A stretch of DNA of 64,000 nt, taken from positions 12,710,001-12,774,000 of the forward strand of contig CM022677.1 of NCBI GenBank assembly GCA_012295275.1. The letters run 5' to 3'. The DNA comes from Chrysomallon squamiferum (taxonomy: Eukaryota > Animalia > Mollusca). Both the position numbers and the translations under genes were made by a program. Below the pieces are notes generated by a model. It made no database searches. It was not told the origin of the DNA and worked only from the letters and a program-made list of their open reading frames with translations. This document shows, one piece after another, positions 1-64,000 of this stretch (positions are counted from its first letter, which is position 1; each line of letters starts with the position of its first letter).

Positions 1-2049
1 CTATATGCTATTTTACCCTCAGTAAAGAGTTGTTACGATAAAACTTACACATACACACACGTAAAAACTAATAAAAGAACATACCCTGACACTGTTGAGA
101 GGTTTCTGAAAACATTCTAACACAGGCCTGACAGATCACTTGACACCAGACTGTTGATTCATATTATCATTAGTCTCTTGTATCCCTTCTCTGGAAAATG
201 GACTGGATTTTTGTGATGATGAAGAAGGGGACAGGGACATGGATGCATTCATCACACTCTGAATTAGGTTCAGGACTAGCCTGGTCCTTCAAACGGTCAA
301 TATGGAGAGACATCACTCTCATGAATGTTGCCTTACCAAGTCTCATCTTGTTCTGCTGCAGCTACAGCCTCTGTTTTCTTTATCTTCTCATCCAGCTTCA
401 TTCTCAGAGCAGCAAGCTCAGACGTCACCTGCTGCTCAACTTCCTGGCTGTTGTATTTGCCACAGTCATGCAGAGCCATCGCTGTCATCTGCCAAATGGT
501 TTTGTTTGGCAGCGTAGCAGATGAAGTGTTTTTACCAGCATCAGCTTGTTTTCACAGAACTGCAGACTTCAGTGGTGCTCCGCCCTTTCCTTCTTGTTCC
601 TGTCTATGCTGAATATAAACCATCGATACATCCATATTACAGTATTCCAGCAGCACTTGCACTCTACACAGTGGTTCTGGTCAATGATTGTGTAGCTGGA
701 TGAGAAATTTATAAAATGTTTCATTTGCATCTGATTTGTCATAGAAAAATTCTTTAAATTCATTTGGAACATTTTCTCCAGATGTCCTGGAAAACATCCC
801 AAATAAACAAATATTAGTAATAATAAGATAAAAGATAATTGTATTAATATTTTACAGTGTCTACATATGAAATAACCTGGTCATATTTTTCTTAAATTTA
901 TCTTTATTTGTTTTTATTGTTAACAGAGCTATACAGTTATTTAGCTTAAATAATGAAAGCATTTATGACTCCACCCATTATAACCTTTAATATGTTTAAA
1001 AAATAAATTAAATATGCTGAATAATGTATTGAGCATGAATTTAACATGAATATAAAAAAAATCCGAAAAAAACTGAGATAACAACATGTGAAACAAAATT
1101 AGCATATTTTTTAAAAATATTTGTATTAGTTTTTTTCAAAACAACAACAACAACAACAATCATAATAATAATAATAAATAAATAAATAAATAAATAAATC
1201 CTTTGACAGTCGACACATAGTTGTCGTGTGATGTGTGCTCCACAAGTCAATTTATTTTAAAACAAATTTAATTACTGGGCACACAAGATTTGTCCCCGAT
1301 ACAGTGATTGGTAAAACAAAATTAAAGACTAAACATGATTTCTTATTTATATGACGTTGTTTATGCTGTTCACATTAGTACAACCACTGGTGAATTTTAT
1401 TATTAATCGAGTGTCGTTATTTTCAACAACAAAAAAAAATGAAAATAAATAAATAAATAAATATTATTCCAAAATATGACTTTTAAATTATACTTAAATA
1501 AAACGAAAACTATCCAAACACATTAACAACTATAATAATAAATAGTAATACCTGTCTCCTTCACAAAATGAAATACATTGAGCAACTTTTTTGTTGCATG
1601 ATAATGCGATTATCCCAATTCTGTAGACTATTCTTCGAACATCCAACAGGAAACTAAATCCGCTAAGACCGAAATCATCCCGCATTTTTCTGCAAATAAG
1701 ATACTAAAAAAAAAATAATCAAAAAATTATTAAATTAATGTTCAAAACAAATAAAATAAAAAATTATAAATCGATGTGGTTTTTCTTTTATTTATTTATT
1801 TATTTATATTTTTTTATTATTAGCCAATCGTTCACCGTAAACTTCAAATAAACGGTGTTGTTATTTTTTTTAACCTACTTTTTCTTTCTTCTTATAATTA
1901 TGTTAATGCACCAAATAAAACTACAAAGCTTACAACTTACACTAGAATAAGTTGCTTATTATTGTCCAGGAATTTACCAATACATCTTAAAACATCTGCT
2001 CTGAAAAAAAAAAAAAAAAAAAAAAAAACTCTTTTCCCTTTCATATGGA

Positions 2050-2800
2050 AATTCGTGTCCACATCCTACGTTAAAAACTATCATTACTCTTTCTATTAAT
2101 GAGGCCGTCATTGCCGTAGTTCCAGTATTGTTCTTAACGTCTTGGTGTACATCTCGTTATTCTTTTTCGGTTTTTATTCGCTGTTCTCTTATTTTGTGGC
2201 CGTGCGCCTGTATTTCTATTAAGGTCGCCGTCGCTACCGTCGTAACGGCATTGTTTTAATTTTTATGATCTATTATTGATACTTTTTTAGTGTTCAAATC
2301 TTATACTAAAATGTATTATTACCATTTCTATCAATATCACCATCGTCGCCGTCGTAACGGCGTTGTTTCTAGCGTTCGTAGAGGTCTCATTATTCTTTGG
2401 CTTTTTTATGAATCATTCCTCATACTTTCTGAGCGAGCGAATCACCCATTGAAATATGTTATTGTGATTTCTACTAATGTCGCCGTCGTTCACATGGTAC
2501 GAACGCCGTTCCTAAAGTTATTGGTGTATTCCTCGTCATTTCTTTTAGCTTTTTTATTCGCAGTTATTTATATTTTCTGACCCGGCCCGTCCTATATTAA
2601 AATATATTATTATTACGTTTATTAATGTCGTCGTCATTACCGTCGTAACGGCGTTACTTCACCCTATTAGTTTGTCTTTTATTAAGTATTGCAATTAGTG
2701 TCCACATCCTACATAAAAAAATATCATTAATATTTCTATTAATGAGGCCGTCATTGCCGTAGTTCCAGTATTGTTCTTAACGTCTTGATGTACACCTGAT
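2050..2800 (+). repeat. Diverged tandem array of a dispersed ~120-bp repeat family
   Basis: Recurring motif attaatg..gccgtcgt..ccgtcgtaacggcgttgt; 2057-2153 is repeated almost exactly at 2700-2796. Related arrays on the opposite strand at ~4170-4830, ~20285-20810 and ~45340-46120. Confidence 0.7.
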
Positions 2801-3875
2801 TACTGCGTGGATGGGGAAATGGATCATTGAAAAGAAGTTGCTGCAAGGTAAGATTTATGTTCAGCAGACACAGAGACACACACAGATACTTGACTCAGCG
2901 TTATGAAAACAGCACTTGCAGTTTTAACGCAGCCATCACTATCTGTATTAGACGTCATTAGTTTCTCAACAGAGGTGTAGCTGTAATATTAACACACTGT
3001 TTTAGAAAATACAGCGTATGTTGTTTTTTAATGTAATGTGATAATTTTACTAATTCTAAATCGCGAACTAAAAAGGTGTAATTTTACTGTACGTCGAACA
3101 CTACATAAAATATTGATAATCACAGATAATCTATTAGATATTAATGACAATCATAAATGATAATTTTACATGGCATAATGAAAATAAGCGGCTTAATTAC
3201 GTGTAAAAAGAAAAAGGAGAATCAAATGCTGGTTGAGCGGTGCTTTTTACTGTTAAGTATGTTGAGAAATGTTAATGTCAGATTTTGTTAATATCGTACA
3301 GGTTACATTTAAACATCTCTGAGTTAATTCCCTGGAATCACGACAGTTTATAGTGATTAGCTGAGAACAAACAAGGTTAACATGTTGTTTTATTATGATA
3401 ATTGAAATTTTGTTTTTTCATTACATTCAAGGTGTACATCAGCGCAAGTTGTATAGTGTAATATACTTTAGATTTCATATTATACCTGAAGTTCTCTTAT
3501 TACATTAGATATTAGTATAACCGCTCAACCAGTAATAATCTACATAACAAGCATTGTATTTGTCAATATCGCGCCTTCTCGCTTCTTTATTATTATTATT
3601 TTATTTTATTTTTTTCTGTAATAACGGAAGGTTAATTTTAGGTTAATCATCTAATTTCATGTAGAGAGAGATGTAAATATGTCGCGGAATCTCATGTTAC
3701 TATGGTGATACAAATAAAATATCACATATTGTCAGTAACATCAATACAATCTTCATCTAGCATATCACGCTTTTCGGTATAGTCCTGTTTCTGTTAATAA
3801 TAAAATAACTTAATATGAAAGACCATCATTTTTCAGTATACAACGAGAAGGACATTAACTTTTTGGAAAAACAAA

Positions 3876-3925
<50 letters not shown>

Positions 3926-4169
3926 CAATGTACTGTGTTGTATAGCTAATAACATTACCGAAGGAATCCTATTTTTCATTGAAAATGTGCACGGCATATT
4001 AAGAATTAAATTTTAATAACGTGAATAAAATTTTAATGTTAATATTTCGTCTAAAGAACATATTCGTATTTAGATGTGAAGCGAACATATTACGCTTCTG
4101 TTTTACGTTAATTTCACAAAATCATTCATAACGTTAATGTCATTTACAATAAAATATTTCATTTTTCTA

Positions 4170-4830
4170 AGAAAGAGAATTCTTTTTTTTTATTTTGTAG
4201 TATTTAACTCTACGAAAGTAAGAATAACAGTTACTGATAAAGACAACATAACTAGGAGTACAACGTAGGCACGACTTCAATGATGGCGACGTTAATAATA
4301 ATAATAATAATAATAATAAAGCGCGAAGAACAACAGCTGCGGTGACGTTAATAGTAACAATAATAATGTATTTTAACAAAGTTATTAACATGCGCAACAG
4401 GATAAAGAGAAGTAAACCAAAAACGTTAAGAACAATGCAGCCACGACGGCAATGATACCGTCATTAACAGAAAAAAAAGTAATAGTACTGGTAATAATAA
4501 TATATTGTAATACAGGAAGCGCACATAAAAAAATATAATAATAGTTAATGAAAAGCACAATAATTAAACTACACAACGCAGGTACGACGTCCACATGAAT
4601 ACAAATAGCAACAATATATTTTTAAATAGGATCTACACACTAAGAAATTTAGGACAGCGATTAATAAAAATCCTCAAAAGAATAATGACAAAGACATAAA
4701 TATCGTGCAGGACAACGCAGACAACAGTAATAGTAATAATAATACTATTTTTCATATAGGGTGCGCACAGTACAATAGTTTATAAAAATCGAAACAACAC
4801 GCAGCATCAGAATTTGTAACAATGACAACG
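4170..4830 (-). repeat. Same ~120-bp repeat family, inverted orientation
   Basis: Reverse-complement motifs (acgacggcaatgataccgtcattaa, aacgttaagaacaatgc) match the 2050-2800 array. Confidence 0.6.
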
Positions 4831-4930
4831 GTATCGAGAGTATGCAATAACGTCACAGCTAAACGAACAGGTTGTTGTTCACTTTCACCAGCTACTGAAA
4901 CCAGACATATCAATAGCAAACAGGGGAGCA

Positions 4931-5240
4931 TTGTCAGGATATACTTACATCGAATGATCAATCTCATGTGGTAATAGCATAAACTGAACTCAGGCAACAA
5001 CAACAACGTGTCAGAATGACATCCCCTCTAAAACTGGTTGTGTGCAAAGTCCCCTGATGTAGACAGAACCGTTGTGCTTGTCCATCAAAACCATGCCACA
5101 TTGGTCAAGTTGGTCTGACTTCACATCTATAACTCCATGTTCAGTAACATGTGGTCCCAATGGTTCAAGGACTCTGACTAGAAGAAGAGTATGTAACAAT
5201 GAGGTACTGGAGGTTGTGGTCCTCAGTCTGAATTAGAAAA
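4931..5240 (+). pseudogene. Degenerate thrombospondin type-1 (TSP1) repeat-coding fragment
   Basis: One frame from 4931 reads LSGYTYIE*SISCG..TCQNDIPSKTGC..*TEPLC..HWSSWSDFTSITPCSVTCGPNGSRTLTRRRVCNN: WSxWS, CSVTCG and RxRxC are TSP1 hallmarks. Three in-frame stops and a terminal frameshift. Confidence 0.75.
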
Positions 5241-6493
5241 AAATAAAACAAAACCATATTCTTGAGAATAAGAAAGGCTGATGAATCTCCACAGATACAA
5301 ACAGAGCCTCGATCATGTCGTGTTAAATATGGGCATCATGGACTGATTATAAATAGATTGGTCTTTGTTCAGTGACACGTGGAGGCAGTGGGCAGATGTG
5401 GAACCAAATCACCAGTAATAACAGAATTGCCAAGTCTTGTTCAGCTAATGTTCCTTGTCCTTCATAAATTATTATAGTTCAATTTTTTATTCTTTTTCTT
5501 CACAACTCGTGCAGTTGTATGCAAGGTAAGTAAATGTGTCTTTATATTGACTGAATTTTTAAATATCTGAATAATTAAATGCGAATTTTAACTGATAGAA
5601 AATAAATAGGCATTTCTTTTCATTTGATTAACTGATCATAATGACTACAAGATGTTGTTCCAGAACAAACCACAATACACAAACAAAAACACACACATAC
5701 CCACACAGTTTATCATTCTGTAAAAGATAAGCACGTTTTGGAAAAAGATGACTTTTCTCATTAAATACCATAATGTGGATACGTTACTCTGCTAAAACTC
5801 CTGTGTGATTGTGTTATTTGATGTTATGTTTTTAAATTGATTTAATCAAACATTTGTGTCTATTTATTTGTTTGAATTAAAGTTTTTCACTGTTGCTATC
5901 AAGCTGTTTTTAAGTGTAAATTCAATTTTTAATTCATTGAATGTGTCATGTAGCTTTAGGTGTTTACTTGCAGAATTTGGACAGAGAACTAAGTAATGTT
6001 TCATGGTTTCAGAAATTCCATAGCTACACTTTGGTGTTGTGTTTATTTTGTGTTTGAATTTGATTGTGTTTAGATGTGTGGAGTAGTTGATTCTGAGTTT
6101 GGTAAGGTTGTTATATAGTTTCTTACTAATATGATTTTGGTGTTGATGATGAAAGGTGTAACTAATGCTTATTTTAATTGATTATCAATTGCTGATTGCA
6201 ACATTCACCCACACCGGTCTCCATTTCAATATGGCTGACTGTTATGTAAAAACTAGATTGTAGTGAAACGCGTGTTTTAAAGGGTTGACATAAAACTGTG
6301 TTTTCAGAATACAGTTTAATACTTTATTTATTTGCTTAGTTATTTTTTATTTTATCCTGTCTACATTCCTTATTGTTCTGATAATAACAAATCAGTAAAT
6401 AAAATAATTTATTGTTTCATTTGATAGAATATGTTACTTCTTTTTAATTGTTATAATTAATCTATACTACTATTATTTTTTAACAGGGTTATA

Positions 6494-6524
<31 letters not shown>

Positions 6525-6554
6525 TTTTTATTACTGTATCTCATTTTTTATTAA

Positions 6555-6613
<59 letters not shown>

Positions 6614-9600
6614 TTATATAGGTCTAAGTGTGTTTTTCTTGTAACTTTTAACATTTTTTAAGGTCTTATTTTATTAATAAAAAAATTGAATGGATGGTGA
6701 TTTAAGAGTAAGATAACATTCTAGGTTCACTTCATTTTATTAAAAATATAATATGATTACAATACAGTTAACACAGGATTATTTGAATGATATTACAATA
6801 CATTTTAAAAACCATTTTTAGAGTAACAGTTAAGTTTTTATTCTTCATGCCATCTGTCATAGTTCTTTTTCTCTTTCTTCCACTTGTCTATCTATTCTGA
6901 TTTTAAGACTCATGCTTAGCACATTTTTGTGCTGAGCATAGAATAATAAAGAATTGAATTGAACCCACTAATGATGTTGCAAAGCATTAAACCTGCTTGA
7001 CTAAATGACTACTTTGACAGTAACATATATGCATGTGTAAGAAACTTTGATTGTATAGTTTTGAGTTCTATATATATATTTAAGTTACTGATGGATCAGA
7101 ATATTGAATAGAGGAATAAGACAGATATATTATATAGTATATATGTGTGTATATGTGTATATTTAATTCTAAAATCTGATATAGTGATAACTATAAAAAC
7201 AACAACAATAAAATAAAATAAAAATATTTTAATAATATTTAAGATAATTCTAAAAATATATTCAACAACAACAAAAAGATAAATGAAGCTATTCTAATTA
7301 TTATTTAATGTGATAACAATAGTGATGAAAGAAGAATTATTGAATGTCCTTCCTGATTAACTTAATAAAATAAAGGTTATCGGCATAAACTCTAATTATC
7401 AATATAATTTCTTATTTATATCAACCTAATCCAGCATCTTTTCACTTTTATTCTCGTCTGTAATCTGGTTATGTTAATGAGACAAAGGACGTTTGTCTGG
7501 AAACAGATGAATTTTCAAAAATATTCGGTTAATATTACTGCTTCACCTTTTATTGTAATTTACAGCGTAGTATTAGATCTGCGTAACTGTATTAGCGAAG
7601 AAATCCTAAATATCTGAATATCTATAATATCATGTAAACTACAAAACTCTTTTTCCATTATGCTCTGTAAAAATCATCTATAATAGTATTCTTAACAAAA
7701 TATTCGTTATTACATATCAATCACAGTGTAATTCATTAAAAACAGCTAGTAACAGTAAATGTAACGTAATTTCTTGAGAACTCAATAAAATACCACGTTA
7801 ATATATTTCTCATTGTGTATCTGCCATTGTAGGGCCCTGGATGTAGAATAAATGGTGTAAATGGTGCTAAATGAATTCTACGGTCACGGGATTTGTTGTT
7901 AATATATCTTCACTGTATCTCTGTGACGTAGAAAAACTTGTGTACTAATTAGGATCTATCTAATTAATTTTCCTTTTACCTGGTTGACGGTGTGTGCAGT
8001 CAAAAGGTAAAAACGAACTACTTCTGTACCACTGCACGTGTTAGCAGTAACAGTACGTTTCTAAATTTTAAAGATATATACAACAATACCTAAGTTTTAA
8101 CGCTCTGGTGTAAAAATCTATCCTTACGCCGTATGTCTGTGTGTCTATCTCTCTGTATGTTAATTTGTATATGTTAATACAACAAACTATTCAACATAAA
8201 AACAGCATAACATTTTAATTCAAATTTCAGTAATACATCAATTGTTTCCATAATTCAGTTCCACGATTCAGTGTGAACGCAAAACGTACAATAATGACAA
8301 TAACGGAGACTACAACTGTTACAAAATGTACAAGAAATTAAATATTCAAAGAGAAGTATATACATGAGAGAACAACAAAACACAGAATAAGTAAAAAATA
8401 AAGAAACAAAATAGTAAATAAATAAATAAATAAATAAATAAACAAATAAATAAATGATGAAGAAATGAAGAAGGAAAGCAAACGAAGGTGATTTATTTTA
8501 ACTAATATTTCCGTTGATGCTCGCAGTTGAAATACAAAAGTCCTCCGTTGTGGTCGGATGACTCTTCTGGGCGATTTGATTGATTTCATGGCGCCATCCT
8601 TCCAAGTGGTTATTTGTTCGGTGACCGTCATTGTCAACGTGTTTCTACATTTCTGTATTGGAATGGCACGGCCGCGTGGTTGTTGCTGCATCTGTTCTGC
8701 CGTCTGCAACATGTTGTCCACAGACACGACGTAGGTTCTGCACTGCGAGTTAACAACACATTTCCAGTCTGTTCTCTACCCATTCTTTTTACTTACGCGA
8801 AATGTATGCTCGTTATAATACAGATCCCTGCTGCCTCGTATTGTGTCAATATAAATCACTCGAACCTGTTCAGCTGCCAAGAGTTTCCCATTTCGATGCA
8901 AAACTTTATACAGGAAAAAACTACAATGCGCAACAGCCTGCTCAATGAAACACGTATAAAAATACAACCCAGGACAATTTTAAAACAGAGAATAGTAAGG
9001 GCGAAATAAACAAAAAATAATATTTTAAAATAGAAAAAAAGAAATAAAATTAAGAGAAAAACACACACGCACGCACGCACACACACACACACACGCACAC
9101 AGAGAAGCGTATTTTCAACTGCTATTTTTCGTTGTAAAGTGTGTTTCTGCCTGAACAAATGGAAATGAAAAAAATTGCTAATCAGAGCGAAACGTCTACG
9201 ACAAAATGACAGGTCAGCGGGCGTGTCTGTCGTAAAACAAAAAAATGTCTGGGCTTTTATAAGAAAAAAAAACTCGCGTCATTTGACAAAACGTCTGTCG
9301 CCAGATCATTCTTGAAACAAGAACCCTCTAGTGATAATTAATTCCGCAGTTCCCAGGATTAAGATAAAAAGATACAGCAAAGACATTTACAAGTGGAAGA
9401 TTCTTCTATCACACTGAAACACAAATGTGTTCAAAGTTTTAGAAGAGATGTTTATTGCATTCGTAACAGTTCATTCAAATTTATCTTAAAACTGCATTTA
9501 ATAATGAATAAAAGGCAACAATAGAAATAGAAAAAAATAATATTTATTTTAAAAAATATTAACATTTGTAATTATAACATCTGAATAACAAGTGTATATT

Positions 9601-9712
9601 CAAAATCTGGTAGTAAAACTCAGCTGCCTGAAATAAATATAATCTTTCAATTAACAAGAAAAATTACTAAAACAGATAGTCATAGAATTTTATGTTGTTG
9701 TTTTTTTGAAAG

Positions 9713-9761
<49 letters not shown>

Positions 9762-10239
9762 AGAAAATACAAAGAAAATATATGTGAAACAGAAAAATAT
9801 AAAATGTGATTAGACTATATTTTTACAATAATAATATCAGCTCAAAATGTTTATTGTTAGCAAAGATAATAAGACAACAAAAAAATACAGTATCTCTTTA
9901 GAAAATAATATTTAAGTTATTCTGTTTTTAAATTAATAATTCAATAAGTAATTAAATAAATACATCTACATTGTTTAACCAGTCAGATGGTTAAACTAAT
10001 GATTCGGGGCACCTGACATCGTGTTCAAAATATTAAAATGTGAATCTTTGTTTGAATAAGGTCAATAAAATTGATTATTTGCAATAAAAAGAAAAGAAGA
10101 GAAAAGAAATCGCTCGTAACTGATCCTGCTGAGGCAAAACGTTTTGTGGAACAACATTTGAATCGGGTCCGACGTTTCATTTTTTTTTTTTTTTTTTTTT
10201 TGGTCAATTTTGTGACGTCAGTTATGCGCTGTGAAGACA

Positions 10240-10356
10240 GTGCGACTGGCGTTCCTACACAAAGTAGCTGGAAGTTTCGTAAACAAACTGAAGATAGCTC
10301 GCGTTCTTAAAATCTTTTAAATTCACTTTATCTGCTGAAACTGATAATTTAATAAG
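10240..10356 (+). other. Candidate non-coding first exon of the 12926-14792 gene
   Basis: Good donor AAG|GTAAGG at 10357 and acceptor ttttcag at 12770, 155 nt upstream of the ATG; TGACGTCA and a TCAGTT initiator-like motif at ~10213-10223. Exon start is approximate. Confidence 0.35.
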
Positions 10357-10993
10357 GTAAGGGTTTCTTCACCATGTATGTGATACTGGATCCTTGTCTC
10401 CCTCTTCCTGGAGTATCTGCTATTTTCATAAAGGTTTTGAGAATCCATCGCAAAAAGAGAGTCCGACTATTTTGAGCTTACAGTATATATCAGTAGATTG
10501 TCTAATGTGATCTATCTGCCACAATAGATGTTGATCATATAATTTGTTTGTAATGATGTGTATATTAAACACTAAATTCTTGGTTTTGTTAATAAACTAT
10601 ATTTATATATAAATATTTTAAATTATACTGAAAATAATATTATAAAAGTGTTTGGTTTTGTGCACATACTATTTTTTTTTTTTACTAATCATTGTTTTCC
10701 TTATGTCAAAATATAACTCTCTCTCTCATATACATTTACCTAAAGTTAAAAATAAAAATATAAATACATAAGAATCATTGATTATGCAAGTTCAACTGTA
10801 TACAAACCTGTGAATTACTAATTATTATGTTTCATTCTGTTTAGTGCCTTTAATCAAACATTATTTCATTTACCTAGTATTTCCTACAGGACTTTATTTA
10901 ATTTAATTCATAACCGTGGAGTCACTATTTCCATGACAGACATTTTTTATATTTTTTTATCTATTAATCCTGGAAGCTTTAAGAGTATATTTT

Positions 10994-11052
<59 letters not shown>

Positions 11053-12311
11053 ACATTCCATTATTCTGACAGGCTGATTATAATAATACATCAATATAAT
11101 CTATGATATAAACTGCAGGACTATCTGCAAGAACAAATAAAAAATAATCTTGCTCTGTTTTATTTCTCTTGATTTGTTTTTGTTTGTTTGTGGGTTTTTT
11201 TTATTATTGCCTCTATTTATTTATTTTTTAATTATTATTATTATTTTTTTATAATATTTGTAACCAGATATTTTTTTGTTCTTAAAGATATTATGTTGCT
11301 TTTTATGTTCACTAGCTTTGTCTATATATTTAGTTTAGCAGGGTATAGTAATTGTATACTTTTTTCTATTTATCAGGTGAAACTGGGTACAGAGGACATT
11401 GTCTAAACCAGACGTATGTATATGTAAAAACAAAACAAACATATAATATAATATATCGAGTTACCGAAAATAGCGCAATGTACCAAAACCAAGTTTTATT
11501 TAGTGCTGGAAAATTTTTAATTTTTAATTTTTTTTATTTTGTTTTACTTAATAAATATTTTGCATAATTCTCTATCAAGATTATATATATTTACATATGT
11601 AACAGTGATTTAGAAAAATCATTATAATCCTCCATGATGTATAATAATAGTTGTATAATTGTTTAATAATAAAAAATTATAAATATTTGAAAGAGATTAT
11701 AATTTTAGTTTAGATTATAGTTAATTTTTCTGTATGGCTATCAAATGTATGTTTGTACAAGAAAAAGAATTATTTTTAATATGCTTTTTCTTTCAGTTGT
11801 TGGTGTTGTTGTCATGTGTGTGTGTGTTTGTGTTAGTTTGCAGGAGTTGATGTGAGGTGATACAATTTTGTTTAAATAAACAGAAATTTGTTTAAATACT
11901 AAAAAAAAAGAAATGAAACTTTTGTACACAAAATAGTTTTTTTATTATATATATATATTTTTTTTACATAGTTTTTATTGCTAATCCATGACGTGTACAG
12001 ATTACTATTGGTTTTTTTTTTTTTTTTTTTTTTATATCCTTTCTTACGATTAGTTTATGCTATAATTTATATTTTTATTCTTTCAGTTAGATTTTGATTC
12101 ACTTTGTAATTAACAGTGAATTCAGACTTGTAAAATGCTAAATTGTTATAAAGAAAAAGCAAAATCAGTAGTAGATATTGGCAAATTGTGGAATTAAGAA
12201 GAAGAAAAAAATGCACTTTTGATAGCTTGTTTACCTTCTTAAGTAGATACTGTTAAAACTGATGAAAATTAAGCACTTGGTACAAATGTGGCTTAATTTG
12301 AGAGAAAATGA

Positions 12312-12353
<42 letters not shown>

Positions 12354-12603
12354 ATGTACGAGGATAAGTTATTGCTGGTGTTTATGTCTGTCTATGTGAA
12401 TGAGTATACGTGACAAGTTTAAAACATGACTGTGTATATGTTTTAATGTTTGCATATTACAATAATAGTACATATGGGATTGTGTATTTTATGACTATAT
12501 GTATGAAAGTGGGGTATGTGTATGTTTTTGTTCATGCGCCCGTGTACGTATATTTATGTGTATAATCTGTCTGGGAGACTGTTTATGTTTGTAGCCTATC
12601 CAG

Positions 12604-12653
<50 letters not shown>

Positions 12654-12925
12654 GTGTCTGTTATGTATGTATGTATATATTATTATGCTAAAGGATTTAA
12701 TTATAAAATTTAGTTTATAAAACTAAATATAACCAAGGTTAACAGCTGACATTAAATTACGATTTTTCAGAGAAGTTCTTTGAACGACTGAGTCATAACG
12801 CTGACTGGAGACCGATTAGTACAGTGACGTCACACGTGCATAAACCAGCTGAGCTACAGCAGCCGGGCCCTGTTGTGTCTTCTTATGTAAGAATGATACG
12901 TAACCAGTTTTGAAACTTTGGAAAA

Positions 12926-14792
12926 ATGTATGTTGTGAAGACCGTTCTACTTTTAGCGTTCTGCAGATTATGTCTGGGCAACATTCACCCATTACCAGCC
13001 TCCGAGGTTCGAGATAAACACCGGATACATTTTCGATCAAACGCTTTGTCAAAGAAGGTAGTGTTTTTAACAGGCTACGAAATCATTAATTTTTACTTCT
13101 GTCTGAAGAAAACAAGCTCGGTAAAAATCTCCAGTTTACGATACTCCAATGGCAACGATCCTGAAAACATCACAGCAGTTTTAAACCAGAAGAAAATGGG
13201 ATCCATTGTCACCATATCACCAGAAACAGCCGGAGATAAGTGGAATGTTTTTCATTTCAGTACCGAGATGAAAGGATCAGTAATTCTGGAAAGAGGTTGG
13301 TATATTTTAAAGCTCCAGGTTCACGGATCTGATGGAGTGGAACTGAACACAGTCAGTCTAGATATTGATGACAGCAGTCTCGCGCAGGACATGATGCAGT
13401 GTAAACTTCACTGTACGAGTGATCTGCCCCATCTGAACTCTTCGACACGCAATTAATGTCGACAAAAAAGCTAAACTTAGACAGAAAAGTTACCAATCTA
13501 AATGTGCGGAAGAGGACAATGTGAAAATACCAGTATACCTCGACAGCGTGAAACAGTACAAACTAATAGCTACTCTACCAGTGTATAAAGCTTTTGTAAA
13601 CAGAAGAGAACCAAATAATACTGACTGTGTTGCTTTGTCTCCTCTCTACTGGAGTTTTACCCACCTCTGTTTGAATAAAATAAATAATCATTTAGTTTCA
13701 AATTCGGCAACTATGAAAGTGTATCCAGGACCTAGTACATCGAAAATAGCCGTAATTGAAATTTCATTCATGTTAAAAGGAAGATCAGAAGGTTACATAG
13801 ATGCTGATATTGGGTCAGTCTTCAGTCTAAAAATCAAACCAGTGACCTCATTTGTAAAATTATAGGTTTCATACAGAGACAGAAACTAAAATTTAATTGC
13901 GCTCAAAGAGACTGGTTTACAACCCGGGAAAACTGACGTCGATTGGCAAATCCCAAACCTTTCTTGGATCGAACACAACGTAAATCTGATCAAAATTTCA
14001 TTATCCGCACAGGATGTATTTTCCATTTGTATCGAAGAAATAAAATTGGAAAGAAAACCTATGAAACCTGAAAAATATTTTCCTATATACACCAGTAAGG
14101 AGTTCACTGTTATAGGTGTTGATATAGACTTTTGGTGGAGAAATCCGGAAACAATGAAAGTATATGTAAAAAATACTGACAAGCTTCATAGAAAAGTAGA
14201 CTATTTTAAAATAATTCTTCCAGTTCCTTGGTCAGAGGGTTACAGTGAGACACTTGTTATCTATCAAGATGGAAACGTACGCCTACTGCCCCTCCCTCCT
14301 GCAGGATTAGACTGGATTCCGTTTGGAACATCAGTTGTGGTTGGAACATGCGATGTTGACCTGATCAGACCTGCTGCTCCCATTGATCAAGTGGATATCG
14401 ACGTCGATAAACGAGAGCTGAAGATTCTTTACAGAAATGGAGAAAAAGCAAAGCTGACGTTGATTTCGAAAGTGGACAGAACGGAACTCGTTGTTTCTGA
14501 TCTCATATTTAAACAGTCCAGTAAGGGATTTCCATTTGCCACATTCCGATCAATGTACGTCGACGAGGGCAACACAGACAGCGACAGCATCATGGTGGAC
14601 AGCTCCAGCGTGTTCGGCGTCATGGAGAACCTGAATGGTGTACATGGAAAAACGTTTACACTTTTCAGAAGATGCGAATCCAAACATCTGACTCTCAGTC
14701 CGGATATCCATCTGGAGTTATTGCGCACGCGCTACTCAGTATTGTTGTCAGGTAATCAGTCAGTTTTAAATAACATGACAGTTCACATGTAA
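12926..14792 (+). pseudogene. Intronless ~620-codon secreted-protein gene, disrupted; N-terminal beta-sandwich possibly carbohydrate-binding-module-like
   Basis: Signal-peptide-like start MYVVKTVLLLAFCRLCLG. ORFs 12926-13456, 13521-13865 and 14046-14792 join through one frameshift near 13440 and two in-frame stops (13863, 13887). Protein-like composition throughout; the domain call is inference from the LRYSNG..WNVF..LERGWYILKL pattern. Confidence 0.7.
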
Positions 14793-15094
14793 AACCTGTT
14801 AGCGCTCAGGTTTACTGAGTAATGTTTTACTTTCTCAATGGTAACAAGTCTCCTAGCACATTCATGATTTGTTCACCATTGCCAACAAGCTTCAAACATG
14901 GATGTTTTGGGATATGTATTCAGAATATCTAAACAAATGAAAACAATTATTAAAATTTGAATGTTTCCCCAAAACAAAGGTTCTTGTGTTTATAAAACTG
15001 TTTAATAACACTAATTACCATAGTCAAGACTAAATTGATCATTATCAGAATTGCTAAAGCAAGTTCATTTACATTCATGAACAGCTTTTTTTAT

Positions 15095-15860
15095 GGTATC
15101 AGGTCAATTGCCCCTGGACACTGCCCCTAAGGACAACTGCCCCCATTTTTCTTCAAATATACCATTCAAAGTTATTTTTAAGCAACATTCCAATAAATTA
15201 GTCAAAGCTACCTAGAGTCAGCTAATTACTAATTGAACTTGATCAGAGGCATTTGGATTACTTTGATCTGCTAAAACGTCTGCTGAAACATATTATCAAA
15301 AATCATCTAACACCAAAGCTAACGAAAGTCAGCTAATTACTAATTGATCAAGGCATTTGGATTACTTTGATCTGTTAAAACGTCTGCTGAAACATTATTA
15401 AAAATCATCTAACACCAAAGCTAACGAAAGTCAGCTAATTACTAATTCAGGCTAATTAAATGCTAAAGATTCTTTTGATTTGGCAACTGATCAATAATTA
15501 AGACGAATGAGACAGTACATAAGGTCATAGCGTCAGAGTATGGTCATCCAAAACTTGCGTTCGAAAACTATGTGTATGTCCGACAGAAGGAACTCAGTGG
15601 TGCAGTGATTTCTTACGAGTGTGAAGGAAGAAGACAACACGCTTGTAAAGCTAAACTGAACTGTGTCTGGATGCTTCTTTCATCTGGCGCCAAGTTCAAC
15701 TCATTAGTCTAGCAGTTTGTTACATACTGATGAAGATTTTGCATTCGTTCCAGTGCATGAAGTGACGGCAGCTTTTGAAGCACTATCAGAAGCTGATGAC
15801 CATAACTCTGTATTACAAATACTTGAGTACTTTGAGGACAACTTCATCGGTTTAAAGTAA
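15095..15860 (+). mobile_element. Degenerate MULE (Mutator-like) DNA transposon fragment
   Basis: Terminal repeated ggacaa(c/t)tgcccc motifs at 15100-15145; transposase remnants YECEGRRQHACKAKL (FLYWCH-like), VSGCFFHL and FAFVPVHEVTAAFEAL..LEYFEDNFIG; internal ~110-bp direct duplication at 15218-15445. Confidence 0.7.
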
Positions 15861-16129
15861 GTGCTACCAAGATAGATTAAGATGACTGCCTCCTATTGGG
15901 AGCTTTCGTTAGAAGTGGCATCTGTATGGTCGGTCATATGGCAATTGCAGCCTGGAATATAAGGGAGGACATAACAAAGGTGGCGACGCTGGTGTTGTTT
16001 GTTTTGTGTTCTTTTGGGGTTTTTTCGTACTGACTTCATGTTTTTTTTGTTCTCCAACTCTAGAATTTTTATTATGATTTGTTTTATGAATCTGTTTCTC
16101 CTCCTTGGAGATGCCACAGTTACCATATT

Positions 16130-19100
16130 GTAAATGTTAACATTGCTATAGCAGAAATTACCTAATAATAAAGCCCTTTGTTTAGACAGTCATATATATT
16201 ACGAATATATATTATACGAACAGCTAGCTGAGAGATCCGCTTGCTTCCCCTCACCGCCCAGTTACATTCTCGCGTCAGAAGTGGGATTTTAAGTCAATTA
16301 GGACTGAACCCGGACATTTAGAAATTAAGTGAAAGACGGCCAATGGACTCACGTGACCAGGCATAGAAAAGATTTGATGTTGACGATTGTTTGAATCTAC
16401 ATGATTGACGTCACGAGATTCCCAACTGAAGAGGGTTACTAAATTGATCCAAATTGATCCAAGAACATTTACATTTTTTTTCAAACGAATAACAAAAAAA
16501 AAAAAAAATAATAACATGTTTATGTAATTAAAAATTCAGTAATATTAAGTTAAGTATGTATGTTATAACCATTGGTAAAAATTTCTTCAGGACTACCTGT
16601 ACTTGGGATTGTGTAAAATATTATTTTATATTCCAGTGAATAATAGTTTATAAGTTAATATGGAGCTTTTGGAGAAATAAATAACTAAAAACATGTTAAT
16701 TTCAGACAATTAAACGATATGTCAAATTATCTTCTCTTTTGTGGTCATTGAAGTCTAGTAAGATAGAATTTAGCGGTTTTCATAAATCTTTAAATTGATT
16801 TTTAAGTAAAGTGATGCTGTAGTTTTGAGTAGCTATGAACAGCTTAGACGAGATTTTCAAAACCTCGATTCCCAGTTTAGGGAGCAGGCCAAAGAGAATC
16901 AGATTCGTTCAGATTCGATTAGAAAGTACGAGAGACAACGACTCTAAAAGATTCTAACTTTAATCCTCTGCTCATATTTAGAAGAAGTCGACAATATGGG
17001 TCAGATGAATCTCTGCTGATGTACAGCCATGAATTGCTAAGACTGTGTCAGCAGCTGGAACATGATGAATGTTAACATGGTCAGCGAGATCTGCATCTGA
17101 GAAATCCCTATTTGAGTCGGGAACTCAACCGACAGATGCTGGGTAATACAGCGGAATCCTTTTTTAATTGGGCCGTTGATTGGCATAAACGTTGTTCTTG
17201 GTATCCTGGTTAAAGAGGCTGCTGATAATCCTCTTTTGCCTTCGGAGATACCGGGGCTGATTTTTTTACCATTAGGGAAACATGTTACAAAAAATCATTT
17301 GAAACATAACGTTGAGACTTCAGCCTCTTAAATGCAAAACCTGTCAAAGATGCGCATCCACTTCCCCGTGTAGATGAAACACTTGAGACATTGAAAGGCG
17401 CCAAGTATTTCTCTTCCATCGATCTAGCACATGGATTTCTTCAGTGAAGAGAAAGAGGAAGACATTCCCAAGACTGCATTTCGCGCTGGTTCGTCCTTTT
17501 TTTTTTTCTTTTTTTTTAATATACCAGGATTTCCATGGGTTTGTTTAATCAGAGTAGCCTAATGGCTAATGCAGGTTTGCCTGGGAGAAGACAGCCTTCA
17601 GTCTCTGATAGTATATCTAGAAGTCATTCTTGTGTTTGGACGCACCTTCGACGAAATGGACCAAAGGCTAGAAATGGTATTTGGTAGGCTACACGTGTCA
17701 TTTGCTTAAAAAGGAGGTTAAGTATCTTGGCCATGTTGTTTCAGAGACGGGTATTTCTGATCAGGTTTCAGCTGTCAAAGACTGGAAAATACCAACAAGA
17801 GAACTGAGGTCATTTCTTGGATTTACCAGCTACTATCGAAGGTCCAATGAGTTTTACCAACATAGCCACATCCCTGCATTCACTGATAGGTGGTGGCAAG
17901 AAAAAGAAAGGAAAACTTGTCAAAAGGTTCCTGAAACTCGGAAAGCTTTTCAGGAATGCAGGGATCAGTCTTGTGACGATGCTTTCAATGCATCAACAGT
18001 TTAGCTGACTACAATTCCAAGTTTAGGCTACTCTGATTTTCATTGATGAGATTGATGCAGGTTTTCAGGGTTTGGGAGCTGTTCTATCTCAAGAGCAAGA
18101 TGGTCGAGTAGTGGTTATTTCTTCTGCCAGTCGAAGCTCAAACTTGATCTCTTGGTGAAGTTAATAAAGAGACTGCTGAGACATGGCTAGAGGTAGGAAA
18201 CAGTTCAGAGCTGAGAGGAATTTAAAAGAATCTGGGTTGTTAACACTAATCTGACGATGAGACAGATTATTTCTTGAAAACTGTGAACTTTACAGAAACG
18301 TAAAGGACCCCAACTTTGGAAGAATGAAGCAAATTGCCAGGAATAATGAATGAGAAAGTTCTGCATAGTTTACATAATCAGGAAGGACACCAAGATTTTG
18401 AAAGAAGGATGAGTCCTATTAGAAGATGTAACTGGCCTGCAATGCACAAAGATGTGGGACAATGGTGTAAAGAGTGTGAAAGGTGTGAAATGACTAAACT
18501 GCCACAATTCAAACTGAAACTACCTTTGGGACATCGTATTGCTACGAGACCTGTTGAGATTGTAGCCATGGATTTGACAGTGTTGGCGCCATCTTCACGT
18601 GGCAAAGAAAATGTCTTAGTCATGACTGATGATTTTACCAAGTTCACTGGGAAAGACCAGACGGCTGAAACCACAGCAAAGATACTCGGAGTGGATTCAG
18701 TGACATGGAGCTCCAGAACGATTACACTCTGACCAAGTAGAAACTTAGAATTGGAGGTAACAAGTAGTTTATGTACTCTTTATGGAGTGAAAAAGAGCAG
18801 AACCACTCCATATCACCCTGAAGGAAATGGTCAGTGTGAGAGATTCAACAGGACACTGCATGATCTGCTCCGCACAATTTCCAATGAATGTAAGAAGAAA
18901 TGGCCTGAGTACATACCTCAGCTTGTTTATTACTACAATGCTGCAACTCATTCTACAACTGGATTTTCACCATTTCATCCGATGTTTGTAAACATCCAGG
19001 GCAGGAAAAAGCATTCAAGATCACTGGAGAAGTCAACTGTACTGAGTCACTGAAATGCTGGATCAAGATGGAAGGTTACACAAACTTTGTCCTCTGGAAG

Positions 19101-19400
19101 ATGACAAAGACATCAGGGTGGTGAACAAGTTGGAGATGAAACAGAGCCATGTTACACACAACCAGAAAAATTATTTGAACAACAGTCAGACAATGCAAGA
19201 AATGACAAATCTAGACAAATCTAGATATAACATCATCATCTAGCGACGATGATCATCCAAATCAAGTTTTGTTAATGATGTAGCAAAACCTTCCCGTGCA
19301 TAAAACCTACCAGGGAGAACATTAAGACGATCTCAGCTAGCAACAAAAGGTAAAAATCAAAACAAATAAAACAAAGGTAATCAACAAAGGTAATCGTCCA
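16130..19400 (+). mobile_element. Degenerate Ty3/Gypsy LTR retrotransposon
   Basis: RT remnants LNAKPVKDAHPLPRVDETL..AKYFSSIDLAHGFLQ and KEVKYLGHVVS; RNase H EIDAGFQGLGAVLSQEQDG; integrase H..GH..CKECERC, PVEIVAMD and SRTTPYHPEGNGQCERFNRTL, in RT-RH-INT order. Many frameshifts; boundaries approximate. Confidence 0.93.
16261..16288 (+). promoter_or_regulatory. 5' LTR end (..GTTACA) and degenerate tRNA primer-binding site
   Basis: gttaca is followed by tcgcgtcagaagtgggatt, resembling the TGGTGTCAGAAGTGGGAT tRNA-Leu-type PBS common in Gypsy elements. Confidence 0.6.
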
Positions 19401-20126
19401 AGAGTACTAGAGTTTAGTTCTGCTTTTCTTAAACTGACATATTTCAGGTTTGTAAATTTCTCTGTGGCCAGTTTCTTTGGTAGTCAATCAGCTTGCATCA
19501 ACCTTTCAACAGAACTTTGATTTGATTTATCTTGATTAAAAAAAAAAAAGAAAAAAAAAAAATATATATATCTTTTATGTACATGTTCTGCCTTTAGACA
19601 CAGATTAGCACAAACATACTCACACAAAAAAAAAAACACAGATTGACAAAGAAAATACAGATTGAAGAGAGAGTGTTAAGCAGAATGAGGGTGTCCAAAG
19701 ACAATTATTTTTGGTTTTTCTTATTATTTTTCAAGTTACAAATTTGTTTAGGAGAATTATCTTAGTTGGATTGTCATTTTTATTATTTAGAGTTACTTGC
19801 CCTGGACCGTCAGTCAAAGAATTTCAATATTTCGACGTCAGCTTATTTTGCACACTATCTGACAAACCAAATGATTAAACGTTTGTTCCGGTCTTTTATT
19901 TGTTTCATTTTATTTGTTGAAATTTTTGTGCAATAAAGGCGTATAATGTATAAAAAATAAAAAAATACGTGAATTTGTTCTTACATTTTTATTTCATCAT
20001 TCTCTATTTTCACGAACTAATTGTATATACTAGCGTATACAAATACTGTAATCAGTATGAGTCTTAGTAAAACGTATATACAGGATTTCAAGTTACGAAC
20101 ATGTAGACTGTAAAATTAAGAAGCTA

Positions 20127-20158
<32 letters not shown>

Positions 20159-20235
20159 CAACAACAACAACAACAACAACAATAATAATAATAATAATCA
20201 TAATAATAATCATAATAACAATAGCAATAATCATA

Positions 20236-20284
<49 letters not shown>

Positions 20285-20810
20285 GTGGCCCGCTAAAAAG
20301 AATAATGAGAAGTACACCAAGCCGTGAAGGACAGCGCCAGTTTCAACAGCAGCGTCGCCAACGTTCACAGTAATAATAAAGATATATTAATAATATATTT
20401 TAATACAGGATGCGCACGCTCAGAAATAATAATACTAGGTGATAAAAAAGCAAGGAAGAACAATGAGAAGCACTCTAATAACTACGTTAGGAATAATCCG
20501 GTACGAAGGCAACGACGGCGACATTAATACAAAGTTCAGTAATATATTTTAATAGCTCAGAAAATACGAGTAATGACTAATAAAAATCGCAAAACAATAA
20601 TTAGAAGTACAGCAACAAAGCTAGGATCAACGACAGCAATTACGGTGATGTAAATAGAAATAGTAATAATACATTTTAAGTATAGCATTTGAACGCAAGA
20701 AAATTATAATATGAATAATAAAAAGTAAAAGGATAGCGAGAAGTACACCAGAACGTTGAGAACAACGCCGTTACGACGCTAATGACGGTGACATTAACAG
20801 AGCTTTTTAA
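20285..20810 (-). repeat. Array of the ~120-bp dispersed repeat family
   Basis: Repeated gagaagtacacca..aacaacgccgttacgacg..cattaa motifs, the reverse complement of the 2050-2800 units. Confidence 0.65.
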
Positions 20811-20855
20811 TAACAACAACAACAACTGCAACAACAATTAATCATAAATTAATAA

Positions 20856-20886
<31 letters not shown>

Positions 20887-21644
20887 AAAAATAAAAAAAT
20901 AAATAAATATTTATTTCACTGAAGGCAAAACTGAGAGAGCCGCCGCATTTTAAACTGTAGAAAGAAAAAAGAGTCATATGGGACTGTTGTAATACATATA
21001 TATATATATATATAGATCAGATTATTTTGAGAAAATAAATCAACCGATTTCGTGTATAATGGAACACATTAATCTTTCTGAAAAGTAAATTTCATGAAAA
21101 ATATTTAAAAAAATATATAAAAGTGCGCATGTCCTCCATGCCATGTGATGATGTGTTCAGGTTACGTGACGACAGCAACCTCGAGGACTGTTAATAGGAA
21201 CCTGAATGTTCGGGAAACACAGCGGCGAAACGTGGATGTTACGTTTTCATGTTCGTAAATATCTTCATCAACTCCATACCAAAAAGTATTAAAATGTCAT
21301 ATTGTATCGGGATACATCCTTCCCGAATCGATGTATCGTATCGGGGCCTTTGTATCACAATACGATTCTGTATCGTAGTAATCGTTACAGCTCTGGTGCA
21401 TACATATTTCTGTGTGTGTGCGTGTGTGCGTGTCTGTGTGTCTGTGAGCGCGCGTGTTTTTGTGCGTGCGTGCTTTGAAGTAGATGGTCAAACAGGCACA
21501 GAAGTATCTAAAAAATATTAATTAATATTTATATGCCTTTGTTTCTTCGTTTGTCCTCCGTTTTAAATATTTTATTTGTGAAATCAGATCTAGCGATTTA
21601 TCCAGGACTAGTTTATGTTGTAGTTGTTGTTAGTATCGTTGCTG

Positions 21645-21872
21645 TTTTAACTCGAAGGTGACTAGCTCCTTCGGGCGTAGCCCGAGCCCTACGGTCATAA
21701 GTTAAAAGTACATATTGGCTTTTAAGGCCAAAAACCAAAAACCATTCGTGTTATACATTGTTTTTTCAATAATAAACAAGAGTTGGGTTGGGATCTATCA
21801 TGTCCCTAATTCACACCCACGTGGTCTATTGCGTTATAGTCACGTGATCTCTCGCGCTATAGTACGACTGTT
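21645..21872. repeat. EVE1 left terminus: terminal hairpin (21645-21707) plus ITR (21701-21872)
   Basis: ttttaac-[49-nt GC-rich branched palindrome]-gttaaaa. 21701-21872 is the reverse complement of 24592-24763 with one mismatch and contains two CACGTG boxes. Confidence 0.95.
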
Positions 21873-21953
21873 TTACTAAGTTAATAGGATCTATACGTTA
21901 TAACACGTTTATATATTTAATACAGATAACAACGATATATTAAATTTTAAAAT

Positions 21954-21959
21954 TTTATT
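21954..21959 (-). terminator. Polyadenylation signal for the EVE1 capsid gene
   Basis: AATAAA on the minus strand about 45 nt after the VP stop codon. Confidence 0.55.
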
Positions 21960-22002
21960 TAACTTATGATAACATATTTACATAATATTAATGTTTAACA
22001 AA

Positions 22003-24123
22003 TTAAATTGGATAAGACCAATCAAAAGCATTTCCCATGGTTTCGACTGTTCTATCTCCATAGGCACCGTGTAACGGCCATAACTGTCTACGTCTATTTC
22101 TACGTTTGTTCCAATTGTCCCATACGGGAGCAAAGCATCTCATTTTCCATGTTTTCTGAATTCTTTCTTTGTATTTAGCTTCTTCTTCACCTAGAAACTG
22201 ATCTTGCTCAGTATGCTTAATGTTATCTTTGTTACCCATAGGCGTTGTTTCATTTTTCTTATATATCAGTCCTTGCATGTTACCTGGACAACCTCCTAAA
22301 CCTATTGGAATGTACTTAGGATACATTCCAGTTCTAACGACAAATTCGATCTCACTGTAATAAGTGATCTGAATGTTTGCATGATAATTAAAATACAATG
22401 TACTTCCACCACTTGTTTTCTCGACATCTGGATATAATCCAATTAGAAATATAGGTGGTCTGTTACATTGATACGTACGCCTATGAGAACCATCTTTACA
22501 TACGTCTACGTTAGGATTATTAGCATTGTTATGCATGACACCTTGATTACTTAATTTAGTGCCACCATCATCTACCATAGATGGTGCACCAAGTACATTA
22601 GATGCTTTATTCTGAAAACACGCTGTATAATGTATACGTCTATATTGATGATTGAAATAACAACATATCGCTGTACCCATTGGATGCTGTGTAGTATTAG
22701 TAACTATAATATCATGTGTTGGCCAGACTTCTAGATTACCTTTGTTTTCATTAGCACATTGATACTTAGATTTCTGACATAAACCAGAAATGTCTGTGAA
22801 ATTGAGAGTATGAGATGTTTCTGATGGAAATAAGATTAACGGTGAATCCTTGCACGTATAATCTAATGCAAAACCGCCAGCACTAATAACAGTTTCACGA
22901 TAACCATCGTGTTTTTTCATATCGTATATGTAATTTGGAGAAAGAGCTGTATATTCTACTCCGTCACCTGTCCAAGCATGATTTAACATTTGCATTGCCA
23001 TATCACTTGGTAAATACAATTTTCTATCAGGTTGAACAGGGATACTTCTATTGCTTACATCGTCCATACAGTCTTCGTCTTTAAAATAATAATTATGAGA
23101 CAACATTAAATTTTTTTCTGGTAACCCATAATCGTTATTTATATCGGTAAACGTCCAAACACGAGCGTTTGGTGGTGCCATAACAGGTACTTCGTTAGGA
23201 TCTGCTTTGTTATTATTTAAAACGTGAATAAGCATATTATTTATATTGAAACCTATTCTTTTGATTCTGTATCCCATGAAATCATCAGGTAAATTCCAAT
23301 CTTCTGGTTTAGTACTGGCGGCTTTGTACCAATATGGTATAATATGTCCTCCGTGATTAAACGTAAATTCGCATACATTAGGATCACCTATAGCTTTTTT
23401 CCAATTAACATTATCTGAATTATTGTCTAATACCTTCATTTCAGCTTTTCTATTTTTGGTAAAATTAATAGTACTTGTAAATGTTCGTTTAAATGTCTTT
23501 TTAATCGTAATGTATCTAGGATCCGTTCCTTTGGTAGTTCCACCAAAACCTTGATATAGAACATTATTACCAGTAGTCGATGCCATTGGAGCACCTTCGA
23601 CAGCTTCGCTCCCTCCGGTGTCTGTGACTTCTTCATTTGCAATGGAATCAGGTTCCATAACAGATTCTTCTGGTTGTAAATATGTACCTCTGGAATTCGA
23701 TTGTTCCAATACATCTTGCGAAACTACGTTGGATAACTGTGTGTTATTAGATCTTTTAGCAGAGCTACCACCGTACGGTTCATCAGATGGTCTCTTCATA
23801 GCTTGTTTATCACTATATCCGGACGAGAATTGCTGATCTCTTTGTCGTTGTACATCATTTGCGAGTATAGCGGGGTCTTTAACGTCGTCTTCGTCCGAAT
23901 CTTCAATAGCGTTATAGTTTTGCCAAAGATTTTGAATTGCCTGATAGAAATTTCTATTCGGAACTTGTATATTTGGATACTGACGTCTGACCTGTAACCA
24001 TTGTTGCTGTCTTTCTCTATAGGGGACATTTTGATCAGCTAGCTTGTCGAACAACGTAGCTTTAGCAGCAGCCCAAAGTCTATTTATAGCCTTTCTGCTT
24101 AATAATTGTTTTCCTTTAATCAT
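22003..24123 (-). CDS. VP: Parvovirus/densovirus-like capsid protein, 706 aa, intact
   Basis: Uninterrupted intronless ORF inside ITRs. A low-complexity G/S/T-rich region precedes jelly-roll-like strands (YITIKKTFKRTF, GHIIPYW, YRIKRIGFNI, PPIFLIGL, YHANIQITYYSEIEF). The C-terminal 200 aa align with the ORF next to NS1 in EVE2. No PLA2 HDxxY motif seen. Confidence 0.85.
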   Translation of the reverse strand: MIKGKQLLSRKAINRLWAAAKATLFDKLADQNVPYRERQQQWLQVRRQYPNIQVPNRNFYQAIQNLWQNYNAIEDSDEDDVKDPAILANDVQRQRDQQFSSGYSDKQAMKRPSDEPYGGSSAKRSNNTQLSNVVSQDVLEQSNSRGTYLQPEESVMEPDSIANEEVTDTGGSEAVEGAPMASTTGNNVLYQGFGGTTKGTDPRYITIKKTFKRTFTSTINFTKNRKAEMKVLDNNSDNVNWKKAIGDPNVCEFTFNHGGHIIPYWYKAASTKPEDWNLPDDFMGYRIKRIGFNINNMLIHVLNNNKADPNEVPVMAPPNARVWTFTDINNDYGLPEKNLMLSHNYYFKDEDCMDDVSNRSIPVQPDRKLYLPSDMAMQMLNHAWTGDGVEYTALSPNYIYDMKKHDGYRETVISAGGFALDYTCKDSPLILFPSETSHTLNFTDISGLCQKSKYQCANENKGNLEVWPTHDIIVTNTTQHPMGTAICCYFNHQYRRIHYTACFQNKASNVLGAPSMVDDGGTKLSNQGVMHNNANNPNVDVCKDGSHRRTYQCNRPPIFLIGLYPDVEKTSGGSTLYFNYHANIQITYYSEIEFVVRTGMYPKYIPIGLGGCPGNMQGLIYKKNETTPMGNKDNIKHTEQDQFLGEEEAKYKERIQKTWKMRCFAPVWDNWNKRRNRRRQLWPLHGAYGDRTVETMGNAFDWSYPI

Positions 24124-24132
24124 GAACTCTGA

Positions 24133-24489
24133 TTATGTCTGTTTAAATATGTAACGTTTTTCTCCTTCCTCTTCTTCTAACAAATGACGTTCGGCTGGTG
24201 TAACGTTTTTGTCAATGTCTTTACCAGTATCGGTTGATACGAATTCATCAAATTGATTCAAAGCTTCTTCTATTTGATTCTTTGTATAAGTAGAAATTCC
24301 TTCCACTGAAGCTTCTACAATAGATTGACCAATAGCTGTAGCTGGTTCTAATATGGCACTTTCTGCACCAATCAATTCAGATATGGCAGGAGCTGTAGAT
24401 TCTAATATAGCGTTTGTAGCTAAACCAACTGATGCATCAAATGCGTACTCTATTATCTCTGTAGCTATAATGCCTAACGCAGTGAACAT
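24133..24489 (-). CDS. 118-aa acidic, amphipathic viral ORF upstream of VP (candidate minor capsid or VP1-unique module)
   Basis: ATG about 60 nt after the TATA box; intact; stops 9 nt before the VP ATG and is in the same reading frame. Confidence 0.75.
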   Translation of the reverse strand: MFTALGIIATEIIEYAFDASVGLATNAILESTAPAISELIGAESAILEPATAIGQSIVEASVEGISTYTKNQIEEALNQFDEFVSTDTGKDIDKNVTPAERHLLEEEEGEKRYIFKQT

Positions 24490-24551
24490 GCTATCTCATC
24501 GAACGTTTATGATGGAATGATGTTAATATTTGAAAACATAACGATATCTGC

Positions 24552-24573
24552 ATTTATACCGGATATGACATCA
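24552..24573 (-). promoter_or_regulatory. EVE1 structural-gene promoter (CRE-like TGATGTCA + GGTATAAAT)
   Basis: Motifs lie just inside the ITR; same layout as TGACGTCA..GGTATAAAT upstream of NS1 in EVE2. Confidence 0.65.
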
Positions 24574-24591
24574 TATACTATATTTAAATAT

Positions 24592-24788
24592 AACAGTCGT
24601 ACTATAGCGCGAGAGATCACGTGACTATAACGCAATAGACCACGTGGGTGTGAATTAGGGACATGATAGATCCCAACCCAACTCTTGTTTATTATTGAAA
24701 AAACAATGTATAACACGAATGGTTTTTGGTTTTTGGCCTTGAAAGCCAATATGTACTTTTAACCCGAAGGTGACTAGCTCCTTCGGGC
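24592..24788. repeat. EVE1 right ITR plus half hairpin in the alternative (flop) orientation
   Basis: 24592-24763 is an inverted copy of 21701-21872. 24764-24788 (ccgaaggtgactagctccttcgggc) is a direct, not inverted, copy of 21652-21676. Confidence 0.95.
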
Positions 24789-25007
24789 ACCGGATGTATC
24801 GAAAAAGTCATTAAGTATGTTTAAAATATCGGCATCATTATCGTGAATCTCTTTTTCCATCTCATTCCAGATATTAAGCATGGCTTGATCTGTTGTTCCT
24901 AAAAATTGTTTTTCTGAATCATTCATCAAATATTTCATATAGTCTTGAAGTGATGTTCTTTGTGGGTCTTTAAGTTTCATGATTTTCAAATATTGTGTAT
25001 ATTTTAT
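24789..25007 (-). pseudogene. NS1: Internal fragment of a parvoviral NS1 (HUH motif III region)
   Basis: QYLKIMKLKDPQRTSLQDYMKYLMNDSEKQFLGTTDQAMLNIW aligns with EVE2 NS1 GYIKLRKLRQPYKYSVSEFMNYLIRDDEKMFLGTNCPDMLNKW. Confidence 0.85.
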
Positions 25008-27690
25008 CCAAAGTTGAATGTTTGGGTTTGTGTTATGACGTTGTTGTTAATGTTTAGTGTGATTTTGTTGTTATCTGTTTTTTTGTTGAAAAGGAGGCAT
25101 GTCGTTTTGGAAAGAGAAATCTTTGTGCCCCATTTTAACGCCCAGTTGTTTATGTTGTTTAAGTCTTTTTGTATTGTTTCTGCCTGCACACCAAAAAGTG
25201 CAGTCGTCTGCAAAGAGTGCTGTGTTTTTTCGTTCGGTTGGTGGATTGTTGGTGTTGTCTTGTTTGTCAAGTGCTGTGATGATGTCGTTGATGTAGATGT
25301 TGCAGAGTGTGGGCGAGATAACGGATCCTTGTGGGATGCCATTTTCGATTGTCATTTTCTCTGAGGTGTGACCATTTACTTTGACTGCTATGGATCTGTT
25401 GTTGATGAAGTCTTTGATAAACTTGAACATGTTGCCTTTGATGTTGTTGTTGGTTAATTTGATGAGCAGTCCTTCCCTCCATACCATGTCAAAGGCTTTT
25501 TCAATGTCTAGGAATACTGTGATGACTTTTTTTTCCTAAAAGATAGGTTGATTATTGTTTGCAGACAGGTGATCTGGTTGTTTGTACTGTGTTTCTTCTT
25601 GAAGCTGCTTTGATATTTGCTGATTAAATTGTTGTTGTTTAGATGCTGGCTCAGGTGTGATTGATCATCATTTCCAGTGTTTTGCACATGTGTGACGTCA
25701 GTGTGATCGGCCTGTAGCTGTTGGGTAGTAAGTGATCTTTGTGTGGTTTGGGCCAAGCTGAAACATTCGGCATATTTCCAGTTTGTTGTAATCTTACCTG
25801 TTGTCCATATTGTGTTGTAGAGATCGAGTAAGATTAGTAGTGTTTCATCTGGTAGGTGTTGTAGTATTGTGTAGCTTATTTTATCTGGCCCTGTGGCTGT
25901 ACTTTTCTTGTTTTTGAGGGCATGATTTAATTCGCTGATGTTGAAGAGTTGATTGTATTTCAAGTGTTCTGTGTCTGAGAAATGTTTGTTGATTGTTAGG
26001 TTGTCCAGTGGTTTCTTTGTGAATTTCAGTAGGAAGGTTGAGTTGCTGCTGGACTTGGTGAAAGTTTTACTGAGTAGATCTGCTTTTTGTTTGTCAGTGA
26101 ATGCGATGTTGTTTTTGTCGAGAGTGTTGATTCTGTGGTTTTTATTTGCCTTGGATGTCTTTCACTTTGGCCCACATGTCTTTGACTGATGTTTTGTGGT
26201 CGATGTTGTTGCAAAAGAGTTCCCAGTGTTCTTGTTTTGCACTGAGAATTAGATTGGAAACTTGTTTTTTTGCTATTTTGTATTTTTGTCTGTGGAATGA
26301 TTTCTGTCTTTTTTGTATTGTCTTCTGAATTTGTTTCTTTCTTTGCATTTCTTTTCTATGTGTTCCATCCACCAGGGAGTGGATATTTTGTCGGTGCATT
26401 GTCTGGTTTTGGGTATGAATTTGTTTGCAGTGGAGTATATTGTGCTGGTGAGTGATGTGCAGTAGGTGTTGATGTGGTTGGGGTTTATGTGGTGATGTTT
26501 CTGCATGCTTTGTAGAAGCCTTCCCAGTTCGCTTTGTTGAAGTTCCATTTGGATGTGAAAATGGATCTGTCCAAGAAAGTGTTCTTGCAGTTGGTGAGTA
26601 TTGGGTGATGGTCGCTGTTTAATTCATTGAGCACTTGCCATTCACAGAGCACTGTGATGTCCTTACTTTGTGGATGTTAGATCAATGGCGGATTGGCTAC
26701 TATTGATGTCACTGGTGTATGTGAATGTTCCGTCGTTCAAACAGACCAGCTGGTTTTGCTCTATGAAATTTTCAAGGATGATTCCAAGACTGTCGTCTGT
26801 CGAGCCACCCTATAAGGTGTTGTGACAGTTGAAATCACCCACTATAAAGAGCTTGTTGTTTGTTGTGATCATTTTGTTTAAGTCGTGGGTTTGAATGGTG
26901 TGTAGTGCGGGAATGGATGGGCTGTACATTTTAATTGTGTTGATGTTTTGATTGTTATTGTGTACTGTGATGCTTAGTATTTCTATGTTGGTGTGAACTT
27001 TGGCTTGGTTCAGCTTGGTGTGTGGAATGTCTTGTTTGACGAGTGTCATGATGTCTCCCCGGGTGCTGAGACTTTGATACCCGGGGACCTTAAAAGCTTT
27101 TGTTGTTTTGTTGTTTTTATTGTGTCCTAGCCATGTTTCTTGTATATGCATATTACGTCTGGTGTGTTTTGAGTGGAGGCCAGGAAGTGTACGAGTTTGT
27201 CTCTGTGGCCTGCTGAGTTGTTGTTACTGTTTGGTGTTTCTTTTGTTCATTGCTGTTTTGTGTTTGTGGGATTTCTCTTGTCTGTGTGTAATTTAAGTCT
27301 TTGTTGACTGTGGAGATCTTGAAGCCCAAGCTGTCTTCGATTATTGAAGTCGTCTGTGATGTTTTCTTGGTTGTTTCTGATGTTGTGCAGTTCGATGAGG
27401 AGGAAGACAATAATTTTGTGTATTTCTGCAATTCTGACCTCCTTTGTTCGATTTTGGGGCATTTTTTGTTAACGTTTCGTAGAATTTTGTTTTCTCATCT
27501 GTTGTAATATTTGATGGACACATTTTGTAATGTGGTGTGTGTGGACCCTGGCAATTCGCGCACTTTGCCAGAGAACAGCATTGGCCTGAGTTTCTGTGGT
27601 GATTTCCACTGCAGACAGTGTCTGCACTTGGGCAACTGCGGCCTCATTTCTGTGAGCGTCTCTGTACCCATCAATGGTGATGGTTGTGTT
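25008..27690 (-). mobile_element. Degenerate I-group LINE (ORF1 zinc knuckle, APE endonuclease, RT), 3'-truncated at the viral junction
   Basis: ORF1 knuckle KCANCQGPHTPHYKMCP (~27515-27570); APE motifs IQETWL and FIVGDFNCHN; RT motifs GPDKISYTILQHL, DIEKAFDMVWREGL, GIPQGSVISPTL and LFADD; many frameshifts. Confidence 0.93.
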
Positions 27691-27894
27691 TGTTAATTAC
27701 CTTCTAAATGTCAGCTTGGTCCAGTAGCTTGGATTTTTCCATATTTCCACACCGAATAATTTAGCTTTTGTTTGTTGTATTACTTCTTTGTTGAACATCT
27801 CAAAGAAATCATGCTTGTATACATACAGGTAATAAAACCCAAATCTTTGGAGACGTATTTGTGAAATGTTGTTTCTTTGTTTTTGTTGACTGGG

Positions 27895-28240
27895 TTACTG
27901 TTGTTGTGTAATGAGTATTTGTTTGGGTTGTTGTTGTTGTGTAATGAGTGTTTGTTTTGGCTACTGTTGTTGTGTAATGAGTGTTTGTTTTGGCTGCTGT
28001 TGTTGAGTAATGAGTGTTTGTTTTGGCTGCTGTTGTTGTGTAATGAGTATTTGTTTGGGTTGCTGTTGTTGTGTAATGAGTGATTGTTTTGGCTGCTGTT
28101 GTTGAGTAATGAGTGTTTGTTTGGGTTGCTGTTGTTGTGTAATGAGTGTTTGTTTTGGCTGTTGTTGTTGTGTAATGAGTGTGTGTTTTGGTTGCTGTTG
28201 TTGTCTAATGAGTGTTTGTTTTGGCTGCTGTTGTGTGAGC
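27895..28240. repeat. 33-bp minisatellite, about 10 copies
   Basis: Unit tgtaatgagtgtttgttttggctgctgttgttg. Confidence 0.95.
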
Positions 28241-29589
28241 AGTGTTTTCCTGGATTGTGGTGTGGGTGTTTTCTTTGTTTGTTGTCAACAGAGGAAAACC
28301 CTGACAGTAAATACTTCATCCCAGATAGTTATGCTGGGACCTATAGCTTTTAATGATTTTTTATCTATTTCGAAATATATTTGTTTTCCAGTTTGATTTT
28401 TGTTCATTTTAGTTATTTTGTAGATGATGTGTATTTGCGCTTCTAATAAATATCGATGTCTGTGGGGTTTTTTGTGAATCGCGATGGTGACTCGGTGTTC
28501 AATACGTTTTATTTTTTTCCTTTTTATTGTTTCCCAAATGTATCATAATATTATTTTAGATGTCATAATATGCAACAGTTTTTGCAGCCAGAAAATAACA
28601 AATGATCCCAAATAAATCCTTTTTTTACAAAACGATTTAAATCAAGATTGATTAAAAACAAATTACCAGATAATTTTCATTTTTATTATTATGTGTGTGT
28701 GTGTGTGTGTTTGCTATCTTCTGTCTTCTTGTTTCTTCTTTTCTTCTTGTTTTTTCTTATTCCTGTGTTTATTTATATTTGTTTTAATTTTTGTGTTTTC
28801 TTTAAAGTTATTTTTTTGTTTATTTTTTTTATCCTATTTACCATGATTATTGTTGCTTCTTTTCTTTTACATTGCAATTTCTTCAAAATCTTCCTTTTCT
28901 TCTTGTGTGTACCTCTTGTCTGTGTTGATTTTCGGTTATTTTATTCATAAGCAAGATTTTTGTAATATACAATTTACTTACTATTTTTTTTTTTTCTATA
29001 TTTTTTCTTTCCACAGAACTGACATGGGTTTCACATCAATGAAAAAGAAACAGCAGTCAGCACCAAAAACACCAGTACCACCATTAGACCTGAGACAAAC
29101 TGACATCACCACACCAACCACTGAAAACTCAAACTCCTGTCCAAGAAACATCCAGACACACTAGAAAAGAAACCAGAAACACCACCACCCATTCCTGAGG
29201 TATTTCAGTAAAAATAATGTCTAAGAAAGAAAGTGAACAAACTGCTGAAACAATTCTGACAAAAGAAAAGAAATTAGTTTCAAAACTTTCTTTCAGTAAG
29301 GGTGACAGCGTGGAAGATATGCATCCACACACACAGAACAAGTTTGATCATTTTTGTTGAAAGCAGCCAGACCAAGACTTAAACTGACACAAGCTTTACA
29401 ACTTAGTCACTTAGTCAGATGTTAAAAACTTAAAAAAATATTCAGGTGAACATGTCTGTAAATATGTCTTAGTCTATCTGTCTGTTTCTCTCTCTGTCTG
29501 CCTCCCTATTTATTTATTTTATTTTTATGTCTGCTTTTCTGTTTGTGTGTATTTCTTTCCTTGAAAATGTTCAGATAAATATGTTTGTC

Positions 29590-29850
29590 TTTCTGAAAAT
29601 CTGTCTATATACCTATGTCTGTACTTACTATATACTTATATGTTTGTCTGTGTGTATTTCTTTCTGAGAATCTGTCTATATACCTATGTCTGTACTTAAT
29701 ATATACTTATATGTTTGTCTATGTGTATTTCTTTCTGAGAATCTGTCTATATACCTATGTCTGTACTTACTGGATACTTATATGTTTGTCTGTGTCTATT
29801 TCTTTCTGAGAATCTCTCTGTTTACCTGTGTCTCTACTTAATATTTACTC
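29590..29850. repeat. 71-bp tandem repeat, 3-4 copies
   Basis: Unit begins tctgagaatctgtctatatacctatgtctgtactta. Confidence 0.9.
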
Positions 29851-30659
29851 ATCTGTTTGTCCTTCTGTATGTCAGTCTCTGTCTTCATAACATTTCTTAT
29901 TTCTTCCTAATTAGCAAGTTTCTTTCTTTTCGTTATGATTTTTAACAATTATTGTCTAAGTTGTAACAAAGTATAACAAAGAAAGAAAATATTATATATA
30001 ATCTTTAAGTTCTCTTTTGATAATTCTGAATATAAATAGCTTAAGAATCAGTTATTTAAATAATTCTAAATTTATTTATAGTTTTAATTTATAAAAATTT
30101 TTATAACAAGTTTTAGTAGACAGTTGATTATTTTTGTTTTATTTATTTTTATTTATTTATAAATCTTTCTATCTATCTTCTCTGTATCTATCTAATGTAT
30201 GTATCTATCATTTATTTATTAATTTATTTATTTATTTTATTATTATTTTTAATTTATTTAAAATATAATCATACAGAATTACATAATATTTGATATATAA
30301 TATTGTTAATCTTTTTATTATTATATTTAATATTACAACCTACTGAATAATTTAGTATTCTATATTTTCATTAATTATTAACACCTTTATTTTTGTTTAT
30401 TTACTTATTTTTTAACTAGGTTTAGAATTTATCATGAAACAGTCTTGGAATCCAGGCTTTCTGAGCTGTGTGTTTGGCAATGTGTTCTAACACAACAGTG
30501 ATCTTCCTTAACCTCATCACCGATAAAACAGACACTGAGAGTGCTGTGAGTAATCTTAATTATAACTGTTACAAAATCTTTTATAACAATAATAATAATA
30601 ATAATAATAGTAGTAAATAATAATAGTACTACTACTACTACTACAACTAATAATAATAG

Positions 30660-33600
30660 AGATAATTACTACTAGACAGATAATAGTGAATGTGTGTGTA
30701 TATCAGCAATAGTGATAATTACTTCTACACAGGTAATGTGTGTGTGTGTGTTTGTGTGAGTGTGTGTTTCAGCAATAATTGCTACTACTCTGTTAATAGT
30801 GTGTGTGTGTGAGTGTGTGTGTGTTTCAGCAATTGTGATAATTGCTACTACTCTGATAATAGTGTGTGTGTGTGTGTGTGTGTGTGTATCAGCAATAGTG
30901 TTAATTCCTACTACTAAGATAAAATAGTCTGTGTTTATGAGTGAATCAGGAATAATGTAATTGCTACTCAGATAATAGTGTGTGTGTGTGTGTGTGTCTG
31001 TTTCAGTGAATCAGCAATAGTGTGTGAGTGAATCAGCTACTCAGATAATACTACTAATGATACAATAGTGTGTTTGTGAGTGAGTGTGTGTATATCAGCA
31101 ATAGTGATAATTGCTACTAATGATACAATAGTATGTTTGTGAGTGAGTGTGTATCAGCAATAGTGAAAGTTGCTACTACAGAGACAATTGTGTGTGAGTG
31201 AGTGTGTGTGTCAGAAATAGTGTTAATTGCTACTACTCTCATAATAGTGATAATTCCTACTCAGATAAAGTGTGTGTGTGTGTGTGTGTGTGTGTGTCTA
31301 AATAGTGATAATTGCTATTCAGATAATGAGAATGTGTGAGTGAATCAGCAGTACTGATAATTGCTACTCAGATGAGTGAATGTGTGAGTGTATCAGCAAC
31401 AGTGGTTATTACTACTCTTGTAATAGTGAGTGTGTGTTTCAGCAATAATTGCTACTACTCTGATAATAATGTGTGTGAGAGTGAGTGTGTGTTTCAGCAG
31501 TAATGATAATTGCTACTACTCAGCTAAAAGTGTGTGTGAGTGAGTATCAGAAATAGTGATAATTGCTTATAATAGTGTGTATGTGTGAGAGTTAGTGTAT
31601 CAGTAATAGTGAGTGTGTGTATCAGCAATAGTGTTAATTGCTACTACTGATAATAGTGTGTGTGTGTGAGTGAGTGAGTGTATCAGCAATAGTGATAATT
31701 GCTACTACTCTGATAATAGTGTGTGTGTGAGTGAATCTGCAATAGTGATAATTGCTACTCAGAAATTAGTATGTGTGTATCAGCAATAGTGATAATTGCT
31801 ACTACTCAGACAATAGTGTGTGTGTGAGTGTGTATCAGCAATAGTGAGTGATAATTGCTTCTACTCAGATAATCTGTGTGTGAGTGAATGAGCAATAGTG
31901 ATAATTGCTACTCAGAAAGTAGTTTGTGTGTATCAGCAATAGTGATAATTCCTACTACTCAGATAATAGTGCATGTGTATAAGTGAGTGTGTGTGTATCA
32001 GCAATAGTGTTAATTTCTACTCAGATAATGTGAATCTGTGATGAATCAGCAATAATGATAATTGCTACTCAGATAATGTGAATGTGTGAGTGAATCAGCA
32101 ATAGTGATAATAGCTACTCAGATAATAAATAATGGGTATGTGCGTGTGTGTGTGTGTGAGAGTGAGTGTCAGTGTATCAGCAGTAGTGATACTTTCTACT
32201 CAGATAATGGTGTGTATGTGTGAATGAGTTTGATTGTATCAGTGATACTGATAATTGCTACTCTGATAATGTGTGAATGTGTGAGTATATCAGCAATAGT
32301 GTGTGAGTGAGTGAATCAGCAATAGTGATTATTGCTACTCAGGTAATGGTGTGTATGTGTGAGTGAGTTTGAGTTCATGAGCCATAGTTATAATTGCTAC
32401 TACTCAGATGCTAATGTGTGTATATTAGCAATGGAGATAATTACTACTACTCAGATAATAGGTGTGTGTGTGAGTGTGTGTATCAACAATAGTGATAAGT
32501 GCTACTCAGATAATAGTATGTTTGTGAGTATGAGTGTATCAGTAATAGTGATAATTGCTACTACTCAGATAATGTGTGTGTCAGCAATAGTCATAATTGA
32601 TTGTCAGATAATTTGTGTGTGAGTGAATCAGCAATAGCGATACTTTCTACTTAGATAATGTGTTTATGTGTGAGTGAATCAGCAATAGTGATAACTGACA
32701 CTCAGGCAATGTGTGTGTGTTAATTGCGACTACTGTCATAAAAATGTGAAATGGTGATAATTCCTACTCAGGTAATAATGTGTTTGTGTGTGTATATCAT
32801 CAATAGTGATAATTGCTACTCCGATAATGAGAATGTGTGAGTGAATCAGCAATAGTGATAATTGCTACTCAGATAATAGTGTGAGTAAGTGAGTGTGTGT
32901 ATCAGCAATAATGATAATTGTTACTACTCTGATAATAGTGTGTGTGTGTGTGTGTGAGTGAGTGTATCAGCAATAGTTATAATTGCTACTACTCTGATAT
33001 TAGTGAGTGTGTATGTGTGAGTGAGTGTGTGTTTCAGAAATAATTACTACTCTGATAATTGTGTGTGTGTATGAGTGAATGAGTGTATCAGCAATAGTGA
33101 TAATTGCTACTACTCAGATAATAGTGTGTGTATGTGTGTGAGCGAGTGTGTTTGTATCAGCAATAGTGTAAATTGTTAATGTGTGCATGTGCGTGTTTGG
33201 TGTCATCCCATCTTGTCAAATCCCATTTTGCCAAAATTAATACAGAAATAACAACGTGACCCTACCTCGCTGCTGAATGGGTTAATCCAACGTGGTAAAT
33301 GTATTATTTGTTGTGAGTCTTGTGTGATCATTTATTTCTTGAAAATCTGTTAATGCTCCTTTGTTTCACAAATTATTTTTTTTAGGTTATTAATCAATCT
33401 TCTCTGTCAGTTAAAAACAGTCAAATCTTGTGCCTATGTTTTTTGGAAAATTGGTTAATCTTCCTTTGTTTTACATAGTTTTCTTTAACCTGTTGATCAA
33501 ATTTTCCTTGGCTTGTTTAACATTTTAAGTTGCATCCCGTGATGTTCTCCTCTTGCCCTGGTTTGTGTAACACGTTTTACATTGTGCATGGATTCTTTGT

Positions 33601-34220
33601 TTCCCTCTCGTGTTTGTGTCGTTGCCAGGTTCCATTCAAGGCTCAACAGAGCTCTTCCAAACCAGCACCCCAACATCTACAAGTTTGTAGACCTCATCAT
33701 CTCAAGAGACAGTTGTAAGCTGGAGCCAAGACACCTCTCCAGTACCTCCATGTAGTTGTACACCTTGTGAAACTTGAACTTCGTGTATCTGAACACAGTG
33801 TCCCTGTATATAGTGCTTGAACTCTGAATAATACTATCTCTGAACATAGTGCTTGAATATTAAATACACAAATACACAAATTCAACTTGTTTTGTTACTC
33901 CTCTGTGGCCGGTACATGGGATTTGATAGGATGGGATGACACTCAACCCTGTGGCCTAGTCCACTGTCTTATTTGAGTACCGTGAATGGGATTAGTGATT
34001 TATTTATGACTTCCACAAGATGGAATAGAACCATGTGTTTGTGTGTGAGAGAGCGTGTGTATCAGCAATAGTGATTATTGCTACTCAGGTAATGTGTTTG
34101 TGTGTGGGGGTGAATGTGAGTTTATGAGCAAAAGTTATCATTGCTACTCAGATAATAGTGTGTGTGTGAGTGAGTGTGTATCAGCAATAGTGATAACTTC
34201 TACTCTGATAATGTATGTGG
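30660..34220. repeat. Compound satellite (~50-65-bp units with variable GT tract), interrupted at ~33190-34030
   Basis: Dozens of copies of atcagcaatagtgataattgctactactcagataatag(tg)n. Confidence 0.95.
33200..33942 (+). mobile_element. Non-autonomous MULE-like DNA transposon inserted in the satellite
   Basis: 27-bp TIRs (gtgtcatcccatcttgtcaaatcccat / atgggatttgataggatgggatgacac, 2 mismatches); internal remnant FHSRLNRALPNQHPNIYKFVDLI..KTPLQYL resembles MULE transposase C-termini. Confidence 0.75.
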
Positions 34221-34519
34221 GTGTATGTTAAGAAGTATTTGGTTATCAGTTTACATTCAAATGCTGTGTACAAAATTATCAGGCCTGTTTTATTTAAATT
34301 TAAGATTCAGACAGATGGTAAGCTTGACATAATAAATTATTTTTATATTTTTCAGTTAAAAAAATACTAATTTTTATAAAATTAAATTATATTTTAATAC
34401 AAAATAATCAGCACCAAAAATATCAGCAGCAATATGTAATGTGGTGGTGATAGTAGCAACTATGATGTTGTAATAGTAGCACCAGCATCAGCAGTAGTAA
34501 TAAATAAATAAATAAATAG

Positions 34520-34590
34520 TCTAAACCTAACCCTTACCCTAGTCCTAACCCTAACACTAGTCCTTACCCTAACTCTAACCTAAGCTAACA
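34520..34590. repeat. Degenerate (CCCTAA)n interstitial telomere-like tract
   Basis: About 11 imperfect hexamers (cctaac, ccttac, cctagt). Confidence 0.65.
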
Positions 34591-35088
34591 CAATGGTAGA
34601 AATAAGAAAAACAGGAATACTTAGTAAAAGGATTTATTATTGTTAATGCTGTTGTTGTGTTGTTTTCTTTTTAAATTATTTATATAAACTTAATTAATTT
34701 TAAGATATTGCTGTCAAGAAGTCAGGGGAGAAAATTGAATCATCTTGCAGTTGTGTCCCTTCATTTGCAGACAGCTTCCTGATTAAACTGACAGTACTTG
34801 GAGGACATCCTGGTAAACAGTTACAGTTATTTTTTATTTTAACATCTATATGGTTCTTATTTATTGAAATTTGTCTTCTCATTTATTTATTTATTTATCT
34901 TCCTCTAGGAATGCTGGGTAATATGATGCGCTGTCCAGCCATTCTCACAGATAAAGGAAACAGTCAACTTCTGACACTGCAGCCATGTTGAAAAGTCATG
35001 GTGAGTGATTATATAGTATGTAGTAGTGCAGTAATAACAGTTCACAGCTATCTGTCTATCTTTCTGTGTATCTATCTGTAAAAACAAA

Positions 35089-35182
<94 letters not shown>

Positions 35183-36260
35183 ATAATAATATAGAAGAGA
35201 ACAGAAAGTGATGAAAGTATTTTAAATTTCTAGACGCTAAGGAGTTTATTCTGTCTGTTGATGAATTGAACACTATCACTGGGGCCAACAAAGATGGAGA
35301 AGTACCTGTGTGTGTATGTATTCTGTGTATGAAATTTTTAGTTTTTTTATTTGTGTGTGTGTGTGAGTGTACGTAAATATATATATATGTATGTGTAATT
35401 TATGGATAAATGATTTTAAAAATTATTACTATAACTACATTATTTTTATTAACTTTATTTTCTTTACAAATACATACACTGATTTTATTATAACAAATAC
35501 ACACACATACTTACAAATGTATTTTGTTTGAATCTGTGTATCTATTTACAAATAAAAGAACGAGAAAATAGTTATTAATGTAGTGTGTGTGTGTTTGTGT
35601 GTTTGTGTGTGTGTGTGTGAGAAAGAGAGAAGAGTGAGAGAAATTAATAAATAAGAAATTATTAACATGAAATAATATTTCTCATTACTTAACACATATA
35701 TATCTCAACTTTTGCATCCAGTTTCAATATCAACTTTTATATTCATTTCTAAAACTTTCCTTTCTTTTTAATGTAAAGAACAATATATTTCTTCTCACAT
35801 ATAAACAGTTATTAAAATCACACTTTCACTACAGCTAGCTGATCATCGTGCAAGGGCTGTGTATGCATTCAACCTGTCTGTCTACTACTACTACAACTAC
35901 AACTACTACTACTACAAACACTACTGCTGTTTCTGTTGCTGTTACAACTGCTATTCCTGCTCACCCTCCTCTCCTGCTACTACTACTGCTACTAAAATTA
36001 CTACTAGTACTACTGCTACAACTGCTACTACTACTATTACTACTACTATCACTACTACTACTGCTTGAATTTTCCAGGATCCAGTTACTTGTTCAAACAG
36101 TGGAATAGCATGGATACTGATGTCTGATTGTGTATCTGTAGACAAGGCCATAGATTACTACAACAGAGGATAGGTATTCCATTTAAATCATCAATGTTTG
36201 ATTAATTGTATATAAATGTCATTTGGTTTACCTGCAACTCACAGTATGTCAGCCTCTTGC

Positions 36261-36302
<42 letters not shown>

Positions 36303-36440
36303 TGTTACATCTACCTAATCCTATTAACTATATATCTATTTACCAGTGTATGTCTACAATAACCTGTCTGTCTGTCTGTTGGTCTACATCATCAACCTAT
36401 CTATCTACCCAATATCTACCAGTCTCTAAATAATGTTACT

Positions 36441-36717
36441 TAATAAATTTATCTATGTACCTCTGTATTCTTTTATTTTACATTTGTCTATTTGTCTAAC
36501 TTTCTGTCTGTCTGTAAGTCTGTGACTTTATGTAATTTAGTCTGTTTGTTTATCTATATATCTATCTATGTCTATATATATATATATATTAATAAATTTA
36601 TCTATGTACCTCTGTATTCTTTTATTTTACATTTGTCTATTTGTCTAACTTTCTGTCTGTCTGTAAGTCTGTGACTTTATGTAATTTAGTCTGTTTGTTT
36701 ATCTATATATCTATCTA

Positions 36718-36753
<36 letters not shown>

Positions 36754-36892
36754 TAGATAGATATATAGATAAACAAACAGACTAAATTACATAAAAAATC
36801 TTATTATGACAGACAGAAAGTTAGACAAATAGACAAATGTAAAATAAAAAAATACAGAGGTACATAGATAAATTTATTAATATATATATATA
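36441..36892. repeat. ~150-bp unit: two direct copies plus one inverted copy forming a palindrome centred on (TA)n
   Basis: 36441-36589 is duplicated at 36590-36740; the reverse complement is at ~36745-36890. Confidence 0.85.
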
Positions 36893-37015
36893 TGTAAACG
36901 TATAATCTGTAAATATCTGTTTTGGCAATTTTTTCTGTTAATATTTCTCCCAACTGTAACATTGTTCTTTAACACTAACAATGATTATTATGAATAATTA
37001 AAAATGTGTTTATTG

Positions 37016-37215
37016 NNNNNNNNNNNNNNNNNNNNNNNNNNNNNNNNNNNNNNNNNNNNNNNNNNNNNNNNNNNNNNNNNNNNNNNNNNNNNNNNNNNNN
37101 NNNNNNNNNNNNNNNNNNNNNNNNNNNNNNNNNNNNNNNNNNNNNNNNNNNNNNNNNNNNNNNNNNNNNNNNNNNNNNNNNNNNNNNNNNNNNNNNNNNN
37201 NNNNNNNNNNNNNNN
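37016..37215. other. Assembly gap (200 N) hiding the left boundary of EVE2
   Basis: Run of N. Confidence 1.
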
Positions 37216-37818
37216 AATGCTGCAGGTGAAGAATTGGGTGCACCTGCTATGGCAAGTGATCCTTCGAATAAACTTGCTAAAAAAGGAGTAACTGCAATTG
37301 ACATTAGTTCTCAGAATTATAATACAGAAATGGATGGTTCTCATAGAAGAACTTATCAATGTAACAGACCACCTATGTTTCTCATTGGTATATACGCAGA
37401 CGTAGAAAAGACTAGTAGTGGCAACACCTTATTTTTTAATTATCATGCTAATCTACAGATTACATATTGCAGTGAAGTAGAGTTCATAGTAAGAACAGGA
37501 TTCTGTCCTAAGTATATTGCTATAGGACTAGGTGGTTGTCCAGGTCCCATGTGAGGTCTGTATATGTATGGTAAGGATGTAGCCGGAAATAAAGATGTCG
37601 TTAAACATACTGAACAAGATCAATTCTTAAGTGAAAATTCACAACAATATGTCGAACGAATACGTAAAACATGGGAAATGAGAATTGCTGCTCCTATATG
37701 GGACAATTCGAATCGAAGAAAGTCGAGGCGACGAGTTGTCTGGCCATTACATGGAACATACGGAGACAGAACGGTTCCAATTAAAGAAAACGAAACCGAT
37801 TATTCTTATCCTATTTAA
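37216..37818 (+). pseudogene. VP: Capsid protein C-terminal ~200 codons, one in-frame stop
   Basis: Shares DGSHRRTYQCNRPP, FNYHANxQITY, IGLGGCPG, KHTEQDQFL, WPLHGxYGDRTV and SYPI* with the EVE1 VP; TGA at 37552-37554. Confidence 0.9.
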
Positions 37819-37964
37819 ATAATTATTCATTGTTCATATTAGTTAGTTAATTACTTATCGTTAATTACTATTTTAAAAGAACTATTTGTTATTACGCTGT
37901 GTAAGAACACAGTGAAAAGTCTGTTGTGTTATAGATCTCGTAACATTTCGTTACCTCATATCAA

Positions 37965-37994
37965 TGACGTCATGTAAATATTGGTATAAATAAA
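37965..37994 (+). promoter_or_regulatory. NS promoter (TGACGTCA + GGTATAAAT) overlapping an AATAAA
   Basis: CRE palindrome at 37965-37972, TATA at 37985-37990, AATAAA at 37989-37994; ATG in a good context (cactATG) at 38080. Confidence 0.65.
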
Positions 37995-38079
37995 GCTGAC
38001 GTTCAAAAATATTTTTGTCGTTTGTCATTAATTGACTTGCTACACGTTAAAAGAAGCATAGTTATAATCCAGCACCACT

Positions 38080-40214
38080 ATGCAGAAATATATTGAAGAC
38101 GCTACTAATACTTTTGAATATTACTCAATTATATTGGGACATAAAGAGTACGACTTGGTGCATCCCAACTATCTGGTTCCAAGATGCCTTGCGAAAGATA
38201 GGAACGGAAAATATGTTTACGCCACGGGAAAGAATTATATCAAGAGTTTCGTCATGGACCACCAAGACATTCTAGACAAGTGCGTGGACCATTGGTCGAC
38301 TCCGCAATCGGAGTTCATGATGAGAGGTCAGGATAGAGTGATAACTGAACTTAAAAACATGTTAAGGAATAGAAACTGGAAGATGCTGTTAGTGTACCAC
38401 GATAAATAGTGTGATATTGACTCCAACATACCTACAAATGGAAGTCATGTCCATATCATATGGAAAACAACCATGACACATCCAAGTCAAGATCGTCAAT
38501 ACAGACGTTTACACCGAGCTGTTCTGGCTGAAAAAGGGTATATAAAGTTAAGGAAGTTACGTCAGCCATACAAATACTCTGTATCTGAATTCATGAACTA
38601 CTTAATAAGAGATGACGAGAAAATGTTTTTAGGAACAAATTGTCCGGACATGCTCAATAAATGGATTCTATTACTGGATCAAGAACAAAACTGGCTAATA
38701 GACGATTATAATGAAAATACTGTATTCGAAGACACGTCTATCAACGAAGATATAAAGACATTTGAAGTTAAGCCTCCCAAGAAAAAAATGACGGTTCAGG
38801 AATTTTTAAATGAACACAATGACGTGTTACAACATGGACAAGGAATGACAGTAAAGGAGATAAATCAAGAAACAAAGAACATTATAGACATTGATGATGA
38901 TATTCCAACTAACAAGCCTGAAAAGATTCCAAGTCACCTCATGTCTACCAAATCAGCAGACACATTTGACTTTTTTTTACAAATTGGTTCAAAAGTATCC
39001 AGATGTGAATAAACTCAATATGCTCATAAGCAAATTTGATACATCGAGCAATGAATTTAAAGCTCTTTGTAATACTGTTGCCAACATATCTGGAGAAAAA
39101 ATATTTAAAGCAGCAAGAACCAAATACCTAATGGAACAAGCAGATAAAAGTGCCTACGATCAGATAAAAGCTCTCGACGATACCTAGAAAATTATATGAC
39201 ATCAGAAGATTCTTTGAAACTATTTAACAGTTGGTGCCAGGAACAAGAGATACCAGAGCGATGGTTCTATGTACTAATGAATACCCTTTTGAAAGGCAAA
39301 GGCAAAAAGAAAATTGGAATCTATTTACAAGGCGAGAGCGATTCCGGCAAGACAATGTTGTCGTCGAGTTTGTTTGAACCTTTGACATGTTCCGGTAAAA
39401 TAGCGAAAGACAATTTTCCATGGCAGATGCTGGGTGACAAAAAATTGTTATTGGAGAAGAAATCGCTATTACCCAAGTAAACAGAGACAAATACAAAGAT
39501 CTTCTCAGTGGCAGTAAGGCAACATGCGAGCGAAAGGGAACGACACCGGTGTATTGCAAAGCAAGCTTATGTATTTTAAACAGCAACATTCCTTTTGGAC
39601 AGAACATTACATCAACTCAAATGAGTATTATGAAAACTAGATTGTACTTCATCGAGCACTTGAAGAAAAGCAATACACTAAAACGAGCTAAATTATTCAC
39701 CTTGTGCGAAGATCCATCCGAAGACGAAATAATGGTTGCGATTGAAAACGATAAACAATTCTTTAACGATAAACTCAATCCACTACAAAATGACAAGACA
39801 ATTCAAGCTAAGTATAGTTACTTCCATGACTCTTTTGACAACGAATCACAAGAATCACGTGGAGTAAAGAGGCAATATGATAACATCGAAGCCTATATAG
39901 AAAATGAAGAGAAAGATCTCAATCAGAATGAAGACATCATCAATGAATCTCCAAAGAAGAAACGAAAAATTCTGAAAGCAAAACGATCAGACTGTGATAC
40001 GATAAGTGGTAACACGTCAGATGAACATTCTCAAGATCTGTTTATAGCATCTGAAGATGACAACAACCCTGCTGATAATACAGTTCCAGAAGCGTATATG
40101 AATAATAACCAAGCTTTGGAATTGATATCGAAGACATTATTCCGCCATCGCAAATTAATTATAAAGTGTTTGACATTTTTCGTTCCTATAAATGATATCA
40201 TTGGTGCTGTTTAA
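38080..40214 (+). pseudogene. NS1: Parvoviral NS1 replicase (HUH endonuclease + SF3 helicase), ~710 codons, disrupted
   Basis: Reading through TAG 38407 gives GSHVHIIW (HUH, 38446-38454); motif III NYLIRDDEK; Walker A GESDSGKT (39331-39354); Walker B IGEE after a frameshift near 39440; B' KDLLSG..ERK; motif C CILNSN; NLS PKKKRK (39951-39968). Frameshifts at ~38975, ~39180 and ~39440. Confidence 0.93.
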
Positions 40215-40387
40215 AATGTTAATCATAGTTACATTGTTACGTTAATAAAAGTTAAATAATTAAATTTACTTAGTTTGTCATATGTTTATATTAATTTTAT
40301 ATATAAATACAATGAAAAATAACATTATTAATAAATAAAAAAAAATAAAATAAAAAATGAAGTCGCTGAAAATTATATTTCAACTGT

Positions 40388-40560
40388 ACTCTTGTTATTG
40401 TAAAAAAACAACAAAGTTTAACTCATATTGGCTTTTGGCTTTTTGGCTTTTTAACCAAATGTACTTTTAACTTATGATCCTTCGGGTTTTGGCTTCGCCC
40501 GAAGGAACATTATCACCTTCGGGTTAAAAGTACATTTGTTAAAAAGCCAATAACAAGAGT
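40388..40560. repeat. EVE2 terminal hairpin 1
   Basis: Stem ttggctttttaaccaaatgtacttttaac / gttaaaagtacatttgttaaaaagccaa around a 51-nt branched core homologous to the EVE1 core; outer actcttgtta/taacaagagt also pair. Confidence 0.92.
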
Positions 40561-40564
40561 TTAG

Positions 40565-40759
40565 TTGTCAACCTAACTCTTATGATTTGCAAAGATCCTC
40601 ATTACTGGCTTTTGGCTTTTTGACCAAATGTACTTTAACGTATGCTCCTTCGGGCGAAGCCTAAGCACCTTCGGGTTAAAAGTACTTTTGGTCAAAAAGC
40701 CAAAAGCCAGTAATGAAGATCTTTGTTTTTTTTACAAATCACAAGAGTTAGGTTGACAA
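40565..40759. repeat. EVE2 terminal hairpin 2 (variant), ~75-bp arms
   Basis: Long imperfect palindrome around the 35-nt core gtatgctccttcgggcgaagcctaagcaccttcgg; a third partial arm lies at 40845-40890. Confidence 0.92.
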
Positions 40760-43629
40760 TATATCACGTCTTGTCTTTCACTCCCCCCACCCTATATACT
40801 TTTATTTTTATATTTTGAGATGACGTTATGTCACGTGACTATGCACTTTCGGGTGTTAAAGTACATTTGGTCAAAAAGCCAAAAGCCAGTCTGTTCAACT
40901 CTGTTATTTAAATAGGTCAACTGATTCCATTTTATGTTTTAACGATGTTTTATAGGGTACATTTTTACCAGAATTCTTGGTATTTATTTATTTTAAGTTT
41001 TGATTAGATTATTAAGTACAGTATTCTTTCAAAACAAAATTATTTAAAAATATAAAATTAAATTTAAAAAAAAAAGTATCTCCCTTAAACCAAACATTTT
41101 TTAATACGAAGTCTGTACTTTTATTTTAAATCAGTAATAAAGGATTTCTGACACTAAATCATTTTAAAAAAGTAACTTGTTTTATCACAGACTTGCCTGT
41201 ACTTGGTGCTGTGTCTGGTCCAAACATTCAGAATACTGAGTATATCTGATCACATCTTTCATGAACAACACTGTAACTTTGAATCTAAATTCAGTATCAC
41301 AATATTATAAATTCTTCAATAAGAACAGTCCATGATTCAAACAAGTAATGTTTTTAAAATGTTATTTTATCCAGTTATTCAGTTCTTTATATTTACTGTG
41401 GAGATGTTTTATCTTCTGTTTACTTAGTTCAGTACAGTCAGAAAACCTGAAGAACTTGGAGGCAAACTTGTCAAGTCATTTAGATTCAGTAGACATCAGT
41501 TCTTGTTAATAGCTTTCTGTGGTGACTGAAATATAAAATATTACATTCAAACATTTTAACAAGACCCACTATAATTTTATATTTTATCATTTGAATCTGA
41601 AGAAATGTTTTCAACCAATAATAAGTACAGTTAATTTAACTGAAATAAAATAAAGTTTAATTATATTTATTTAAACAGTCTTGTTGGACCTCTATTTTTC
41701 ATTGTATATATATATTTTCGTTCTTAAAGCAGTAACTTCCATTTTACTTTTAATTAAGTACATAAATTAATATATTTTATAAAAATTGACAACAAGTAAG
41801 ATCAGTAATATTTATGTGTTAATTTTTGAAGATACATTTTCTAAAGTACAGTCCTTTTCTCCCAACTGCTGTATCAATGTCATGTCTTTGCATCTACAGA
41901 TACCATTATTTAAAAAAAGAAAATTATATATAATAATAATATTAAAATATTCTCATATGGCATTAAATGATTTATATTTTACAGTTTATAAAGTCTAGTT
42001 GTAAACTGAATTACCTGTCCATTATACTCAACATTTGATTACAAAACATTGACCTAATAAATAAAATTGATTTACTGAAAAACTATAACATTTATCATTG
42101 GAAAGGATAGCAAATTATTATTTAAAAGTTACCTGATGTATTAAAAATTACAAATTATTTAGTCATAATAAATACATTTTACATCTTATATCATTATTAA
42201 GATACCTCTTGAAAATTATCTGCTTGTATGTTATTTTTTTTAAAATACAGAAGTATATAATTTTTAGTGTTCGTAACCAGCAAGTTTCTTCAGTTTTGTG
42301 TCAAACTTTATAATTAACAAGATTGTTCACCATAAATAAACAAAATAATATTTTGGATGTCTTTTTTTCTTGGATTTTAATAATAAAGAGTTCACTTTGC
42401 TTTTATCTTTTTTATTTATTTATTTTTTTATTTCAAAAACATAGGATGTTGTATATAAGATTTTTGTTAATAATACCTTTTCTGTTTTACTTATTTTCTT
42501 TTATAGTATTAGTTTAATTATATCTTTGAAACCTATAAAAAACAGCAGTTTCAAACCTTTGGTCTGTAGAGAACATTCTGCTCAGACAACATGGGGACAA
42601 TGTGAGAATTCTGTCACGTGAACTGACGTGATCAACATCGTGGACAACATGGACTGCAGTGGAAGTTCAGTCATCTGTAAATATAACATAGAAGTATATT
42701 AAAACTTATAACATACATATATATGATTAATAGTTTGTTAAATTTTTAATATACTAGTATTTGAATTGATAAATGTTTTAAAATCAACTAGTTTTAATAA
42801 ATAAGAATCTGAAATGATCCCAGAGCTCACTCTATCCTTGAAACATTACCGTTTCCCATTCCACACTGAGCTCCATTAATAATCTGTCTTGTATTGTGTC
42901 TGTGCCAGGTCTTAAACCACCATTAATTTCTACAGATTTTGGAATAATGTTTTAAAGAAATGAACAGTTTTATAAATTGTTAAATTCTAAATGAAAATTA
43001 GGATTATGTGATATCAGGTTTTAATTTTTTGGTCTTTTTTTTAAACATTTACAGTGTTTAAAGTTAAATTCTGTTAATTTACATATAATAAAAATAATAA
43101 TAAATAAATAATTAGTAAAATAATAGGTCTGTTTCAATAGCTGTTATATCGAGGAGAAACGTGATTTATGAATTTTTTTTAGCTGCTTTTCCTAATTATT
43201 TTCTTTCCTTATTTTATTTTCTAGTCAAATTGGTTATCAAGTATTTTATTTCACAGTGGTTAATCACTGGAATAAAGTGAGAGAGAAAACTGTAAACTAT
43301 GAATTAAACTGACTGCTGTGTTTTCAGTATGATTATCAAACACTTCTCACTAGTCAATGTGTAAGTCAGTGTATGAAGTGTGGGTAGGCACAGAATCAAA
43401 TCACATTAGTGCTTAAAACCGGACTGTTTCTGGCACCATTATAAAAGAAAGTGAAATGTGTCTTCCTGTCCATGTGTGCACACATAATTAAACATTTCAG
43501 ACAGAAAATCCTTGAATCTAGAAAATACAACAGATTTAGATAATTAAACCATTCAACAAAATCTGCAAATATTTCTGTTTTTCAGGTCAAAAGGATATTT
43601 TCTAAGTCATTCTAAGACAGTATTTATTA

Positions 43630-44800
43630 ATTATAATTTGTATTTATGTTTGTAGAGAGGAAGGAATGTGATGATATTTCTTCTAGATAAGATGAACAGC
43701 AAACTTGCCAAGTTGGGTCCTTTACTTTTCTGTAAAGTACTTTGTTTTCAAGAAATAATCTGTCCCATTGCCAGATTAGTGTGAAGAAACCTGATTCTTC
43801 TAATCTTCTCTCAGCTCTGCATGGAAGACCATGTAATACACCAATCTCCTTATTAACATGTCTTTTGCCTGCATCACTGCTAGTTCTTCTAAAGCTGGGA
43901 GATGATGTTGTGGCTTCCATAGTTTCATGAAATTGTTCCACTGTTACCATTTATTGTGTGACCTTTCTTCCACCACCTTTTATAACTTGTCTCATTGTCT
44001 GTGGAACTTCTGTACTACTTGCAGTATCTCTAAAAACTTGAAAACTTGAAAAGTTAACAGATATTGGAGCTGAAGTTAACTCCTCTTTTAAAGTATCTCT
44101 TTTGACAACTCTCATCCATAGCACCCTTTAACAATGCTTGATTTTTCTTATCTCAGAACCTGTTCATCAAAGAATGCAAAGGTCGAGCAGTAACTGAGAA
44201 TCCTTTAATGTATGATCTGAAGTAACTGGCAAACTGCAAAAATGACATCAGGTCCTTTGGTGTATTTGGAACTTCCCATTCAAGAACAGCCTTTATTTTG
44301 TCTGGTCCTGTAATTACCCCATCTCTAGACATCACGTCCTAGATATTTCACTTCTTTCTTAAGGAAACAGCGTTTGCTTGGTTTTAGTTTGAGCCCATGC
44401 TGTTTTAAAATTTTAAATACCTCTTCTAGTTTATCTATGCACACATAAAAAAACAGAACACTGAAATATCTGCTCTCTAAAGCAATGCTGCATGAGTCTT
44501 TGAAATGTGGCTGGTGCTCCTGATAAACCAAACAGCATACGATTGATTCAAACAAACCCACTGGAGTGATGAATGCAGTTTTGTCTTTGTTTTTATCCTC
44601 AACTGCAACTTAGTTGTATTCACTAGACATATCAGTGTAGTGAACCAATTTGCTCTGTGCAAAGCATCTAATGACTCTTCTATTGTAGTTAGTAGAAATC
44701 AGTCTTTCCTAGTTTTAGCATTCAGCCACCTGTAGTCCACACACAGATGAATTGTGTTGTCTGTTTTTCTCAATAGGAGATGAATATGGGCTATTTTTAT
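43630..44800 (-). mobile_element. Degenerate Gypsy pol fragment
   Basis: IRLCVDYRWLNAKT, HRANWFTTL, LKLKPSKRCFLKKEVKYLG and FASYFRSYIKGFS. The segment LEESGFFTLIWQWDRLFLENKVLYRKVKDP resembles 18225-18315 of the first Gypsy copy. Confidence 0.88.
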
Positions 44801-45241
44801 CTTTATTTTATTTTATTTTATTTTTTATCAAAATATACAGAAACCTTGAGATATGTGTACATTTCCAGATTTCTAAATAAAACAATTTAACTCAATGTTT
44901 CTTCTTGATACAATATAAGGACCATCTATGGACACTGATATTATAAAATACAGAATCATTAATTACAAAGATTTAAACTTACGATGTTTAGCATGTTTAA
45001 TTAATCATATAACATTGTTTAATAATGTAAAAAGTCTGAGATCAAAATAATGATTAAAATTACTATTATAATTTCATTTATTTATTTTATTTTTTTTTTT
45101 TTTTTTTTGATAATTAAACCAATATAACTTCATATTACCTTGTTGAATAAATTGATATTACATTAACCTTAATAGGGCCTCCTGCACTTTTTGATCACTG
45201 ATCTCTAGAACACCACAAATCAATCCTGAAAGAAAGATTTA

Positions 45242-45291
<50 letters not shown>

Positions 45292-45302
45292 GTAACAATA
45301 AC

Positions 45303-45336
<34 letters not shown>

Positions 45337-45339
45337 TAC

Positions 45340-46120
45340 TTTAATATAGGAAACACATTCTAAAAAAATAAGAATAATATATTTTCATATAGGATGTGCA
45401 CACTGAAAGAAAACAATTAACAGAAAACACAACAGAACAAATAGAAGTACACATGTAACATCAAGCAGAATGCTGATATGACAGAAACAATGGTGCCATT
45501 AATAGAAATAATAATAATATATTTTGAGATAGGATGAGAACTGATGACATCAATAACAGTATGAACAACGCCGTTACGTCACTGATATAAAGAATAATAC
45601 TATATTGTGAGACAGGATTAGCCCTGTCACAAGTAAGAAAAATAAAAACGAGAAGTACACAAAAACATTAAGAATAAGATGGCAACGTCAGCGACATTAA
45701 TAGTAATATATTCCTCACAGAAAGTGACAGTAACTATTAAGAGAAAGCACAACAGAATACACCAATACGATCAAGAAGAACACAGATACCACGGCAACGA
45801 CGTCAAAATTGATACAAATAAGAATAATCTATCTTACTACAGGATGTGCACACAGAAAGTGAGAATAACTATTAATAAAAAGAGAATAAAGAGAAGTACA
45901 CCAGTAAAATGAAGAAGAATGCAGATATGAAGGTAACAATAATGGGTGCACACTAAGAAAGTAAGAATAATAGTTAATAAAAAGAGCAAAATAATAAAGA
46001 GGAATACAACACAGATATGACGGTAACGTCACCGATATTAATGTTAATAATAATAATCTATTTCAATAGAGGATGTGCACACTGAAAGTGAGACTAACTA
46101 ATAATAGAAAGCACAACACA
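45340..46120 (-). repeat. Array of the ~120-bp dispersed repeat family
   Basis: Repeated taggatgtgcacac..agaagtacac..gacggcaacg motifs. Confidence 0.6.
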
Positions 46121-49100
46121 ATATGTTTCTATAGGTGTGTGTGTGTGTATAAAAACAAAGCAAAAAAAACATTACTGTATTGGATATTTAAATACAACAT
46201 ATTATTTTGATAGTTTAAAAAAAAATAATTGGGATAAAAAATTATGGCTATATATGTATTATAATCTGGCATTTAGAAATAAAGAAATGAAATTCAATTT
46301 AACAAAAAAGGTTGATAAAATTTTATATAATACATTTGTTTTTGTTCCAATGAGTGGCAATAAAAACATTTTTTTGTCCTTTTTCCTAAAAGTTCATGGA
46401 AATGACAATGTTTCCCATCAATGCAATAACTATCACAGCAGCAATGGAACAAACCTTAAACCTGTAGAGTCACAAAGATCAACATTAAAATACTACAGAA
46501 AGTTTCTACACCAATAACAAAATGTGTTACTGTAGAAAACAGAAAACAGAAATGCTTGAAGTTTAACTTCATTACCTAGCTAAAAGCTTAACTAAGACAA
46601 ATAAATGTAAGTGAATGTTATATTGTGTTACAGAACAGCAAAACATTTCACTTGCAGTTTTGGCTTCCATACTGCCAGAAGACCCTGTGTGAGTTATTGT
46701 ACTTGATGTCTGTACAGGATATACAACCTGCTCCAAAATATTTGCAAGTCACACACCCCATATGAACACTGCAAATGCAGCACGACAATTTATGGAGTTC
46801 ACTGACAGGTTTCCTACAGCAATTTGGTCACAATAAGGGAAGGACCTCTGCCTGTTACTCTTTCTGTGGTACAACATCAATCACTGATCAGTCTGTTTCA
46901 AGGGAGAGAACTTACTGCCTTGTAAGCAGGGAGTGCTTATTGTTTGAAAGCGAGCATATGTGTGTGTTATTTTACTTGGAGCCAGATGGGTTGCCATTTT
47001 AGATTTTGGCTCACACTTACCCCACTAGATCATGAATATCTGAAAATATAATCATCACAGGACCAATTTTCAAATTATGAATGAAAGAGCAATGGTGGGA
47101 GTTTCTAAAAAGTATACACTGGAAAAGAAAAAAAAAAAAAAAATCTAGTTACCCCTTAAGACCTTTATAAATTTATTTCCAGTCCAATCCATTAAGTCAT
47201 TTTTAATACGGTTTACTTATCTGCCATCATTATAAAACTATTTCATAATAATTAATTTAATTAAAATGAACATTATATAATTTAGATTAATGCTACTCCT
47301 GGAATAACCATTAAATAATTATAGAAACACTATTAAGACCTATAACTATGAAGTTGTTGTTTATATTTTAAAGAAAGAAAACAGAGACAAGAAAAAGTAT
47401 TTTTTGCATGTTTGAAGTCATGTTAAAAAAGCTTAATATTGTATGATGACAAAAGCTTCTTAACTTAATTTTTTAATTTCTATTTTACATTATAAACTTT
47501 TCAGACAATATAAACTTTCACAACTGTTTAAGAAAATTGTGTAAAATCTTTATTAACTGGGAATTTATCTCATTCCAAAAACTGGCATTATATGGTGGTA
47601 AATAAATCAGAAAGTTACATTTATTAGAGCACAAGAAAATGAAAGCATTACAGAAGAGAAATTTATACAACAAAATATATAATTAGTGAAAAATAACATG
47701 ACATTTCATGGCTTTTAAACCCCAGTTTAAGTTAGTTTTCAGTGGGAAGTTTATTTAATAAGCAGTTTTGTTTATTTATTTACTATTTATTTTATTTTAT
47801 TATTTTATTAGTTATTTTACCATTTCACAAGCAAATCTGCAGGGACAATTAAGTTTAAACAAAACAATTTCAGCACTGAAATATTTACTAATTATTATTA
47901 TTTAAATCAGTTTTGAATATATATATATATTTACATTTTCACCATCAATAGCAAAAATCCAAATTTATTAAATATGAAAAATATACATATTAGTGAAAAA
48001 TAAGCTACATAAAATATACTATCTGCTAATTGCACTAAATATTATATTTTCTCAGTTCTTAAAAAAAGTTTTTTGAAAATTAATCCAATTATTTTGTAGT
48101 ATTTTTATTTATTTACTGTTTTATTTTGTTAAAGTTTTGGAAAGCCGATAAAGCAGCACATGAATTTTGAAGTTTTATTTATGTCAAGAGTGATGTAGAA
48201 ATGTTGAAGATGTACCTACAGGATGCTGATACTCATCAGACTGCTCATTTTTGAATCACAGAAATTATAATCAGAATCTCCAGATAAAACATATGCCATT
48301 CTGAACTATACAATTTACAAATAATTATAATTTCAATCACTTTGAAAAACTGTTAGCAGCATTTTGAAGTGTATTTCCACAACATAATGTATAAAAAATT
48401 GTTTTGTAATGTCCATTTTTCAAAAACAAAATATCAAAAGGTTGAAATGCAAGTCATTTATAGTTAAGAAAATCATGTCATTCATGGTAACAAAAGACAA
48501 TAGTATAATTTAATACTTGAACTGCTATTGCTGTTTGGCTGTCATAAAGTTTATCTACCAATACCTACAATCATTATCACATGGCTGAAAGGCTTACTTC
48601 ATCATTCCTCATTATCTGTTGAGTATCCCTTTCTCAGCTGTTATGATTGAATACAACTAAGATGAGAAGTAATTTTCTATTTGATAAACCAGAAATTATA
48701 TTGATAATTACAGTAATAATATCATAATTTATTACTAAAGAAATATTGTTATTTCTCTAAGCAGATTAATATTATTTTCACAAAATTTTTTAGCAATTAA
48801 GTGAGAATGACCACAAGTAATTTAAAAAAATGGATTTATGACGGAGAAAAAAGAAAGACTGGTAAATATATAGAAAAGTAAAGTCAGGAAACTTTAAACA
48901 GAAGAGTTATATAAATAAAAAACATGGAGAAACACCTAGAGATAAATGTTCTTAGTTGATTAATATCAAACAAGAAACCAATTACAGGTATGAAATGAAC
49001 TTGTTATGTTAATGTCTTTTTTGTCACTCAAATAAAACTAGACATTATTGATAACTGTTCATCGGAAATCAATAAGAATAAACTGGAAATGTCAAAATCT

Positions 49101-51382
49101 ACAAACTGAAGGATATAAATGACTAAACTTGCAATTATATTTAGTTTCTAGATTAAAAATTAACTAGAGCTGCAGCAGCCAGTAAATAAAAACATTTGTC
49201 TTTTGCCTTTACTTTAATTTCTTTCTCCTATTACTAAAATTCAACTATACCTTTCACTGGCAACCGTTGAACTATATGCACTGTCAAGAACAGCTGAATT
49301 AACTATTATTTTTTAAAATAAACCTCAAAATGCTCCACAAACACGCTCATTATTTCGCTTTTGTATATAAAACACTTCATTTTCCTCCACTACGTAAATT
49401 AATCCCAACTTTTGAATCGTCGTTATCATTTACTTTTAAGTACAAAGTTGTCGTCTCTGTGACACAAATCAGCTCCGTCTGGTAACTTAAACACTAACAT
49501 ATACGGCTGCAAGTTTGTCTTTTATATATTTTCGTTAGCAAAGTCTCTATTCTGTTATCTTTCATCAACGCCGAGTTCACTAGACACTTTATCAGGATGA
49601 ACCCTTCACTTTCCTGCAATGATAACGCTATGACTATTTATTTTTCCAAATCTATAATATTCTGCTAACGCTTTAATTTCATCCATCCAACTGCTGTACG
49701 TTTTGTAACTTTCGGTCGGCGTCTTCAAATAAAAAAGAAATTAACAACAATGCCCTGTACCAAGATAAGATCCATCGTCAACACAAATTTACAAACGATA
49801 CATTACTCCAAAAAACATGAATAACAAGCACTCCTTCCGATAGAGTTCCATACACAAATCCAACACCAAACGTAATTGGCTGAATTATAAAACAGTGACC
49901 TATGATTTGATCTGTAACAAACATATCCAACCAATCAGCACTATTATAAGTTCTGCTGCAGTCCAACTCAATTACTGATTAACCATCCCGTTGTGGAACC
50001 CACACCAATTTGAAAATAGTTTTGAAACAAAAAAGCCATTGCATTAACTTTATCTTAATATGTATAGTTACTTTTATTATGTATTAATAAATATTGTATA
50101 AAAATGTATACTACTTAATTTAGTGTTTATATATTAGTTTACATTATATTTCTTATAAAACTTTGTCATTTATTAAAATAGAAATATATTTTAAAGTCAA
50201 AATGTAGCAATATTTACTTTTATTTTCTCATAATTTTTAAAAATATTTAAAAAATAAAAAAATAAATAAAAGAGAAAAATCTCAGGTCTTGTATTATTAT
50301 CCTGTGCAGTTTCTCCAGCTTAAAAAAAAAAACACATTAATTTATATTTCTCCGTATTTCTCTGCATCTCTTTATAGAAAAATAATACCTCCTTCTCTGA
50401 CATCGTTCTAAAGTAAAAATATTTAATACCACTTGCAGAAACTATTTATATATTTGATAAATAAAAGATTCTCTTTTTGTTGTTTTCTATTATTCTCTAA
50501 CATATAATATTGATAATTACAGAAATTATAAAGGGTATTATGGTTAATGTTTTGTATGTAACATACCAGAGATTATATTAAAAAAATAAAACAAGTTCTT
50601 ATTACTGGAAGAAACGGGATCCCGCTTGGCTAAAATGAAATTTTGTTATCTATCACAGTTTAGTTACATTGAAAATTACAGAAAGAGGCAAATCTTCTGG
50701 AGTCACAACGGTTATACTGCTTGTGTAATGACTAGCGCTATGGCCATAAGGCTGCAAGAAACCCAGGGGATATTTACCATTTTCTGATGCATTACAGCAA
50801 TCAGCACCGACAATACATCACTATATCTATTAATTTTGAGTACCACTGTACTAGCAGTAGTCCGAGAGGTCGCTTGTTTTCACAAAATACTCTGAGCACG
50901 CATGACAGTTTCAAACTTCCAGTTATATATTGTTAACTATAGCTATTATTTAAAAATTCTGTTTAATTATTTGGTTGTAAAAAAAAAAAAAAAAAACACG
51001 TCTGCTTCACAACAGCTTGCTCTGATTAGCACGTTAATTTGTTTTCAATTCCTATTCCAATATAGCCTACTTGATTCACCAAACATTTTATATATATAGG
51101 TGTACATGTATATGTAAATTTTAACAAATACATGAATCATGTTTTGGTTAAGCCGTATGCCCTTTATTTTCTTATTGAACTGAAGATTTTGAAAATAAAG
51201 GTTTCTGCCCGAAATCACTGTTCGGTTCTGATTATAATCTGTTTTCCTCTTTGTGTTCCTGTTGGTAAAATTACCATTCGCGTCTGCAAAAAAAACAAAA
51301 CAAAAAACAAAACAAAAAAAAAAACAGTGAATAAATAAATAAATAAAAATAAAAAATTAAATTAATTAATTAATAATAGTAA

Positions 51383-51413
<31 letters not shown>

Positions 51414-52025
51414 AAGAAGAAGAAGAATATATATGCTGTAAGAGATATAATTACAAAAATAAATAACTGAATTTTTAACAATCTTTTCGGATATTTTATA
51501 CCTTGTTTCAGTCTGTAATCGATGTGCAAACATTCTTATAATATTTCCATTTTAAAGTTAACCCTGTTTGGGCCTCCTTCCACCGGCTGTGTAGAAATAA
51601 TATTTATGCATGCATCTCTTAGTATACGAAATAAAAAAAAAAAAAATTTCTGTGGCAGGTTATATATCAAAATTAATTAACATTTAGAAGGAATAAACTG
51701 GAAAACCTGAAATTAAATTTTTTTAGGGGTTCATTATTTTTCTTTTAGCAAGTTGAGAAACCACATATTTTTTCAAACGTAACAAGACATATTCTCCCCA
51801 CTAACACTAATTCAACACATTTATTCCATCATCATTTGCTATCATTTGCTATAAATTATAAATATATAATAAAATAAATCCCATCAAGAATAGAGAAAAT
51901 AATAATATAAATAAGCGCATAGAATTTTATCGGTGTAGATCTCTCTCTCTCTCTCTGACTCTCTCTCTTCCTCTTTCTCTCTGTCTCTCTGACTCTCTGT
52001 CTATCTCTGTCTCCTTTTCTCTCTC

Positions 52026-52104
<79 letters not shown>

Positions 52105-53074
52105 ATCTGTGTCTGTATATGTATCTTTCTCTCTATGTCTCTCTCTATAACTCGCTTTCTTCTCTATTTTACCTAAAGCAAAGTTAACCAACAACAAAAG
52201 CAACAGCTATAACATCATATATATTAACAATAACAACAATAATAAAAATAGTAATAATTATGTACTACAATAACAATAATATCAATGTTAGGAATAATAT
52301 CAATAATAAAAATAAAAACAAACAAAAATTAAAGATAGATGAAACACACACACACAAACGTAATTATACTTTTGAACACCTGAATTGATGTTACATGCCA
52401 CGCTCCAGAAATCATTATATTTGTGAAATTTAAATAACGTATCAGTATGAAAAGAGTGAAAAACAGTATTTATATGTATTTGAAATTTTTATACTACATT
52501 TTTAAAGTAATTTTTTCTAATCATAATAAATAACATACACATTTTCACGTATCAAAACGGAATTTCATAACAACTTTAAATTCTTGATCTTATTTTTAGT
52601 CTGAATAGCATGAATGAAGAAATATTAAGTTTTTAGTAAAGAAACGTTTTAAATATATGAAATAAATTAAGAATGCACAGAGATACTACTACTACTACTA
52701 CTACTACTACTAATGTCAGTTTCATAGACTAGAGAGTCTAAGGGAAATAACTCTGTTGTCCGTTAATAATAGGAATGAATATTACTATGATAATGGATAA
52801 CAACATTAACAACAAAACATTTTTTGAAAAAGGAAAATAAAAAAAATAATAATGATATATTTTCGAATTTATATTTCTGTTTCATTTAATTCGTTTAGTT
52901 ATTTGCTAAAGAATTTATGAACAAAATTATATTATATTAGTTTATCGTGTATAGGATATGCTATTTAATTATTCAGCGAAGATAATAAAAAATAATTCGA
53001 ATAAACTAAAGTATTCACATAACAGAAGACTGTAACAGCAGGATAATAAAAAAAATTGTTTAAGAAATAAAAAA

Positions 53075-53900
53075 CGCATGCTCCCTGCCCCCCTGCCCTA
53101 GTCCCCCACAGGCCGGATGTCTGCCCCGCACTCAGACAGATTGTGAAGGTACCAAAACCATGTTGAAACTTTAGAGTTTCTTGTCAGCATGTTCATGTGT
53201 ATCAGATTCTGTTATCGAATCTCGGCGTACGGCGTTTTTGGAGGTTCCACAGCAGTACTTTGCGAGTGAAAGATTGTGAAAAAATCACATAAGCCGTGAC
53301 GTGTCACCGGAAGTGGGAGGAGTTTACTCGGCGAAGTACAAATTATATCGATTAGAGTTATCTCCCTTTAGTGATATGTGCTCACAAACACAGATTAGAG
53401 TTAGGTCCCATACATGAGATGTACTCAGTAAACAAAGTAAAAATTATATCGAATAGACTTATCTCCATTTAGTGATATGTGTTCACAAACATAGATTAGA
53501 GTTATGTCCCTTACGTGAGATGTACTCACTAAGCAAAGCAAAAATTATGTCGATTAGAGTTATCTCCCTTTAGTGATCTGTGTTCACAAACGTAGATTAG
53601 AGTTATGTTCCTTACGTGAGATGCATTCACTAAAGTAAAAATTATATCGACTGGAGTTATCTCCCTTTAGTGATATGTACTCACTAAGCTTACGTACGTT
53701 AATTATCCGTACGGGATAAATGGAATCTCCAAAAACGCCGAGATTCGATGTTTTAAAGTTTCAACTTGGTTCTGAGTCAGAGGGCGGTGCAGACAGCCAG
53801 CGTGCGGGGGTAGGGCAAGGGGGTGGATAGATAAAAAGGAGTGAGAACACTTTCCCCTGGCAGACAGCCCGTGCTTCCGGGGTAGGGCGGGAGGGCATGT
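53075..53900. mobile_element. Probable non-autonomous element with GC-rich inverted ends and an internal ~120-bp tandem array (53340-53690)
   Basis: Left catgctccctgccccctgcccta versus right ggggtagggcgggagggcatg; three copies of aattatatcgattagagttatctcccctt-type units. Confidence 0.55.
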
Positions 53901-54729
53901 GTTCAACTCTCCTTTTCTGTCCGGGACCCTAAGCTCACCCGTTTTTATGCTATCCACACCGACTGTCTGTCCTGCATATAGATGGAGCTACTGATAAACA
54001 CAGGCTGAAGTTTGTACAAGCACTAGGGGCTTTTAAGATTAAACTGGTAATTAAATATTAAAAAAGTAATATGTTTTTGTTTATTGACTGAAAATATAGA
54101 AACTTATCTAGTGATCATATATTGCAATTATTGATAATGACTTCAGGATCTATCTGATCTATCTTTCTATCCGTGCATACACATACATACACATGCACGT
54201 ATGCACTTACACACTGTCTGATAGAGGTAAGCTGAAAATCGACTGAATATTGATGAGTATAAATAAAATATATATGAATCCATGTGTGTGTTGGTGTACA
54301 CATTTGTATACAAAAACACACATACACAACAAACACATAAATTAAGCTATGCATTTCTTTCTTTATTTATTTATTTTCTATTTGTTTGTCATCCAATTTC
54401 CAATCCAGAGACTAATGCAAGCATTATTAGAGATTTTAAAAGTTAATTTTGTAATAAGATTTTAAATAATTACATATATTTATCTTGTCAAACAATTTAT
54501 ATTTGTTAAACAGTTTACACAAATTCTTTGAGGTATAAATAATTTTTATCAATATTCTGCCTTATAACATGATCAGTATAACATTAATTCATAGATAATT
54601 TTGCATATCTGATCAATAACCTGTCTTAAAGATATTAATATATCTTGGAATTGGATCCTCACCAACTCATGTATTGACAGCAGCAGACTATTCTGCACTG
54701 GCAGAACAACTGAAGTATTGCTGAAGTAC

Positions 54730-55205
54730 TAGTGACAGATTAGTAGTAATATCAGTAGAGTCGTTGAAGTAACAGTGGGAGATTACAAGTAATAGCAGTA
54801 GTATCGCTGAAATAACAATGACAGATTAGTAATAATAATAGTATTATTGCTGAAATAACAGTCACAGATTAGTAGTAATAGCAGTATATAGCAAAAAGTA
54901 ACAGCGACAGATTAATAGTAATATCAGTAATATCTCTGAAGTAGCAGTCACAGATTAGTAGAAATAGCAGTAGTATGGCTGAAGTAACAATCTCAGAGTA
55001 GCAATGGTAGCAGTAGTATTGCTGAAGTAACTGATTGATTAGTAATAGCAGCAGTAACGGCAGTAGTAATAGCAGTAGTATCGCTGAATAACAATGGTAG
55101 GTTAGTAACAATAGTATGTCTGAAGTAACAGTGATAGATTAGTAATAATAGCAGTAGTATCGCTGAAGTAACAGTGATAGATTAGTAGTAATACAGTAGT
55201 AATAC
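54730..55205. repeat. ~42-45-bp minisatellite
   Basis: Unit cagattagtagtaatagcagtagtatcgctgaagtaacagtga, about 10 copies. Confidence 0.85.
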
Positions 55206-55207
55206 AG

Positions 55208-56050
55208 TAGCAATTCAAACTTCCCACTCAAATTCACCAAAAAACAACAAAGAAAAACATTAGACAACCTCGCACAATCCACAGTCACAGAACAGGTGAA
55301 ATACAATCTTCACTTGAATATAAATGAATTAAATTAATCCCTTAAAAAGAAAAACAGGACCAGACAAAATACACAGCAGAAGTGTTTGCCATCATCAGAG
55401 CTATGCTATGGGTAAAACACAGTAACAACAAACACACTGTCATATTCTCAGACAGCCTCAGTTCCGTCACCATACAATCTGGACATTCCTACATACCTAC
55501 TCAACAGAATAAACCACCTACACGAAGACATCCTAAACAACAACAAACAATTAATTATTGAGTGGCTACCAGCACATGTTGACATTATCGTCAATCAACT
55601 TGCCGACCATTACGCCAAAGACAAAGACATCTGCACTGACATACACTATAGAACAAATGAAGTCCTATCCATCGCAGCGAAACATTACGACAAACAGTGG
55701 CAAAACGAATGGAATAACACTAAAAACGTTTATCTGGCACTTCAATACTAAACCGCTCACCAAAACACCTAAAATCACACTTACCAACAAACTACACAAC
55801 AACAGTCTGACCAAACTCAGAATCGGCAACTCGACCAACCTAAACTCAGGCAGATTCAAATGTGAAATCATCATATCACCCAACTGCAGCTGATGACTTT
55901 GTTATTTCACAGTTTTTACCAAGGAATGATTAACACTACGAGACACGTGATGAACTAACAACTGAGTTCACACTTCAAAACATGAAATATAGAGAACTAG
56001 TCCTCGCTGGAGTAACAGCTTACATTTTGAACATAAAATACAAAATTAAT
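55208..56050 (+). mobile_element. Internally deleted I-group LINE fragment with RNase H
   Basis: 55208-55375 resembles the reverse complement of ~25870-26050 (ends in GPDKI), then jumps to RNase H motifs VIFSDSLS and IEWLPAHVDIIVNQLADHYAK, then LTKLRIG. Confidence 0.8.
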
Positions 56051-56755
56051 TCAAAAATATAATTAAAAATAACACAAACCATCACAAACCAAATTTATTT
56101 TTTTATTTAAATTATAAAGATAAAATAATAAACACATTTACAAACAAAACATCAAGCAAACACACTCTACACAAAACAATAAATATATTAATTAATTGAC
56201 TTACAGACTGATTTATTTTTTAGTCTTTTATAAACAATAAATACATCAAATAACTTACATTAAAATTACGTTTTTGATATTTTAATTGATTGAAATCAAA
56301 AATTAAAATTCTTTACTTTCGACAGTGCAGACGATACGACACTTTGATATTGAAAAAATCAGACAAAGTGTAACATCCCATTTCCAGTAAACAAATTAAT
56401 GACAAATTATCAACTGTACGTGTTTTAATTTAATGGACAAAGTGATAATGAAAAATATAAATCAAATTACGAAACTGTTTGTATTCGTTTATTTTAAATA
56501 AAAACGTCAATTACGAAACTGTAAATGGAATTAATATATGTTTGTTTTTCAGTGCAAATAAAAAAGTAGTTTGATGTAAAAATATAAGAAAACAAATATA
56601 GAAAAATTAAACGCAAGACGAAGGATGATTGAATTCGAGATAATTATTAGAAGAGAACAATGAAAAAACGATTGAGAAGAAAATAAGAAAAAGAGAAAGA
56701 AAGATGAGAAAATAAAATGAACAGAATAAAATAAAATAAAAGAGAACGTTAAAAG

Positions 56756-56813
<58 letters not shown>

Positions 56814-56961
56814 AATAAATAAAAGAAATTAAAAACAAAGGAGAAAGATCAAGAAAAGAAAGAAAGAAGAAATAAAAAACAGGTCAAGGTTGTAAAGTTT
56901 GTTTCGCTGTCTTTACTGCGCGAGTTTCTTCACGTATTAATAAAACCTAAAGTTAACTTTA

Positions 56962-56994
<33 letters not shown>

Positions 56995-58261
56995 GGAAAT
57001 AAGTGAATGTACAAATAACACTTTATCAGCACATTATACACAATTAAAAACTTTGTATTCTGTATGGCGTAAATGTGTTCATAGTCTCTTTAAGTAAATT
57101 TATATATACTGTTAAAAAAAGTAAGGTACTCTAATGGTGTTTTTACAACTGCCAAATGTGTATGTAAGTTAACTGTGGGGACGGTGAAAAATATTATTAA
57201 ATAAATGAAGGATCGGAACGAGTTTCATCGTCTGCGTAAAAATGATTAAAAACAAAACGATAATAACTGTATCATCGACAGAATGAAAACAACAACAACA
57301 ACAAAAAACAAAAAACAAAACAACAACATGATAATTGATAAAACAATAAACAGTAGAAACAATAAATAAACAAATAAATAAATAAATGTTGTTTTTCTTG
57401 GGGAGAGGTTTATGTTGTCATCTCCCTAAATAAATAATTAATAATCTGATTTATGTAAGTTTCAGGTGGGTGATGATATAAAATTTAATGAAATATTTAA
57501 TGAAAAGTATGACTATATTATTAATGATAATATCCATCGTTTAAAACCTCTTTTACTAAGATAGTTATAAGATAAGTGATAAGAGACATTTAAAAACATG
57601 CTGCGGATACTGAAAAATGAAAGCAATTATTTAAACTTAATTGAAATACTGAATTTATTTCATACAATTTGGTATAGAAATAGAATAAAATAACTAATTC
57701 AGGAAAACATAATTTGCATTGCTCTCTTTTCCATTTTTTTTTTTTTTTTAGTCTCTTGATGACAAACGTCTTTCTGAAATGAACAACGCTAAATTCTGTT
57801 AACTGTGTCACAAGCGTTTCTCATCAAACTCAGCAAAATAATATTTGTTATAAATATAACAATTTATTTTATTTCGTGTCTATATATATATATATATATA
57901 TTGTAACTGATTCAGTACCAGTTACTGGAAATGTTACATAGATTTATTCTATTATTTATTTTTTAATTGATGTATATATTACCATTATTATTTCTATTAT
58001 TATATCTATTGTTGTTGGTGTGGCTATTGTTAGTATTATTCATTGAAAAATATTTAGTATTTCTTCTACAGTGTCTTTTTTAAATTAACAATCTTACAGT
58101 TACGTAATTATAATTCTACAGCTTAGAAAAAGTATATTTGTAAAATATACACAACGCTTTGCCAGGAATTTAAAAATAATACTTTCTTCTATTACTACTT
58201 CTGTCAGGAAGAGAAAAAAACAACACGAAAACACCCCACGAAAAAACAATATTCGATCCTA

Positions 58262-58833
58262 AACATTACAGGTGTGATTTTACTGTGAAAACTCTGTGTA
58301 CATTCAGAAATATAGATTGGGGTTTCGGGTAGCGTGCTTATATAAAAACAGTAGAAATATATGTGAAGTCCAACATGTCGAGAACGCTTCCATACTAATG
58401 TGACATTTTATTAACACGTTTCACTGAAAAGCTAAGTAGGAGTAATTTTAAACGACGTTATGAAAATAAGAACCGCCATCACTATTTATGTTACATGTTT
58501 TATGTTTGTTAACAGAGGCGTAGAGGTAATAGTATGTATTAAAAACATGAAACTGGAGATCTAACTCGCTCTATTTCTCAGTTTCTAAATTATTCCTGTA
58601 GAATGTAAGCCAAGTATCAACTCGTCAGCTACTGTTCAAAAAAGGGTACATAACTCTCTATTTCCCTGCAGCATTTTATGTTTTTGTTTTTTAAATTCAC
58701 AGTTTCAGAGATTTAATTTTAACTGAAGAAAAATGTGACATTTTATATTTTCATACCTACATAATACCTTATAATAAATGTAAGCCATAATTTTTATTTA
58801 TTTATTTATTTATTTATTTACTTATTATTTATT

Positions 58834-58871
<38 letters not shown>

Positions 58872-59450
58872 TTGAGCTTCTCAAATAAATATCTGGCTCA
58901 TTTTCACCTTTTTATTTTTATATAAACAAAAATATAAATTAATACAAAAATACAACATCATGTTTTGTTTGTCAATAAAGTGTATTGAAAAGTGGATATC
59001 TCCAGTGTACTTGTCTGTGTGAAGCTATAGCTATATCATAAAATATACTGACATCCAGACTAGAGCGATGATGTAAACTTTTGAAGTCTTATGGATATTG
59101 AGAAGTAAAGAAATCGAATAAAGATTAAAACGTTCTTTTCTTTATATTACTATTGTTGTTGTCGTTGTCGTTGTTGTTATTTTATGTTTATACTGTAGCA
59201 TTATAGTAAACATTACAGGTGTGGTTCCAGATTAGCGTGCTTTTATAAACAACAGTAGAATTATATGTGAATATCGAGAACGCTTCCATACTAATTTGAT
59301 ATATTATTAAAAGAAATTGTTTCACAGAACAGCTAAGTAGGAGTAATTTTACACGGCGTTATGAAAATAAGATGCAACTTCAGTACCGCCATCACTATTT
59401 ATGTTACATGTTTTACAGAGGCGTAGCGGTAATATTATGTATTGAAAACA
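58262..59450. repeat. Dispersed direct repeat of ~250 bp (58262-58550 and 59208-59450)
   Basis: Shared blocks aacattacaggtgtg, tcgagaacgcttccatactaat, agctaagtaggagtaatttt and ccgccatcactatttatgttacatgtttta. Confidence 0.8.
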
Positions 59451-60676
59451 CAGTGTATTCAAAAATAGAGGTATTGTTTTTTAATTAACAATATTAGATA
59501 ATTCTATTTTGCATAATGAATAAATAAATAAATAATAAGCTTAATTTTTCATTAACAGGTATAACGTATCTAACAAATTGAATAATGAAATAACGTTTAA
59601 TAATGCGTATTATTCTGTCTTTTTTTTATTAAGATAGTAGAATTGCAGTTGAGAGGTGAGAGGCTAGATTAAGACGAATTAACTTCACCATGTTAATGAT
59701 ATTTGCAAGGGCATTTTTCTTAAAAGTCTAGAATATAGAGAAACATTAATAGACGTTTTTGTTATTAAAAGTAAAGTGAAAAGGCGAGGATGCGCGCGAT
59801 GAATCTTGTTTATTATACAAGTTCTGTAAATATACTGCGCTGTTACAGATTCATTCTTAATTAACTGTAGAAAGTGATATTCTATTATCTCCCCTAAAAA
59901 TTAAATTGATAATTAGACAATTAATATTCCACTATCTAAGATCCTTCAGTATTTTAGGCATACACAGAACCTCTCCCAGTGAGATAAAATATCATCGCTT
60001 CTTTATTTTCAATGTTTTCTGCAGTGTTTATCGTCTCTTTTACTGAAGTTTTAATTACAGCGACACCTGCACTTATCACTGTAATCTGAGAGGTAGATAG
60101 GTAGGTGGATAGACAGATAGACAGACAAATAGATGGAGAGTGAGACAGACAGACACATATAGAGATAAATCCATAGACAGACATACAGACACACAGACAG
60201 ATAGAAAAACCCAAAACTGATCTGAATAATAAAAATGACCACTAAAAGAAAAGTTGTGAAAAGCGAGGTTAATGTAATATTATATAATAATGTATGTACA
60301 AACATTTTCTTACAAGTTTATTTGCGTATGAAATGTAAAATGTCTATCTATCTCTATGTCCACCAATGTATTTATCTGTCTGTTATTTAACTACATACAT
60401 AAAAACCGTCTCACTGATATCAACTTATGTATATATCTATCCTCTAAGGCAGACACGTATACCAAACTATTTCTTTTCTATGTGTTTGTGTCTGTGTCTG
60501 TGTGTGTCTATCTCTCTATCTGTTTATTTGTTGATAATTGTTTCTTTCTTTATAATGATGACTGTAATACTGACATAACGATATTAACGATAAAAACAAC
60601 AACACTAATTGCAATAATACTAATTAGAATAATTAGTCCGAATCATAATACAAGTGAAATTCAAAACTTCAATAAA

Positions 60677-61260
60677 CTAAACTCTTTGACAAATATCACA
60701 CAAGAATACATTATCTTTAAAGTCTGCACCAGCTGGGATTTCGAGAATTGCGCAAGAATCAAGACAATACCAATTTGGGCACCCGTCACATCCTATGAAC
60801 TCGTCAGAATTCGTTCCATCATCAACTCTGCCACAGAGTTCACATTTTTCTTGTGTATCTGCTACATCTCTGTCTTCTAAAACAATTTTGCCTCTAAAAC
60901 ATTTGCTTTCTTTGCATTTTCTTCCTCCTTCTTCTTCTTCTCTGACAACTCTTCTTCATACCTCTTGACACTTTCTTCTTCTGTCAATGCCTCGTCCTTT
61001 TGATTTTATTGCCACAACTGGTGGAGTAAAATAAAAAGCATATTTCTTGCCTAATTATCACATATTAATCAAGTTTCTTCTGCTGAACTTAAAAAGCGAT
61101 TATATGTTTACCTGTTATAATTTATCACTAACCTTATGTCTATAGGACTAAAAAATAACACTCACTTTGGAATCCTCAAAATACAGTATAGCGGCTGCAA
61201 GTCATAATATACCTCGGAGGCCAGAAGTGCCCTGAGGTCAGAATTACCCCAACTTACTAC
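60677..61260 (-). mobile_element. Probable Pogo-like transposase 3' remnant with PHD-type zinc finger
   Basis: ALTEEESVKRYEEELSEKKKKEEE followed by CELC..FIGCDGCPNWYCLDSC..FLCDICQRV*, the E/K-rich helix + PHD tail seen in some pogo-family transposases. Possible TIR-like ggggtaattctgacc near 61236-61250; no DDE domain seen. Confidence 0.6.
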
Positions 61261-62224
61261 TAGTTTTAAATAAAATAATTTTAGTGAATTTAGTAAATTC
61301 AGTGACTGATCTATATTCACGCGACGTATTTTTTATTTTTATTTTATTATTATTTTTAAGTTTACTAAACACTCAGTCTTTTTTGTATTTTTACCAACGT
61401 GCGTGTTAAATAGAGATGTTTCTCTTAGACCACGGACTTCTGAAATAGATTACTCCTCGCATATACGCGGTGACGGTAAATTGGATTTGTTGCTTTTAGA
61501 TGAAAATAACCAATTTTGTATAATGTTTTGTAGCAGACAGAACCAGCTTATTAACATTCCCTGCATTTTCTTTGTCTTTTAACTAACCAGTTTCCTGTAT
61601 TTTTGATTTATTTAACGAGATATTATTATTTGATGAATTATTGTAAAATTGCTATTTCATTTAATGTTTTTCATTTAATTTTATTTATTCATTTCATTTA
61701 TATTATTTGAAAAAGGGATCACAGTTTTATAATACGAACAACCATATTTATCTTGTAAATCATAAAAAGTTCAGAAAGTAGACGTAAAATAATTGAATTT
61801 GGAAGTTTAAAAACTTCCGTGACCTCATGGAAACTTCCGATCGAAATCCAAGATGGCAGCATCGAACGCCGATCAATATTTACACACTTTTGAACATGTA
61901 GACTTTTACAATGCAATAATTCTACATGGATCATTTGGAGAAGTATGTCATATAACCAATGTCTTTTATACATAGATGGCTAATACTCTGTAGCAATTAC
62001 TGAAAATGTGGTAAAATTTCTTTTTTTATTTTGTTTTTTCTGACGTTGACGTAGTATACCGTCTCGTACCCATTTCGATCTATTTTTTTTTGTTTATTTT
62101 CACTTTTTATTAAGACATCGTCAGCCATTTACTTTTGTTCTGGAGTGTGGTGTATCAAATTCAGACATAAAGAACGAAACAAAAATTTCACCTATAATGT
62201 AAAATAATAATAATAATAATAATA

Positions 62225-62278
<54 letters not shown>

Positions 62279-64000
62279 GATCATGATGATGATGATGATG
62301 ATAATAATGATGATAACAAGAAGAAGAAGAAAATTAAAAGTAATTGGGTGTCATTCAAAACTAAATAAAGCAGAAAATACGTGAAATTACAGATATGTGT
62401 TTGTTGTTTTTGTTTTTACTATGCTAACACTAGAATCAGGTTAGAGAACAATATTGATCAAGAAACAGGTACACACAACAGAACTCACACACTCACACAC
62501 ACACACGCAGCTACCTGTCACTCTGACACAGGGATGCTAGACTAATTGTGTTTGAAATATTTTAATATAGATCTATTTTTCGTTTCAGACTTTTTCGTCT
62601 ATGCTAATTGCTTTATAAAATGGATAAAATGTTAAATCACTTTGTATATATTTATGACAGAGATAAAGAGTTTATTTAGGTTTATGTCTGTATTGGTCAT
62701 TTTCTGCTGCATAAAAACGTGATGTTTTTGCCTCTGATCGGTAGAGAAATAAACTTGTTTTCGTTAAATATTTTAATGTTGTTGTTGTTTTTTATTACCG
62801 AAAGAAACAGATACCTGTCAATACCTCCTCCACTCACACACACACAAACCAGTGGAATTTGCACAGGACAAAACTGATAGAATGAAATTAACTGATATAT
62901 ATTTCACACTAAGGTATGCGATGTTGATAAAAGGAGGTGCTTACATTTTCTATGCACTGCAGAGATTTGAGTTGTTTTATTTTATTAAATGTTTTTCTAA
63001 TTAACTGTTGGTTAATTCTTTGTAACAGATCATATTTAGTATTGTAACAGCTTTATTTATTCTTAGAGACGTCAGTTGTTAGCCTTCCATTTTCTGTCAC
63101 TTTACTAAATATATAATAAAATTATGAAATTAATTCCATATCAGTAATTTTATTATTTTCATTTAGAAACACTTTTACTTATAGGCACTTATGTGTGATT
63201 ATCAGCTTGAAAGAGTCTGGCATTTTGTCTCATGTTGAATGTCGTCAGTAATACTAATAGAAACCATAGAAACCGATTCCAGTCAGAATATTTTTGTCAG
63301 CAGTTCCTACAGTTCCTAGATGTTTTGAGAAGAAAGCATGCAACATCAATAATGGAAAAAAAAGGTAAGTTCTTTTTGAGTGATATTATTTATTCTTGTT
63401 ACATTTTACAGGAAATAAGAAACTATAAGGTGAACTGAAATTTATTTTAACTGAATAATTAAGAGACATAATAACATTCATAATGAAGCTGTAGGGTATT
63501 TATTTAGTTATTTCATGTATTTCGTGTGATCTTTGCGGTTTTTGCCAGGGATCAGCAATGGTCAGAGTTTTTGTAGTGATTTCCACCAGAATAGCTAAAT
63601 GGGTTATATCACTGTGTACATTTCATTGTTGTATGTCACATTTCTGACACTGTCCACACTTAGGTAACTGCATCAAAAACCAGATTATTCTTGCTCTTTG
63701 GCTTGGAGGTCACGTCGAGATGTTTCGTCTGTGTCACACAGTGTGGACTTTGAAATACTCAGAGTCTTTGCTGTATCTCACATTGACTCATAGCAACTTC
63801 AGACGTTTGTCCAATGTGTCAAATTTTCAGAGCAGAAAAACAACACTGGAAATGTTTCTAAGTACTTTAATCCTAGGATTAAATTAGTTTCCTGTTTGAG
63901 AATCCACTTTCCCACTGGAATCTAGGTCAGCATTTGCCAGATTAAACACTGTTTTAAAAATATGTTCATATTATTACTGAATTTTTTTTATTATTCTTAA

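What the first reader, a model, noticed from the sequence alone, without database searches (positions are those of the whole stretch)
21645..24788. Capsid-only parvoviral unit with its own ITRs at both ends: candidate segment of an undescribed bipartite parvovirus
Seen: a ~3.1-kb unit ITR-promoter-ORF118-VP706-polyA-ITR with no NS gene inside, both ORFs intact, ITRs 171/172 identical, and promoter and polyA signal placed just inside the ITRs. In EVE2 the 3' end of NS1 abuts a homologous terminus. Known: Parvoviridae are normally monopartite with NS and VP on one molecule; Acheta domesticus segmented densovirus is the bipartite exception I know of. Inference: EVE1 is a complete structural segment of a segmented parvovirus (or a helper-dependent capsid satellite) from a non-insect invertebrate.
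Basis: partly seen in the sequence, partly recalled or inferred. Interest (0 to 1): 0.92.

Follow-up and report, generated by a model that had tools for sequence, protein, structure and literature searches.

The report
Capsid-only unit of unconventional parvovirus
An animal genome carries an intact, hairpin-ended parvovirus capsid cassette with no replication gene; a neighbouring copy has the capsid gene ahead of the replication gene on one stretch, so the unit is likely a cut-down offshoot of an unnamed capsid-first virus, though a two-segment virus remains nearly as likely.

Summary
A 3,144-bp unit carries intact ORF118 and VP706 between 172-bp ITRs (171/172 identical), with hairpins in alternative orientations and no NS gene. 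First, the neighbouring element EVE2 is not NS-only: a capsid-gene remnant runs into NS1 on the same strand across a 261-bp spacer without hairpin, and NS1 ends at a homologous terminus. Second, a ~200-bp NS1 piece abuts EVE1's right hairpin. The host holds many diverged copies. Relatives carry VP and NS1 on apparently the same contigs, and the NS1 belongs to an unnamed clade. No NS-only ITR unit was found and no related locus could be fetched. Best reading (0.45): an NS-less subgenomic derivative of a one-piece parvovirus with reversed, capsid-first gene order. A bipartite virus stays close (0.37): shared promoter core, two terminus types, and NS1 more diverged than VP in related arrays. Either arrangement departs from the standard Parvoviridae layout. 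Host taxon untested.

The parts
21645..21708 (.). EVE1 left terminal hairpin (branched, outer end truncated)
   Evidence: DNA fold -12.9 kcal/mol
21701..21872 (.). EVE1 left ITR, 172 bp; two CACGTG boxes in its inner half
21954..21959 (-). AATAAA in the 130-nt VP 3' UTR
   Evidence: motif only
22003..24123 (-). VP706, intact capsid gene; no PLA2 HDxxY motif
24133..24489 (-). ORF118, acidic, Ala/Ile-rich; present in diverged copies of the host; function unassigned (inferred minor capsid or entry protein)
   Evidence: Pfam and Atlas gave nothing usable
24552..24574 (-). CRE-like plus TATA promoter core
24592..24763 (.). EVE1 right ITR, 172 bp
24764..24788 (.). EVE1 right hairpin, one arm only, in the alternative orientation
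   Evidence: 31 of 32 direct vs 13 of 32 inverted
24790..25016 (-). NS1 fragment (nuclease region) fused to EVE1's right hairpin; 45% to P0021, 48% to EVE2's NS1
   Evidence: tblastn E 4e-9
25000..28400 (-). decayed LINE cut off just after its RT domain by the insertion
   Evidence: PF00078 E 2e-14
21500..21644 (-). multi-copy left flank, possibly the LINE's 3' end (inferred, weak)
   Evidence: high summed depth; translation resembles by eye the end of another LINE near 55200-56000, but no BLAST hit
37216..37818 (+). EVE2 capsid gene remnant (C-terminal 203 codons, one in-frame stop), starting at a 200-N gap; 62% aa to VP706
37819..38079 (+). EVE2 spacer without hairpin; promoter core at 37964-37991
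38080..40214 (+). EVE2 NS1, broken by a stop near 38408 and frame changes near 38970, 39185 and 39440
40390..40560 (.). EVE2 terminus T1 (opened-out hairpin); shares only the outer ~90 nt with EVE1's ITR
40567..40890 (.). EVE2 terminus T2 (190-bp palindrome running on into an inner ITR part with CACGTG) and a further partial arm

Best explanation
EVE1 is an integrated, hairpin-ended parvoviral capsid cassette without a replication gene, and is likely a subgenomic (NS1-deleted or copy-back) derivative of a one-piece parvovirus whose capsid cassette precedes NS1. Shown: the ITR-bounded VP-only unit; flip/flop hairpin ends; a related element in which VP, a hairpin-free spacer with a promoter core, NS1 and a homologous terminus follow each other on one strand; an NS1 scrap fused to EVE1's hairpin; insertion against a truncated LINE. 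Inferred: the parent genome was ITR-ORF118-VP-NS1-ITR (about 5.7-6 kb). Rolling-hairpin replication lost the NS1 cassette, the short genome was amplified by NS1 supplied in trans, and it entered the germ line as a rearranged concatemer by end-joining, removing part of a LINE.
For: In EVE2, hairpin DNA lies behind NS1 and in front of a further left-end-type ITR (T2), but none lies between VP and NS1. That asymmetry is what head-to-tail copies of a VP-NS1 genome would give. Of 4 ENA contig lengths that carry VP relatives, 3 also carry NS1 relatives (8,418; 60,905; 297,455 bp), in similar numbers (matched by length only). Of 13 distant NS1 relatives looked up (10 clusters of the 37 hits at E<1e-30), 8 sit on 5.5-7.2-kb contigs with room for a capsid cassette. 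An NS1 piece precedes EVE1's promoter-side hairpin on the same strand. Middle-deletion and snapback genomes, including capsid-side ones, occur naturally in AAV (PMC8235507, abstract and section 3.1).
Against: The capsid-first order rests on one decayed copy whose left part is hidden by an N gap; whether other copies join VP to NS1 was not determined. A review states that all parvoviruses have NS on the left (PMC11357303 section 1.1.1), and a search found no parvovirus with reversed order. The deletion would have to be clean, leaving two intact ORFs, a UTR and matched ITRs. EVE1's VP promoter core resembles EVE2's NS1 promoter core (9-43 of 2000 shuffles reach the score), and EVE1's VP 3' UTR is closer to EVE2's NS 3' UTR (28-64 of 2000) than to its VP 3' UTR (100-212 of 2000). 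T1 and T2 are different termini. In the ENA set NS1 types are 76-87% identical while VP cores are 91-99.8%. The closest outside NS1 (P0028, 680 aa) is on a 2,601-bp contig with no room for VP.
Confidence: 0.45

Rival explanations
1. Bipartite parvovirus: EVE1 is a complete capsid segment. NS1 travels on a second ITR-bounded segment of about 2.8 kb that shares the hairpin and outer terminus but has its own inner ITR. EVE2 is a VP segment and an NS segment joined in a concatemer whose junction palindrome was lost.
For: Clean, self-contained VP unit with 171/172 ITRs and flip/flop ends. NS1 ends in polyA-like signals plus a terminus exactly as VP does. The promoter core occurs twice in the 64-kb window, before ORF118 and before NS1 (pattern chosen after seeing both) and aligns above shuffles. 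There are two terminus types: T2 has EVE1's inner CACGTG part (2 of 500 shuffles), T1 lacks it (500 of 500). NS1 types are more diverged than VPs in the ENA arrays, as reassortment would give. 5 of 13 NS1 relatives are on contigs of 2.6-4.1 kb. Precedent: AdSDV, whose two segments share their termini (PMC10267136).
Against: No NS-only unit with termini on both sides was seen. The VP-NS1 spacer in EVE2 holds no hairpin, while the other junctions keep theirs. The leader alone is not significantly similar (435-810 of 2000). Short Logan contigs may be fragments or transcripts. The VP identity range comes from one 90% cluster, although a search of 303-1236-aa proteins found no second cluster. Summed size of about 5.9 kb would fit one capsid (largest known about 6.4 kb, PMC13426907).
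Confidence: 0.37
2. Ordinary gene order (NS1 then ORF118-VP) in a one-piece virus. EVE1 lost NS1 and put ORF118 under the NS promoter; EVE2 is a head-to-tail junction with lost ITRs plus a second deletion behind NS1.
For: It explains the shared promoter core directly. In run X7 a ~90% relative aligns over ORF118 and stops aligning at 24487, next to its start codon (record 27). It needs no new genome plan.
Against: It needs three separate rearrangements, two of them reciprocal clean deletions in two viruses only 62% alike in VP. NS1 in EVE2 is followed by an AT-rich UTR with polyA-like signals, not by ORF118.
Confidence: 0.12
3. Capsid gene kept by the host, or a stand-alone capsid satellite unrelated to the NS1-bearing elements.
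For: Both ORFs are intact and the unit is held by 6 runs from 3 studies.
Against: Near-identical ITRs suggest a young insertion. One sample of the same organism label shows only a ~90% relative over ORF118. The termini are homologous to those of the NS1-bearing EVE2.
Confidence: 0.04

Closest known systems
Acheta domesticus segmented densovirus (AdSDV; PMC10267136, abstract and sections 7, 13 read)
   Same: A ~3.1-3.3-kb hairpin-ended unit with a capsid cassette and no NS gene; termini homologous to those beside NS1.
   Different: AdSDV termini are not ITRs, its VP is 378 aa and Brevihamaparvovirus-like, it carries a PLA2 ORF, and both segments were cloned from virions. Here: 172-bp ITRs, a 706-aa VP, no PLA2 motif, an unnamed NS1 clade, and no NS-only segment shown.
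AAV subgenomic particles: genome-deletion mutants and 3' snapback genomes (PMC8235507, abstract and section 3.1 read)
   Same: ITR-bearing genomes that lack rep and keep capsid sequence; they depend on a full genome.
   Different: EVE1 is not self-complementary beyond its ITRs, keeps a whole expression cassette, and is in a germ line; the putative parent has reversed gene order.
Homotelomeric invertebrate parvoviruses and their EVEs (PMC13426907 passages and sections 1, 4.2; PMC5013282 passages)
   Same: ITRs with hairpins, HUH plus SF3 NS1 (PF01057), a capsid most like parvoviral capsids, multi-copy EVEs.
   Different: VP has no Pfam match above cut-off and only one 90% cluster of relatives among 5.8 billion; each cassette's 3' end faces a terminus, fitting neither the monosense NS-VP nor the ambisense plan.
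Bidnaviridae (passages in PMC13426907, PMC10267136, PMC10880892)
   Same: Bipartite linear ssDNA with parvovirus-like capsid; segment-specific ITRs with a shared outer part are recalled, not read here.
   Different: Bidnaviruses encode a protein-primed polymerase B. None was noticed in EVE1 or EVE2, whose NS1 has HUH-type motifs and whose ends are hairpins.

Membership tests
Parvoviridae | terminal palindromes folding into hairpins | tested here: met
   flip/flop 31 of 32 vs 13 of 32
Parvoviridae | NS1 with HUH nuclease and SF3 helicase | tested here: met
   Met for EVE2 pieces and relatives, not inside EVE1: PF01057 above cut-off in 27 of 27 proteins scanned; invariant H121, H137, Y188, G430-K431, E467-E468, N508-N510; AAV Rep40 E 1e-13
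Parvoviridae | jelly-roll capsid protein | tested here: inconclusive
   Atlas top hits are parvoviral capsids (0.94, 205 of 256 features). Both AlphaFold models failed (pLDDT 30 and 29); Foldseek on them ranks Parvoviridae capsids first (E 9e-9 and 3e-5) but with TM under 0.2. No Pfam or PDB sequence hit
Parvoviridae | NS and VP cassettes on one 4-6 kb molecule | tested here: inconclusive
   Not met by EVE1 itself; EVE2 has both in tandem but may be a junction
Parvoviridae | NS on the left, VP on the right (monosense or ambisense) | tested here: not met
   EVE2 order is VP, NS1, terminus on one strand; rule as stated in PMC11357303
Parvoviridae | linear ssDNA in a T=1 virion | not testable with these tools
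   only integrated DNA seen
Bipartite parvovirus (AdSDV-like) | VP-only unit with termini at both ends | tested here: met
Bipartite parvovirus (AdSDV-like) | NS-only unit with termini at both ends | tested here: inconclusive
   None in the window; no related locus in IMG/VR, JGI or GTDB scans; no host assembly held
Bipartite parvovirus (AdSDV-like) | termini shared between NS and VP units | tested here: inconclusive
   Hairpin stem and outer ~90 nt are shared between EVE1 and the NS-side terminus of EVE2, but these are different viruses, and a one-piece ITR genome predicts the same
Bipartite parvovirus (AdSDV-like) | segments packaged separately | not testable with these tools
   needs virions
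Named subfamily or genus of Parvoviridae | SF3 helicase placement among named references | not tested
   The tree has only unnamed rows; no named NS1 sequences were available

The most novel reading that the evidence does not exclude
A second, independent origin of a two-segment genome in Parvoviridae, in an unnamed clade far from AdSDV, with ITR-bounded segments that share hairpin, outer terminus and promoter core, carry segment-specific inner ITRs, and reassort NS1 against VP; preserved as a young multi-copy EVE family.
Probability: 0.37. Interest if true: 0.82.

Novelty: new variant of a known kind. Interest (0 to 1): 0.62.

Why it matters
Segmentation has been seen once among parvoviruses (PMC13426907, 2026) and NS-left/VP-right is given as universal. 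The two leading readings, together about 0.8, each break one of these rules: a second bipartite lineage, or a capsid-first genome. The host's many copies make the question answerable from one good assembly. The elements also give a first animal-host link, capsid sequence and terminus for an unnamed NS1 clade of at least 37 clusters at 50% identity.

Tried and rejected
No whole genome is held. Scans for related loci were blank: IMG/VR 6 of 6, JGI metagenomes 2 of 2, GTDB 1 of 1. No RNA holder listed. No contig piece listed spans the unit, and the rows shown do not document the host-ITR junctions. Summed depths there are not copy numbers and were used only qualitatively. AlphaFold failed twice on VP. 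The weak PDB hit of the VP profile to a plant PLA2 (E 0.24) was rejected as noise; VP706 has no HDxxY motif. ORF118: no Pfam hit above cut-off and Atlas scores of 0.81 or less. Homology of the 5' leader alone, and of the two EVE2 3' UTRs to each other, was not significant; a first local alignment of the promoter regions was also not significant (120 of 500). An ambisense parent was rejected because both VP and NS1 3' ends face termini. A chance inverted repeat or MITE was rejected on capsid and NS1 homology. No target-site duplication was evident at EVE1's ends by eye. Earlier-findings look-ups by sequence and place were empty.
Full report
Observation. The unit at 21645-24788 is as described. 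VP706 (22003-24123) and ORF118 (24133-24489) are open on the minus strand. The ITRs at 21701-21872 and 24592-24763 agree at 171 of 172 positions. Beyond them the left end folds into a branched hairpin. The right end carries one arm of the same hairpin in the alternative orientation (31 of 32 direct, 13 of 32 inverted), the pattern expected from rolling-hairpin replication (established knowledge). An earlier scan note on other genomes warns that loop flips can arise by replication slips (e1-5309671, not tested here); here the capsid and NS1 context favours the viral reading. A CRE-like plus TATA core lies 18 nt inside the right ITR and an AATAAA 82 nt inside the left ITR. No NS1 sequence lies between the ITRs.

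Identity of the genes. VP706 has no Pfam or PDB sequence match. It has one cluster of relatives among 5.8 billion proteins (51-55% identical, ENA, 13 members). Language-model features place its core next to parvoviral capsids (0.94). Two AlphaFold runs failed, and Foldseek on those poor models still ranked Parvoviridae capsids first, which is only a lead. There is no PLA2 HDxxY motif. ORF118 has no usable match but is covered by diverged contigs together with the VP start, so it is likely a real viral gene; a role as minor capsid or entry protein is inference.

(a) Directly outside the right hairpin is a ~200-bp piece of NS1 on the same strand as VP (E 4e-9; 45% to P0021, 48% to EVE2's NS1). 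It is fused to a decayed LINE that is cut off after its RT domain. The multi-copy left flank may be that LINE's 3' end (weak). The insertion is therefore LINE, NS1 scrap, hairpin, ITR, ORF118, VP, ITR, hairpin, host. (b) EVE2 begins at a 200-N gap with the last 203 codons of a capsid gene (62% to VP706). A 261-bp spacer without hairpin follows, then an NS1 broken by one stop and three frame changes, then about 175 bp of AT-rich UTR and a terminus homologous to EVE1's. Behind it lie a second, palindromic terminus (T2) and a partial arm. A 20-base hairpin-stem motif occurs exactly three times in the window, once in EVE1 and twice in EVE2 (0 expected). T1, next to NS1, shares only the outer ~90 nt with EVE1's ITR. 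T2 also has the inner CACGTG part (inner half: 500 of 500 shuffles reach the T1 score, 2 of 500 the T2 score).

Presence in public data. Of 10 runs listed, 6 from 3 studies of one coded organism hold 0.59-0.74 of EVE1's words, one holds 0.07 and three hold none; the best holder may be the source sample. Four runs were laid: 271-477 contigs each, 135-263 of them under 90% alike, so the host carries many diverged copies. In X7 only a ~90% relative covers ORF118, which suggests polymorphism. Whether those other copies join VP to NS1 or to an ITR was not determined.

Relatives elsewhere. A helicase piece of EVE2 finds 4 ENA clusters at 72-76%. Order and spacing could not be read. NS1 types there are 76-87% identical over their length (83-96% in the helicase core), while VP cores are 91-99.8% identical; the VP range comes from a single 90% cluster. 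An NS1 profile finds 127 representatives, 37 at E<1e-30. In a quick helicase tree (101 of 136 proteins kept after dropping short pieces; SH-aLRT only; no named references; window pieces not included) the close relatives fall in one 43-row clade with support 100, and P0028 is their sister. All 27 proteins scanned carry PF01057. Of 13 members looked up from 10 clusters, none has a name; 8 lie on 5.5-7.2-kb contigs and 5 on 2.6-4.1-kb contigs, P0028 on 2,601 bp. Nine scans of IMG/VR, JGI and GTDB gave no locus.

Weighing the models. In both elements a gene's 3' end faces a terminus, VP in EVE1 and NS1 in EVE2. That fits neither the ordinary NS-VP order nor an ambisense genome without several rearrangements. 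Two simple models remain, each needing one accident. Capsid-first monopartite: EVE2 is read as it stands and EVE1 is one deletion or copy-back. For it speak the lack of any hairpin between VP and NS1 while hairpins persist behind NS1, the co-occurrence in ENA contigs, and the long contigs of distant relatives. AAV makes middle-deletion and capsid-side snapback genomes (PMC8235507). Bipartite: EVE1 is read as it stands and EVE2 is a junction that lost its palindrome. For it speak the cleanness of EVE1, the similar promoter cores (9-43 of 2000 shuffles; leader alone not significant), the EVE1 VP 3' UTR being closer to the NS 3' UTR (28-64 of 2000) than to the other VP 3' UTR (100-212 of 2000), two terminus types, uneven NS1 and VP divergence, and the short P0028 contig. 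These statistics are modest and the regions were chosen after inspection. I put 0.45 on capsid-first monopartite, 0.37 on bipartite, 0.12 on ordinary order with multiple rearrangements, and 0.04 on a satellite or host-kept gene.

Literature. Read: PMC10267136 (abstract, sections 7 and 13); PMC13426907 (passages, sections 1 and 4.2); PMC11357303 (abstract, section 1.1.1); PMC8235507 (abstract, section 3.1); PMC5013282 and PMC10880892 (passages). Eight searches (listings only unless named above) showed no second bipartite parvovirus, no reversed-order parvovirus and no report of this lineage. The library lacks most subscription papers and no supplements were read; sequence tables of EVE surveys such as PMC5013282 could list these elements.

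Verdict. A real, young, intact capsid-only parvoviral unit from an unnamed lineage. The bipartite claim is open but not the lead; the alternative is itself an unusual genome plan. New variant of a known kind; interest 0.62.

Noticed in passing
relatives P0032/P0155/P0156, P0034, P0035: NS1 proteins of 1,033-1,056 aa sit on Logan contigs of 6.86-7.22 kb, longer than the ~6.4 kb called the largest known parvoviral genome (PMC13426907). They could be oversized genomes or EVEs with flanks.
   Followed up: no
window 21470-25000 in runs X1, X2, X5, X7: 271-477 contigs were laid per run, about half under 90% alike: a large, diverged parvoviral EVE family in organism A. Joints from right to left hairpin point to opened-out ITR junctions in other copies.
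   Followed up: partly
run X7: A sample of the same organism label holds 0.07 of EVE1's words and only a ~90% relative over ORF118; EVE1 may be polymorphic. Contigs cannot prove absence.
   Followed up: partly
window 24157: All four runs show a one-base difference in a homopolymer near the end of ORF118; the window may carry an assembly error or a rare allele.
   Followed up: no
window 55200-56000 (+): A second decayed LINE related to the one at 25000-28400 (72% over 156 nt), with an RNase H-like stretch recognised by eye.
   Followed up: partly
window 12926-14792 (+): ORFs of 176 and 243 aa within a longer coding-like stretch broken by stops; no Pfam hit above cut-off.
   Followed up: no
window 30700-34250 and 36440-36900: A ~60-bp minisatellite array and nested palindromes built on an AT microsatellite lie just left of the gap before EVE2.
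   Followed up: no
P0102: A distant hit fuses an RT fragment to a parvoviral helicase, another likely LINE-parvovirus junction in some other genome.
   Followed up: no
window 27820-28281 (-): A 33-bp tandem repeat inside the LINE's first ORF.
   Followed up: no

Follow-up and report, generated by a model that had tools for sequence, protein, structure and literature searches.

The window analysed is the whole stretch of 64,000 nt from Chrysomallon squamiferum (GCA_012295275.1, CM022677.1, positions 12,710,001 to 12,774,000, forward strand), and two of its viral elements, EVE1 and EVE2, are described here. EVE1 (21645–24788, 3.14 kb) carries a capsid gene without NS1 and keeps both viral ends. 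The features of EVE1 and its right neighbours are as follows.

21645–21651, outer hairpin stem remnant, 7 nt, pairing with 21701–21707
21652–21700, whole asymmetric hairpin core, 49 nt, centre at 21676; a related core is present in EVE2
21701–21875, plus strand, left ITR arm, 173/175 identical to the right arm
21728–21741, plus strand, two 7-nt direct repeats near the hairpin, also in the EVE2 arms
21818–21863, plus strand, 2 × 23-nt tandem repeat with two CACGTG boxes, inner arm
21954–21959, minus strand, AATAAA, candidate polyA signal downstream of the capsid ORF
22003–24123, minus strand, capsid (VP) ORF, 706 aa, open, no PLA2 motif
24133–24489, minus strand, small upstream ORF, 118 aa as assembled, 3′ end uncertain
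24553–24558, minus strand, TATAAA, candidate capsid-cassette promoter between the right arm and the small ORF
24589–24763, minus strand, right ITR arm, 173/175 identical to the left arm
24764–24788, half core, first 25 nt of the core, direct relative to the left core and stopping at the core centre
24789–24992, minus strand, NS1 gene fragment from the end of the nuclease half, joined directly to the half core on the same contigs
24993–28250 (ends approximate), minus strand, decayed LINE-type retroelement (Pfam RVT_1, E 6.3e-21 at 25074–25535)

The EVE1 capsid matches 690-aa relatives (P0004/P0011) at 52% over their full length, and its first matches in the Atlas are parvoviral capsid clusters (0.94, 203/256 features). 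It gave no Pfam match and no PDB sequence match, and its AlphaFold model (pLDDT 31.9) is too poor for a fold search. The small upstream ORF has no Pfam match and no Atlas match above 0.83. A scan for the PLA2 motif (YLGPG and HDxxY patterns) found no match in the capsid or the small ORF, nor in relatives P0001–P0020; some members of the Densovirinae and Parvovirinae also lack PLA2.

The two 175-nt arms are inverted relative to each other, as stated in the first-pass annotation, which had also placed the hairpin cores beyond them in direct orientation at both ends. This second point was confirmed: 21645–21676 and 24757–24788 match directly at 31 of 32 positions (BLAST E 1.6e-8), with 200 shuffled 32-mers reaching no more than 22/32 across the window, and the 25 nt of core at the right end (24764–24788 against 21652–21676) agree with the direct core at 24/25 positions and with the inverted core at 6/25. 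The core is asymmetric, matching its own reverse complement at 14 of 49 positions, so that its direction can be read. As assembled, it lies in both orientations relative to the inner arm, the pattern of flip and flop isomers. The claim that two hairpins are preserved did not hold, since only the left core is whole (49 nt); the right end retains 25/49 core bases and no outer stem, and then runs into the NS1 fragment. The right-end break corresponds to 21676, exactly halfway through the 49-nt core.

Folding of the left end (21645–21707), one of the checks proposed earlier, gave a hairpin of −12.7 kcal/mol (z −3.0, 2/200 shuffles as good). Y-shaped and I-shaped folds of the core lie within about 0.1–1 kcal/mol of each other, and the axis of both is at 21676–21679. 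The first 2 nt of the 7-nt stem remnant also fit the host flank, and other family copies have 23–68 nt of outer arm at this position. By analogy with parvovirus origins, we take the repeats at 21728–21741 to be candidate NS1-binding repeats, and the tandem repeat with its CACGTG boxes may supply promoter elements. Two further candidates were dropped: a 4-bp helix seemingly covarying among three cores, with pair probabilities of only 0.0–0.34, and a resemblance of one arm motif to the nicking site of AAV, the motif facing the wrong way.

EVE1 extends about 230 nt past the TATA box (24558) and about 310 nt past the polyA signal (21959), through both arms. The marks of a retroposed mRNA (bounds at a cap site and polyA tail, a target-site duplication, no termini) are not those of EVE1, at which no target-site duplication of note and no polyA tail were found. 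Since the arms and hairpin lie outside 24558 and 21959, the earlier proposal of entry as DNA, not as reverse-transcribed mRNA, is well supported whatever the core orientation. The accompanying proposal of flip/flop isomers, and hence of replication by NS1, is compatible with the termini, but the pattern is not diagnostic, because the same letters would arise from opening either isomer of a closed hairpin at the axis, or from a head-to-tail junction that had been copied off a circle. Replication of the deleted unit by NS1 in trans is plausible.

The right neighbour of the half core is viral rather than host DNA. The NS1 fragment is on the minus strand, like the capsid gene, and its translation matches the NS1 of EVE2 (48% over 42 aa, E 1.5e-8) and P0020 (39% over 72 aa). 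Contigs were examined from X1–X5, five of the ten sequencing runs listed, as evidence of presence and not of absence. The arm end, half core and NS1 fragment lie together on single contigs with no differences in X1 and X5 (24734–24992, 30 arm bases) and in X2 (24751–24992, 13 arm bases), and an X3 contig covers 24771–24992 with 3 differences. The right junction is thus present in 4/4 runs examined for it (X1, X2, X3 and X5), from three studies, and an X4 contig has the identical arm-to-half-core joint. The first-pass annotation had allowed that the right core could be an assembly collapse of the left; finding the junction on contigs of three studies shows that it is not. In the present assembly the NS1 fragment is truncated by the LINE-type retroelement, contig depth being very high from 24969. 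One X3 contig instead continues from 24992 into sequence resembling the 3′ end of the capsid gene, which by the length of the record (intervening letters not displayed) lies some 660 bases off. A head-to-tail neighbour in which the capsid precedes NS1 would be expected to look like this, the distance in EVE2 being 727 bases. The description of EVE1 as a capsid-only unit is right for 21645–24788, but this unit is one part of a composite viral insert that also holds an NS1 fragment and whose far end is outside view.

At the left end, contigs carrying the flank exit the window sequence at 21646 in X1, X2, X4 and X5. In all four of these runs, the depth at 21634–21641 (within 21570–21800) equals that of one contig exiting at 21646. 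Among the contigs listed for these runs, which can attest presence but not absence, none crosses the left host junction. The other sequence into which the left flank continues is not found in the window. Contigs of X1, X2 and X3 run from the capsid 3′ end straight into the left arm (33, 33 and 74 arm bases); X5 contigs, read in the same way as evidence of presence only, give no cover at 21882–22028. An arm-core-arm contig has the same letters for either isomer, and contigs cannot phase the core across a 175-nt arm in a multi-copy family, so the left-end isomer, like the host junction, is that of the assembly alone.

The direct orientation could be a product of left-end assembly, in which the arm was joined to the core and flank of another copy. 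The family is multi-copy (359 X1 contigs match, 193 of them at 90–95% likeness), the left flank lies on contigs that turn into other sequence at 21646, and the window differs from all examined runs at a few single places. Against this, the left end carries its own differences from the right, two in the arm and one in the direct repeat, as well as a clean 2-nt overlap with the flank, and contigs of X1, X2 and X5 span the left core-to-arm link with 0–1 differences. A polymorphic insertion would explain the other flank contigs equally well, and misassembly of the left end is considered highly improbable.

EVE2 (37216–40890) carries the NS1 gene that EVE1 lacks and has the following parts.

37216–37818, plus strand, 3′ part of the capsid gene, broken by a stop; the 5′ part is lost in a 200-N gap
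37819–38079, plus strand, capsid-NS1 linker, 261 nt, with TGACGTCA at 37965 and TATAAA (37985) overlapping AATAAA (37989)
38080–40214, plus strand, NS1 gene, broken by a stop and frameshifts, with HUH motif and SF3 Walker A present
40388–40890, hairpin array at the end of EVE2, two whole hairpins and one partial, cores and arms related to EVE1

EVE1 is linked to its NS1-bearing relatives through both the capsid (62% over 203 aa to that of EVE2, E 6e-70) and the termini (79% over 145 nt between the EVE2 end and the EVE1 left end). The second EVE2 hairpin has 76–85-nt arms on both sides. P0003, a relative of the EVE2 NS1 (45–55% identity), matches Pfam Parvo_NS1 above the cut-off (E 2.1e-8), and its nearest solved structures are AAV Rep and NS1. 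Of the hallmarks of Parvoviridae, HUH and SF3 domains are found in EVE2 and its relatives and not in EVE1 itself, and terminal palindromic hairpins are present; as to a single jelly-roll capsid protein (T=1), what was observed is the Atlas match of the EVE1 capsid to parvoviral clusters; as regards linear ssDNA packaging, this parvovirus-like family is known here from integrated copies and contigs alone. The parent of EVE1 is best read as an undescribed, PLA2-less, homotelomeric parvovirus.

The order of capsid, NS1 and hairpin on one strand of EVE2 suggests that the viral lineage likely carries its capsid gene ahead of NS1. Co-oriented junctions run from terminus to capsid start in EVE1, and from capsid end to NS1 start and NS1 end to terminus in EVE2, so the gene order is pieced together from two integrated copies rather than from a whole genome. 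It is neither of the canonical orders, in which NS precedes VP on a single strand or the two cassettes converge (ambisense). When free relatives in their genomic context were sought, neither IMG/VR (capsid, NS1 alignment, terminal motif) nor JGI metagenomes (NS1 alignment, motif) gave a match. None of the 24 NS1-relative members looked up is a named virus. Contig size was checked for 13 cluster members from the nearest relatives of NS1, and seven of them are on contigs of 5.5–7.2 kb, judged by size and not by gene content; the long tails of the NS1 relatives show no likeness to the capsid or the small ORF. A word-matching search of mainly open-access literature found nothing relevant on a capsid-first or swapped order, or on capsid-only EVEs with ITRs.

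Rather than a deletion mutant, EVE1 might be a capsid segment whose parent virus had two segments, as in Acheta domesticus segmented densovirus (AdSDV). It is 3.14 kb long with its own promoter and polyA signal, an intact capsid ORF and matching ends; the segments of AdSDV measure about 3.3 kb and have their termini in common (PMC10267136), and in EVE2 the NS1 gene is followed by a related terminus. The EVE2 capsid and NS1 genes, however, are joined by a linker with overlapping TATA and polyA signals and no terminal-repeat sequence, NS1 relatives are on contigs of up to 7.2 kb, and no junction of a terminus to an NS1 start was found within the window. The AdSDV termini, moreover, are not ITRs (PMC10267136), and a segmented parent is held to be of very low probability. 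The EVE2 capsid-NS1 join and the size of the relatives' contigs argue for a one-piece parent.

On balance, EVE1 is a part of a parvovirus-like genome, capsid-only and with hairpin ends, that entered as DNA; it probably lost its NS1 cassette by deletion, and its right hairpin was probably opened at the axis and joined head-to-tail to viral DNA. The NS1 cassette would likely have been deleted from a one-piece homotelomeric genome, giving the capsid-only unit. The incoming genome may then have become duplex, with its left end extended and its right end a covalently closed hairpin, which host repair would have cut at the tip, the strand kept being the half core. The opened hairpin was likely joined head-to-tail to a fragment of another viral genome. 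Opening at the tip fits the break at the exact core centre, where both low-energy folds place the axis, and the head-to-tail join fits a junction partner that is viral and co-oriented. AAV deletion mutants likewise keep both ITRs and lose the middle (PMC8235507), and 69% of AAV breakpoints fall within one 19-bp ITR hairpin (PMC3918229). EVE1 offers a single breakpoint, though: of breaks falling by chance in the core, about 3 in 49 would come to lie no more than one base from its centre, and stalling of the polymerase at the hairpin is another way of placing breaks there (PMC3918229). Either strand can be kept, so the half core is silent on the right-end isomer, and under tip opening the two ends could about equally well have been opposite isomers (true flip/flop) or the same isomer.

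Two other routes lead to the same letters. In the first, a linear capsid-only genome with extended flip and flop ends, produced by NS1 terminal resolution, integrated and lost its outer parts by ordinary trimming. The direct match of the right core (24/25 versus 6/25) is as expected, and, read outward from the genes, the EVE1 left core and the first EVE2 hairpin face one way (39 identities and 2 gaps in the same orientation, 28 and 20 in the opposite) and the EVE1 right core the other. AAV ends flip or flop independently (PMC11575299), so half of all genomes would match. This route leaves the stop at the exact core centre unexplained and depends on a left isomer known from the assembly, and its letters are shared by two other routes; it is judged unlikely. 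In the second, a head-to-tail concatemer was rolled off a circle with one arm-core-arm junction, and internal deletions removed most of NS1. In head-to-tail concatemers of AAV, the ITRs at the junctions of any one molecule all point the same way (PMC11575299), and the NS1 fragment is upstream and co-oriented. Whole arm-core-arm contigs occur at several times the depth of junction contigs, but any extended end also gives such contigs. In another assembly several capsid and NS1 copies are on equal-sized contigs (8418, 60905 and 297455 bases). One circle would repeat one unit, however, and a capsid-only unit following an NS1-bearing one needs two extra deletions; the EVE2 end is also a jumbled hairpin array rather than a clean repeat junction. 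This second route appears very unlikely.

Like AAV2 and Bemisia tabaci ambidensovirus (BtaDV: 207-nt ITR, 55-nt flip-flop palindrome; PMC12297876), EVE1 has long ITRs that end in an imperfect palindrome whose core can invert; they measure at least 231 nt, with a 49-nt core. As in homotelomeric parvoviruses, NS1 has HUH and SF3 domains (EVE2 and relatives) and a capsid promoter (the EVE1 candidate) lies beside the terminus; unlike them, the EVE1 capsid has no PLA2 motif, EVE2 has the capsid first with NS1 on the same strand, and NS1 matches Pfam Parvo_NS1 weakly (E 2e-8). A BtaDV-like endogenous element of whitefly is described as one NS-side end fused to a host gene (PMC12297876), whereas EVE1 has both ends and is capsid-only. 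AdSDV also has capsid-only DNA of about 3 kb with hairpin ends, but its termini are T-shaped and not ITRs and it is a true segment (PMC10267136), whereas capsid and NS1 are joined in the related EVE2. There is also a likeness in form to AAV deletion mutants, ITR arrays and concatemers, with ITRs kept and the middle lost, breaks in the hairpin and virus-virus junctions; AAV ITR-repeat arrays resemble the EVE2 hairpin array. The AAV forms reported are somatic and from cell culture (PMC8235507, PMC11575299, PMC3918229), while those described here are inherited and present in individuals of three studies.

The flip/flop feature by itself is expected of homotelomeric parvoviruses and has an EVE precedent; it confirms the DNA route and settles no open question. 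The wider reading, for and against which the evidence is evenly balanced, is that both elements are young germ-line copies from a lineage of homotelomeric parvoviruses that lacks PLA2 and is so far undescribed, arranged on one strand as terminus, small ORF, capsid, internal promoter, NS1 and terminus, with relatives of up to about 7 kb, in which deletion mutants and concatemer junctions were fixed with their origins still readable. If the capsid-first order holds, the arrangement would lie outside both monosense and ambisense plans and would be one NS-cassette inversion from ambisense. The NS1 relatives number in the dozens, and their contigs reach 7.2 kb, more than the roughly 6.4 kb given for the largest known parvoviral genome (PMC13426907). 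For the lineage of these relatives, EVE1 and EVE2 supply the host link and the termini that are usually absent from metagenomic contigs. The EVE1 insert would be a snapshot of parvoviral DNA entering a germ line, with a deletion mutant, an axis-cut hairpin and a virus-to-virus join, steps so far seen mainly with AAV in culture, and the multi-copy family makes their breakpoints countable.

EVE1, a capsid-only parvovirus-like insert, occupies positions 21645–24788. Its arms, the inner parts of the inverted terminal repeats (21701–21875 and 24589–24763), are inverted with respect to each other and identical at 173 of 175 positions. Beyond the arms the orientation is direct: 21645–21676 and 24757–24788 match at 31 of 32 positions (BLAST E 1.6e-8), far exceeding chance, as the top match among 200 shuffled 32-mers was 22. 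This direct repeat consists of 7 nt of stem and 25 nt of the asymmetric 49-nt hairpin centre, or core (21652–21700), and the right end matches the left core at 24/25 positions in direct orientation versus 6/25 when inverted. The inverted arms and direct core reported in the first-pass annotation are therefore upheld, but not its two preserved hairpins, as EVE1 retains one whole core (left) and one half core (right), the latter breaking off at the very centre of the core, which corresponds to 21676 on the left. The left end self-folds as a hairpin (z −3.0), with Y-shaped and I-shaped folds of near-equal energy about a common axis at 21676–21679. The true stem of the EVE family is longer than these 7 nt, since whole arm-core-arm contigs carry 23–68 nt of outer arm. 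At the innermost stem (21701–21707), most family copies in the sequencing runs differ on both sides of the core with pairing kept, as expected when a stem is copied through the hairpin.

Ten independent sequencing runs were listed and three studies are represented, as contigs only; seven runs contain the EVE1 stretch or part of it, and five (X1–X5) were compared with the window. Single contigs of X1 and X5 read without a difference through 30 arm bases, the half core and the 204 bases that follow, and a single contig of X2 does the same with 13 arm bases. X3 covers the right end from 24771 onward, through the rest of the half core into the following bases, and the arm-to-half-core joint of X4 is the same as in the window. 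With the right joint on single contigs of several runs, the right end is not an assembly collapse of the left, a possibility the earlier annotation had raised. The left arm is joined to the capsid 3′ end on contigs of X1, X2 and X3. The family is multi-copy, most contigs compared being 90–95% alike. The left-end isomer is that of the assembly alone, because contigs cannot phase the core across the 175-nt arm and, among those listed (which show presence, not absence), none spans the left host junction. In the left flank, X3 and X5 contigs skip 235 nt (21293–21527) that include a GT microsatellite, taken to be a small insertion polymorphism.

Entry as DNA, also proposed previously, is secure because an mRNA copy would have neither arms nor hairpin; core orientation adds nothing to it. 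The direct pattern is not proof of flip/flop isomers, as three routes yield arm-then-first-half at the right end. In the route originally proposed, the right end was extended, in the opposite isomer, and subsequently trimmed. Covalently closed hairpin ends can be opened by the host, and if the right end was opened in this way at its tip, the strands would end in opposite core halves and the strand kept would become fixed. Since either strand may be kept, the geometry implies that either isomer could leave the right half core. The third route is a head-to-tail concatemer formed from a circle, with junctions all one way; in AAV, the junctions of head-to-tail concatemers share one orientation (PMC11575299). 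The exact-centre break favours opening of a closed hairpin at its tip, but only modestly, because AAV breakpoints are also concentrated in a hairpin through other causes (PMC3918229). Summed over the routes, the chance of true opposite isomers at the two ends is about even. Replication of the capsid-only unit by NS1 is plausible, by analogy with AAV deletion mutants (PMC8235507).

The features of EVE1 and its right neighbour are:
24123–22003, minus strand, capsid ORF of 706 aa, open
24558, TATA box, interior to the arms
21959, polyA signal, interior to the arms
24789–24992, minus strand (as the capsid), NS1 gene piece, right neighbour of EVE1

The 706-aa ORF shows 52% identity along its length to unnamed 690-aa proteins, its top Atlas matches are parvoviral capsid clusters, and a motif scan found no PLA2 motif in it. 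Upstream lies a small ORF with no Pfam match. Near the boundary of the two, 4/4 runs compared there are one base longer or shorter than the window, so the apparent in-frame stop between them is no ground for assuming read-through. The NS1 piece is cut off by a LINE in the window assembly, and an X3 contig that runs on from 24992 reaches, some 660 bases further, sequence resembling the 3′ end of the capsid gene (middle not shown). Contigs of X3 and X5 pass from 24992 into other sequence, and the LINE insertion (24993–28250) seems polymorphic; a 33-nt tandem array lies near its far end (27898–28234).

A related but more decayed element, EVE2 (37216–40890), lies 13 kb away and is about 70% alike in DNA, so that the same region was entered by two viruses related to each other, or by one lineage at two different ages. 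On one strand EVE2 carries the capsid 3′ part (62% aa identity to the EVE1 capsid), a 261-nt linker, an NS1 gene that is broken but has HUH and Walker A motifs and, at its end, an array of hairpins related to those of EVE1. The capsid-NS1 linker contains a CRE box as well as TATA and polyA signals that overlap, and no terminal sequence was found in it; a putative internal promoter would overlap the capsid polyA signal. Just before the N gap preceding EVE2, a 149-nt direct duplication and a 338-nt near-palindrome (36398–36902) may be an assembly artefact at a contig end. Elsewhere in the window are a long degenerate satellite array (30686–33178 and 34101–34227; units of ~48–65 nt) and three adjacent, coding-like plus-strand ORFs of 180, 142 and 300 aa (12914–14792), which gave no Pfam matches and may represent a host gene or a further mobile element.

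The two elements display four junctions. In EVE1 the capsid start and the capsid end are each joined to a terminus; in EVE2 the capsid end is joined to the NS1 start, and the NS1 end to a terminus. The X3 contig is likely a further case of capsid end to NS1 start. In the known parvovirus plans, which are monosense or ambisense, NS and VP take up the left and right halves (PMC12297876). Several rearrangements would be required from a canonical NS-then-VP parent. In a two-segment parent, the capsid-NS1 join must be accidental, probably twice. For a one-piece, capsid-first parent, one deletion would suffice. Literature searches, which are weak evidence, found no capsid-first order among the entries listed.

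P0003, a relative of the EVE2 NS1, belongs to Pfam Parvo_NS1 and has AAV Rep as its nearest structure. A profile of six NS1 relatives matched 185 proteins at E ≤0.001 (37 of them at 1e-30), with 25–42% identity to P0003 in the 28 matches checked; look-ups for 20 of 150 listed proteins yielded 24 cluster members, all of them unnamed. In one set looked up, 7 of 13 relatives sit on contigs of 5.5–7.2 kb, which fit a one-piece genome in size, their genes not being read. Many proteins of the NS1 clade P0021–P0044 have 930–1120 aa, and the contigs of the clade (seen by size, not gene content) reach 7245 bases, exceeding the roughly 6.4 kb given for the largest known parvoviral genome in PMC13426907. 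To judge by P0001 and P0003–P0019, single contigs of another assembly appear to contain several copies of capsid and NS1, and the contig sizes common to these copies (8418, 60905, 297455 and 452437) suggest tandem integration in a related host.

The NS1 and hairpin characteristic of Parvoviridae are present through EVE1's relatives; EVE1 lacks PLA2, and the cassette order of the EVE1/EVE2 lineage is not the canonical one. A whitefly EVE with a hairpin core kept at its end is a precedent (PMC12297876), and beetles have yielded parvoviral EVEs that are near-complete (PMC13426907, section 3.3). In its workings EVE1 resembles a deletion mutant of a homotelomeric parvovirus that was caught at a concatemer junction. 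The direct-core finding is real, although partly over-read.

What the first reader, a model, noticed from the sequence alone, without database searches (positions are those of the whole stretch)
37216..40560. Reversed gene order in EVE2: VP upstream of NS1 on the same strand, with no terminus between them
Seen: the VP stop (37818) is followed by a 261-bp spacer with no ITR or hairpin, then NS1, then the terminal hairpin. The first AATAAA after VP overlaps the NS TATA box (TATAAATAAA), which looks like compact native design. In EVE1, VP also starts right after a terminus. Known: monosense parvoviruses put NS first; ambisense ones use opposite strands. Inference: either a lineage with ITR-VP-NS-ITR order (EVE1 then being a split-off derivative) or a head-to-tail fusion of two segments with the junction ITRs lost.
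Basis: partly seen in the sequence, partly recalled or inferred. Interest (0 to 1): 0.85.

Follow-up and report, generated by a model that had tools for sequence, protein, structure and literature searches.

The report
Parvovirus insert with capsid-before-replicase order
A decayed parvovirus-like insert in an animal genome really has the end of a capsid gene followed, with no hairpin between, by the replicase gene. This order was likely made when two separate virus DNA molecules were joined at integration, which would point to a two-segment parvovirus rather than a reversed gene order.

Summary
VP C-terminus (37216-37818), a 261-nt spacer without hairpin, broken NS1 (38080-40214) and terminal palindromes lie on one strand. 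Contigs of other sequencing runs cross the joint, so it is not a misassembly.

NS1 belongs to Parvoviridae through an intact relative (Parvo_NS1, 34 bits against a cutoff of 20). The VP label rests on context only.

The interpretation stays open, but I favour fusion (about 0.55):
- EVE1 (21645-24790, minus strand) is a complete 3146-nt VP-only unit. It has 175-nt ITRs (173/175 identical), flip/flop tips, its own CRE+TATA promoter and an AATAAA.
- NS1 in EVE2 has the same promoter type, its own AATAAA and its own palindrome.
- Both clusters carry plainly non-native joints: an NS1 fragment fused to an EVE1 hairpin tip, and 2.5 palindromes after NS1.
- The distance from VP stop to CRE (146 nt) equals what exact loss of an ITR-ITR palindrome would leave (143-146 nt by EVE1's measures).
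- A distant NS1 relative sits on a 2601-nt contig.

This suggests a bipartite parvovirus, known so far only from Acheta domesticus segmented densovirus. A native ITR-VP-NS-ITR genome (about 0.2) is not excluded. The contigs that could settle the question could not be fetched. The TATAAATAAA overlap is not beyond chance.

The parts
37016..37215 (.). Assembly gap (200 N) that hides the upstream part of the EVE2 VP
   Evidence: The RNA-library contig X6 record 25 (856 nt) lies with its letters 534-856 on 37216-37557, so it runs 533 nt further left.
37216..37818 (+). EVE2 putative capsid (VP) gene, C-terminal ~200 codons, one in-frame TGA at 37552-37554
   Evidence: 64-65% aa identity to aa 507-708 of the EVE1 VP. 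In all four runs laid, the contigs carry another letter in that stop codon.
37819..37878 (+). VP 3' untranslated stretch still alignable to EVE1
   Evidence: blastn 37333-37878 = 22494-21945, 70%. EVE1's AATAAA (21954-21959, minus) aligns to AATTAC here.
37879..37964 (+). Spacer of unproven origin between VP homology and the NS promoter; no palindrome
   Evidence: Fold z -0.78. The best match to EVE1's inner ITR is 20/23, reached by 15/200 shuffles. A longer collinear alignment scores 46 against 34.2 +/- 5.9, reached by 9/200 shuffles.
37965..37994 (+). Likely NS promoter: TGACGTCA (37965-37972) and GGTATAAATAAA (TATA 37985-37991)
   Evidence: Read. The same pair (TGATGTCA ... GGTATAAAT) lies 16 nt inside EVE1's left ITR. 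Calling these motifs a CRE and a TATA box is from recalled knowledge.
38080..40214 (+). EVE2 NS1 (HUH nuclease + SF3 helicase), broken: in-frame stops at 38407 and 39185, frame changes near 38971, 39188-39196 and 39438
   Evidence: Collinear with intact relatives P0021, P0016 and P0024 over its whole length. P0016 passes Pfam Parvo_NS1 and matches AAV Rep40/68.
40215..40380 (+). NS 3' untranslated stretch with AATAAA at 40244-40249
40381..40567 (.). Terminal palindrome A (Y/T-shaped hairpin with GGCTTTT repeats)
   Evidence: Fold z -8.9. 79% identical to the outer part of EVE1's ITR.
40565..40759 (.). Terminal palindrome B, second copy in tandem
   Evidence: Self-complementary at 77% over 212 columns. 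Fold z -12.3.
40760..40890 (+). Inner-ITR-like piece pointing rightwards with a CRE-like ATGACGTTATGT (40813-40824), cut off by a third partial palindrome arm (40839-40890)
   Evidence: It is collinear with EVE1's left ITR (40666-40770 ~ 24772-24660).
21645..24790 (-). EVE1: complete VP-only unit of 3146 nt. ITR arms at 21701-21875 and 24589-24763; ORF118 24133-24495; VP 22003-24123, intact
   Evidence: ITRs 173/175 identical. The tips 24757-24788 and 21645-21676 are direct copies, that is flip/flop. ORFs.
24791..25016 (-). NS1 fragment (about aa 150-205) fused directly to EVE1's left hairpin tip
   Evidence: tblastn P0016 aa 88-132 at 25016-24882, E 2.7e-6. EVE2 NS piece, 47.6% over 42 aa, E 1.5e-8.
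25071..25532 (-). Reverse-transcriptase fragment abutting the NS1 fragment
   Evidence: Pfam RVT_1, E 8e-21.

Best explanation
EVE2 is an endogenous, broken parvovirus-like insert in which a capsid unit and a replicase unit lie head to tail. The hairpin-free joint between them was likely made by joining two separate genome molecules, a VP segment and an NS segment, with loss of the terminal palindromes at the joint.

Shown:
- the order VP-spacer-NS1-palindromes;
- read support for the joint;
- NS1's kinship with Parvoviridae;
- a complete VP-only unit (EVE1) with both termini 12 kb away;
- other non-native joints in both clusters.

Inferred:
- The virus was bipartite, with each segment carrying ITR, a CRE/TATA promoter, its gene(s), AATAAA and ITR.
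- The two segments were concatenated through their ends in the host nucleus, as AAV genomes do.
- The ITR-ITR palindrome at the VP|NS joint was then excised, leaving the VP 3'UTR joined to the NS promoter.
- The array then decayed in a transposon-rich region.
For: (1) EVE1 is a genome-length ITR-ORF118-VP-ITR unit of 3146 nt. Its arms are 175 nt and 173/175 identical, its hairpin tips are truncated and in flip/flop relation, and its ORFs are intact. A VP-only molecule with both replication ends therefore existed.

(2) NS1 in EVE2 is a self-contained cassette. It has TGACGTCA + GGTATAAAT upstream, the same pair as at EVE1's left end. It has AATAAA 30 nt after its stop and a full palindrome 166 nt after its stop. 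With a left terminus it would measure about 2.9-3.1 kb, like EVE1. The segments of Acheta domesticus segmented densovirus (AdSDV) are 3316 and 3332 nt (passages of PMC10267136).

(3) Non-native joints are common here:
- an NS1 fragment fused to EVE1's hairpin tip and to a truncated RT;
- two tandem palindromes, a truncated next unit and a third arm after NS1.

(4) The spacing fits. EVE1 has 127-130 nt from the VP stop to its ITR and 16 nt from its ITR to the CRE. Exact loss of both ITRs therefore predicts 143-146 nt, and EVE2 has 146 nt.

(5) The VP's own poly(A) signal place is kept in EVE1 and decayed in EVE2.

(6) A 42%-identical full-length NS1 (P0021, 680 aa = 2043 nt) is on record on a single contig of 2601 nt, about the size of an NS-only unit.

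(7) Relatives in another genome lie as many NS1 and VP copies on a few contigs, as expected for concatemeric integration. Densovirus EVEs as head-to-tail concatemers are in print (passages of PMC6880638). Head-to-tail joining of AAV genomes through ITRs is also in print (passages of PMC8749450).
Against: No ITR remnant in the spacer reaches significance:
- local score 24 against 19.0 +/- 2.8, reached by 15/200 shuffles;
- 46 against 34.2 +/- 5.9, reached by 9/200;
- no likeness to the inner part next to palindrome B, 107/200;
- distal 3'UTR z 1.45, 53/500; promoter + leader z 0.36, 169/500.

The positive control is itself weak (z 2.5, 14/500). Non-coding homology can hardly be tested at this divergence, in either direction.

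In the same array the next joint kept two whole palindromes, while this one would have lost both.

A 705-aa VP suggests a capsid of the size that usually packs 4-6 kb, and VP+NS in one molecule would be about 5.6 kb (inference from recalled knowledge).

No NS-only unit with both termini was seen. The context of P0021's contig is unknown. EVE1 and EVE2 are different lineages (70% nt identity, 64% aa), so EVE1's layout need not hold for EVE2's virus.

Deletion variants of the joint region in the runs could mean more than one copy of the same joint. These are 37711>37857 in X1 and X3, and 37636>37981 and 37898>39310 in X5, with short sides of 23-33 letters.
Confidence: 0.55

Rival explanations
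1. Native reversed order: the virus behind EVE2 had one genome of about 5.6 kb reading ITR-ORF118-VP-NS1-ITR, with an internal NS promoter in the spacer. EVE1 would then be a derivative that lost NS1.
For: The spacer has no palindrome and no significant ITR remnant. NS1 is followed by a full terminal palindrome, and then by what looks like the left end of the next unit. That is what a head-to-tail array of such genomes would give without any extra deletion. The size of 5.6 kb fits a 705-aa VP. Several deletion variants of the joint region appear in the runs.
Against: EVE1 would need a deletion that removes NS1 yet leaves two 175-nt arms 173/175 identical, with flip/flop tips. EVE1's distal 3'UTR shows no likeness to EVE2's NS 3'UTR (z -0.11, 279/500), although that test is weak. 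The NS promoter is of the same type as the terminus-adjacent promoter of EVE1. The VP poly(A) place is conserved in EVE1. The stop-to-CRE distance equals the ITR-excision prediction. No parvovirus with this order turned up in my searches (listings; passages of PMC13426907).
Confidence: 0.2
2. Canonical monopartite genome (ITR-NS1-ORF118-VP-ITR) integrated as a head-to-tail concatemer. The VP|NS1 joint is the unit boundary with both ITRs lost. EVE1 and the right end of EVE2 are internally deleted units.
For: Head-to-tail densovirus concatemers with NS1 upstream of VP are documented in tapeworm genomes. On the minus strand an NS1 fragment lies upstream of EVE1's VP.
Against: This needs three separate deletions, each ending at an ITR: NS1 lost from EVE1, VP lost after EVE2's NS1, and the junction ITRs lost. 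NS1 has its own AATAAA and a palindrome 166 nt after its stop. ORF118-VP has its own promoter 16 nt inside an ITR.
Confidence: 0.1
3. Assembly artefact: the joint was made by misassembly or scaffolding of repeated viral pieces.
For: A 200-N gap abuts the VP fragment. The window differs from all four runs at the three frame changes, which lie in or beside homopolymer runs.
Against: Contigs assembled independently from other runs cross the joint: X5 record 19 (37679-39266), X1 records 2-4, and X6 records 28-31.
Confidence: 0.03

Closest known systems
Acheta domesticus segmented densovirus (AdSDV; Brevihamaparvovirus), the only bipartite parvovirus in print (PMC10267136, passages read; PMC13426907, passages read)
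   Same: NS and VP cassettes sit on separate molecules of about 3.1-3.3 kb, each with hairpin termini, its own promoter and its own poly(A) signal. The VP segment carries an extra small ORF.
   Different: Here the layout is only inferred from endogenous copies. The VP is 705 aa (378 aa in AdSDV) and matches no Pfam or PDB capsid family. EVE1's ends are true 175-nt inverted repeats, whereas AdSDV's termini 'did not form ITRs'. No PLA2 ORF was found. Kinship with Brevihamaparvovirus was not tested.
Densovirus EVE concatemers of tapeworms (EmuDNV; PMC6880638, passages read)
   Same: Multi-copy, partly intact NS1 and VP genes with ITRs, present as head-to-tail arrays in repeat-rich regions, with some copies in RNA data. 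Their NS1 also hits PPV_E1_C / Parvo_NS1.
   Different: There VP lies 67 nt downstream of NS1 inside one unit, flanked by ITRs. Here NS1 is followed by a palindrome and VP has ITRs of its own.
AAV head-to-tail concatemers and ITR-fused episomes (PMC8749450, passages read; dual-vector joining is recalled)
   Same: Separate linear genomes with ITRs are joined end to end in the nucleus, mostly head to tail. The junction ITRs are recombined.
   Different: That is a vertebrate dependoparvovirus and somatic episomes. Complete loss of both ITRs at a joint is my inference for this locus and was not read in that paper.
Bidnaviridae (bipartite, parvovirus-derived; mentioned in PMC13426907)
   Same: A bipartite linear ssDNA genome with terminal repeats, a parvovirus-like capsid and an SF3 helicase.
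   Different: Bidnaviruses carry a PolB gene and segments of about 6 kb (recalled). No polymerase ORF lies in EVE1 or EVE2.

Membership tests
Parvoviridae (NS1/Rep) | SF3 helicase domain of the Parvo_NS1 family | tested here: met
   The window's own pieces are too short and broken to pass (best PPV_E1_C, E 0.011). They are 45-55% identical to P0016, which scores 34 bits on PF01057 against a cutoff of 20 and matches AAV Rep40/68 at E 1e-4. P0024 has Atlas features 0.98 to Parvo_NS1 clusters. Walker A GESDSGKT, IVIGEE and NSN are read.
Parvoviridae (NS1/Rep) | N-terminal HUH rolling-circle nuclease motifs | tested here: met
   GSH-x-H-x-x-WKT and N-Y-x-x-Y-L are conserved in the window and in 3 relatives in alignment A2. 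Calling these the HUH and Tyr motifs is recalled knowledge. No profile hit to a nuclease family was obtained.
Parvoviridae | Terminal palindromic hairpins / ITRs flanking the coding units | tested here: met
   EVE1 has 175-nt inverted arms, 173/175 identical, with flip/flop tips. EVE2's palindromes give z -8.9 and -12.3.
Parvoviridae | Jelly-roll VP capsid protein | tested here: inconclusive
   No Pfam hit. No PDB hit (best E 0.66). The AlphaFold model has pLDDT 30. Atlas features lie nearest to parvovirus capsid clusters at 0.91, but recognition is low at 1424.
Bipartite parvovirus (AdSDV-like layout) | VP cassette on a molecule of its own with both termini | tested here: met
   EVE1, 21645-24790. 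It is an endogenous copy, and a defective genome is not excluded.
Bipartite parvovirus (AdSDV-like layout) | NS cassette on a molecule of its own with both termini | tested here: inconclusive
   The right terminus is present and the left is absent in EVE2. P0021 lies on a 2601-nt contig of unknown content.
Bipartite parvovirus (AdSDV-like layout) | Separate packaging of the two segments | not testable with these tools
   This needs virion DNA.
Head-to-tail concatemeric EVE array | Several units on one strand with ITRs at unit boundaries | tested here: met
   VP, NS1 and the next unit's left end are all on the + strand, with two palindromes at the NS1|next-unit boundary. There is none at the VP|NS1 boundary.

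The most novel reading that the evidence does not exclude
A parvovirus lineage whose native single genome runs ITR-ORF118-VP-NS1-ITR, capsid gene first on the same strand as the replicase. No described parvovirus has this gene order. EVE2 would be a near full-length copy and EVE1 a replicase-less derivative.
Probability: 0.2. Interest if true: 0.8.

Novelty: new member of a known kind. Interest (0 to 1): 0.5.

Why it matters
If the fusion reading is right, the window preserves a VP-only and an NS-only genome unit of a very divergent parvovirus. That is fossil evidence for a second, independent bipartite parvovirus lineage. Only one, from crickets, is in print.

It would also show that segments of such a virus can be concatenated and endogenised together.

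If the reversed-order reading is right instead, it would break the rule that monosense parvoviruses put NS first.

Either way the locus is a caution. Gene order in EVE arrays cannot be read as viral genome order without the termini.

Tried and rejected
No whole genome is held for this window, so other copies could not be sought.

Searches for relatives' DNA found nothing:
- Viral contigs with VP, an NS1 piece, P0016 and alignments A3 and A4: 0 loci;
- Metagenome contigs with A3 and A4: 0 loci;
- earlier findings of this scan: nothing.

The tool that fetches encoding contigs is closed. The contigs of P0016, P0024, P0002 and P0021, which could settle gene order, were therefore not seen.

The profile search of protein representatives met a full queue 7 times and never ran.

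The AlphaFold model of VP was too poor (pLDDT 30) to search by fold.

Copy number, episome versus integrated state, and transcription therefore remain open. Cover in the RNA libraries X6 and X9 does not show transcription.

Tests for an ITR remnant, for homology of the distal 3'UTR and for a link between EVE1's 3'UTR and EVE2's NS 3'UTR were all non-significant.

A PLA2 motif in VP was considered and rejected. A YxGxG-like YQGFG is present, but there is no HDxxY nearby, and the PDB PLA2 hits have E 0.7-1.4.

My recalled impression that ORF118 resembles polyomavirus VP2 got no Pfam support.
Full report
WHAT IS THERE. The window is AT-rich, animal-like DNA full of microsatellites and retroelement debris. 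It holds RVT_1 fragments at 25071-25532(-) and 44325-44606(-), and integrase fragments at 18328-19050(+).

At the finding's place the + strand reads as follows:
- a 200-N gap (37016-37215);
- about 200 codons of a VP-like frame (37216-37818, one in-frame TGA at 37552);
- a 261-nt spacer;
- an NS1 gene from the ATG at 38080 to the stop at 40214, broken by in-frame stops and three frame changes;
- 166 nt of AT-rich sequence with an AATAAA (40244-40249);
- palindromes.

The VP pieces are 72/112 and 50/77 identical to the C-terminus of an intact 709-codon ORF at 22003-24132(-), the VP of 'EVE1'.

IS IT A PARVOVIRUS? Pfam sees nothing significant in the window's own pieces. The protein search found relatives only in unnamed assemblies.
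- P0016 (628 aa) passes Pfam Parvo_NS1 (34 bits, cutoff 20). It matches AAV Rep40/Rep68 helicases at E 1e-4.
- P0024 (724 aa, intact) has language-model features at 0.98 to Parvo_NS1 clusters.
- The window's NS1 is collinear with these relatives over its whole length. It keeps the GSHxHxxWKT, Walker A, Walker B and NSN motifs.

The VP label is weaker:
- no Pfam or PDB match;
- a useless model with pLDDT 30;
- only a low-recognition feature match to parvovirus capsid clusters.

I keep 'VP' on grounds of context and size.

THE JOINT IS REAL. Of 11 runs listed I laid four, from three studies.
- X5 record 19 (1575 nt, 38 other letters) spans 37679-39266.
- X1 records 2-4 tile 37710-38407 nearly without differences. 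X1 may be the source sample.
- The RNA-library contigs X6 records 28-31 tile 37660-40038.
- For X3, the listed pieces stop at 37881 and resume at 38033, though depth is reported between.

So the joint is not a misassembly.

The same call shows that the runs' contigs read otherwise than the window at the VP stop codon and at the three NS1 frame changes. Two of these are listed in table 4. The third is implied by the one-letter length difference of records 6 and 14. All three lie in or beside homopolymer runs. The window's frame changes may therefore be assembly errors or private to one individual.

Other runs carry lesions of their own: 19 letters left out at 37324 in X5 and X6, and one left out at 39619 in X3 and X6. 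No difference at the stop at 38407 is among the rows shown. This is the picture of a polymorphic, decaying endogenous copy. I built no repaired frame.

NO HAIRPIN IN THE SPACER. The two spacer halves fold like shuffles (z -0.78 and -0.28). The palindromes after NS1 give z -8.9 and -12.3. Local and global alignments of the spacer to EVE1's ITR, to the inner part beside palindrome B, and to EVE1's distal 3'UTR are all non-significant:
- 15/200 and 9/200 shuffles for the best two;
- 107/200 against the inner part beside palindrome B;
- 53/500 and 169/500.

The positive control, the proximal 3'UTR that blastn does align, reaches only z 2.5 (14/500). Absence of detectable remnants therefore says little at 70% identity in AT-rich DNA.

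WHAT THE SURROUNDINGS ADD.

(a) EVE1 (21645-24790, minus strand) is a complete unit of 3146 nt. It reads: truncated hairpin tip, 175-nt arm, 16 nt, TGATGTCA, GGTATAAAT, ORF118, VP (both open), AATAAA 44 nt after the stop, 127 nt in all, 175-nt arm, tip. The arms are 173/175 identical. The two tips are direct copies of each other, the flip/flop relation expected from hairpin transfer. A VP-only molecule with two working ends therefore existed.

(b) Directly outside EVE1's left tip lies a fragment of NS1 (about aa 150-205). It is on the same strand and is fused on its other side to a truncated reverse transcriptase. This is a plainly non-native joint.

(c) After EVE2's NS1 come palindrome A, then palindrome B with an inner-ITR-like piece pointing rightwards and a CRE-like ATGACGTTATGT. 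That element matches the NS promoter's 11/12. Then comes a third partial arm. This is a unit boundary of a head-to-tail array, followed by a truncated next unit.

(d) VP homology between EVE2 and EVE1 runs 60 nt past the stop and ends at EVE1's AATAAA, which EVE2 reads as AATTAC.

(e) AATAAA occurs 411 times in the window. The TATAAATAAA overlap is therefore not a sign of design.

(f) Relatives in another genome are multi-copy. There are 13 VP and at least 17 NS1 proteins or fragments on contigs of 8418, 60905, 297455 and 452437 nt, some intact. A 42%-identical, full-length NS1 (P0021) sits on a lone 2601-nt contig.

WEIGHING THE MODELS.

M1 is a bipartite virus with the segments fused at integration. 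It makes every terminus-adjacent arrangement native: ITR-promoter-ORF118-VP-ITR, NS1-ITR, and ITR-CRE. It needs only the VP|NS1 joint to be secondary. It also predicts the spacing. EVE1's 127-130 nt from stop to ITR plus 16 nt from ITR to CRE gives 143-146 nt, and EVE2 has 146 nt. That is what exact excision of the long ITR-ITR palindrome at a head-to-tail joint would leave. The instability of long palindromes is recalled knowledge.

M3 is a native VP-NS order. It makes EVE2 native but needs EVE1 to have lost NS1 while keeping perfect ends. It gets some support from the intact double palindrome one unit further on, and from the fit of 5.6 kb to a large VP.

M2 is a canonical NS-VP genome in a concatemer. 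It needs three deletions, each ending at an ITR.

My odds are M1 0.55, M3 0.2, M2 0.1, artefact 0.03, and the rest unknown.

COMPARISON WITH THE KNOWN.
- AdSDV is described as the first parvovirus with a bipartite genome: 3316 and 3332 nt, with T-shaped hairpins shared by both segments. A July 2026 paper still cites it as the example.
- Head-to-tail densovirus EVE arrays are known from tapeworms, with NS1 upstream of VP inside each unit.
- Head-to-tail joining of AAV genomes through ITRs is well documented.
- My four literature searches listed no parvovirus with VP upstream of NS on one strand, and no endogenous evidence for a bipartite one. Subscription journals are not covered.

VERDICT. The object is a new member of known kinds: a concatemeric parvoviral EVE from a probably bipartite parvovirus. 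A 0.2 chance remains of something new, a reversed gene order.

Noticed in passing
window 24124-24495 (-): ORF118 and the EVE1 VP are in the same frame, separated by one TAA (24133-24135) and three codons before the VP ATG. ORF118 could therefore be the N-terminal extension of a longer VP1, through readthrough or one nonsense change, rather than a separate gene. It has no Pfam match.
   Followed up: partly
window 40341-40950: In the runs the palindrome region has 4-30 times the word depth of the VP/NS body: X3 about 7700 against 200-400, X5 about 1800 against 210, X1 45-138 against 13. Many loose ends lead into other flanks. The hairpins are far more numerous in this genome than the genes, as solo termini, other EVEs or MITE-like copies.
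   Followed up: no
window 37216-40214: The runs' contigs differ from the window at the VP stop and at all three NS1 frame changes, and they carry indels of their own. The locus is polymorphic, and part of the window's damage may be assembly error in homopolymer runs.
   Followed up: partly
window 37216-40038: Two metatranscriptomic RNA libraries (X6, X9) hold 0.41 and 0.28 of the stretch's words. X6 contigs cover VP, spacer and NS1 at similar depth of about 29. Transcription is not shown, because no silent control stretch could be laid.
   Followed up: partly
window 18206-18310 and 43715-43819; 18328-19050; 25071-25532; 44325-44606: Retroelement fragments (integrase, RT) and an 85% inverted repeat pair flank both EVE clusters. 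The region looks like a transposon graveyard or piRNA-cluster-like trap holding two EVEs from different virus lineages (VPs 64% identical).
   Followed up: no
window 30680-34250: A satellite of about 3.5 kb built of 50-65-nt units (GT-rich stretch + ATCAGCAATAGTGATAATTGCTACTAC) lies between the two EVE clusters.
   Followed up: no
proteins P0002, P0009, P0024 (unnamed ENA contigs): A related genome carries intact 690-aa VP and 724-aa NS1 genes among many broken copies on the same contigs. That suggests recent or ongoing endogenisation in that host.
   Followed up: no
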